Assembly: GCF_023169545.1 (NCBI RefSeq)
Contig: NZ_AP019769.1
Span: forward strand, 60,001 to 92,000
DNA length: 32,000 bases
Reading direction: 5' to 3'
From: Nanobdella aerobiophila
Lineage (GTDB): Archaea; Nanobdellota; Nanobdellia; Nanobdellales; Nanobdellaceae
The position numbers were made by a program, and so were the translations under genes. Shown here one piece after another: positions 1 to 32,000 of the stretch. Below the pieces are notes generated by a model that had not been told where the DNA came from, made no database searches, and saw only the letters and a program-made list of their open reading frames with translations. The number at the start of each line of letters is the position of its first letter. Position 1 is the first letter of the stretch.

Positions 1-1
1 A

Positions 2-397
2 CAAGACTGGTAAGAAGGAGTAAATACATCGTCCAAGGTGAGAAAAGTTAAAACATCTAATGGAAACAAGATAGCCTACATAGGCTTAGGTATCAATCTA
101 TTAGCAAGTGTAGTAGTTAATGATGAGACTTGATTGTTATATAAGGGAGTTGATCTAAAGAAGATTACTTCTATTTCCAGAAGAAATAGTTAAAGTACAG
201 TCATTAGCTGACAAATCAAAGAATATCGAATAAAGGTATTTGAGGTTGTTGAATATAATATCTTAAAGGGTGTCATTAACTGTGCTAAGGGAAATAAACT
301 ACACAGCAATCTAAACGGTGCATTGAACATCTTGAAGAAAGCAAGAAACATAATGGATTTTAATAATTTAACTAGTAGCACCCGTAAAAGAGTGTAA
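2..397 (+). pseudogene. Decayed, internally collapsed TnpB-like (IS200/IS605 OrfB) relic
   Basis: Frame 2 reads ..KVRKVKTSNGNKIAYIGLGINLLASVVVNDET* (nt 71-133), resembling the TnpB RuvC-I segment (xxGIDLGIxxLA) with the Asp position lost. The same frame ends ..VINCAKGNKLHSNLNGALNILKKARN..KRV* (nt 272-397), resembling the TnpB C-terminal tail (C..CG..DxNAAxNIL). In-frame stops at 131-133, 191-193 and 209-211. The two motifs lie only about 70 codons apart, so most of the gene is deleted. The window edge truncates the 5' side. Confidence 0.45.
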
Positions 398-715
398 CTC
401 TTTAGATCCCGGGAAAACCATCGTCCTTTATGGGGGCAGTCTGTAGCAAATACAATAAAGCCTATATTAAATACTCTTGCTTAAGTATATATCTCCAATT
501 TTCCAAATAAAGGAGAAAAAGAAATCAATAACAATAAATATACCAATATTATCCATATATAACAAAATATAGAAACATTCAAATATCTAGATATTGTAGA
601 TAAAGCTAAAATAACTTTTTATATAGCGCTCATTAGAGTTCCAAGTAATATAATTATTAATATTCGTTTTTATAATTAATTAAAATTTTTAATTAGAAAA
701 GTCTATTTAAGTATA

Positions 716-1300
716 ATGCTAATTCTAGTTACCGGGGTACCTGGTGTTGGAAAAACATCTATAATTAAGGAAGGAATCAAATATATTAAATATAATTTTA
801 ATATATTAAGCCTTGGAGATATAATATTAGATATTGCTAAAAAAAATTATAATATAAATAATAGAGATGAAATAAGAAAAAAATTATCAATAAAAGATCA
901 ATTAAATTTACAGATGGAAGCAATGAAATATGTAAAAGATATAGAAAAAAATGAAAATATTATATTGGATACACATCTAGTTATAGAATCCTATGCAGGT
1001 TTCGTACCTGGTATTATTAGAACATTTGCGGATATATTGAGGCCAAATGGCATTGTAGTTATAACTTCAGATCCTGATAAAATATTCTTGAGAAGATTAA
1101 AGGATATGGAGATTAGAGGAAGAGATATAGAGAACCTAAAGAGAATAGAGATTCAACAAAATCTAACAATATATTTTACTACGGTATTTATGTTCGAATA
1201 TCATACAGTAGTAGAGATAATAAATAATGAAGAAGGATTATTAGATATATCATCTAAGAAATTTGCAGAATTTATTAACAAATTAATTGGTAATGAATAA
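716..1300 (+). CDS. adkA: Adenylate kinase, archaeal type (AdkA family)
   Basis: 194 aa. N-terminal P-loop LVTGVPGVGKTS. Length and collinear similarity to archaeal AdkA (LDTH..PG.. segment, RRLKD..RGRD lid-like region). Confidence 0.85.
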   Translation: MLILVTGVPGVGKTSIIKEGIKYIKYNFNILSLGDIILDIAKKNYNINNRDEIRKKLSIKDQLNLQMEAMKYVKDIEKNENIILDTHLVIESYAGFVPGIIRTFADILRPNGIVVITSDPDKIFLRRLKDMEIRGRDIENLKRIEIQQNLTIYFTTVFMFEYHTVVEIINNEEGLLDISSKKFAEFINKLIGNE

Positions 1301-3620
1301 AAAAATATTTTTTATCTTAATAATTTTATTATTATCAAAATATATAAACTCTCAGTCTCTCTTTAATATCCCAATCTACCCAGCTCCAGATTCCTTTTTT
1401 AATTTACAACCTTTATCCTCTTCTAATAGCTTACCGGGATATTTATCTGTTTATGATATACAATATATACCTTCCAATAATTACGAAATAGCTACTTTTA
1501 CAATCAATCAAAGTTCAAATTATTATATATATTTTAATATGACTTATCCAGTTAATATAAATATTTATAATTCAAATAAACAATTATTATATAATCAATC
1601 AGGATCAAATATATTTTCTAGTATAAATTTAAGCCCAGGAACATATAATATGGAAGTATATAACTATAATAATCAGAGTACAACTGGTGAAGCTATATCT
1701 TATGTATTAAATTCTTCAAGTTTTTCTCAAGGAGTATATTTACCATACGGGATATCTAATCTAGGATTTGCATTTATAAACAATTCTGTTTATGAGTATA
1801 ATTATAGTACGAATCAATTTGTTGGATATATTAATTTGCAGAGTTTGCAAGATTATATAAATAATTATTGTCCTGTTAGTAATAATATACAGCAATATTA
1901 TGAAAATAATAATATAACAGGATCTGGAATTTCAATCCAACTGAATTCTATGCTTTACATTGAAACGGATTCTGGATCAAATCAATTATACTTCCTTCAG
2001 AATGTATTAGATTTAAATCAGTCCAGTAATCAATATTATATAGCAGATAATATATGGAATTATACATCCCAAGGAGGACTACTATATAATCAGTCTATTT
2101 TAGGATCAGGTTTTGTAACTAATTATTATAATCAAGCTGAAAATTTAAATGAATCCTATTATTATTATTTCGGTTATGAAAATCAATTATCATTTCCTCT
2201 AAATATTTATTTGGTTACAAATATTACACAAAATAACTCATATCCAGAAGTGCAATTTGGTTATAGTTTTGATGGACAAAATATAATTTGGTATGATAAT
2301 GTAACAATATTAGTACCTTCTAATTATTTTTCTATGATTGTTTATCCAGCGCATCCACCATATTTATTAGATTCAGAACTAGTAATTGGAGGACCAGGAG
2401 ATGGTACCTGTTCTTATATAAATAATATAAATGGTACACTATCTCTATATTTCTTGTACCAAAATAATGGTTCTGAATATTATTCTCCTTCTAGATTTAA
2501 TTTTAATTATGGATTAAACACCCTAGAGACTTCTACAAATCTACAAACAATATATATTGGAGATGGTACAATAGAATTGATTCCAGGGCAATCATATATG
2601 AATTATCTGAGTTCAGAAAATATACAACAAGATAATAATTATACTGTCATGATAGAATATCCAAATAACACAATATATGAGAGCCAATACCCACAAAATA
2701 CAGAATTAAATATAACATTTCCAGATTATATAAACATTTCGAATTATTCTTATTATTATTTAAATAATATTATAGTAAATAATCAATCTTATAAGAATCC
2801 CGCAATAATATATATAACTAATAATACAATAATTATACCTAATTATACATTATATTATTTATTAAGCATATATTCTCCATATAATTATACGATAAATAAT
2901 TATTCTTATATAGGAAATAATTCTATATATTTTCCAGAAGGTACTGTATTAAATATATCTTTTGATAATATAGTACCAGTAAATAATTATACAATATATT
3001 ATCTATCCAATATAATATTAAATAATCAATATTATAATGAAAGTACGCTAGAAATTAATTTAAATAATTATACAATTATATATACAGATTATACATTATA
3101 TTATTTATTAAATATATCATCTCCATTTGAATTTCAGCTAAATAATATCAGTTATTATAATTATTCTAATTTTTTAGTTAATGGATCATTAATAAATATA
3201 GATTTTAATCAACTAAATTATATAAATAATTATGAAAGGTATTATTGCCCAAATAATAAATTGTCTTATATATTATATAATAGCACTAGTCTGGATTTAG
3301 CTAATTTTTGCCAATTACAATATTTAATAAATTTTTATAGTTTTTTTCCTGTAAATGTATCCTTAAATAATAATAATATATTAATTAATGGATCTTATAA
3401 TACATATATAAATAATGGAACCTATATTTATATAGAACCCGTAAAATATACATATAGTTCATTCTTTACATATGAAACATATTATTATAATGGACATAGC
3501 TACTTAATTAATGGACCTATAAATATAAATATAAATTTCAGCCGCGAATCCGGTTATAATATATTAAATATAATAATTATAATAATTATTGTAGCTATAA
3601 TTATATTCATATTATATTAA
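1293..3620 (+). CDS. Secreted, C-terminally membrane-anchored Asn/Tyr/Ser-rich surface protein (S-layer or adhesin candidate)
   Basis: Sec-type signal MNKKIFFILIILLLSKYINS|QS and a C-terminal TM helix ending ..IIIFILY*. Very dense N-x-S/T sequons (NQS, NMT, NQS, NLS, NQS, NSS, NNS, NYS, NIT in the first ~210 aa by eye). Four Cys. ATG 1293 preferred over the TTG at 1287 in the ORF track. Overlaps the adkA stop by 8 nt. Confidence 0.7.
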   Translation: MNKKIFFILIILLLSKYINSQSLFNIPIYPAPDSFFNLQPLSSSNSLPGYLSVYDIQYIPSNNYEIATFTINQSSNYYIYFNMTYPVNINIYNSNKQLLYNQSGSNIFSSINLSPGTYNMEVYNYNNQSTTGEAISYVLNSSSFSQGVYLPYGISNLGFAFINNSVYEYNYSTNQFVGYINLQSLQDYINNYCPVSNNIQQYYENNNITGSGISIQLNSMLYIETDSGSNQLYFLQNVLDLNQSSNQYYIADNIWNYTSQGGLLYNQSILGSGFVTNYYNQAENLNESYYYYFGYENQLSFPLNIYLVTNITQNNSYPEVQFGYSFDGQNIIWYDNVTILVPSNYFSMIVYPAHPPYLLDSELVIGGPGDGTCSYINNINGTLSLYFLYQNNGSEYYSPSRFNFNYGLNTLETSTNLQTIYIGDGTIELIPGQSYMNYLSSENIQQDNNYTVMIEYPNNTIYESQYPQNTELNITFPDYINISNYSYYYLNNIIVNNQSYKNPAIIYITNNTIIIPNYTLYYLLSIYSPYNYTINNYSYIGNNSIYFPEGTVLNISFDNIVPVNNYTIYYLSNIILNNQYYNESTLEINLNNYTIIYTDYTLYYLLNISSPFEFQLNNISYYNYSNFLVNGSLINIDFNQLNYINNYERYYCPNNKLSYILYNSTSLDLANFCQLQYLINFYSFFPVNVSLNNNNILINGSYNTYINNGTYIYIEPVKYTYSSFFTYETYYYNGHSYLINGPINININFSRESGYNILNIIIIIIIVAIIIFILY
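2742..3410 (+). repeat. Three tandem ~81-82-aa repeat units inside the surface-protein gene
   Basis: Unit 1 NYSYYYLNNIIVNNQSYKNPAIIYITNNTIIIPNYTLYYLLSIYSPYNYTINN.. Unit 2 NYTIYYLSNIILNNQYYNESTLEINLNNYTIIYTDYTLYYLLNISSPFEFQLNN.. Unit 3 NYERYYCPNNKLSYILYNSTSLDLANFCQLQYLINFYSFFPVNVSLNN.. (degenerate). A 24-nt identity attatacattatattatttattaa occurs at 2842-2865 and 3088-3111 (offset 246 nt). Confidence 0.6.
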
Positions 3621-3694
3621 TGGGACCGCCGGGATTTGAACCCGGGGCCACCGGTACCCCAAACCGACATCCTTCCAAGCTGGACTACGGTCCC
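3621..3694 (-). tRNA. tRNA-Pro (anticodon GGG)
   Basis: Reverse complement folds as GGGACCG TA GTCC AGCTTGGAA GGAT G TCGGT TTGGGGT ACCGG TGGCC CCGGG TTCAAAT CCCGG CGGTCCC A. Full cloverleaf, 74 nt, no intron, CCA not encoded. Begins directly after the stop codon (3618-3620) of the convergent surface-protein gene. Confidence 0.9.
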
Positions 3695-3728
3695 ATTCTT
3701 TTAAAATTTTATGGTTATTTTAAAAAAT

Positions 3729-4548
3729 ATGGATTATCGGTTCATATAAATTATACTATTTAGGTCCTAGAGGATCTTTTAGTGAAGAAGCAAGTTTAGT
3801 CATTAAAAAATTATATAATCTTGATGAATTAATATATAGGAATAATTTTAATGAGATATTTGAGGGAGTCATTAAAAATAAGGATCTTGGGCTCTTACCA
3901 ATAGAAAACAATCATTCTGGTAGTGTTAGAGAAATATATTATTTATTGTTAGAATATAAACCAAAAATATCCGTTGGTTTCGATTTCCCAATAGAATTAT
4001 ATCTGATTGGTAAAAATAATATAGAAGCAAAATATGTTTATTCACATTCCCAGGCGTTAGAACAAGCTTTTAATTATATAAATAAAAAGTCTTTAATTTC
4101 TATTCATGTATCTTCAACATCCGAAGCTGTAAAGAAAGTAAAAGAAGAATATGAAAAAGGATTATATTATTCATATGCTATAGGTAATAAAAGATCTGCT
4201 AGATTATTTAATCTAGATATAATTGAAAAGTTAGATATTGATAATAATTTTACAAGATTTATATTAATAGGAGATCATGATATAGAAGAGGATAATAATA
4301 AGACATTACTAATATTTAAAGTTGATAACAAACCGGGTAGTTTATATAAATTTTTAGAATATTTCTATGACAATAAAATTAATTTGTCAAAAATAGAATC
4401 TATTCCGATAAGAAATGGTACTTGGGAATATTTATTCATATTGGAATATGAAGGGGATAAAAGTTTAATAGATAAAGAAAAAATAAATGGAGAGATATTT
4501 TATATTGAAGATTATAAATATTTAGGGATTAAAAAATATATGGAATAA
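3729..4548 (+). CDS. pheA: Prephenate dehydratase (PDT plus C-terminal ACT domain); start region frameshifted or non-AUG
   Basis: Frame 1 is open from 3724 and reads KIWIIGSYKLYYLGPRGSFSEEA..LGLLPIENNHSGSV.. (PDT N-terminal motifs). These lie upstream of the first ATG/GTG/TTG in that frame (TTG 3946). The ACT-like C-terminus is LLIFKVDNKPGSLYKFLEYFYDNKINLSKIESIPIR. The only nearby ATG (3729) is in another frame and stops after 6 codons. The interval 3729-4548 is 820 nt, consistent with a 1-nt frame offset. Confidence 0.7.
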
Positions 4549-5119
4549 ATCTATATGTCTCTTTTTTATAATCTTTATATTCTTGTCCAAAGTTGTTCTC
4601 TAGATACTGTTCTTCAGGTAATACTTCTCCTATATAAATAAATATATCAACTATTAATGCGATTATTATTCCTAATATATTATATGTTACAAATCCGAAG
4701 CCTAGAAATATTAACATTTCTCCAAAATAACCAGGATGTCTTATATATTTATATATACCATTTTTTATTATTTTTTGTCCTTCTGCTATTCCTAAATATG
4801 GTAGATAATACTTTCCTAATGAAGCTTCTGCTATTCCTTGGTATAAAATTCCTATTAAGAATAATAAGAATCCTACTATATTACCTGTACTATAATTAAA
4901 TATTCCATAATTATAGAACTGTCCTATTGATGCAAATATGGCTATAAATGTCATTCCTATTAATATATATAATATTGACTCTATTAGTGAATATAGTTTA
5001 TATTGTATCACCTTTTCTTTTTCTCCTTTTAATATTATAAATGGCATTACTATACCTACTACTATTTCAGATACAATAAAAAGGTATAAATATTCCTCAA
5101 GAGCGAAATTTATAATCAT
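4529..5119 (-). CDS. Isoprenylcysteine carboxyl methyltransferase (ICMT/PEMT) family membrane protein
   Basis: 196 aa with about 5 TM helices. C-terminal motif KNGIYKYIRHPGYFGEMLIFLGFG matches the ICMT-family G.Y..vRHP.Y.G signature. The 3' end overlaps pheA by 20 nt (convergent). Confidence 0.7.
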   Translation of the reverse strand: MIINFALEEYLYLFIVSEIVVGIVMPFIILKGEKEKVIQYKLYSLIESILYILIGMTFIAIFASIGQFYNYGIFNYSTGNIVGFLLFLIGILYQGIAEASLGKYYLPYLGIAEGQKIIKNGIYKYIRHPGYFGEMLIFLGFGFVTYNILGIIIALIVDIFIYIGEVLPEEQYLENNFGQEYKDYKKETYRFIPYIF

Positions 5120-5153
5120 ATAAGAATATTATTCTTCCTAAAATATAAAGATA

Positions 5154-5226
5154 TGCCACCGCCGGGATTTGAACCCGGGGCCTCTCGCTTACCAAGCGAA
5201 CGCTCTGCCAGCTGAGCCACGGTGGC
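5154..5226 (-). tRNA. tRNA-Thr (anticodon GGU)
   Basis: Reverse complement folds as GCCACCG TG GCTC AGCTGGCA GAGC G TTCGC TTGGTAA GCGAG AGGCC CCGGG TTCAAAT CCCGG CGGTGGC A. 73 nt, no intron, CCA not encoded. Nucleotide 1 (5226) is also the last base of the stop codon of the upstream same-strand ORF. Confidence 0.9.
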
Positions 5227-6143
5227 TACTTTCCTATCTTTTTGGAAATAATATTTATATACTGTGGATTTATACTATACAAATATTCTTTATTCCCTTC
5301 ATGTCTTAGAACTATGTTTTTCCTGTATAATAATCCCAAATATTTTGCAATTGTATTCTTTGGAAGGTCTAATATCCTGGATATCTCTTTAGAAGATAAT
5401 TGGCTTCCAGATAATAATTCCAATATCTTTAGTTGAGTTTCGGATAAATCTAAATCTTCTATTTCATTTATATTTTCTATCTTACCTGTTATAATATCAT
5501 TTACTGGATGTTTCATGTTGGACAATATATTATTAATTTCAATAAATATGGACCTTATATTATTATTATTTTTTCTTATAATTTTTCTTAAATATTCATT
5601 ATCAAATTTTATTTTATTTTTTAATCTATCATTTATTAATTTAATAATTTCATCTTCTGATGGGAGTTTCATCTCTATTTTTTCATAAATCCTATTTAGA
5701 AATGATAGAGAAGCATTCATAACTTGAGGGGATGGTTGTATAAGCATAATGGAATAAACGATTCTATTATCATATAAATATTTTAGTTTTTTTGATATTT
5801 CTTCTGGAAAATTGTAAAATTCATCTAGAATTAATATAATAGGTAATTTATTTTTTATTTTGAAAAATAAGAATTTAATATATAGATTATTATTTATCTC
5901 ATTTTCAATATCTTTATTATATTCGCCATTTATATATATTACATTATATTTATCGATAAAGTCTCTCTTAATTTTAAATGCTAAAGAAGTCTTTCCAGAT
6001 CCTACTGGACCGTATAATAGAATTATTTCGCCACTTAGTATAGAATCTTTTATCTTTTTTATAATATCATCTATACCAATTAAATTATCATTTGGTCTTA
6101 TATCTAGCGGATTTTTATAAAATCCGTATTTACGCCACCACAT
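5226..6143 (-). CDS. AAA+ P-loop ATPase with C-terminal winged-helix DNA-binding domain (short Orc1/Cdc6-like or ExeA/AAA_22-like architecture)
   Basis: 305 aa. Walker A LLYGPVGSGKTS and Walker B ILILDEF. C-terminal wHTH-like LSETQLKILELLSGSQLSSKEISRILDLPKNTIAKYLGLLYRKNIV. The N-terminus YGFYKNPLDIRPND resembles the Y.F..nPF lead-in of ExeA/arch-ATPase-type proteins. Confidence 0.6.
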   Translation of the reverse strand: MWWRKYGFYKNPLDIRPNDNLIGIDDIIKKIKDSILSGEIILLYGPVGSGKTSLAFKIKRDFIDKYNVIYINGEYNKDIENEINNNLYIKFLFFKIKNKLPIILILDEFYNFPEEISKKLKYLYDNRIVYSIMLIQPSPQVMNASLSFLNRIYEKIEMKLPSEDEIIKLINDRLKNKIKFDNEYLRKIIRKNNNNIRSIFIEINNILSNMKHPVNDIITGKIENINEIEDLDLSETQLKILELLSGSQLSSKEISRILDLPKNTIAKYLGLLYRKNIVLRHEGNKEYLYSINPQYINIISKKIGK

Positions 6144-7755
6144 CTTTTAATTCTATATATGTAGCCAAAGACCATAGCTGGTGTAAAGCCCCGGCAATTT
6201 TCATATTATTTGCACTAGCTCTTTCTGGTAAAGTTCCTATCATATATATAAATTCTAAGTTAGATTTTAATATTTTATTTATTATTGAGTTGTATTTTTC
6301 TTTATTTACTTTACATAATGATAATGCAGATATATTATTTATAAAGATCCAAGAATCTCCATTATGCATCGATTTACCTTCATTTTTATAATAATTATCT
6401 TCATTGGAGTTTCCTATAAATTCTTTATCGAATTTTGATATACTAGATAATCCACCCCAATATAAGAGTAAATGATTTAAAGAATAATCGAATAATCTTT
6501 CCCATTCTGGATTTGATAAAAATTTTGGATAGAAATAATAAGATAAGAATATATTTGGCCTAATTTTTTTATTTTTTATGTCATCATACAATGAAGCATC
6601 ATTTATATAATTATATTTTACTGATTTGACTAGTTTATCTAGTTTATCTTTATATTCGTCTTTTTTAGTATAATTATATAAATTATCATAAGAATTCATC
6701 ATTAAAAATTGTATCTCTATTGGATATTGTCTATTTAAAGTATCCATCCAACTCTCATTTGGATATGCTTTAAATAAGAAATATTTCTGATCTAAATAGT
6801 TATTTTCATAAGATATTAATTTTTCTTCTACTATATTTATTATTTTATTAAATTCTTCGTTACTAAATAGGTCCTTAAAGTCGAATAATCTTTTAATATA
6901 TAATCCTATACCATCAGAATTTCCGACATTACTATCTTTTATATTTTTTAATCTTCCATCCATGAGAAAATAATTAGAATATTCTATCAATTTATGTTTT
7001 ACAATATCTTTATTTATTTTATATATACCGTATAAAGATATTAGAGTATCCCTTGTCCATTCTTGAAAATACCATGGAAATCCTGCACTAATATTATTAT
7101 TATTTATAAAGGATTCTATTCTTTTCTTTATTAATTTATTTATTGTAAATTTGCTATTTCCAGAAATATTACTGTCCTCATTAAATATTATCTCTATCCT
7201 ATCTCCATAGAATTTTATTGGGGAATATACATATCTATAATATGGAGGAGATCTCCTATATTCATCATAGTTATAATATATTTTTATCCATTTATCTTGA
7301 TTTTCTTCATATGATTTAAACTTAGAAATTTTTATTTGGTAATTTATATTATCTTTATTAAACTTTATTATTATAAAATTTTTATACTTTTCTATGTTGT
7401 ATATCCTATTAAATTCTTCTGTATCATATAAGTTCCTTATATCAAAATAAACATTTATATATCCTTCTTTATTGGTATTATAAACTAGTTTGCTATTTAA
7501 TAATTTGTATTGTTCAAAATCATCATTTTTATATATAATTTTCAATATATTATAATCTTTCAATAATATGTTCTTTATTTCATTATTTTTAAAATTCTGA
7601 TTTTCAATCTTTTCTATTGTTTTTATATAAAAGTTATTATATGGAAGTAATAATCCAAAATATCTACTATTATATAGTAGAGGTAAAAAGAAAATAAGAT
7701 TCTTTGATGTTATTAAACTATATTCAAAATTATTTAATTCAATATACTCTTCCAT
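6130..7755 (-). CDS. Glycogen debranching enzyme, archaeal type (amylo-alpha-1,6-glucosidase, GDE_C domain)
   Basis: 541 aa. Core motif AGFPWYFQEWTRDTLISLYG matches the GDE_C signature (G.PWF..WGRDt.Is). The C-terminal (alpha/alpha)6-like part has HNGDSW. Overlaps the downstream AAA+ gene by 14 nt. Confidence 0.75.
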   Translation of the reverse strand: MEEYIELNNFEYSLITSKNLIFFLPLLYNSRYFGLLLPYNNFYIKTIEKIENQNFKNNEIKNILLKDYNILKIIYKNDDFEQYKLLNSKLVYNTNKEGYINVYFDIRNLYDTEEFNRIYNIEKYKNFIIIKFNKDNINYQIKISKFKSYEENQDKWIKIYYNYDEYRRSPPYYRYVYSPIKFYGDRIEIIFNEDSNISGNSKFTINKLIKKRIESFINNNNISAGFPWYFQEWTRDTLISLYGIYKINKDIVKHKLIEYSNYFLMDGRLKNIKDSNVGNSDGIGLYIKRLFDFKDLFSNEEFNKIINIVEEKLISYENNYLDQKYFLFKAYPNESWMDTLNRQYPIEIQFLMMNSYDNLYNYTKKDEYKDKLDKLVKSVKYNYINDASLYDDIKNKKIRPNIFLSYYFYPKFLSNPEWERLFDYSLNHLLLYWGGLSSISKFDKEFIGNSNEDNYYKNEGKSMHNGDSWIFINNISALSLCKVNKEKYNSIINKILKSNLEFIYMIGTLPERASANNMKIAGALHQLWSLATYIELKDVVA

Positions 7756-7807
7756 AAAGATCTATTTTCGAAAAATATTTATATTGTTTTATGATATTTA
7801 TTTATTT

Positions 7808-9019
7808 ATGAAAATATTATTTTTATCGTGGGGAATTCTGCCGCAGAAAACCGGTGGCCTAGAAAAAGCCACGTATTATTATTTCAAATATCTTGATAAT
7901 AAAAATAATACAGTATATTTATTTATTCCAAACCTGACTAAAGATGTATATAATTTTTGGTCAAACAAATTAGTGAATTCAAAGATATTTGGGTTAAACA
8001 TAGATACTTTTAAATCTTATATAGACTATTTTCGGTACGAATCTTTTACTTTATATAAAAAAAATCTGGTAGATTATAGATCTGCAGTTAATGAGTATAA
8101 AAATAGGTTAATTGATTTCTTAAAGAATAATAAATTGGATTTTGATATAATATATGCATATGATTGGTTAACAACACCTGCAGCTATAGAGTTGAAAAAG
8201 ATATATAAAAAACCATTAATAATCCATTTTCATTCTCTTGCATATGATAGAGTTGGTGCAAATCCAGATCTATTAAAATATCTTTATGATTATGATTATG
8301 GTATAGAGATAGAAGGATGTAGAAATGCTGATTATGTAATTACTGTTAGTAAGAGAGAAAAAGAAATATTAGAAAAATATTATTTTTGTAATGGTAATAA
8401 GATAAATGTAATATATAATGCTCCGGATGAAGACTTTAAATTGAAGGAAAAAATAAGATCAAAAATAAATGATAAATATAAAATTGTATTATTTTTGGGA
8501 AGAATTACATTGCATAAGGGTCCAGATTATTTGCTAAGAGCAGCCAAGAAAGTATTAGAGAAAAATAAAAATGTATTATTTATATTTGCAGGTACGGGGG
8601 AAATGTTGGATCAGCTAATAAAATTAGCTGCTGAACTAAAAATATCTAAGAATGTAATTTTTACAGGTTGGATTGATGATGAATTGGCAGAATATTTGTA
8701 CTCAATATCCGATATTTTTGTATTACCTTCTATATCCGAACCATTTGGTTTGACTCCTTTTGAAGCATTACAATATAAAGATTATATAATATTGTCTAAA
8801 CAAGCAGGAGTTGCGGAAGTACTAAAAAGTGCATTAAAAATAGATTTTTGGGATGTAGATAAATTAGCAAATTATATATTAGCATTATTGGAGTATAGGG
8901 TTTTAGGTGATTATGAACTAAAATTATGTCTAGATGATATAAAAAATATTTCTTGGGAGGATTCTGTTAATGTTTTATTATCTATTTTTGATAAAGTTAT
9001 CAATATCAATAGATCTTAG
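7808..9019 (+). CDS. Glycogen synthase-like glycosyltransferase (GT5/GT4, GlgA-like)
   Basis: N-terminus MKILFLSWGILPQKTGGLEKA resembles archaeal GlgA (F..lP.K.GGLaea). C-terminal GT-B motif SISEPFGLTPFEALQ. ATG 7808 preferred over the upstream TTG 7784 of the ORF track. Confidence 0.7.
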   Translation: MKILFLSWGILPQKTGGLEKATYYYFKYLDNKNNTVYLFIPNLTKDVYNFWSNKLVNSKIFGLNIDTFKSYIDYFRYESFTLYKKNLVDYRSAVNEYKNRLIDFLKNNKLDFDIIYAYDWLTTPAAIELKKIYKKPLIIHFHSLAYDRVGANPDLLKYLYDYDYGIEIEGCRNADYVITVSKREKEILEKYYFCNGNKINVIYNAPDEDFKLKEKIRSKINDKYKIVLFLGRITLHKGPDYLLRAAKKVLEKNKNVLFIFAGTGEMLDQLIKLAAELKISKNVIFTGWIDDELAEYLYSISDIFVLPSISEPFGLTPFEALQYKDYIILSKQAGVAEVLKSALKIDFWDVDKLANYILALLEYRVLGDYELKLCLDDIKNISWEDSVNVLLSIFDKVININRS

Positions 9020-10150
9020 TATATTCATATAAGATATGAATGAATCATAAGGTGTAGCAAAGGCCTCTTCTCTAAAGTATTTGTGTACATCACCATCAGC
9101 ATTATATTTTAAACTCATATAATAAAAATTATCCGAGGTTGTTAAATATCTTAATACTTTCATTACTTCTTGATTATCTTTATTTTTTTCATATATCTCT
9201 TTTAGATATTCTATAGCCTCTTTCTGTATATTATCACCCATCCATGCTGATAAATCTCTTTCAATATCGGCCCATGATATTAAGTTTTCTATGCTTATTT
9301 CATCTTTGACTTCAAAGCTATTTGATGCTTCATTTATAGTATATGTTTCTATTTCTTTATTCTTACCTATGTATTCTAATAGTTTGTTCCAGAAATTAAA
9401 TATGCCTGTTTCTGGCCATATATGCTCTCCTATTGTTTCAAAGTCCATGAATATATTTATTATATCGCCTGGAGTTTTTTTAATCCACTCATAATACTTA
9501 TCTGCTGTTAATGGATATTCTTCCCAGTTTCTATTACCGAATCTAAATGCTATATCATCGGATAATTTATAATTCCTTAATAATAATCTAAGATTGTTAC
9601 CCTTTAATTTATATACATAATTTGGACTCTTCCAACCTAAAATACTATCTGCTCCTTCTGTTAATGCAGTTTCAAAACCAAGATTATATACTATATTTCC
9701 AATATCATTATTAAATACTAGTTCAAAGTTTCTGAAACTTCTACTATTATAATTAAATAATTCTTTTATTTTTTTCTTATGCATTTTTATTTGCTCTATA
9801 AACTCTTTTTTATCTATTAGATATGATATTGAATGGAAATAGGTTTCCGAAACAATTTCAACATTTCCCGTATCTACAAGTCTTTTCCATAATTCTAATA
9901 TTTCTGGGTGATATAGCTCTAATTGCTCTATTAATGTACCTGAAATTGAAAAAGAAAATTTTAAGTCATATTTTGTACAATTATTATATATCATTTCTAG
10001 AGCTGGTTTATAGGACTTATTTACTACCCTATCAAGTATTCTCTTGTTAATATTATCATTAAAATAATCTTTTGATCCTATATCAAAAAATGAATAATAT
10101 CTTGTTCTTCTAGGCTGGTGTGCATGAAAGTAGAATATTATTCCAGACAT
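8978..10150 (-). CDS. Glycoside hydrolase family 57 protein (alpha-amylase/alpha-glucan-active)
   Basis: 390 aa. N-terminus IIFYFHAHQPRR is the GH57 region-I signature (HQP). Later FMDFETIGEHIWPE resembles the GH57 catalytic-region pattern. The 3' end overlaps the GT gene by 42 nt (convergent). Confidence 0.8.
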   Translation of the reverse strand: MSGIIFYFHAHQPRRTRYYSFFDIGSKDYFNDNINKRILDRVVNKSYKPALEMIYNNCTKYDLKFSFSISGTLIEQLELYHPEILELWKRLVDTGNVEIVSETYFHSISYLIDKKEFIEQIKMHKKKIKELFNYNSRSFRNFELVFNNDIGNIVYNLGFETALTEGADSILGWKSPNYVYKLKGNNLRLLLRNYKLSDDIAFRFGNRNWEEYPLTADKYYEWIKKTPGDIINIFMDFETIGEHIWPETGIFNFWNKLLEYIGKNKEIETYTINEASNSFEVKDEISIENLISWADIERDLSAWMGDNIQKEAIEYLKEIYEKNKDNQEVMKVLRYLTTSDNFYYMSLKYNADGDVHKYFREEAFATPYDSFISYMNILRSIDIDNFIKNR

Positions 10151-10160
10151 AAATATTTTT

Positions 10161-10180
10161 TAAATTATAAATAATATAAA
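10161..10180. promoter_or_regulatory. Candidate back-to-back TATA elements in a 36-nt divergent spacer
   Basis: taaattataaataatataaa lies between the GH57 start (10150, minus) and the small-ORF start (10187, plus). Each start is about 20-30 nt from a TATA-like half. Low specificity in AT-rich DNA. Confidence 0.3.
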
Positions 10181-10186
10181 TCTTTT

Positions 10187-10501
10187 ATGATAAAAATAGA
10201 AAGAGAAAATGAATCTTTTACTACTTTAGATGGACAAAAATTATATGGTATTCAAGATTTAATAATATGGTTATATAACTGCTCAGATTATGATTTTAAA
10301 TATCATAATGATAGAAAAGATTTTTACAATTGGATCTATTACTCTTTAAATGAGAGAGATTTGGCAGAAAAAATAATAAATATAAATAATAAAATTGATT
10401 TAATAAAAATTCTAGATGACTTTATGAAGAGCTTAGAAATATATAATAAAAAGAAGATATCGGATGAAGAAGCTGAAGTAGAGTTTATAAAATATATATA
10501 A
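10187..10501 (+). CDS. Small conserved-looking hypothetical protein, first gene of the ParA/glycogen-synthase operon
   Basis: 104 aa. Pattern F.TLDGQKLYGIQDLIIWL..CSDYDFKYHNDRKDFYNWIYYSLNERDLAEKI. From memory this resembles small DUF5752-type proteins seen near GH57/glycogen genes; unverified. Its stop overlaps the next start (TAATG at 10499-10503). Confidence 0.5.
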   Translation: MIKIERENESFTTLDGQKLYGIQDLIIWLYNCSDYDFKYHNDRKDFYNWIYYSLNERDLAEKIININNKIDLIKILDDFMKSLEIYNKKKISDEEAEVEFIKYI

Positions 10502-11166
10502 TGATAATATCTTTTATATCATTAAAAGGCGGTGTAGGAAAAACTACATTATCAATAAATTTAGGGGCATATCTAAAGAAATTTTACAATTACAAGGTTC
10601 TATTAATTGATACAAATGGAAAATATTCCCAAAATCTATTTTATCTAAAAGAAAATAATTTCTATGGAAATAGATTATGGAATGATATTAAAATTACTCC
10701 ATTTTATCATCTAAAAATAATCGATAGATTACCAGAAACTTATATAAATGATATAAATTATTTAAAGAGGGTATATGATATTATAATATTTGATGTATTT
10801 CCAAATCCAGAATTAATAATAGATATATCTAGAATATCCGATATTATATTTCTAGTAATAAATCCAGATTTTTATTCTTTATATGTTAATAGGAAATTAT
10901 ATAATTATCTAGAAAAAGATAAGGTTAAGATAGTTGTAAATAAATATGACAAATCTTTAGATCTAGATTTTATATCTGAAGTATTTGAAAAGGATGTATA
11001 CTGTGCCATTCCAATGAACAAAGATTTATCTATATTTCAGTATAAATATGCGCCTATATCATTTTATAATGAAAAATCAAAGGCATTAAATTATATAGAT
11101 CAACTATCATATTTAGTTACTGGTAAAAGGATCAAGAAAGGTATATTTAGTAAGATTTTTGGATGA
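10501..11166 (+). CDS. ParA/MinD-family P-loop ATPase (deviant Walker A)
   Basis: 221 aa. Deviant Walker A SLKGGVGKTT with the signature Lys. Walker A' VLLIDTN. Walker B IIIFDVFP. Start overlaps the upstream stop, and its own stop overlaps the next start (ATGA at 11163-11166). Confidence 0.8.
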   Translation: MIISFISLKGGVGKTTLSINLGAYLKKFYNYKVLLIDTNGKYSQNLFYLKENNFYGNRLWNDIKITPFYHLKIIDRLPETYINDINYLKRVYDIIIFDVFPNPELIIDISRISDIIFLVINPDFYSLYVNRKLYNYLEKDKVKIVVNKYDKSLDLDFISEVFEKDVYCAIPMNKDLSIFQYKYAPISFYNEKSKALNYIDQLSYLVTGKRIKKGIFSKIFG

Positions 11167-12779
11167 TACTATTTGAAGAATCTTGGGAGGTATGTAATAA
11201 GGTTGGTGGTATATATACAGTAATAAGTTCGAAAGCTAAATATATAAAGGACGCATTAAATAATAATTATTTTTTGATAGGCCCTTATAAGGATAATAAT
11301 GATTTTATAGAATTAGAACCATTAAATTATATAAAGGAAATAAATAGTTCAATAGATAATATAAAAGTTCATTATGGTTATTGGGATATAGATTCAAAAC
11401 CCTATGTATTTTTAATAGAGTTTGATGATTTTTTAAAAAAAGAAAAAGACCTATGGAAATATAAATTCTGGGAATGGTATAAAATAGACTCTTTAAATTC
11501 GGATTTTACATTTGATGAACCTTTATTATGGTCAATATCAGTAGGTATATTTCTAGAAAAATTACAAAATTATATAAAAGATAAAAAAATATTACATGCG
11601 CATGAATGGTTATCAGGAGGAACAATATTATATATTAAAAAAAAGAATTTGAATTACAAGACTGTATTTACTATACATGGTACTGTAGTTGGACGGTCTA
11701 TATCCGAAAAGAATATAGATGTAATAAAATCTCTAGATTATATTAATGCAGATCAGGATTCATATAGGCTGGGAGTGAATTCTAAGCATCAAATAGAAAA
11801 AAATACAATATTAAATTCCGATATCTTTACTACAGTTTCAGATAATTTAAAATATGAATCATTAAAATTATTTGGCAGAAATCCGGATTATATAACATAT
11901 AATTATATAGATATAAAAGATAAAGATATTATCAAGAATTATAATATAGGGAAAAAATGGATGGATGAATTTTTAACATGGTATTTTTATCCTTATTATG
12001 ATTTGCGTGATGATTATTTATTATTCTATACTATAGGAAGATATGAAATATATAATAAAGGTATAGATCTATATATAGATTTATTAAAATACTTTAATGA
12101 TAAAAATCTAGATATAATATCATTTATATTTGTCCCTTATACAGTAGAAAATATATCTGAAGAAATACTAAAAAATTACAGAAAATATAATGAACTAAAG
12201 AAATATATAGAGGATAATGAATATAATATCATAAGAGGTCTTTATAATAATCAATATTTTTTAAATCCACTAGAAAGGAAAAATAAAAATCCGGAAATAT
12301 GTACTCATAAGACGTCAGAAAATACAATAATTAATCTATTAAAGGAGAATAATCTGTTAAATTCTAAAGAAAACTCTGTAAAAGTCATATATGCACCAAT
12401 ATATTTAGGAAATGATATATTATTTAATATAGAGCAAGAATATTTATTATCGATTTTTGATTTTGGTTTCTTTTTATCCAGATATGAACCATATGGGTAT
12501 ACACCCCTTGAAGCATTAAATAATTATAATCCAATAGTTATCTCAAATAGAACTGGATTTTATAAAACCCTAGAATCTAAAAATATAAAAAATGATTTTA
12601 TAATAAGCATAGATCCATATAATATAGATAAAGAATATTTATATAATAAAATTATAGAATATAAAAATTTAGATAATTACTCTAAATTGAATGTAAAAAA
12701 TCAAATGTATAATATATCTAGACTATTTAGTTGGAAAAATAATATAAATGAATATTTAAATATATATAATAATCTTTAA
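11163..12779 (+). CDS. Glycogen synthase, eukaryote-type (GT3 / Glycogen_syn family)
   Basis: 538 aa. N-terminus [25 protein letters not shown] closely parallels animal/yeast glycogen synthase ([23 protein letters not shown]). The C-terminal [13 protein letters not shown] parallels YYEPWGYTPAEC. Confidence 0.75.
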   Translation: [538 protein letters not shown]

Positions 12780-12804
12780 AAATTATAAGAATTTATAAAA
12801 ATAA

Positions 12805-13425
12805 ATGGGAAGTTTTGCATCTCTATTATTAGTTATAATGAATAATCTTGGTTTAAATTTAATATTTTTGTTTCTGTTTTATTTTGGTCTTTTTTATTTT
12901 ATAATATCTTATATACTTAGATTATTACAAAAAAATGATACATCTAAGATTAATATAAATCCAATAGCTATTATATTATCAATCTCTATATCCTACTTAT
13001 TAACGACATTTTCTGGATTTATAGGATTTACCCAATATTTTTTAGCATTTAATACATCTATACTACTTCTATTATTCTTTTTTATACTTATGGGTTCTTT
13101 AATCTCCGGAGGTGCATTAACTGATTCTTTATCTCAGATTGTAAAACTACAGGATCCTAAGCAGGTGCAATCTTCTAATGGTGGGAGGATTATCCTTATA
13201 ACTATTGTAGTATTTTTGATTGTTTTTGGGATATTATCTATGTATTTTGGATATCAAAATTATTTTTTATCATTATCTAGTTCTAATTCTTTACAAGCTC
13301 AGCAATTTTTATCTGTAGGAAATCCATATATCCTATTTTTACTATTTTTCTTTATAATTCTCGGTGTTGGTATAATTTTATTGGGTGCAGGAGGAGATTC
13401 GAAGCCAAAAGGACCAGCTAAATAG
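12805..13425 (+). CDS. Hypothetical polytopic membrane protein
   Basis: 206 aa with about 5 hydrophobic helices and a Gly/Lys/Pro-rich tail (GAGGDSKPKGPAK). No recognisable family. Confidence 0.5.
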   Translation: MGSFASLLLVIMNNLGLNLIFLFLFYFGLFYFIISYILRLLQKNDTSKININPIAIILSISISYLLTTFSGFIGFTQYFLAFNTSILLLLFFFILMGSLISGGALTDSLSQIVKLQDPKQVQSSNGGRIILITIVVFLIVFGILSMYFGYQNYFLSLSSSNSLQAQQFLSVGNPYILFLLFFFIILGVGIILLGAGGDSKPKGPAK

Positions 13426-13431
13426 TAATAG

Positions 13432-14121
13432 TTAGTTTTTTTGTTCTTCTATTATGCAGCTATCTCCGCATATCTTTCCTATATCCGAATAAAATTCAGA
13501 AACTAAACCTACTGGTATCTCTAATATAGCTTGATAATTTTCAGTCCAATTTTCTTTTATAACCTTATATTTATTTTTTATTATTCCAATAATTTTGAAT
13601 TTATCTGGATATACTGTTATTTTTATATTTTTATACTCTATTTTTAGTGGATATATCTTTTTTATTTCTTTTATAATATCATTGGCCTGCTTTTCTATAG
13701 GCGTATTTATGTCTATATTATATTTGACCATTTCAAATAATTGTTTTGCTCTTTCATATGTTAATGCCATATTATTTTTCGAATCATAGCCTATCCTCCT
13801 TATATATTCTATTATCTGTCTTTTTCTTTCTTCAATCAGTTCTTTTTTATATTCTGTTGGTAATGGTATCTCAGAATTATTTAAAATTTCCTCTGCAACT
13901 TTTAATATATCTGTAGTTCCAAAGACCTTTTTTAAAGATTCGGTAGATGCTCTTTCGCCCTTTTTAGAATCCTTGAATATTTCTTCTACAACTAATACTT
14001 CTTTTACATTTTTTATTTTACCTTGCTTAAAATCTATTCCTCTTTTTAAAAAAATTAATAATTCAAAATTATAACCTTCTTTTTTATACTTTATAGTTAT
14101 CTCTTGATCACTGTTCTTCAT
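13432..14121 (-). CDS. SBDS-family ribosome maturation protein (Sdo1)
   Basis: 229 aa. EIFKDSKKGERASTESLKKVFGTTDILKVAEEILNNSEIPLPTEYKKELIEERKRQII matches the SBDS FYSH and central domains. Overlaps psmA by 14 nt. Confidence 0.85.
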   Translation of the reverse strand: MKNSDQEITIKYKKEGYNFELLIFLKRGIDFKQGKIKNVKEVLVVEEIFKDSKKGERASTESLKKVFGTTDILKVAEEILNNSEIPLPTEYKKELIEERKRQIIEYIRRIGYDSKNNMALTYERAKQLFEMVKYNIDINTPIEKQANDIIKEIKKIYPLKIEYKNIKITVYPDKFKIIGIIKNKYKVIKENWTENYQAILEIPVGLVSEFYSDIGKICGDSCIIEEQKN

Positions 14122-14827
14122 ATATCTTTTTTACTTCATGATTTTCTAATATTCTTATCTTTTCTCCAGACTTCGCATATCCTACTATTATCCTTTCAAA
14201 AGAGAAATTATTTTTTAAATAGTCCTTTAAGATGGATATTCCGAATTTTATTGCTTCTTCTATACTCATATCTTTGTATTTTTCTTCTAATACCTTCATT
14301 ATAGAATCTTCACCTTCTCCTATAGCTATAGCATTATATCTATAAAAAATTCCGGATGGATCTAGTGCATATATCTTTGGTTCTGAATTTTTGTCTATTC
14401 CTCCTATTATTAATGATATACCTAGAGGTCTAACACCTCCATATCTTGTATAAGATTGCATTACATCGCTTAGATCTCTTACTAATAATTCTATATCCAT
14501 CTGTTTATTATATTGTAATCTATGATTTTGTGCGATTTCTCTAGCATAATCTATTAGTACTCTTCCATCTGGTATGAATCCAGAAAATGTACCAATTATG
14601 TTTTCATCTATTTCTAATATTTTTTCTATAGAATTTGATATTACCAACTTGCTAGGTATTTTTTTATCTGCTACTATAACTACTCCATCATTTGCTACGA
14701 TCCCTATTGCTGTTGAACCTGATTTTGCGGCTTGTTTAGCATACTCTACTTGTACTAATTTTCCTTCTGGTGAGAATATCATCCATCCTCTTTCCATACC
14801 ACCTTGTTGTGTGTATTCATTATCCAT
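14108..14827 (-). CDS. psmA: Proteasome subunit alpha
   Basis: 239 aa. The alpha-specific N-terminal motif IFSPEGKLVQVEYAKQA, followed by a typical Ntn-hydrolase-fold sequence. Confidence 0.9.
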   Translation of the reverse strand: MDNEYTQQGGMERGWMIFSPEGKLVQVEYAKQAAKSGSTAIGIVANDGVVIVADKKIPSKLVISNSIEKILEIDENIIGTFSGFIPDGRVLIDYAREIAQNHRLQYNKQMDIELLVRDLSDVMQSYTRYGGVRPLGISLIIGGIDKNSEPKIYALDPSGIFYRYNAIAIGEGEDSIMKVLEEKYKDMSIEEAIKFGISILKDYLKNNFSFERIIVGYAKSGEKIRILENHEVKKIYEEQ

Positions 14828-14838
14828 ATGAATACGAT

Positions 14839-15117
14839 TTAGAATATATTTAAAAAGTCTTTTGATTGTTTTAAAGTATTAAAAACTTTTATTATTTTTT
14901 TATTCTGTAGATATAATATAAATATTACCTTATATATATCTTTTCTATTTACTATGATTATATAGAAATCATTATATGTTATATAATCAAAATTTAGTTT
15001 ATAATAATCTATATAACCAAAAAAATTTATATAGTCCTTCTTGAACCTTTTTATATCTACATTATTTAATATTATATATCTTCTTTTTATCTTTAATACC
15101 CTTGGTAATACTACCAC
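14839..15117 (-). CDS. rnp2: RNase P protein component 2 (Pop5/Rpp14-like), short form
   Basis: 92 aa with a GTG start. LPRVLKIKRRYIIL matches the Pop5 N-terminal LPptLR.KkRYIaf. The later ..IIIVNRKDIYKVIFILYL...IIKVFNTLKQ parallels giIRc.r......al.l....i.vlgvSGTi. It sits directly upstream of psmA, as in the archaeal exosome/proteasome superoperon. The start overlaps the TFB stop (GTGGTAG). Confidence 0.65.
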   Translation of the reverse strand: MVVLPRVLKIKRRYIILNNVDIKRFKKDYINFFGYIDYYKLNFDYITYNDFYIIIVNRKDIYKVIFILYLQNKKIIKVFNTLKQSKDFLNIF

Positions 15118-16037
15118 TCTTCTACACTATTTAATTTCGCTTCAATATCCTTTAGTTTTAGTTTTTCAAGCATTTCTTTATATCTATTTCTTATTGTAAC
15201 TTCAGTAATCCCTGCCACTTCTGCTATATCCTTTTGAGTTTTTTGTATACCATGTTTTACACATGCTAAATATATTGCTGCAGCCGCTACACCAGCAGGA
15301 CCTCTACCTGCAGTTATATCCGCCTCCTTCGCCTTTTCTACTATTTCTACAGAGGTAGTTATTACTTCAGGTGGAAGATTTAATAATGAAGAGAATCTAT
15401 GTACGTACTCTGTAACTTCAATTGGCGTTATTTTTATCTTTAGAGCTTGTAATAGATGTTTATATGTCCTACCAAGTTCTTTTTTATGTATATTTGAAGC
15501 TTTTATTATTTCATCTATTGTTCTAGCTACATCATGTATTCTACATGCAATATATACGCAAGATGCTACTACGTTTTCAACAGATCTACCTCTAATTAGA
15601 CCCTTTTCCACTGCTTCTAGATATAATTTCAACGCAGTTTCTTCTACTTGTTTTGGTAATTGTAGGAAAGATGATATTCTTTTTAATTCCTGTTGGGCTA
15701 GCTTTAGATTTCTTTCATATGAACTTGTAGACCTTTGTTGCCATTTTTTTAATTTCCTTGTTAATGAGTAATCTTCTTCTCCTGATTCTACCCTACCAAT
15801 TTCAGTAGATAAAGAACTTGCCATATTCGAAAATTTGATTGCGCTACCTGTTCTTGACCTTCTTTCAACATCCTCATTGTTTATTGTTCTATATTCTTTT
15901 CCTAGATATGGCACTTCTTCCATTACATATCCACATTTTGTACAGATCAGCTCAGCAGTTTTTTCATTATATACGAATTCTGTACCACCGCATACAGGAC
16001 ATTTTAACTCCTCTTTTTTTATAAGTTTTTGGACCAT
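15111..16037 (-). CDS. tfb: Transcription initiation factor IIB (TFB)
   Basis: 308 aa. N-terminal Zn ribbon CPVCGGTEFVYNEKTAELICTKCG followed by two cyclin-fold repeats (GRS.E.V.A.C.YIACR.. and GR.P.GVAAAAIYLA). Confidence 0.9.
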   Translation of the reverse strand: MVQKLIKKEELKCPVCGGTEFVYNEKTAELICTKCGYVMEEVPYLGKEYRTINNEDVERRSRTGSAIKFSNMASSLSTEIGRVESGEEDYSLTRKLKKWQQRSTSSYERNLKLAQQELKRISSFLQLPKQVEETALKLYLEAVEKGLIRGRSVENVVASCVYIACRIHDVARTIDEIIKASNIHKKELGRTYKHLLQALKIKITPIEVTEYVHRFSSLLNLPPEVITTSVEIVEKAKEADITAGRGPAGVAAAAIYLACVKHGIQKTQKDIAEVAGITEVTIRNRYKEMLEKLKLKDIEAKLNSVEEW

Positions 16038-16057
16038 TATAAATTTTTAAATATTAT

Positions 16058-16070
16058 CTTTATAAATTTA
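16058..16070 (-). promoter_or_regulatory. Candidate TATA box for the TFB operon (short or no leader)
   Basis: The minus strand reads TTTATAAAG about 22-30 nt upstream of the TFB ATG (16037). Low specificity in this AT-rich background. Confidence 0.3.
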
Positions 16071-16187
16071 ATCTTTTAAATGTTACTACTAAAACTAGTC
16101 ACTTTTAAGGAAATAATTGTTTAAAATAATATATAAAGTAGAACCTTTTATACCTAAAATATTTATAATAAAAGAAAGGCATATCTT

Positions 16188-17156
16188 TTATTTTGCTAGT
16201 GAATCAAAATTTTTTCTTATCCATATTATAAAGAATATTGCCGATATAAATACCATAATTTCTATAGGGTTGAATATCAGTGAGAATATGGGTAATAATG
16301 CTAATATGGATATGGATGAAAGATAAAAGGGTGTCTGACTCAGTATTAAAATATCTCCTATAAATTTGTTTGAGTATGAATATCCAGATCTTACGGAAAT
16401 AAATGGTGATAATATTATACCTAGTGGTATTATAGATAGGTATGTAAAAAATAGTAAAAAGTAGAAGAAATATGTGGTAAATCCGTATATTATGGGACTT
16501 ATAGATGCTAGATACTTAATTATAGAAAATATTAGCCATATAATAGTCATAGATATTAAAAATATTCTTATTAACTCATTATTAGATACTTCTAGATTTT
16601 TGTTTCTACCGATCCTTTTATATTCTATTACTATTGGTTTCATTGAAAATATTATCGGAACTAGAAAACCTAAAGAAATTATAGATATTACTATTGATAT
16701 AATATAGCTTAAATTTAATCTCCTAATAATTGTAATATTCAATCCCTTATCTTTATTTAGGAAATTCTTTAAAGATATATAATAGAAAAATGTGATAAAT
16801 ATTAGAAATATTAATAATAAAAATAGGTTATTTCTAAATATAAAAGATAAAAATATTATTATTAATGCGTATATAATTATAAACATGTATATCTGGCGGA
16901 ATTTCATTGATCTGGTTGAGAATAACATCTTTAGTTCTGCTATAACCAAATCTAGAGATATATATAAACCATACCAAGATGCTACAAGATTAAATATAAT
17001 TAATATAATGAAATATGATAATATAATATAAAATATAGAAAATACTAAATTTGTTATTCCTATAAGTACAGTATCCCATTTATTGAAAGATAAGAAAAAA
17101 GCAACTATTACAAGGTAGTAAAACACATTTTTATTAATTTTTATATATTCAAACAT
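16188..17156 (-). CDS. Hypothetical polytopic membrane protein
   Basis: 322 aa with about 9-10 hydrophobic helices. Divergent from lonB across a 51-nt spacer. No recognisable catalytic motif. Confidence 0.5.
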   Translation of the reverse strand: MFEYIKINKNVFYYLVIVAFFLSFNKWDTVLIGITNLVFSIFYIILSYFIILIIFNLVASWYGLYISLDLVIAELKMLFSTRSMKFRQIYMFIIIYALIIIFLSFIFRNNLFLLLIFLIFITFFYYISLKNFLNKDKGLNITIIRRLNLSYIISIVISIISLGFLVPIIFSMKPIVIEYKRIGRNKNLEVSNNELIRIFLISMTIIWLIFSIIKYLASISPIIYGFTTYFFYFLLFFTYLSIIPLGIILSPFISVRSGYSYSNKFIGDILILSQTPFYLSSISILALLPIFSLIFNPIEIMVFISAIFFIIWIRKNFDSLAK

Positions 17157-17207
17157 TCTTTAATATTATATATCTATATTTTTATTTTTTCCTATTAAGA
17201 TAATATC

Positions 17208-20200
17208 ATGAGTGATAATAGTATAATATCTATAACAGATCTGTATAAGATATTCACTTTTAAGAGTACCAAAGATATAGAAGTACCAAAAAAAATTTCA
17301 GAACAGGTAATTGGGCAAGATTCTGCGCTAGATATAATTAAAAAAGCTGCAAATCAGAAAAGAAATGTACTATTAATAGGAGATCCCGGTACAGGTAAGT
17401 CTATGCTAGCCCAAGCCTTAGCAGAGATAATTTCTGAAAATAAAAATAATATAGATTCTCTAGAGGATATAGTCGTTTTTCCAAATCCCCAGGACGAATA
17501 TAATCCTATAGTTAGAACTTTCCCTGCAGGTACTGGAAAAAAGTTAGTAGATGAAATGAAAAAGAAAATTGCAGAACAGGCAAAATTCTTTCAATATTTC
17601 TATTTGGCTTTATTACTAATAGCATCATTAACTCCATTGTATTTTTATTATGTACAAAATTATATAATGGCAGGATCTACATTTATTGGTTTTATGATAC
17701 TAATAGCAGGTCTATCTTTTTCAATGCAGTTTGTTCAAAAGCAAATATTAAAAGGTGTTCCAAAAGTAATTGTTGATAATAAAGATAAGACTAGTGTTCC
17801 TTTTGTAGATGCGACTGGAGCATTTGAGGGGATGTTGTTTGGTGATGTGCTTCATGATCCCTATCAATGTCTAAGGAAGCAGAATGAAATTTATGTCGTA
17901 AACGGAGAGAAAATAATTCCAATGGAAATTAACAAATTTGTGGAAAATATTTTGAAGGAAAATGAGGATAAATTATTTATTAATGAGGAAAATAATATAA
18001 AAATTGTTGCTACTAAAGTAAATAAACCAATTTATATTCTTGGATATAAAGATGGAAAAATTCAACCTGTTAAAGTTATATCTGTTAATAAAAGAATTGG
18101 TCCTCAAGAGATATATAATATAAATAGTAGAGATGTTGTAATATCTGTTACTCCAGATCATAAAATATTTGATAGAAATTTAAAAATGATAGAAGCAGAG
18201 AATATTAAAAAAGATATATTTTATAGGTTCTATGATAATATAAATATTTTAACAGAAGAAGATATTGTAAGAACATATGGAGAAGAAGAATTAGAAAGAT
18301 ATAAATTATACTTAAAATGGAAGGAATTTAAAGAAAAAAATCCTGGTATAGGATATAAAAAAGCAGCAAAAATATTAAATATACTAGAATTCAAAATAAA
18401 GGAGTGGGAAGAAGGAATGAAACCTCCAAGTTTATATATAATTGGAGAGTTAAAGAAATTGAATTTATTACCATTAAAACTATCTGATGATAGATTATTA
18501 ATTATTGCAAGAATTATTGGTGGATTATTTGGAAATGGAAATATAGATAAAAATTTGAACACTTTAGCATATATATCATCAGAAAAAGAAGCCATTGATA
18601 ATTTCATAAGAGATTTAAAATCTATATTTGGTGATTTTACATATGAAATAAGAGAAAGTGATAAAGCATATTTATTTAGAACTACTGAAAGAAGGATAAT
18701 AAGATTTTTTGTTGCATTGGGTGCTCCAGTTGGTAAAAAAACAGAAATTATATTAAAAATACCAGAGTGGATATACAATAGAAGAGATTTAATACTATCC
18801 TTTTTAGATGGTTTTTATAGTGCAGAAGGTTTTGTACCAAGATATTGGAAATGTAAAGATGGACATAAAATAAAAAATAAAGTAGAAATAATATTGTTAA
18901 ATAAAAATAAGGAAACAATAGAAGAATTAGAAAGGTTTATAGATAAGTTGTATACATTGAGATTAAAAGCGAGATTAAGAATAGAAAGAAGAGATGGAAA
19001 GTATTTAATAAGAATAATGTTTAGTCAATCTTTTGAAAATACTTTTAGATTATATAAATTAATAGGATTTTCATATTCTCCAAGAAAAAGAGAGAGATTT
19101 GAAGAAGTTATTAATTCATATATTAAAGATTATTCAGAATTTAAAAGAAAAAATGTATTAGAAGCTATTCAAATATTGAAGTATAATTATGATAGAAAAT
19201 TATATAGGGTTAAAGAATTAGTAGATGTAACATATAATATAACAACAGAATCTGGTAATTTAATTGTAAATGGCATATTAGTTAAAAATTCTGGAGGACT
19301 AGAAACACCAGCTCATCAAAGGGTAGTTGCAGGTGCGATACATAAAGCAAATAAAGGTGTGCTATTTATAGATGAGATTGGAACATTAAGACCAGAAGTC
19401 CAGATAGAGTTATTAACTGTATTACAAGAAAAGAAATATTCAATATTTGGAAGATCAGAAAGATCGGCTGGTGCCATGGTTAGGACTACTCCCGCACCTG
19501 CAGATTTTATATTAGTAGCAGCAGGTAATTTAGAAACAGTGGAAAAATTACATCCTGCTTTTAGATCAAGAATTAGGGGTTATGGTTATGAAGTATATAT
19601 GAAATCTGAAACGAAGTTTACTAAAGAAACTGCACTAAAATATGCACAGTTTGTTGCTCAGGAAGTTAAAAAATCCGGTAATATACCACCATTTACAAAA
19701 GAAGCCGTTATAGAAGTAATAAAGGAAGCTCAAAGAAGATCCGGAAAAAAAGATTATTTAACATTAAGATTAAGAGATTTAGGTGGATTGATAAGATTAG
19801 CTGGTGATATAGCTAGATTAAAAAATAAAGAATTTGTGGAAGCAGAAGATGTTATAGAGGCTAAAGATAAGGCGCTAACTCTAGAAGATCAAATATCTAG
19901 ATATTATATAGAGAGAAGAAAAGAATATGAATTGATTAAAAATGAGGGAAGTCTTATAGGAAGAGTAAATGGATTAGCAGTAATTGGATCTAAAATATAT
20001 TATTCTGGAATTGTATTGCCTGTGGAAGCAGAAGTTGTTCCTGGAAAAGGAGCAGGGAAGGTAATTGCAACGGGTAATTTAGGAAAGATTGCTAAAGAAG
20101 CAATAATAAATGTATCTACAGTCATTAAGAAGAAATTTAAAGAAGATTTAAAGAAATATGATGTTCATGTACAATTTTTACAAACTTATGAGGGGGTGGA

Positions 20201-20492
20201 AGGCGATTCTGCATCAATTACCGTGGCTACAGCAATAATATCCGCATTAAAAAACTGGCCTGTAAGACAAGATATAGCAATGACAGGATCATTATCTATT
20301 AGGGGAGAAGTATTGCCTATAGGCGGTGTAATAGCAAAAATTGAGGCAGCAATAGAATATGGTTTGAAAGAAGTATTAGTACCAGAAAGTAATTATAATG
20401 ATATTCCGGAAGATTTATTTAATAAGATAAAGATAATACCTGTAAAAACAATAGATGAAGTTATAGATCATGCTTTAATTAAGAATATTTAA
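17208..20492 (+). CDS. lonB: Archaeal membrane-bound Lon protease (LonB), intein-containing precursor
   Basis: Walker A GDPGTGKS. Two TM helices inserted in the AAA+ module (FFQYFYLALLLIASL.., STFIGFMILIAGLSF). Walker B GVLFIDEIG. Protease Ser in EGDSASITVATA and Lys in IGGVIAKIEAA. The extein junction HDPYQ|..|SGGLETPAHQRVVAG is contiguous in intein-free LonB. The mature protein would be 620 aa. Confidence 0.9.
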   Translation: MSDNSIISITDLYKIFTFKSTKDIEVPKKISEQVIGQDSALDIIKKAANQKRNVLLIGDPGTGKSMLAQALAEIISENKNNIDSLEDIVVFPNPQDEYNPIVRTFPAGTGKKLVDEMKKKIAEQAKFFQYFYLALLLIASLTPLYFYYVQNYIMAGSTFIGFMILIAGLSFSMQFVQKQILKGVPKVIVDNKDKTSVPFVDATGAFEGMLFGDVLHDPYQCLRKQNEIYVVNGEKIIPMEINKFVENILKENEDKLFINEENNIKIVATKVNKPIYILGYKDGKIQPVKVISVNKRIGPQEIYNINSRDVVISVTPDHKIFDRNLKMIEAENIKKDIFYRFYDNINILTEEDIVRTYGEEELERYKLYLKWKEFKEKNPGIGYKKAAKILNILEFKIKEWEEGMKPPSLYIIGELKKLNLLPLKLSDDRLLIIARIIGGLFGNGNIDKNLNTLAYISSEKEAIDNFIRDLKSIFGDFTYEIRESDKAYLFRTTERRIIRFFVALGAPVGKKTEIILKIPEWIYNRRDLILSFLDGFYSAEGFVPRYWKCKDGHKIKNKVEIILLNKNKETIEELERFIDKLYTLRLKARLRIERRDGKYLIRIMFSQSFENTFRLYKLIGFSYSPRKRERFEEVINSYIKDYSEFKRKNVLEAIQILKYNYDRKLYRVKELVDVTYNITTESGNLIVNGILVKNSGGLETPAHQRVVAGAIHKANKGVLFIDEIGTLRPEVQIELLTVLQEKKYSIFGRSERSAGAMVRTTPAPADFILVAAGNLETVEKLHPAFRSRIRGYGYEVYMKSETKFTKETALKYAQFVAQEVKKSGNIPPFTKEAVIEVIKEAQRRSGKKDYLTLRLRDLGGLIRLAGDIARLKNKEFVEAEDVIEAKDKALTLEDQISRYYIERRKEYELIKNEGSLIGRVNGLAVIGSKIYYSGIVLPVEAEVVPGKGAGKVIATGNLGKIAKEAIINVSTVIKKKFKEDLKKYDVHVQFLQTYEGVEGDSASITVATAIISALKNWPVRQDIAMTGSLSIRGEVLPIGGVIAKIEAAIEYGLKEVLVPESNYNDIPEDLFNKIKIIPVKTIDEVIDHALIKNI
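17868..19289 (+). mobile_element. Intein (474 aa) with LAGLIDADG homing-endonuclease domain, inserted in lonB
   Basis: Starts with Cys (CLRKQNEIYV, aa 221). Block B ISVTPDHKIF (TxxH). LAGLIDADG-like motifs IIGGLFGNGNID (about 18496-18552) and FLDGFYSAEGFV (about 18791-18836). Block F/G VDVTYNITTESGNLIVNGILVKN, followed by the +1 Ser of SGG. Confidence 0.85.
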
Positions 20493-20495
20493 AAA

Positions 20496-20503
20496 TTTTT
20501 TTT
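20496..20503 (+). terminator. Oligo-T tract after lonB (candidate archaeal terminator)
   Basis: Eight consecutive T starting 4 nt after the lonB stop. Archaeal termination typically uses oligo-T, but such runs are common in this genome. Confidence 0.3.
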
Positions 20504-20517
20504 ATTATTATCTCTTT

Positions 20518-23500
20518 ATGAAGAAGATACTCTATCTTTTATTTTTATTATTGATTTATCCAATATATTCCCAAAATGTTTGGCACGAAAATAATGTATA
20601 TGATCCAGTTACATTTTTAAATATAAGCTTATCAAATAATTATCTTCAACCGAATAATATATTATACTATAATGTTTCTATAAATTATAGAGATATATAT
20701 TATATACCAAATGCATCATTGGTAATACAGATAATTCAAAAAGGTGATAATAATAGCATATATCCATATCAATTTAATAATGATAATGAAATATATGAAT
20801 ATGTAATAAGAAATCTATATTTACAACCCGGGGAAACTATAAATATACCATTAAAATATATAGTACCTTATAATTTAGATCCTGGATACTATTATATTGT
20901 TGCATACTTATATACACCTCTAAACAATATAAATGGTTTGCCATTTATATACTATCCTGGATCATATACAGAATTTTATGTAGATAGTATTAATGGAGGT
21001 TATCCATCAATGTATATTGTAAAAAATGACACTTATCTATCATCTAGTTCTTTATATACATACGGTTCTATATTATACTCTTCAGGATATTATTATTCTT
21101 CATTAAGTGGGCCTACAGGATATGGAGTATCTAATGGTTTAAATATGTCAGTAGATATATATTCTCAAAATAATGCTAATGCCACATTATTATTATTAAT
21201 ATCACCATGGGATGATATTCTATACAGTCCTGTATATAATAATACATATAATATAAATTTGAATTCAGGTTATAATATAATAAACATAGATAATATAAAT
21301 ATTTCAAGTTTACCACCAAATGTATATTCTGCTAGATTAGAATTGCTATATAATAATACAGTAGAATCAATATATAGATTAAGATTTATAGTTTTGGGTC
21401 CAACTACCAGATTAGATGGAGTCTTTTTACAGGGAAATGGAAATCTAACATTTATAGTTGCTCCATCTCCAGATCATTATACGTACCCTACAACTCCAAA
21501 TGTCATTGCCCAAGTATATTCTAATATATTAGGATTTAATGAAAATATATCTCTCGGAAATATAAGTTGGTATAATACTCAATTTACATATGTAAATTTA
21601 CAATTGCCATTAAATTCGACAAAATTTGATTTATGTATAAATTTGTATTCTAATAATAATCTAGATTATAATTATTGTACTTATTATAATATTAATCAAT
21701 CTGATACATATGGTTTACCATTATCTCAATTAGTTTATGTAAATTATACAAATAATTATTTCTATATATGTTCAAATATATCTGGCAATCTAATCGTTGC
21801 ATATAATTCTCCAGCAAATACACTATTATCAACAAATGTAGATAATAATTGTTATAATTATAGTGATATTAGTAATGGAACGTATTATATATCATTTTAT
21901 TCTTCTCAATATTCTAATCAATGGATAATTAATAATACTTACTATCCTTCAAAAACAAATATATTGATAAAACCAATAAAACAACAAAATGATAATATAT
22001 ATTATCTTGCCTTAGTAATAGTTATAATAATAATTTCTATATTATTATATATGATAAAAAGGTGGAAAATATTCGCGATATTTATAGTTGGTCTCGTATT
22101 TTTATCAACTATCCATTCTCAAACTATAACAGTATCACCAACTAATCTATGTTCTCCTTCTGGATCAGTAACCATTACAACTTCAAATTATTCTGGTGAT
22201 GTAAATGTAAATTATACATTCTTTAATCCAAATAATAATTTTGTATATTCTAGTGGTCAATACAAGTATTTTGGTAGTTCTTATTCTTATACAATCGCAT
22301 TGAATAATCTACCAGCCGGTATTAATGTACCAATTGAATATAATATAGATGTTGAAAATTGTACAATTGTTAATTTATCTATTTCATGTAGTTATAATAC
22401 CTACAATGGATATATATATTCAAATTACCCATTTTATTTTGAATACTATTCAAATCCAATATATACTTCCTCAGATGATGCAGCATATATTGTTGCAGGA
22501 TGTTCAAATTCTGAAAATATTATAAATAATACATACTTTAATTTTACTGTAATATTGCCCAATGGAACCAGTATTTTAACAAGGACTAATTGTTCAGGGG
22601 CAGGAGATCCTGATTGGGGACAGAATTTATGTGATTTAAATATATATAATTATGATAATTCAATAGGTAATTATACTTATAATGGATCATATGATTATAA
22701 TGGACAACTATATAATATACCATTTGTAGGAAACCCATTACAAGTATTGGGTGCGTCCGCTGGTACTTTTACCAGTGTTTCTTGTACCCATGCTGTAGCA
22801 GATGTAAGTGCAAATTCTAGCTCTAATCCTCTACAAATTTATTTTAATTACAATGGTCCAAACACAGGTAATTACTATACTTATGATAATGGGGTATATA
22901 TATTAGCCCAGAATACTTCTCTTGGATTTAATGTGAATGGTGGATATAATGGTTTATGTTCAGATGGTGTGACAAATTCAGGAACTCCTTCAATAGCATT
23001 TTGGCTATATTCTACAGATCAATATTTCGATCCAAATTCATCTGTATATATTTTAGGAACTTCCAATGCTGGTATAACATTTAGTAATTATTTTGTGGAT
23101 AGGAGTACAATATATAATATACATCCAAATGAAGGTTTTGTTTTACCATCTGGTTCTCCGTTATGGCTAGCTCTGGAAGGTGGATCTTCTGTCAATGTAT
23201 ATAATTTCAATGAAAATAATCCAGGATATTATATATTATATACAGATTATATAAGAACTGTTTGTGGAAGTCCGGAAGATTATATATGTGATCCAAATGG
23301 TAATCTATGTAGTTATGGCCATATACAAGGCGAAGCCTGGGGATGGTTGCCAATAAACCCCGAACCTGGATATTATTTCTTAGTGATAAATCCAGATGCG
23401 ACAGTTAATGTTCAAAATATAAGTTATTATCCTTATATATATAATATAAATCCCGGTGATCCTATATATCTCGGATATATTGATAATATAGGAATTGGTA

Positions 23501-24750
23501 ATCTAACTGTAGGAGAAAATTATATATTGCCAGATCCAATATTGGTAAATAATAATTTCTTATTGCAAGAAAATCAAAATATATCCTTATATGCATATTT
23601 TCCAACAAATGAATGTTCTCATGTAAGCTGTCAAATACCATACAATGTTAGTTATCAAAATGCATACGGATTAACAGTATATAGTCCAGTGGAGTATTCT
23701 GGATATATAAATATATATTGGGATAATTTGTCTGTTTATACAAATCCATCAATAACGAAGATTACTTATGGACCAGTTAATCTAACTATAGGAGTAGAAA
23801 ATTTAGGACCTGTGCCAGCAGAAAATGTTTCTATATATAATTTACAATATGATCCTGCATGTGTACAAATATTAAATATTTATAATGATTCACTAATAAA
23901 CCCGGGCGCTACCGCATATTTAAATATAGAGATAAATATAACTAATTCAAATTGCAACCCACAAGATTATAATATATCATTTAGTGTATATGGTTGGAAT
24001 ACATATATATATAATTACTCTTTATTATTACCATTAAATCAGGTAAATAATCCTCCAAATGGCGTACAATTAAGCTCTAATACCGTATTTAATATAAAAG
24101 ATATAAATTATCAAGCATGTTATATATCATTTAATAATGCTCAATATCCAAGAAATTGTAATTCTGATTTCTTATATCAAAATGGAATGTGTGCTGGTTC
24201 TATATGTAATACAGAAGTAATTACAGATAATCAATATGCACAATTTGACAATTATTATACATATTATAATTATCTAACCAATTCCAGTTCTATATTTGGA
24301 GTATCATCCTCTAGTCAAGTAATATCTATATATGTAGGCCAACAATATAATTATCAGGTATTAATAAAAAATCTAGTACCATCTCAAATAAATTGTACAA
24401 TAGATACATTGCCAATAATATCAAATGATGACGCACAAGTACTATATTTTAATATAAACGGAATAAATAATCTTAACTTTACCATAGGTCCTGATGGCGT
24501 TGCTAATCTATATATTAATGTCTTGGGTTTGAAATCCGGTGTAGCTAATTTAATATATGGATTTACATGTAATAGTTTATACGGATCATCTACATATAGT
24601 CAAGAAGTGCCTGTATATGTTCTAGAGCCAAATGGACAACTAGCAAATAATGTTAGTAACTTGATTACATCAGAGGAAATAAGTCCTGGAGAATTAATAG
24701 GAGTTTCTATAGGTATATTAGCAGTAGCACTAACACTTGGGCTAATATAA
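20518..24750 (+). CDS. Giant surface protein ORF: two signal-peptide/TM-anchor modules fused in frame (module 1 20518-22050, module 2 22051-24750)
   Basis: 1410 aa. N-terminal signal MKKILYLLFLLLIYPIYS|QN. Mid-ORF anchor-like TM helix YLALVIVIIIISILLY, followed immediately by MIKRWKIFAIFIVGLVFLSTIHS|QT (a second signal-peptide-like segment, Met at 22051). Final C-terminal TM helix LIGVSIGILAVALTLGLI*. Sequon-rich. Module 2 has about 25 Cys and a CARDB-like stretch (PVNLTIGVENLGPVPAENVSIYNL, about 23740-23960). Confidence 0.65.
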   Translation: MKKILYLLFLLLIYPIYSQNVWHENNVYDPVTFLNISLSNNYLQPNNILYYNVSINYRDIYYIPNASLVIQIIQKGDNNSIYPYQFNNDNEIYEYVIRNLYLQPGETINIPLKYIVPYNLDPGYYYIVAYLYTPLNNINGLPFIYYPGSYTEFYVDSINGGYPSMYIVKNDTYLSSSSLYTYGSILYSSGYYYSSLSGPTGYGVSNGLNMSVDIYSQNNANATLLLLISPWDDILYSPVYNNTYNINLNSGYNIINIDNINISSLPPNVYSARLELLYNNTVESIYRLRFIVLGPTTRLDGVFLQGNGNLTFIVAPSPDHYTYPTTPNVIAQVYSNILGFNENISLGNISWYNTQFTYVNLQLPLNSTKFDLCINLYSNNNLDYNYCTYYNINQSDTYGLPLSQLVYVNYTNNYFYICSNISGNLIVAYNSPANTLLSTNVDNNCYNYSDISNGTYYISFYSSQYSNQWIINNTYYPSKTNILIKPIKQQNDNIYYLALVIVIIIISILLYMIKRWKIFAIFIVGLVFLSTIHSQTITVSPTNLCSPSGSVTITTSNYSGDVNVNYTFFNPNNNFVYSSGQYKYFGSSYSYTIALNNLPAGINVPIEYNIDVENCTIVNLSISCSYNTYNGYIYSNYPFYFEYYSNPIYTSSDDAAYIVAGCSNSENIINNTYFNFTVILPNGTSILTRTNCSGAGDPDWGQNLCDLNIYNYDNSIGNYTYNGSYDYNGQLYNIPFVGNPLQVLGASAGTFTSVSCTHAVADVSANSSSNPLQIYFNYNGPNTGNYYTYDNGVYILAQNTSLGFNVNGGYNGLCSDGVTNSGTPSIAFWLYSTDQYFDPNSSVYILGTSNAGITFSNYFVDRSTIYNIHPNEGFVLPSGSPLWLALEGGSSVNVYNFNENNPGYYILYTDYIRTVCGSPEDYICDPNGNLCSYGHIQGEAWGWLPINPEPGYYFLVINPDATVNVQNISYYPYIYNINPGDPIYLGYIDNIGIGNLTVGENYILPDPILVNNNFLLQENQNISLYAYFPTNECSHVSCQIPYNVSYQNAYGLTVYSPVEYSGYINIYWDNLSVYTNPSITKITYGPVNLTIGVENLGPVPAENVSIYNLQYDPACVQILNIYNDSLINPGATAYLNIEINITNSNCNPQDYNISFSVYGWNTYIYNYSLLLPLNQVNNPPNGVQLSSNTVFNIKDINYQACYISFNNAQYPRNCNSDFLYQNGMCAGSICNTEVITDNQYAQFDNYYTYYNYLTNSSSIFGVSSSSQVISIYVGQQYNYQVLIKNLVPSQINCTIDTLPIISNDDAQVLYFNINGINNLNFTIGPDGVANLYINVLGLKSGVANLIYGFTCNSLYGSSTYSQEVPVYVLEPNGQLANNVSNLITSEEISPGELIGVSIGILAVALTLGLI

Positions 24751-25023
24751 TTATTTTGATTTTTTAAAAAATCTCTTATTTAATTCTAAAACTATATCAT
24801 GTATGCTTATTCCGAAAAATAATAATGCTAATAAATATATATCATATATTGTGCTTATAATTCCAGCTATAAATAAATATGCATGATGTATCTTTGTATG
24901 ATATCTTTTAGTCTTGGTTTTTATTTCTATGATAAATTCCGTACTTGTTTTTCTTGTAACATATTCAGCAGATACAAAACCTGCTATGAACAGTAAACTA
25001 TAAGCTACTAGATCATATATCAT
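24751..25023 (-). CDS. Small hypothetical membrane protein (3 TM)
   Basis: 90 aa with three hydrophobic segments. Its end abuts the stop of the convergent giant ORF with a 0-nt gap. No family recognised. Confidence 0.4.
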   Translation of the reverse strand: MIYDLVAYSLLFIAGFVSAEYVTRKTSTEFIIEIKTKTKRYHTKIHHAYLFIAGIISTIYDIYLLALLFFGISIHDIVLELNKRFFKKSK

Positions 25024-25078
25024 TATTTATAAGTCGATTATATATTTTAAAAATCTTATTCTGTATAAAGATATAATT

Positions 25079-25363
25079 ATGGAAATAAATATAATTAATA
25101 GAGAGAAAAACGAATTATTCAATAGAGAGGAATTAGTTGTTAAAATAGATCATAAAAATGAGGCTACACCCAAAAGAGATGATATAAAATCAAAAGTTGC
25201 TGCTATGGTTGGAAAAGATGATAAATTAGTTGTAGTAAGGAAAATAATTACAGAATATGGAAAACAATCATCTAAGGCATATATAAATGTATATGATGAT
25301 CAAAATTTATTATTAAAATTAGAGCCAAAACATATATTAAAAAGAAATAAGATAATACAATGA
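25079..25363 (+). CDS. rps24e: Ribosomal protein eS24 (S24e)
   Basis: 94 aa. NELFNREELVVKIDH..ATPKRDDIKSKVAAMVGKD..LVVVRKIITEYGKQSSKAYINVYDD is the typical S24e pattern. Confidence 0.9.
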   Translation: MEINIINREKNELFNREELVVKIDHKNEATPKRDDIKSKVAAMVGKDDKLVVVRKIITEYGKQSSKAYINVYDDQNLLLKLEPKHILKRNKIIQ

Positions 25364-25560
25364 GTGAGAAGGAATTATCTGTCATGAAATTGTATAGGTT
25401 AGAAAGCGGGAGAGTGGAAAGGATTAAAAAGATATGTCCAAAGTGTGGAAGATTTATGGCTGATCACAAAGATAGATATACATGTGGATATTGTTCATAT
25501 ACAGAATTTAAGGAAAATAAGGATCAAAAAATATTAGATGGAATCGGAATCAAAATATAA
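25360..25560 (+). CDS. rps27ae: Ribosomal protein eS31 (S27ae) zinc-ribbon protein
   Basis: 66 aa. CPKCGRFMADHKDRYTCGYCSYT. ATGA overlap with rps24e. The S24e-S27ae gene pair is conserved in archaea. Confidence 0.9.
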   Translation: MSEKELSVMKLYRLESGRVERIKKICPKCGRFMADHKDRYTCGYCSYTEFKENKDQKILDGIGIKI

Positions 25561-25870
25561 AATTTCTTATTTTGGACCTTTAAGATCTTTTATCGGTTTG
25601 ATGTTTCAAATACCAAAAAAAGATCATATATATATCTTAGATATGAAAAAAGATATAGATGATGGCTTTGTACATACTTTCTTTTGTATAAAACCATTAG
25701 ATATATATCTATATAATTCTAATTTAGAATTAGTATCTTATAAGAAAAACATGAAACAATTTAGTATATTATTACCAAAAAAGCCATTTAGGTATATAAT
25801 AGAAGGTATAAATCTAGATAAAAATAAGATAAATTTTGCTTTATCAAATCTTTCCAATAGTATCAGATAA
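25538..25870 (+). CDS. DUF192 (COG1430)-like protein
   Basis: 110 aa. SFIGLMFQ..KDHIYILDMKKD..VHTFFCIKPLDIYLYNSNLELVSY...PFRYIIEG parallels the DUF192 pattern (r.rGLM.r..l..d.GmlF.....fwMkn..ipLDi.f.d..g.v......a.yvLEl). Confidence 0.55.
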   Translation: MESESKYKISYFGPLRSFIGLMFQIPKKDHIYILDMKKDIDDGFVHTFFCIKPLDIYLYNSNLELVSYKKNMKQFSILLPKKPFRYIIEGINLDKNKINFALSNLSNSIR

Positions 25871-26230
25871 TATTTCCATTTCTATAAATAATCTGTCTAC
25901 GGAACTTTTTATATTCTTTACGCTATTATTTATATTTGCTAATATTTCTGTTTTTAGTGCTGGATATATATATGGATTATTTGCAATTTCTTTATAATAC
26001 ATTTCTATATAGTTTTTTATTAATTCTAACATTGAGAAAAGATTATTTATAAGATTGATTATATTATTTATCTCCTGCATTTCATAATTATATAGGTAAT
26101 ATTGATTATTTTGGTAATATTTTTCATAATTGTTTAGATTTTGAATATATAATATGATATTATTCATCTGAGACATAATATTTTTTATATTATTTAATAT
26201 TTCATTTTCATTATCTTGCACATTATTCAT
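25844..26230 (-). CDS. Hypothetical Asn/Ile/Tyr-rich helical protein
   Basis: 128 aa of low-complexity, heptad-like sequence. It fills the gap between the sRNA and the DUF192 gene. No family recognised, and coding status is uncertain. Confidence 0.35.
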   Translation of the reverse strand: MNNVQDNENEILNNIKNIMSQMNNIILYIQNLNNYEKYYQNNQYYLYNYEMQEINNIINLINNLFSMLELIKNYIEMYYKEIANNPYIYPALKTEILANINNSVKNIKSSVDRLFIEMEILSDTIGKI

Positions 26231-26260
26231 ATAGAAAGAATAATATTTTAGAGTTTTTAT

Positions 26261-26318
26261 ATTTTCAGGGAGGAGGTGTATTCATCATATCTCAGACGCG
26301 CGCAGCCTCATCATATAT
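26261..26318 (-). ncRNA. C/D box sRNA (2'-O-methylation guide)
   Basis: The minus strand reads AT ATGATGA GGCTGCGCGCGT CTGA GAT ATGATGA ATACACCTCCTCC CTGA AAAT. C and C' boxes (AUGAUGA) and D' and D boxes (CUGA) are all perfect, with spacers of 12 and 13 nt and a 3-nt D'-C' linker. Box-to-box length is 50 nt (26265-26314). It is a GC-rich island in AT-rich DNA. Confidence 0.85.
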
Positions 26319-26913
26319 ATCTCAATATTCCTGTATTATTTTTATTTATCAAATCTTTTATAAGATAAAAATCTTTATCAAATATTGCTCTCCATTCTTT
26401 GTTGTATATAGTAGATGCAGGATGTAGAGTCGGAATTATCTTTATTTCTTTGTTCCAATAATTTATCTTGTATACTTTGCCTCTGTCTTTCATTATAGAA
26501 TTAAATTTTATATTAAAGTAATTAAAGATCCATGATGTAGAGTAAGATCCTAAAGTAATTATTATATCTGGTTTAAGAATATTTATCTGTTTTTCCAACC
26601 ATATTGAGCAAGCCTTTATCTCTTCATCAGTTGGTTTTCTATTATTTGGAGGTCTGCATTTTATTAAATTAGTAATATAAACATCTTTTCTATCAATATT
26701 TAATATATGATTTATATTTTCTGTTAAAATCTTTCCAGCTTTTCCTACAAATGGTTTTCCTTGTATATCTTCATCTCTTCCTGGTGCTTCACCTATAAAT
26801 AAAATTTTACTATTTATATTACCATCACCTGGAACATAATTAGTCTTATAATTACATAATGAACATCTATTACATTTTAATATCTCTTTATTTATATCAT
26901 TTATTGAATCCAT
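26311..26913 (-). CDS. udg: Uracil-DNA glycosylase, family 4 (thermophilic Fe-S type)
   Basis: 200 aa. [41 protein letters not shown] is the family-4 UDG signature. A second Cys pair, [18 protein letters not shown], would complete the 4Fe-4S ligands. Confidence 0.85.
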
Positions 26914-26948
26914 ACAAAATATATAAAAATAATTTTTATCTTTTTTAG

Positions 26949-27776
26949 ATGTTTGCTCATGCTAAAGGAAATAAAAATTCAAAGTGGAAAATGATCGGTA
27001 TCCCATCTGAAGTCGGTAGTTTATCAAATATAAAATTTTATTCAAATGGACCTAAAGCAATTAGAGATGCATCATATAAAGTATTTGATACATTATTGGG
27101 AGATATAGATTTGGAAGATATAGAAGATCTAGGGGATATAGATATAGAAGATATAAGAGATATAAATTATTTATATAATTATATATATAATAGATTAAAG
27201 GAAATATATGATAAAAATAAAAAATATATATTTTTAGGTGGGGATCATTCTATAACATATCCTATATTAAAATTAATTAGAGAAAATTGGAACAATTACA
27301 AGTTATTATATTTTGATGCACATCCAGATATGCATCCAGATCCTTATCCAAACTATGAAAGTTATATATACTATTTAATAAAAGAAGAATATTTGAATCC
27401 AGAAGATATAATCATGGTTGGTATATCTAATCTATCTTTTGAAGAAAAAAATATATTAAAGGATTGGAATATAAAATATTATAATTTTTATGAAGTATGG
27501 GATAATATAAATGATATTTCTAGAGAAATAAGTAATATATTAGATAATAAAAATTTATATATATCTATAGATATAGATGTATTTGAAAATGGATGTGGCC
27601 ATTGGTTGGAGGGAATGGGAATAAAGGTATATCATTATTTAAAGATATTGAAGGAGTTAAAAAATGTACATTTAATTGGTTTTGATCTGACCGAATTATT
27701 TTCTAGTAATATATGCAATAATCTAGCCGTAAAGATAATATTAGAAACTATATCTATATTTAATTATTATAAATAG
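26949..27776 (+). CDS. speB: Agmatinase/arginase-family ureohydrolase
   Basis: 275 aa. IGIPSEVGS..NGPKAIRDAS; metal-ligand motifs GGDHSITY, FDAHPDMHPD and SIDIDVFE; then GFDLTEL. The segment after DIDV (FENGCGHW) departs from the usual DPaxaPGtg. The true start may be the internal Met of WKMIGIP. Confidence 0.7.
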   Translation: MFAHAKGNKNSKWKMIGIPSEVGSLSNIKFYSNGPKAIRDASYKVFDTLLGDIDLEDIEDLGDIDIEDIRDINYLYNYIYNRLKEIYDKNKKYIFLGGDHSITYPILKLIRENWNNYKLLYFDAHPDMHPDPYPNYESYIYYLIKEEYLNPEDIIMVGISNLSFEEKNILKDWNIKYYNFYEVWDNINDISREISNILDNKNLYISIDIDVFENGCGHWLEGMGIKVYHYLKILKELKNVHLIGFDLTELFSSNICNNLAVKIILETISIFNYYK

Positions 27777-28806
27777 AATGTATATATATTAATAATATTA
27801 ATATTGTTCCAAAGATTAAAGTATTTAAGGTTAATAATATTATTTTTTCATATATATTTAATTTTATTATATAGTTAATAAAATCAATGAAGTTAATTAT
27901 TATAATTGGTATACCAGAAGATATTCCTAATAATATTTTTTTATTATTTGGATATTTATGATATAAATATGCATGTATAGCTGTAAAATAAAATATTATA
28001 GAAATTAATATATTTTCAATAGAATAAAATATTATATTGTTATATATTATATAATATAGAGAGCTAAATATAAATATGAATATAAATAATATTAAAAAAT
28101 ACATTGTAAAACCTTCTATTTTCCTATTAAATAGTTTATATATTAGATATAATATTATGATTTCGAAAATGGAAAATATTAATATATCTATTATAAAAAA
28201 TATATTTTGTTCCAATGAAAATAGTATTTGTAATAATAATAATATAAATAGAAAGCAGAATATATATCTTTTATAAATATTGATATTATTTAATTTAGTA
28301 AAACTAATGTTCTTATTATCTTTTGATATATTAAATAATACTACAAATAATATTAATGGTATTAGATATGGAATATTTATATTATATATATAGACTAAAA
28401 TAAATAAATAAAATACTGATATTATATAAAATATAAATGATTTTCTATTTATTATTAATTTTTCTTCTCCAATATAGTTCCCAATCAGATAAGATATTAT
28501 GAAGAAAAATATATTATTATATATAAATATAAATAGGCTATTTATATTTAATAGTCTAGCTAATATATCAATTGGAACTAAAATATATAAAAATTTGATC
28601 ATATTTGTATTTGATCTTTTTAATAAAAGATATAATATTGGTATATATATTGCTCCGAATACAGAAAATGATATTAAATAATTTTTTATATATATGAAAG
28701 ATATAATTATAGATAAAAAATAAAATAATATATATAATATAAAAATATATTTTGATATATTTTGATTTTCGTCTATATATTTATCTATAAATGTTTCATT
28801 TGGCAT
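27760..28806 (-). CDS. Polytopic membrane protein, paralog of 30721-31926 (unknown function)
   Basis: 348 aa with about 10 TM helices. Blocks shared with the 401-aa protein: FGAIYIPILYLLLKRSNTN vs FGIIYIPILLLLLKYTKTT; LVPIDIL vs LFPLEIF; ISFTKLNNINIYKRYIF vs IDLSKLNKINNYKKIII; late-TM His (AIHAYLYH vs GIHYFF). Confidence 0.55.
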   Translation of the reverse strand: MPNETFIDKYIDENQNISKYIFILYILFYFLSIIISFIYIKNYLISFSVFGAIYIPILYLLLKRSNTNMIKFLYILVPIDILARLLNINSLFIFIYNNIFFFIISYLIGNYIGEEKLIINRKSFIFYIISVFYLFILVYIYNINIPYLIPLILFVVLFNISKDNKNISFTKLNNINIYKRYIFCFLFILLLLQILFSLEQNIFFIIDILIFSIFEIIILYLIYKLFNRKIEGFTMYFLILFIFIFIFSSLYYIIYNNIIFYSIENILISIIFYFTAIHAYLYHKYPNNKKILLGISSGIPIIIINFIDFINYIIKLNIYEKIILLTLNTLIFGTILILLIYIHSIYNN

Positions 28807-28839
28807 TTATATATATTTATTAATAAATTATTATAAATA

Positions 28840-29484
28840 TTATACAATTTTTATACCATTTCCCGTTTTTTCTAGATATACATCTGTAGACCCATAAAAA
28901 CTAATATTATTAATAAATTTACATGGTATTATATTACAAATGTATTTATCATTATAACTTTCTGTACAAATTTTATTATTATATACATAAGTTTCTGATA
29001 GAAATACAAAGGACTGATTAGAAATATTTTCATTATTAATACAAAAATTGTAGACAAAATAATAGAAATCTGAATAATAATTTTCGCATATTTGTATATT
29101 TATACTAGATAATTGGCCGTCTATAGATATAAAATACGAATTATTATCGCAATTACCATAGTAATTAATTATTCCTAAACTATAATTATTTATATACACC
29201 CTAAATGGATATGGAAAAACTGCGCAATCAGGTAGTTCATTATAAAAACTATTATTAAAATAAATTAATTTATTTATTGTTGTATAAAATATAGGGTAAC
29301 TTGGCGACCCTAAACAATTATTAGAAAATATTTCATATAATATATTTTGAGAATAAGAAAAGTCGTTGTTGCTTTCATAATTATATAAATCATATCCAGA
29401 ATATATAGATGTTATTAATATTATCCCTACTAAAAATAATACCAAAATTATTGTTGTAAATATTATAGAAAATTGAGATTTCAT
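28840..29484 (-). CDS. N-terminally anchored or pilin-like, Cys-containing extracellular protein
   Basis: 214 aa. N-terminus MKSQFSIIFTTIILVLFLVGIILI (short basic tip, Gln, then a hydrophobic helix, as in archaeal class III/type IV pilin signals with +1 Gln). Asn/Tyr-rich ectodomain with 8 Cys (my count). The start lies 1 nt after the upstream stop. Confidence 0.5.
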   Translation of the reverse strand: MKSQFSIIFTTIILVLFLVGIILITSIYSGYDLYNYESNNDFSYSQNILYEIFSNNCLGSPSYPIFYTTINKLIYFNNSFYNELPDCAVFPYPFRVYINNYSLGIINYYGNCDNNSYFISIDGQLSSINIQICENYYSDFYYFVYNFCINNENISNQSFVFLSETYVYNNKICTESYNDKYICNIIPCKFINNISFYGSTDVYLEKTGNGIKIV

Positions 29485-29485
29485 A

Positions 29486-30718
29486 TTAATTAATACATGA
29501 TGTAGGTGTAGGCGGTGTTATTGTTGCAGGGCATGATATTGACTGAACGCATTCTTGTGCCAATGATTGGTCACATCCGCAATATGTTCCCAATACACAT
29601 GCAGAACATGTATTGGATATGCTATATATATAATTATAATTTATTGTTCCTTCTCCATTTTTCGATGAGGAGCTTCCGCATATTATATTATTATTTGAAT
29701 TACAAGAATCCTGATTATTATTTAATGTACAAGAGGAAGATATCACTTGTCCTGTAGTTAAGTTATATGTATATGTACATGAATAGTCGCAGATTTTATG
29801 TGCAGTATATGTATCATTATTTTGATATACTATAGAATTTATATTTATTTTTTGGGGAACTGTATTTCCATTATAATATATATTATATTGTGTATCTTCA
29901 CAACTTAAAGTAATTATACATGCAGTATTCTGAGCTATGCATGTATATGGACAACTTGCAGAACATAAATTTGGAGTTTCTATACTTTCATTACATTTTA
30001 TATATGGATTATTTGTAAATTGCTCAAAATTTTGTGCACAAGTATTTATAAAATTATTATTTAAAGCATTAGCGCAATCTACGAAGGAACATTGAGAAAA
30101 TTCTCCAGATTGTGAAAATTGAACGCCTTCATTATATAAATAAAATGCAGGATTATCGGATACTGTTTGATTAGCGCTATAAGGATATATATATTCTGAA
30201 TTATTATTATAAACGGTTAAATATATACCAGTCACGTATACAGGATATTCATAATTATAATTACCAGCTTCTATATTATTACACGAACCTAAAACACCAG
30301 CATAATAATTTGTTGAAATATTGGTTTCTATATTGTAAGGATAATAATATTGTAATTTTTCTAAATCATATATACTATTATATATATTTGTTGCTATACC
30401 CTCTTCTGTTAAATTACTATAATAATTTAAAGCAGCCTGGCATGATTGTGGAGCACCGCAGGCTTCTGGATATGCCGCCCAATATTCTTTTCCCCACGAA
30501 TTTAACCCCGCTATATAAGATTGTGTGTACGCTTGTTGTGTAATTAAAGTATTTATATAACCTAGAAAATAATCTGTTAGTGTTACTGAAGAAGTGAATC
30601 TTATAAATATTTCATTTTGTTTGGAACTTAATGATATAGATACAAAAGATAGTATTATAATTACAGTTATAAAAGCTATAAATAATAACACATATATAAA
30701 TTCTATTTGATTTCTCAT
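29486..30718 (-). CDS. N-terminally anchored or pilin-like, Cys-rich extracellular protein
   Basis: 410 aa. N-terminus MRNQIEFIYVLLFIAFITVIIIL (compare the class III signal consensus K/R-G-Q-x-S-x-E-F). 24 Cys by my count, concentrated in the C-terminal 230 aa. Pro/Thr-rich tail PATITPPTPTSCIN. The start lies 2 nt after the upstream stop. Confidence 0.55.
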   Translation of the reverse strand: MRNQIEFIYVLLFIAFITVIIILSFVSISLSSKQNEIFIRFTSSVTLTDYFLGYINTLITQQAYTQSYIAGLNSWGKEYWAAYPEACGAPQSCQAALNYYSNLTEEGIATNIYNSIYDLEKLQYYYPYNIETNISTNYYAGVLGSCNNIEAGNYNYEYPVYVTGIYLTVYNNNSEYIYPYSANQTVSDNPAFYLYNEGVQFSQSGEFSQCSFVDCANALNNNFINTCAQNFEQFTNNPYIKCNESIETPNLCSASCPYTCIAQNTACIITLSCEDTQYNIYYNGNTVPQKININSIVYQNNDTYTAHKICDYSCTYTYNLTTGQVISSSCTLNNNQDSCNSNNNIICGSSSSKNGEGTINYNYIYSISNTCSACVLGTYCGCDQSLAQECVQSISCPATITPPTPTSCIN

Positions 30719-30720
30719 TA

Positions 30721-31926
30721 TTATATCTTAGTATGTAAATATATAAGTGTTAATATTGATAATGTAACGATAACTCCATGAATTACACCTAAACTTAGTG
30801 CAAGATTTGGTAAGCTAAATATTGGTAATAAGAAAGAATTCATTCCTGGAGCAATACCAAATATTTCATTTTCTAATAATTCGCCAGATACCAATTGGAA
30901 TATTAATAAAATACCTAAAGTTATTCCTATAGATTTTTTCAATATATTAGTATTTTTTCTATTAAAAAAATAATGTATACCTAGAAAGAAAAATATAAAT
31001 GATATAATTATTCTTGTATGTAAGAGATACATTAGATAGCTATCATAAAATAAATATAAAACGCCAAAAAATATCTGTAAATTATATAAAAATAATAGTA
31101 TAATGCTATAAAATGATACAAATTTATTTTTTAATTTTTTATATATTAAATAAAATATTATATACTCATATATTGATATAAAAATCATTGATAAAGATAT
31201 ATATTTATAATATGGGTCATTTATATTTGGATGTTTTATATAAAATAATGATAAAATAATTGAATATATTAGCTGTATAAATATTATAATTTGAGTTGCA
31301 TATATAATTATTTTTTTATAATTATTTATTTTATTTAATTTTGATAAATCTATACCATTGTTTTTATTTAGATAATTATATAAAAATATAGGTATTAATG
31401 TTATTAATATTAAAAATTCAAATAAATACTCTGCTATATCTGTCTTATAAAATAAATAAGCTATATTTATAACTATTTGTGGTAATATAACATCAACATC
31501 AGTTCCAATTACATTTATTACAGTATTTATAAATAATAGGATAATAAAATAAGATAATAAGAATATATAAATTATTAATTGTTTTTTTGATATCTTTAGA
31601 TTATTTATTATTAATGATTGTCCAATAAAATACGCTAATAGATAAAAGAAAATATATAAATAAAATAATTCTGCTATAAAATTATGGAATGTATTTATTG
31701 AAAAAATTTCTAAAGGAAATAATAGATATATAATTTTATAATTATTATAAGTTGTTTTTGTATACTTTAGTAATAATAAAAGTATTGGTATATAAATTAT
31801 ACCAAATATAATATTAAATATGTTTATACCAAATAATATATAATTTTTATTCCATATCTTAATAAAAGAAAATGATAATAATATTATTAGATAATAAAAA
31901 ATAAATTTTTTATTATTGTCTACCAT
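30721..31926 (-). CDS. Polytopic membrane protein, paralog of 27760-28806 (unknown function)
   Basis: 401 aa with about 11-12 TM helices and no Cys. First gene of the four-gene minus-strand cassette. Similarity blocks to the 348-aa protein as listed there. Confidence 0.55.
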   Translation of the reverse strand: MVDNNKKFIFYYLIILLSFSFIKIWNKNYILFGINIFNIIFGIIYIPILLLLLKYTKTTYNNYKIIYLLFPLEIFSINTFHNFIAELFYLYIFFYLLAYFIGQSLIINNLKISKKQLIIYIFLLSYFIILLFINTVINVIGTDVDVILPQIVINIAYLFYKTDIAEYLFEFLILITLIPIFLYNYLNKNNGIDLSKLNKINNYKKIIIYATQIIIFIQLIYSIILSLFYIKHPNINDPYYKYISLSMIFISIYEYIIFYLIYKKLKNKFVSFYSIILLFLYNLQIFFGVLYLFYDSYLMYLLHTRIIISFIFFFLGIHYFFNRKNTNILKKSIGITLGILLIFQLVSGELLENEIFGIAPGMNSFLLPIFSLPNLALSLGVIHGVIVTLSILTLIYLHTKI

Positions 31927-32000
31927 GTATCTAGCACTCCAACCAGATATCCGCCCAAGTTTAGTTTAGGAATTGGCAAATAAAAATAATATGTATATAA

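Follow-up and report, generated by a model that had tools for sequence, protein, structure and literature searches.

Three plus-strand genes within the glycogen island of Nanobdella aerobiophila, a tiny symbiotic archaeon, are joined by stop/start overlaps in the window analysed here (the whole stretch of 32,000 nucleotides). The ORF map places them at 10187-10501 (104 aa), 10501-11166 (221 aa) and 11163-12779 (538 aa), and direct reading of the sequence gives TAATG at 10499-10503 and ATGA at 11163-11166. The block is flanked by genes for a GDE_C amylo-alpha-1,6-glucosidase, a debranching-type enzyme recognized by profile match (6130..7755, minus strand), a GT4/GT5-type, GlgA-like glycosyltransferase recognized likewise (7784..9019, plus strand) and a GH57 glucan enzyme (8978..10150, minus strand), the last transcribed divergently from the block. 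Between the GH57 gene and the small gene, the ORF map leaves an AT-rich divergent intergenic region of 36 bp (10151..10186), which offers the only space for a promoter ahead of the three overlapping genes, and we infer a promoter function for it. A sequence-only reading of the locus had assigned the three genes to a small protein, a KGGVGKT ATPase and a GT3 synthase, and this assignment is borne out by the ORF map, the sequence and the Pfam matches. It had also taken the tight coupling as a clue; the overlaps are real but carry little weight alone, since 6 of the 17 same-strand adjacent gene pairs in the window overlap. That the three genes form one operon belongs to a joint reading of adaptor, MinD and GT3 which, taken whole, we judge to have about an even chance of being right.

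A 206-aa multi-pass membrane protein, annotated with five transmembrane segments and giving no Pfam match, is encoded 25 nt downstream of the synthase gene (12805..13425, plus strand) and may be a fourth operon member. It is kept at the same position in N. acidilobi and in a second genome (L003), where its gene overlaps the GT3 stop codon, and is absent from another (L008). A defence-system reading of the locus was rejected because none of the four proteins had a PADLOC match.

The 538-aa product (11163..12779, plus strand), the proposed cargo, is a GT3-family glycogen synthase that passes the PF05693 (Glycogen_syn) cut-off of 27 with 239.5 bits (1.1e-70), and GT3 orthologues were found in 80 genomes. 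In the proteome of N. acidilobi the GT3 orthologue (Nps_00385) was detected, whereas the small protein (Nps_00375) and the ATPase (Nps_00380) both went undetected. Archaeal GT3 enzymes are without enzymatic characterization, and the priming, regulation, localization and partner or primer of DPANN GT3 are listed as an open question in a review (PMC11046441). Glycogen is thought to grant symbiotic nanoarchaea a limited independence from their host (PMC4935971).

Identity of the ATPase

The 221-aa protein (10501..11166, plus strand) carries a deviant Walker A motif, KGGVGKT, that includes the signature lysine K9 (10525..10545, plus strand) and is invariant in alignments A4 and A5, as are D37 and D98. 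Since 11 orthologues keep all of the Walker A, A' and B residues unchanged (K9, G10-G13, K14, T15, D37 and D98), the protein is probably an active ATPase. Its Pfam matches are AAA_31 (2.6e-14) and CbiA (2.7e-12), and its N. acidilobi orthologue belongs to arCOG00589. An AF2 model (pLDDT 85.7, pTM 0.86) returned MinD, Soj, SegA, FlhG and BcsQ as the leading Foldseek matches, all at probability 1.00, the nearest structures being MinD (4V03 and 1HYQ, TM 0.78; 1ION, 0.76). A profile search likewise found archaeal MinD 1ION over the full length (7e-11), outranking SegA, and HMM cross-scores (75, 70 and 62 bits, against at most 48 for ParA types) only lean toward DPANN MinD, so that the nanoarchaeal and Woesearchaeota-type MinDs may be orthologues or separate recruits. 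Curated MinD scores are not reached (42.4 versus 201.75 bits for TIGR01969 minD_arch; 23.8 versus 212.9 for TIGR01968 minD_bact), so that the protein is called MinD-like by ranking only. We take it for a fast-evolving MinD-type protein of archaea, distinct from ParA partition proteins, Mrp and BcsQ. The label "ParA/MinD" given at first sight survives for the deviant Walker A family and fails for ParA: the NF041546 ParA_partition score is 46 versus 180 bits, no ParB or SegB gene is adjacent, and a DUF5752 gene and GT3 adjoin instead. An Mrp/NBP35-type Fe-S carrier, orthology to which had been named as a finding that would undo the proposal, was rejected because the protein has a single cysteine, no CxxC and scores below threshold (PF10609, 22 versus 27.1 bits; MrpORP, 16.6 versus 450).

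In place of a ParA character, the protein ends in a basic amphipathic C-terminal tail, GKRIKKGIFSKIFG (11122..11163, plus strand; net charge +5), a putative membrane-targeting helix that resembles the tail of E. coli MinD. The basic, hydrophobic-periodic character of this tail (hydrophobic at i, i+1, i+4 and i+5) is kept in every aligned MinD orthologue. Its hydrophobic moment is moderate in the window protein (rank 13 of 211) and ranks first in three relatives (L008, L042 and L045), and the AF2 model places a terminal helix at residues 215-220 with low confidence. With bacterial MinD of the MinCDE system and with archaeal MinD, the window protein shares the deviant Walker A motif, the signature lysine, the leading profile and structure matches and, by sequence pattern, a basic amphipathic tail of the KKG-hh-xK-hh-G type; it differs in being some 40 residues shorter than a typical MinD, and in its neighbours, which are DUF5752 and glycogen synthase genes with no MinC or MinE gene adjacent. 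Positioning of non-division cargo by a MinD has a precedent in Haloferax MinD4, which places archaella and chemosensory arrays.

Two other families come close enough to be weighed. Sulfolobus SegA, equal in size (220 aa), leads the single-sequence PDB search (1.9e-6), the N-terminal Walker A region being near-identical; SegA orthology was downgraded because the profile ranks archaeal MinD first and the locus lacks a SegB-type gene, the small upstream gene encoding a DUF5752 protein. The second is BcsQ. The gene logic is that of bcsR-bcsQ-bcsA in enterobacterial cellulose secretion, where a small protein and a MinD/ParA-family ATPase likewise lie just upstream of a polysaccharide synthase, and BcsR-BcsQ is required for assembly and polar placement of the cellulose synthase. 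By analogy, the ATPase and the small protein could form a stable complex for the assembly, stabilization or allosteric gating of the glycosyltransferase. In such a complex the ATP/ADP state would serve as an energy sensor for glycogen synthesis, with no spatial positioning or membrane cycling. We regard this as unlikely, though it has several points in its favour: a marginal match to Pfam CBP_BcsQ (PF06564; 23.2 bits, cut-off 21.3) that covers only the N-terminal residues 3-40, BcsRQ structures among the structural neighbours (TM 0.66-0.69), and the BcsQ label that JGI gives to many orthologues. These are set against a better structural fit to MinD and an NCBIfam cellulose_yhjQ (TIGR03371) score of 37 versus 157.85 that leaves the BcsQ family threshold unreached, and BcsQ was rejected as an identity for the protein. 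The partner differs as well: DUF5752 is unrelated to BcsR, and no BcsR match was found for the small protein. The cellulose synthase, moreover, is an integral-membrane GT2 that exports its product, whereas that of the window is a soluble-type GT3 alpha-glucan synthase. Finally, the replacement of a transmembrane tail anchor by MinD and a peptide motif, described below, points toward localization and away from catalysis.

The small protein and recurrence of the gene order

The 104-aa protein (10187..10501, plus strand), the proposed adaptor, had been tentatively linked to DUF5752 beforehand, which proved right at the profile level. As a single sequence it scores 15.7 bits against PF19027, short of the gathering cut-off of 23, but PF19027 matches three of five orthologues (E down to 5e-4), and a five-sequence profile (A1) reaches the PF19027-annotated proteins P0141 and P0142 at 4e-9 and 3e-5. 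A further profile (A3) retrieves 4504 representatives, those sampled being Pfam-positive for DUF5752. These profiles mark the small protein as a divergent member of the DUF5752 family, one that shares its N-terminal-domain architecture with "anchor-type" DUF5752 paralogues and has a tail motif, EEAE(V/I)xF(I/S)K, that is kept among most nanoarchaeal (Nanopusillaceae) orthologues. Its AF2 model (pLDDT 88) comprises a beta-hairpin, four short helices and a long C-terminal helix; the PDB gave no sequence match better than E 0.03, and Foldseek no fold match better than E 1.5. Our literature search found no paper mentioning DUF5752. Elsewhere, fusions join DUF5752 domains to KaiC-like and HerA-like ATPases, a hint that the domain serves ATPases as a partner more generally.

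The trio with overlapping genes recurs in all ten of the Nanopusillaceae-type genomes sampled. This is weak evidence for a functional tie because synteny across Nanopusillaceae extends over the entire region, with its SBDS, proteasome and TFB genes, and overlaps are common. Both observations fit an explanation in which the ATPase is a coincidental neighbour, a MinD or SegA-like protein with a general housekeeping task in organizing the chromosome or the cell pole, and in which its placement and overlaps reflect genome compaction; the leading SegA match and the undetected ATPase in the N. acidilobi proteome point the same way. What speaks against coincidence is recurrence elsewhere. DUF5752, MinD and GT3 genes stand in this order in three distant metagenome-assembled genomes (L042, L045 and L053) whose GT3 proteins are only 31-33% identical and whose surroundings are otherwise different, and in one of them (L045) they belong to a ten-gene same-strand operon of GT4/5, GH57, two DUF5752, MinD, GT3, GalT-like, PGM, GDE_C and ROK genes. 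A metagenome scan added further cases: one with the same order (L091), one reading GT3-PGM-PAS/wHTH-DUF5752-MinD (L099) and one with PAS, GT4/5, DUF5752 and MinD (L106). In addition, the profile search places archaeal MinD above SegA, and neither adjoining gene is SegB- or ParB-like, the upstream one being a DUF5752 gene that is itself GT3-linked. N. acidilobi also has a second arCOG00589 paralogue elsewhere in its genome (Nps_03280), so the copy in the glycogen island need not be the housekeeping one. We therefore hold coincidence to be improbable, and the recurrence of the same gene order in distant DPANN lineages supports an ATPase tied to the glycogen synthase module and not there by chance.

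The tie is not uniform. Absence of the ATPase from orthologous glycogen clusters had been named beforehand as grounds for dropping the idea, and the outcome is divided: the gene is present in 10 of 10 Nanopusillaceae, as noted, and in 3 of 42 other archaeal GT3 loci. DUF5752-like genes, in turn, lie beside stand-alone archaeal GT3 genes in 23 of these 42 loci, usually without MinD, and beside none of 32 bacterial or Heimdall fusion-type loci. At one MinD-less locus (L004) DUF5752 abuts GT3, its stop codon ending on the first base of the GT3 start. By gene neighbourhood, the conserved core pair is DUF5752-GT3, and MinD is an accessory. Nor is the MinD family as a whole glycogen-specific, because 71 of 80 loci of Woesearchaeota-type MinD relatives, many of them on short contigs, have neither GT3 nor DUF5752 nearby.

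DUF5752-MinD pairs with no glycogen gene within 5 kb occur at two loci (L146 and L150). Such pairs could be a self-contained module with another cargo or output, for example signalling with PAS-wHTH regulators, in which case GT3 would be linked only to DUF5752 and MinD would act on DUF5752 without positioning the synthase. A PAS and/or wHTH regulator does lie beside the pair or in its cluster at both of these loci and in the L099 and L106 clusters, and the fusions to KaiC-like and HerA-like ATPases are in keeping with the idea. However, the flanks of L146 and L150 were covered to 5 kb only, and in the window, as in four of the genomes above (L042, L045, L053 and L091), a single operon has MinD placed between DUF5752 and GT3; we find a module of this kind hard to favour and give it a low probability.

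Proposed interchangeable anchors and mechanism

A comparison of DUF5752 C-termini bears on what the ATPase may do. Twelve loci that lack MinD each encode one DUF5752 protein with a terminal hydrophobic 19-mer (mean Kyte-Doolittle of at least 2.1), 0-9 residues from the C-terminus, and at 8 of the 12 the gene for this protein lies directly upstream of GT3. The hydrophobic tail is absent from all DUF5752 proteins encoded next to MinD. Those of Woesearchaeota-type operons end instead in a ..LK(K/E/R)V(Y/F).. ("LKEVY") peptide, and of 30 ORFs ending no more than 12 nt from the start of a DPANN minD gene, 25 have a peptide of this type, compared with 7 of 621 background ORFs. The pattern suggests membrane tethering of the synthase, with a tail anchor swapped for MinD. 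It also recasts the earlier proposal of a cargo-positioning role, of which the tie between ATPase and synthase is retained and the spacing of glycogen granules gives way to tethering. In the nanoarchaeal small proteins no LKEVY-type peptide was found by PSSM (scores of -5 to -20, within a background of mean -12.9), so that the adaptor-MinD link in the window rests on adjacency and analogy. The suggestion that the small protein is an adaptor is accordingly plausible by its Woesearchaeota-type counterpart, which carries the MinD-adjacent peptide, though the nanoarchaeal protein itself does not.

In the mechanism we propose, which to our mind could as readily hold as fail, the DUF5752 protein would be an adaptor between the GT3 synthase and the MinD-type ATPase, all three encoded in one operon. 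ATP-bound MinD would form the usual sandwich dimer through its signature lysine and settle on the cytoplasmic membrane by way of the basic amphipathic tail. The dimer would hold the DUF5752 protein, which in turn would hold the synthase or the nascent glucan, and ATP hydrolysis would release the complex. The module would thus set the place, and perhaps the time, of glycogen synthesis in cells as small as these. Most other DPANN archaea apparently have this task performed constitutively, by a DUF5752 paralogue whose C-terminus forms a transmembrane tail anchor; MinD and a MinD-binding peptide would be an ATP-switchable replacement for this anchor.

Such a tether shares the logic of McdA-McdB in carboxysomes and of other ParA-adaptor-cargo systems, namely an ATPase, a small adaptor encoded beside it and a metabolic cargo. 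McdA-type ParA ATPases use the nucleoid as their surface and are not known to have a membrane-targeting tail, whereas the surface of the module in the window would be the membrane and its cargo an enzyme, not a compartment; the adaptors are unrelated. Eukaryotic glycogenin and glycogen synthase offer another comparison, a GT3 synthase with a dedicated small partner (a proposed one in the window). DUF5752 lacks both a GT8 catalytic domain and any detectable similarity to glycogenin, and the present results imply no priming function. Keyword searches found no paper linking ParA/MinD to glycogen among the titles and abstracts retrieved, and we found no description of a pairing of MinD and DUF5752 with glycogen synthase.

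A wider scheme is possible, and we offer it tentatively. DUF5752 could be the missing dedicated partner of DPANN GT3, siting glycogen synthesis at the cytoplasmic membrane through interchangeable anchors (a transmembrane tail, or MinD via LKEVY), and DPANN MinDs could be general client-positioning ATPases that read the C-terminal peptide of the upstream gene product. Among the peptide-bearing clients would be giant single-pass surface proteins, which may be mediators of host contact. In Haloferax and many archaea that use FtsZ, recent studies attribute the placement of the division site to the unrelated Dip/Arco GTPase system, which would leave archaeal MinDs free for cargo roles. If the MinD-DUF5752 tether holds, it would be a cargo for which we found no description in the ParA/MinD family and would give an archaeal MinD a concrete function at a time when another system is credited with division placement, the swap between tail anchor and MinD serving as a natural experiment. 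Should the LKEVY peptide mark MinD clients generally, many DPANN proteins of unknown role, the surface giants included, would become interpretable.

The glycogen island and its three overlapping genes

Three genes on the plus strand of the window, which has a GC content of about 24%, encode a 104-aa small protein (10187-10501, from the ORF map), a 221-aa ATPase (10501-11166; Pfam AAA_31 and CbiA, the MinD/ParA nucleotide-binding families) and a 538-aa GT3 glycogen synthase (11163-12779; Pfam PF05693 Glycogen_syn, 1e-70). The sequence-only reading had proposed that the three are translationally coupled, and the sequence bears out the overlaps exactly, at TAATG (10499-10503) and ATGA (11163-11166). 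Overlaps join 6 of the window's 17 same-strand neighbours, functionally unrelated pairs among them, so such coupling alone is weak evidence. Pfam also identifies a GDE_C gene (6130-7755, minus strand), a GT4/GT5 synthase (7784-9019, plus) and a GH57 gene (8978-10150, minus). The last two are convergent and their 3' ends overlap by 42 nt, an arrangement found too in L003 and L008, loci of two relatives of the Nanopusillaceae type.

Several other features of the region deserve mention. On the same strand, 25 nt past GT3, lies the gene for a 206-aa protein that crosses the membrane several times and has no family match (12805-13425). N. acidilobi and L003 have it too, overlapping the GT3 stop there, and L008 lacks it; it may belong to the operon as a fourth gene or encode a membrane receptor. 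L008 (a nano-like lineage from Great Boiling Spring) carries a KaiC-like ATPase gene (9590-10357, minus; PF06745 and DUF7125) two genes downstream of GT3; this is of interest because fusions of DUF5752 to KaiC exist elsewhere. The LonB protease of the window (17208-20492) is 1094 aa long, the L003 homologue being annotated at 623 aa; the roughly 600 residues without a Pfam match between its Walker A region (~54-78) and the remaining AAA module (from ~678) are probably an intein. Directly downstream of LonB lies a 1410-aa ORF (20518-24750) with zero Pfam matches.

Identity of the ATPase and the small protein

The earlier assignment of the ATPase to the ParA/MinD superfamily stands and can be narrowed to the MinD type. 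Orthologues at 59-66% identity occur in Nanopusillaceae only, the next matches being at E ~1e-7, so the protein belongs, by its sequence relationships, to a fast-evolving lineage. It has the superfamily characters and falls below every curated NCBIfam threshold (ParA_partition, 46 vs 180; minD_arch, 42 vs 202; BcsQ, 37 vs 158). A single-sequence search gave Sulfolobus SegA as the top match; an 11-sequence profile ranked archaeal MinD first and over its full length (1ION, 7e-11), and the best matches of an HMM of the nano ATPases outside that group were DPANN MinDs (75, 70 and 62 bits, vs at most 48 for ParA types). The AF2 model (pLDDT 85.7) superposes best on MinD (TM 0.78 for 4V03 and 1HYQ, 0.76 for 1ION), with TM 0.70 for SegA and 0.66-0.69 for BcsQ. 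The alignment shows no variation in the Walker A motif, signature lysine included, or in the aspartates of Walker A' and Walker B. At the C-terminus the orthologues keep a basic segment in which hydrophobic residues recur periodically, GKRIKKGIFSKIFG; it resembles the membrane-targeting tail of E. coli MinD. An Mrp-type carrier is ruled out by the absence of CxxC and the presence of a single cysteine.

The glycogen-cluster MinD is not the sole copy in N. acidilobi: under arCOG00589 the gene table has two MinD/ParA entries, Nps_00380 in the glycogen cluster and Nps_03280 elsewhere. An uncharacterised protein, Nps_03275, likewise precedes the second paralogue (PMC4935971, Supplementary Data 2). 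In the N. acidilobi proteome the GT3 synthase (Nps_00385) was detected, and the small protein (Nps_00375) and Nps_00380 were undetected.

The small protein alone scored 15.7 bits against the DUF5752 profile, below the Pfam threshold of 23, and a single-sequence search returned one relative only. With a profile built from five Nanopusillaceae orthologues, PF19027-annotated proteins came up at 4e-9 and 3e-5, so that the DUF5752 identity named in the sequence-only reading is correct at the profile level. The AF2 model, a confident one (pLDDT 88), consists of a beta-hairpin with four short helices and a long helix at the C-terminus; sequence and structure searches found no relative in the PDB, and a search of a paper library found none that mentions DUF5752. 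A 22-sequence profile (E values up to 1e-3) gathered 4504 cluster representatives. Elsewhere the domain occurs in tandem copies and in fusions with P-loop ATPases of the KaiC-like and HerA-like kinds, and may thus be a general partner of such ATPases. Database proteins P0160, P0183, P0154, P0200 and P0210 exemplify the KaiC-like and HerA/DUF87-type fusions, the latter also bearing CarboxypepD_reg repeats.

Recurrence of DUF5752, MinD and GT3

Every Nanopusillaceae-type genome examined has the trio; the region is syntenic throughout that group, and its recurrence there is therefore not independent evidence. In a genome scan with the synthase (80 loci, searched with purpose-built HMMs), DUF5752-like genes, often two paralogues, adjoin 23 of the 42 stand-alone archaeal GT3 genes outside Nanopusillaceae, vs none in the 32 loci from bacteria or Heimdall, whose GT3 belongs to a ~1400-aa fusion protein. 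In L004 the DUF5752 gene abuts GT3 without an ATPase, its stop codon ending on the first base of the GT3 start codon. The conserved core is thus DUF5752-GT3. The ~1400-aa ORFs (L057, L059-L089 and the Heimdallarchaeota locus L065), with GT3 as their N-terminal part, come from Bacteroidales, other bacteria and one Heimdall MAG, with no DUF5752 or MinD gene nearby.

A metagenome scan with the MinD of a distant MAG uncovered a large DPANN MinD family; neither DUF5752 nor GT3 is near the gene at 71 of its 80 loci, many of which are on short contigs. Three distant MAGs (L042, L045 and L053), whose GT3 is only 31-33% identical, carry a clear archaeal MinD between DUF5752 genes and GT3; MinD of this type matches 1ION at 4.6e-35. 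The L045 operon runs on one strand through ten genes (GT4/5, GH57, DUF5752, long DUF5752, MinD, GT3, GalT-like, PGM, GDE_C and ROK), and the metagenomic locus L091 has the order DUF5752-MinD-GT3. The proposed link between ATPase and glycogen is supported by gene order in distant DPANN operons, although coupling adds little and most DPANN MinDs lack a GT3 neighbour. A less likely reading is that a housekeeping MinD or SegA-like gene neighbours GT3 purely by chance; SegA is the top single-sequence match, and the recurrence in distant MAGs speaks against chance.

The DUF5752-MinD module could instead have a different output, a rival we count because PAS or winged-helix regulators accompany the pair, beside it or in its cluster, in four unrelated metagenomic loci. 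These encode PAS plus wHTH in L099 (3786-4448) and L146 (3041-3724), PAS only in L106 (1317-1982) and wHTH only in L150 (4023-4637). L146 and L150 have no glycogen genes within 5 kb of the pair. L099 reads GT3-PGM-PAS/wHTH-DUF5752-MinD, and in L106 a GT4/5 gene lies between the regulator and the DUF5752-MinD pair. The pair also occurs in L139, on a contig whose 1.7 kb are too few to reveal its context.

Proposed membrane placement and function

Genes ending at the start of DPANN minD encode products that share a C-terminal peptide, approximately (K/R)(K/R)xx(I/L/M)(L/I)xxLKEVY, in 25 of 30 cases (vs 7 of 621 background ORFs, and 2 of 23 ending further upstream). The bearers, drawn from L094-L150, are ORFs of 40-66 aa (some cut by contig ends), DUF5752 proteins and surface-protein-like products of 900-1667 aa. 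Examples are L100 2234-5002, L102 2-5005, L103 1835-4999, L112 2-583, L121 2-4987 and L125 538-4956; that of L112 has a transmembrane helix and then a basic cytoplasmic tail ending LKGVYKI. Because it recurs on otherwise dissimilar proteins, the peptide may be what DPANN MinDs recognise in their clients.

The long DUF5752 proteins beside MinD in glycogen operons likewise end in LKRVFK, LKKVYR or LKRVYE. At GT3 loci without MinD, the corresponding paralogue, whose DUF5752 domain is N-terminal and which usually lies directly upstream of GT3, bears in 12 loci a strongly hydrophobic C-terminal segment (mean Kyte-Doolittle 2.1-3.3 across a 19-residue stretch that stops 0-9 residues short of the C-terminus); the same scan found none among MinD-adjacent DUF5752 proteins. 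Tail anchors are also common across the whole family (25 of 147 representatives), and the MinD C-termini are basic, apparently amphipathic tails. Read most simply, these sequence patterns would make a transmembrane tail anchor, on the one hand, and MinD with a MinD-binding peptide, on the other, interchangeable ways to place DUF5752, and by gene linkage the GT3 synthase, at the membrane. The nano small protein is of the anchor-type architecture, HMM alignments reaching into a helix common to that class only; it lacks the LKEVY peptide (PSSM scores within background) and has its own conserved tail, EEAE(V/I)xF(I/S)K.

The most likely function of the trio is an ATP-switchable tether or positioning device for GT3. 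From the protein identities, recurrent linkage, anchor-for-motif swap and amphipathic tails, we infer its contacts, membrane binding and purpose: MinD-ATP dimers would sit on the membrane, DUF5752 would be the adaptor between MinD and GT3, and GT3 would be the cargo. The sequence-only reading had suggested a cargo-positioning or assembly role with the 104-aa protein as possible adaptor, an idea that is partly supported: the adaptor and the link are plausible and have comparative support, and membrane tethering is favoured over granule spacing. This working logic is like that of ParA/MinD adaptor-cargo systems. By gene logic the closest system is BcsR-BcsQ-BcsA, and a BcsRQ-like assembly or regulatory complex is a rival to the tether; the ATPase model fits MinD structures better than BcsQ. 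Among the titles and abstracts listed by keyword searches of a paper library, none connects glycogen synthase with MinD or ParA.

The KEGG entry named glycogen synthase, K00693, corresponds to the GT3-type enzyme. It is present in 55% of complete Woesearchaeales genomes. A 2024 review (PMC11046441) describes the GT3 enzymes of archaea as uncharacterised and leaves open whether DPANN has a glycogenin-like partner. Two independent 2026 preprints credit a Ras-like GTPase oscillator, and not MinD, with placing the division site in archaea. With that role assigned elsewhere, archaeal MinDs are left as candidates for cargo positioning.

Follow-up and report, generated by a model that had tools for sequence, protein, structure and literature searches.

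A candidate type IV filament-like operon with Cys-rich subunits and a novel membrane protein family in Nanobdella aerobiophila

The window analysed here, a 32,000-nt stretch of the Nanobdella aerobiophila genome, carries four minus-strand genes belonging to an operon that, in our judgement, probably specifies a surface apparatus akin to type IV filaments (TFF), in a divergent archaeal form and with Cys-rich subunits. The four genes are its distal module. The operon is so far undescribed, and the two proteins with twelve transmembrane helices (12-TM) encoded in the module are a novel membrane accessory family for which neither sequence nor fold points to a known relative. As the tail of an operon for a type-IV-pilus-like surface apparatus, the four genes are candidate parts of the machinery by which host-attached nano-archaeal cells contact their host, and it is plausible to regard the operon products as candidate host-contact structures of N. 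aerobiophila. In the papers available to us, neither expression nor localisation of these genes is described.

Four genes at the end of a conserved operon

A sequence-only reading of the window had described a four-gene cassette on the minus strand, and we reproduced its coordinates (Table 1) as well as the successive gaps of 2, 1 and 33 nt between the 401-, 410-, 214- and 348-aa genes. It had also placed the end of the cassette at the window edge, where we found a 522-aa gene to be truncated, its stop overlapping the start of the 401-aa gene by 7 nt; this gene is complete on Logan contig L001. All four ORFs are conserved at the protein level in other genomes and, given their length in sequence of 14-30% GC with frequent stop codons, they are not chance ORFs. 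The junctions of 7, 2 and 1 nt indicate co-translation of the 12-TM gene with the pilin-like genes. The 33-nt spacer contains a TTTATAA-like element before the 348-aa gene, possibly an internal promoter, although such an element is uninformative given the AT-richness of the genome. On the other side, the 348-aa gene is overlapped by 17 nt by the 3' end of an arginase-family gene, which marks the downstream operon boundary in all lineages.

Table 1. Features at the distal end of the operon, in window positions
Feature	Position	Strand	Basis or remark
3' end of 522-aa gene (probably MJ1_0107), 26 codons + stop	31920..32000	-	sequence read
MJ1_0106, 401 aa, 12-TM membrane protein, orphan family	30721..31926	-	ORF
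410-aa protein (probably MJ1_0105), candidate large pilin-like or adhesin subunit	29486..30718	-	ORF
MJ1_0104, 214 aa, candidate small pilin-like subunit	28840..29484	-	ORF
All-A/T intergenic spacer, 33 nt	28807..28839	-	
348-aa paralog of MJ1_0106 (probably MJ1_0103), last gene of operon	27760..28806	-	ORF
Convergent arginase-family gene	26949..27776	+	ORF; outside the system

The cassette is not the self-contained compact operon that had been proposed: the operon, kept in six Nanobdellales/Nanopusillaceae lineages, has 12-14 genes, and these four form its 3' third. We pieced together the order in N. aerobiophila (MJ1) from the window and two Logan contigs of the same MJ1 co-culture run. First comes a protein of ~250 aa bearing a canonical class III signal; it is followed by the 655-aa platform protein and three small pilin-like proteins (92, 159 and 137 aa). 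Next are a membrane-anchored papain-family peptidase, two fragments of which match positions 1-141 and 349-578 in its YN1 counterpart, and a Cys-rich, C-terminally anchored protein of 285 aa, and the series closes with the 522-, 401-, 410-, 214- and 348-aa proteins. Synteny in relatives had been considered telling, and gene order is indeed shared by the six lineages, namely MJ1, YN1, Nanopusillus RSNS12 and RSNS15, Nanobsidianus Nst1 and the SRR2944620x lineage; the order 522-401-410-214 is invariant among them at mutual identities of only 40-60%. Regarding the 348-aa paralog, we found it in MJ1, YN1 and Nst1 and not in RSNS12, RSNS15 or the SRR2944620x lineage. It is dispensable in these three lineages, and flanking by paralogs, one of the earlier proposals, is therefore not a conserved design.

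One could argue that there is no functional link at all, the outer proteins being ordinary fast-evolving transporters and the inner ones signal-anchored secreted proteins beside an unrelated TFF cluster. Twelve helices, both termini inside and 350-400 aa are a common transporter format, one copy is dispensable, and the N-terminal half of our MJ1_0106 model has low confidence, so that a transporter fold might have escaped detection. However, this explanation is highly improbable in view of the gene order kept at such low identity, the junctions that point to co-translation with the pilin-like genes, a 12-TM family with 10 representatives among 1.84 billion proteins and found nowhere else, and a [KR]-x-Q motif common to the window families and the small upstream pilin-like genes.

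Platform protein and class III-like subunits

The sequence-only reading had pointed beyond position 32000 for type IV machinery. Part of it was there, namely a candidate FlaJ/PilC-type platform, a canonical class III protein and four or five further [KR]-x-Q proteins, but at no Nanobdellales locus does a T2SSE ATPase or A24 prepilin peptidase lie within 10 kb of the cluster; the window, as that reading had stated, contains neither. Nanoarchaea are reported to possess a TFF ATPase for which no cognate pilins were found, and two of them, one having an archaellum, to be without a recognisable prepilin peptidase (Makarova et al. 2016, PMC4858521).

The 655-aa protein appears to be a diverged platform of the GspF/PilC/ArlJ type. 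All its sequence matches fall under curated thresholds. Among Pfam families, T2SSF matched the largest number of its homologues (4 of 19, a number shared by an unrelated phage family) and gave the lowest E-value of any (0.0037); in the MJ1 protein the match covers model positions 3-124 of 125. The best PDB profile match was the EpsF/GspF cytoplasmic domain, on the second of two cytoplasmic helical domains that are each followed by TM helices and show a weak internal two-repeat similarity. In the AF2 model (pLDDT 85.5), the cytoplasmic domain superposes locally on OutF 5nbg_A (probability 1.00, TM-score 0.74, rmsd 2.8 A) and EpsF 2vmb_B (probability 0.99, TM-score 0.69). Members of this platform family, of ~650-720 aa, occur in Nanopusillaceae, Aenigmarchaeota and Diapherotrites (DPANN), most matches carrying no lineage name. 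The archaellum cluster has its own annotated ArlJ, distinct from the operon protein. A 28%-identical homologue has a T2SSE ATPase directly upstream and, downstream, proteins with MKG↓ or MRKG↓ leaders (the arrow marks the cleavage site), including one of 693 aa with 38 Cys and one of 826 aa with 58 Cys; a second distant locus presents at least seven MKG↓ proteins around the platform. Since a distant platform homologue adjoins a T2SSE ATPase and Cys-rich MKG↓ proteins, the pilin-like reading is supported by context.

The M-[KR]-x-Q-hydrophobic N-termini of the two inner proteins, taken early on as class III-like with Gln at +1, are real: they are kept in the orthologs of both and, within the window, occur in these two ORFs only. 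The 410-aa protein begins MRN-Q-IEF, followed by ~22 hydrophobic residues, and MJ1_0104 begins MKS-Q-FS, followed by ~23. Their ectodomains contain the 24 and 8 Cys originally counted (5.9% and 3.7% Cys, versus ~0-1% for most other window proteins), together with 7 and 6 N-x-S/T sequons. Q4, E6 and many Cys are invariant across six orthologs of the 410-aa protein, while in the 214-aa family, which comprises only 13 clusters, all 54-61% identical, 8/8 Cys are invariant in nine orthologs. We detected no similarity between the two proteins outside the N-terminus. The N-terminal 64 residues of the 410-aa protein resemble the N-terminus of the 522-aa family (hhalign probability 64%, E 6e-5), whose MJ1 member starts with MKSQ and a hydrophobic helix, has 12 Cys and 13 sequons, and shows 50-58% identity to its orthologs across six loci. 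At 410 and 522 aa these two proteins are far above typical pilin size, which we counted against a filament.

The -1 residue of the 410- and 214-aa families is S, N, E or V, whereas known archaeal prepilin peptidases strongly prefer Gly at this position, Ala being acceptable, and PibD tolerates very short leaders (PMC2913515). As the residue is neither Gly nor Ala, cleavage of the window proteins is putative only. Among orthologs of the [KR]-x-Q families the -1 residue is at times canonical, as in MAMKG↓Q and MKA↓Q of MJ1 or MRA↓Q of L010, and the [KR]-x-Q register stays constant over leaders of 3 to 5 residues. The product of the first operon gene begins M[KR][KR]R[AGS]↓[VI]D.AV and is homologous to a canonical MSKG↓ protein from a distant locus (hhalign probability 90%). 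The surface filament first suggested for the cassette gains from the operon context and the class III-like N-termini, and loses by the non-canonical -1 residue and the lack of a nearby ATPase or A24 peptidase.

The same signals could serve a bindosome-like array instead of a filament, in which the class III-like N-termini do no more than hold or arrange large globular enzymes and adhesins in the envelope (the 522-, 410- and 214-aa proteins and the papain-like peptidase). The platform would then build at most a short pseudopilus-like stalk. Such a scheme has been put forward for the Sulfolobus sugar-binding proteins and for Bas. PibD-processed sugar-binding proteins and the bindosome have been described (PMC2913515). 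The subunits here are large and globular, no ATPase is encoded in cis, and the C1 (papain-like) peptidase bears a class III-like N-terminus (MKKNQ or MKRYQ) in three lineages, which suggests that an enzyme is displayed via this signal. Nevertheless, we consider such an array unlikely, as the pilin-sized ~250-aa protein and several cluster proteins of 90-160 aa would suit a fibre and cryo-ET has revealed filaments, of unknown identity, in N. aerobiophila (PMC11104419).

In the filament-like apparatus that we favour, the 410-, 214- and 522-aa proteins would insert with the N-terminus inside by means of a very short basic leader and a ~22-residue hydrophobic helix, and putative leader removal at [KR]-x↓Q would expose an N-terminal Gln. 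Judging by composition and conservation, the disulfide-rich, glycosylated ectodomains would point outward. The GspF/PilC/ArlJ-like platform would extract and assemble them with an ATPase encoded elsewhere. The fibre itself would consist of the smaller subunits and, because of their size, these three proteins would sit on it as minor or tip subunits or as adhesins. A role in surface adhesion or host contact would be speculative.

The 12-TM membrane proteins

The outer two proteins had been called paralogs matching no known family, and both statements stand. BLASTP aligned them with an E-value of 2e-10 and 35% identity over 202 columns, the blocks FG.IYIPIL.LLLK, P[LI][DE]I and KLN.IN.YK are found in both, neither gave a Pfam or NCBIfam match even at E 10, and a Foldseek search of the PDB with the MJ1_0106 model returned no similar fold (best E 0.25, TM-score ~0.2). 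They were also said to be free of Cys, which is true of the 401-aa protein; the 348-aa protein has one non-conserved Cys. The AF2 model of MJ1_0106 has a pLDDT of 73 overall and above 85 in the C-terminal half. Its predicted topology has both termini inside (N-in/C-in), with 22/28 Lys/Arg of the sequence, read with the AF2 helices, in loops assigned as cytoplasmic. Near the outer face of the model lie the invariant residues H303-T-R305, E349, E352 and H383, and near the inner face H318 and H398. The 348-aa paralog is devoid of the residue 143-175 insert and of the outer-face invariant residues, and keeps only H318 and H398.

Because the family has no informative relative, the role of the 12-TM proteins is conjecture. 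As part of the filament-like apparatus, MJ1_0106 would be a lineage-specific, translationally coupled accessory with its His/Arg/Glu site outward; at the outer membrane face it would most likely dock, modify or stabilise the large subunits. The 348-aa paralog, its site lost, would be an optional and probably structural copy.

A more specific proposal is that MJ1_0106 acts as an outer-face transferase of a lipid-linked glycan or other group onto the neighbouring subunits, by analogy with the pilin O-oligosaccharyltransferases PilO/TfpO/PglL, and with the 348-aa protein as a catalytically dead copy. Twelve TM helices with no soluble domain, the outer-face His-x-Arg, Glu-x-x-Glu and His that are all gone in the paralog, and translational coupling to sequon-rich secreted proteins would fit, and in the WaaL/PglL family a periplasmic-loop His and Arg bind the lipid pyrophosphate. 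Yet no Wzy_C, GT-C or other profile was matched and the PDB search found nothing of similar fold, and we hold this activity to be quite unlikely. The His residues could also mark MJ1_0106 as a membrane-spanning redox or metal protein, of the bis-His and possibly di-haem kind, that provides or withdraws electrons at the outer face for the subunit disulfides. The four invariant His form two pairs (303/318 and 383/398), each with a spacing of exactly 15 residues, on parallel helices that have one further helix between them, an Arg adjoins the outer His, the paralog retains the inner His pair only, and the neighbours are exceptionally Cys-rich; the layout recalls cytochrome b and ferric-reductase-domain proteins. 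We nonetheless find this very improbable: known di-haem proteins usually space such His by 13-14 residues, not 15, no haem protein was matched in fold or sequence, the 12-TM family has no Cys beyond the single one mentioned, and a haem biosynthesis or uptake route is probably absent from these reduced genomes.

Finally, the 12-TM proteins might replace the prepilin peptidase not found in nanoarchaeal genomes, as a non-A24 class III signal peptidase or other maturation enzyme for [KR]-x↓Q. Besides the two nanoarchaea without such a peptidase mentioned above, it speaks for this that the family occurs only in lineages with a relaxed -1 residue and a fixed Gln at +1, and that the distant loci with canonical MKG↓ leaders lack it; in Methanococcus, the polytopic protein eppA is encoded among Gln +1 pilin genes. 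We rate the proposal as extremely improbable, given that the family has neither an invariant Asp nor a GxGD motif, that its invariant acidic residues are at the outer face while the cleavage site is cytoplasmic, that just two conserved His lie on the inner face, and that the co-occurrence of family and signal represents a single evolutionary event.

Comparison with known systems

Like the A24 peptidase and PilO/TfpO/PglL, MJ1_0106 and its paralog are polytopic proteins encoded beside pilin or pilin-like genes, those systems acting on the products of their neighbours; unlike A24 they lack both an invariant Asp pair and a GxGD motif, and unlike PilO/TfpO/PglL no Wzy_C or other profile match and no fold match. 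The Epd pili of M. maripaludis (EpdA-E, EppA) also have several pilin-like proteins per locus with Gln +1 class III signals, and the 214-aa family begins Q-x-S, comparable to the QxSxE motif of these M. maripaludis pilins. In Epd pilins, Gln +1 is the key determinant for the dedicated peptidase EppA (PMC2913515) and is pyroglutamate in the mature major pilin (PMC4471445). In contrast, the Nanobdella leaders have only 3-5 residues, -1 is often N, E, L, I, V or Y and not Gly, the subunits are Cys-rich and reach 410-522 aa, there is no EppA/A24 homologue or ATPase at the locus, and the novel 12-TM family is inserted between the subunit genes.

Bas, in Sulfolobus, has a platform and small pilin-like proteins encoded with large class III surface proteins. 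Both the bindosome (PMC2913515) and Bas resemble our operon in their large, non-pilin-sized extracellular proteins with short class III-type N-termini, but the Nanobdella substrates are Cys-rich orphans and a papain-like peptidase, not solute-binding proteins, an ATPase in cis is lacking, and the sequences show no detectable relationship. As for T2SSF (GspF/PilC/ArlJ), the platform family of type II secretion, type IV pili and the archaellum, the 655-aa protein has its domain plan and superposes on OutF/EpsF (TM-score 0.69-0.74), although its sequence is too diverged for the Pfam threshold. The two distant DPANN TFF loci (L017 and L015) differ in having canonical MKG↓ leaders, in one case an ATPase in cis, no 12-TM family, and no detected homologues of the 214-, 410- and 522-aa families. 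What they share with the Nanobdella operon is the same platform family amid many proteins with a basic leader of 3-4 residues and a hydrophobic helix, several of these class III proteins being very large and extremely Cys-rich.

The operon around the cassette

All four ORFs lie on the minus strand of the window as claimed, separated by gaps of 2, 1 and 33 nt, and the 401- and 214-aa proteins are identical to MJ1_0106 and MJ1_0104 of Nanobdella aerobiophila MJ1, a DPANN archaeon that grows in culture as an ectosymbiont of Metallosphaera. Since the GC content of the window is 14-32% and stop codons are frequent, chance does not account for reading frames of 214-410 codons. Besides, all four proteins are conserved at the protein level in other genomes. 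The two outer proteins (401 and 348 aa) proved to be paralogs, as proposed (BLASTP E-value 2e-10, 35% identity over 202 columns), with the quoted sequence blocks present in them. The cassette does run to the window edge: the last bases code for the C-terminus of one more protein, and the stop of its gene and the start of the 401-aa gene overlap by 7 nt.

The real unit is a 12-14-gene operon, the cassette being its distal part. In MJ1 the upstream genes are known from two Logan contigs of the co-culture run (L001 and L012), with a ~600-bp unassembled gap inside a peptidase gene, the two fragments of which correspond in alignment to residues 1-141 and 349-578 in the YN1 ortholog. The upstream genes of L001, coding for the 522-aa protein, the 285-aa protein and the C-terminal part of this papain-family peptidase, each overlap the next by a few bases. 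The sequence-only reading had made its case depend on synteny in relatives, and the same gene order is kept in Nanobdellota archaeon YN1, two Nanopusillus MAGs (RSNS12 and RSNS15), Nanobsidianus stetteri Nst1 and the SRR2944620x lineage. The block 522-401-410-214 is invariant across lineages, and the 348-aa paralog is found in MJ1, YN1 and Nst1 and missing from the other three. On its upstream side the operon always has a RimK-like/DUF371 pair, and on its downstream side a convergent arginase-family gene. No sampled relative from thermoacidic habitats lacks the cluster. We regard the cassette as a module at the distal end of a divergent, type IV filament (TFF)-like operon, in which 522-401-410-214, with or without 348, are translationally coupled. 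The table collects the coordinates of these genes, together with other genes observed in the window.

Features of the window, the operon contigs and the related loci (a slash in a leader marks the putative cleavage point)
Feature	Location	Strand	Remarks
C-terminus of further gene	window 31920-32000		
401-aa protein, MJ1_0106	window 30721-31926	minus	outer protein
410-aa protein	window 29486-30718	minus	inner protein
214-aa protein, MJ1_0104	window 28840-29484	minus	inner protein
348-aa protein	window 27760-28806	minus	outer protein
522-aa protein	L001		MKSQ and hydrophobic helix, 12 Cys
285-aa Cys-rich protein	L001		N-terminal signal and C-terminal TM anchor
270-285-aa Cys-rich family	L001 815-1672; L002 6674-7525, 7960-8478		14 Cys; Sec-type signal and conserved C-terminal [IL][IL]P-x3-TM-YY[IL]K tail, which resembles a tripartite C-terminal sorting signal; extra short paralog in YN1
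Upstream genes	L012		end of ~250-aa Cys-rich protein; 655-aa polytopic protein; 92 aa (MKA/Q); 159 aa (MKND); 137 aa (MAMKG/Q); peptidase N-terminus
Change of peptidase N-terminal module	L002 4938-6677; L005 5548-7481; L006 5421-7484; L010 7629-9611		MEKWFW... TM domain in MJ1 and YN1; in three other lineages an ORF of its own (146-149 aa) encodes the TM domain and the peptidase starts MKKNQ or MKRYQ (class-III-like)
RimK-like ATP-grasp and DUF371 genes	L002 1-950; L005 375-1611; L009 7911-9144	same as operon	mutually overlapping; always directly upstream of first pilin-like gene
522-401-(half of 410), Nst1 contig APJZ01000007 (L007)	462-3841	plus	
Same segment in opposite orientation, same contig	7387-10789	minus	presence of two inverted copies probably due to chimeric joining during single-cell amplification, not to true duplication
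Distant DPANN platform locus, ENA ERZ27248172 contig	L017 4503-16962		
Distant DPANN platform locus, JGI 3300064102 contig	L015 100-14400		T2SSE ATPase in cis at one of these two loci
Thermopsin-family protease	window 1287-3620	plus	42 sequons; extracellular glycoprotein candidate
Glycogen-metabolism block	window 6130-12779		GDE_C, GT4, GH57, glycogen synthase
LonB protease, 1094 aa	window 17208-20492	plus	apparent intein-like insertion: AAA matches stop at ~residue 80 and resume at ~678; LAGLIDADG_2 at 546-604; Lon_C 895-1091
1410-aa protein	window 20518-24750	plus	no Pfam match, 25 Cys, 48 N-x-S/T sequons; by gene counting probably MJ1_0095, an Ig-fold surface protein of the Kato et al. preprint; 1295-1461-aa homologue a conserved cluster neighbour in YN1 and RSNS12
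128-aa protein	window 25844-26230	minus	21% Asn, no Pfam match; 54-57% identity and syntenic beside the UDG gene in all related genomes

A platform protein upstream and the search for other TFF components in cis

A look beyond position 32000 for a FlaJ/PilC gene gave a positive answer. On five lines of evidence, we identify the 655/656-aa protein encoded upstream in the operon as a GspF/PilC/ArlJ-type (T2SSF) platform. It has no Pfam match above threshold, every sequence score being under the curated cut-offs. T2SSF is matched by four of 19 platform homologues and with the lowest E-value of any Pfam family (0.0037), although an unrelated phage family ties it at four; the match in the MJ1 protein spans model positions 3-124 of 125. 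The best PDB sequence for the platform-family profile is the cytoplasmic domain of EpsF/GspF, which falls on the second cytoplasmic domain of the platform. In the AlphaFold (AF2) model (pLDDT 85.5, pTM 0.83), the cytoplasmic domain resembles those of OutF (5nbg_A; probability 1.00, TM 0.74, rmsd 2.8 A) and EpsF (2vmb_B; probability 0.99, TM 0.69), and the two halves of the protein show weak in-register similarity to each other. Finally, a 28%-identical homologue is encoded directly after a T2SSE ATPase in a metagenomic locus, followed downstream by proteins starting MRKG/, MKG/ or KKKG/ and a hydrophobic helix, including one of 693 aa with 38 Cys and one of 826 aa with 58 Cys. In a second distant locus, at least seven MKG/-type proteins surround the platform gene, several of them Cys-rich. 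We detected no homologues of the 214-, 410-, 522- or 401-aa families in these distant DPANN loci. Cys-rich TFF loci of this type seem to be widespread in DPANN, and we found no description of them.

Regarding the remaining TFF components, the sequence-only reading had seen no ATPase or prepilin peptidase, and neither T2SSE nor A24 was found across the 32 kb. For YN1, RSNS12, RSNS15 and the SRR2944620x lineage, a search up to 10 kb away from the cluster gave no T2SSE (PilB/VirB11/ArlI) ATPase either, and an A24 class III signal peptidase, with its two catalytic Asp, was not found in the related loci. We describe the operon as a divergent TFF-like system with neither ATPase nor peptidase in cis and with an orphan 12-TM family.

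Cysteine-rich proteins and their putative class III-type signals

As a criterion for class III signals we took a basic residue at -2 and Gly or Ala at -1, followed by ~20 hydrophobic residues. The product of the first operon gene carries a canonical signal of this class (KRA/V, RRG/I, KRS/I) and is homologous to an MSKG/ protein of a distant locus (hhalign probability 90%). The M-[KR]-x-Q start had been noticed on both inner proteins (410 and 214 aa) and is indeed there: compared with the criterion, position -2 is K/R, +1 is Gln and 22-23 hydrophobic residues follow, but -1 is S/N/E/V (G or A is sometimes found at -1 in sister-family orthologs). The [KR]-x-Q motif is common to six gene families of the operon, and among the window ORFs it occurs only in the two of the cassette. 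Its register is kept in longer leaders (MAMKGQ, MAIKSQ, MKKNQ and MKRYQ), and the residue preceding Gln varies within single orthologous families, being G, A or S and also N, E, L, I, V or Y. Known archaeal prepilin peptidases strongly favour Gly at -1, where they also tolerate Ala, and prefer basic residues at -2/-3; PibD takes extremely short leaders, and Gln at +1 is what the pilin-specific EppA keys on (PMC2913515). Taking together the kept register, the variable -1 and these preferences, the motif looks like a putative class III signal with Gln fixed at +1 and -1 freed from constraint. If it is processed, this would imply a peptidase specificity not yet described.

The papain-family C1 peptidase of the operon (the YN1 ortholog gives a Pfam Peptidase_C1 match with an E-value of 6.4e-18 and 66 bits, for a cut-off of 20.7) may be displayed through the same putative signal as the pilin-like proteins, given the MKKNQ or MKRYQ start that it has in some lineages.

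The inner proteins stand out by their Cys content, with 24 (5.9%) in 410 aa and 8 (3.7%) in 214 aa, as had been counted before, compared with ~0-1% in most other window proteins. All eight Cys are invariant in the 214-aa family, as are many of those in the 410-aa family, and sequon density is elevated in the ectodomains. Both features fit with extracellular, disulfide-bonded glycoproteins, as judged from sequence. Over their first 64 residues, the 410- and 522-aa families show a weak, in-register relationship (hhalign probability 64%, E-value 6e-5), and beyond the N-terminus the ectodomains show no similarity to each other, PDB or Pfam. PDB profile searches with the 401/348, 214, 410, 522 and ~250-aa families returned nothing significant: the sole match of the 410-aa family, to the archaeal-type 'Pilin protein' 8dft (E-value 3.4), involves the hydrophobic helix alone and carries no weight. 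Scanning the four cassette proteins against Pfam and NCBIfam down to E-values of 1-10 gave a single match, a meaningless hydrophobic one between the 410-aa N-terminus and a mycoplasma membrane family. The pilin-like interpretation draws its support from operon context and comparative genomics, and not from a pilin fold or processing observed directly.

The orphan 12-TM family and a possible link to host attachment

The outer proteins had been said to match no recognised family, and Pfam, NCBIfam and PDB sequence searches agree with this. A word-indexed search of 5.8 billion proteins gave three relatives of the 401/348 family. HMMER, run exhaustively with a profile against 1.84 billion representatives, gave ten, and all of these hits come from close relatives. 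The AlphaFold (AF2) model of MJ1_0106 is all-helical, with a pLDDT of 73 (mostly above 85 for residues 190-401), and Foldseek gave no match to it below an E-value of 0.25 in PDB and BFVD (TM ~0.2); matches to rhodopsins reflect generic helical bundles. Since 22 of 28 Lys/Arg fall in alternate loops when the helices of the model are used, MJ1_0106 is predicted to have 12 TM helices with both termini inside. Comparison of its N- and C-terminal halves with hhalign gave a weak signal, by which a 6+6 duplication is not established.

Several known identities were considered for this family. The outer proteins are not GspF/PilC/FlaJ platforms: they have no loop longer than ~25 residues, whereas such platforms alternate two cytoplasmic helical T2SSF domains with TM helices, and no relationship to the platform family was found (hhalign probability 0.1%). 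A24-type prepilin peptidases, which have two invariant Asp at the cytoplasmic face, the second within a GxGD motif, are excluded because there is no invariant Asp across the seven 401-type and three 348-type sequences. The outer proteins had also been described as free of Cys, which holds for the 401-type but not for the MJ1 348-aa protein, with one non-conserved Cys; because no Cys is conserved, an archaeosortase/exosortase-type enzyme (Cys-Arg-His triad) is excluded, and no profile match was obtained either. CPBP/Rce1-type protease and ZIP/transporter motifs were rejected or unsupported, their defining residues or the order of these being absent.

The polar residues that are invariant in seven 401-type sequences cluster in the last three TM helices. 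Those on the outer face are H303-T-R305, E349, E352 and H383-G, and those on the inner face include H318 and H398, as well as Lys and Tyr. This outer-face His/Arg/Glu cluster suggests a candidate activity or binding site for the ectodomains or for a lipid-linked donor. Another reading, ranked like this one among the rivals, is a putative bis-His haem site: H303/H318 and H383/H398, invariant in the seven sequences, form a pattern of the di-haem cytochrome b/ferric-reductase type, where two His pairs on two parallel TM helices ligate two haems, and the exact 15-residue spacing of both pairs recalls such sites, making them a candidate, with no fold or profile match. Of the invariant polar residues, H318 and H398 are the only ones left in the 348-type paralog, which also lacks residues ~143-175.

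Few DPANN ectosymbionts have been brought into culture, N. aerobiophila, YN1 and YN4 being among them. In MJ1, cryo-ET has shown archaella, an unidentified second appendage of 15 nm and an attachment organelle made of a cone, a portal, a barrier and a 7-nm tube (PMC11104419). The organelle of YN1 and YN4 is the same, its filament measuring 6.6-8.2 nm (PMC11420986; bioRxiv 10.64898/2026.06.04.730037), and all three studies state that the proteins involved are unknown. Both a second type of appendage and an intercellular tube or filament have been seen across MJ1, YN1 and YN4. A survey of MJ1 surface proteins does not mention MJ1_0103 to MJ1_0110, and our literature search found no mention of MJ1_0103 to MJ1_0106 or their YN1 orthologs. 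One could argue that the operon builds part of the Nanobdellales attachment organelle, either the 7-8-nm intercellular tube/filament or the second appendage of 15 nm. In that case, its subunits, or the adhesins at its tip, would be the Cys-rich [KR]-x-Q proteins, the host S-layer would be opened by the papain-like peptidase, and the 12-TM family would be a new pilin-maturation or assembly enzyme, replacing class III processing or subunit modification, genes for which are not recognisable in these genomes. We regard this scheme as a whole as improbable; the link to host attachment is attractive, yet speculative at present. The outcome is a short, testable list of candidate host-contact genes in cultivable systems.

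As for known systems, ArlI plus an orphan TFF ATPase have been reported in nanoarchaea. In their census of archaeal type IV systems, Makarova et al. (2016) described a nanoarchaeal TFF ATPase without identifiable pilins and found no prepilin peptidase in two nanoarchaeal genomes (PMC4858521). A 2026 census of archaeal TFF systems places some Nanoarchaeota under subsystem 4A and does not describe the present cluster. Compared with the census of Makarova et al., in which the ATPase has no cognate pilins, this cluster supplies a missing platform and a set of pilin-like subunits, and it adds a surface protease and an orphan membrane-protein family.
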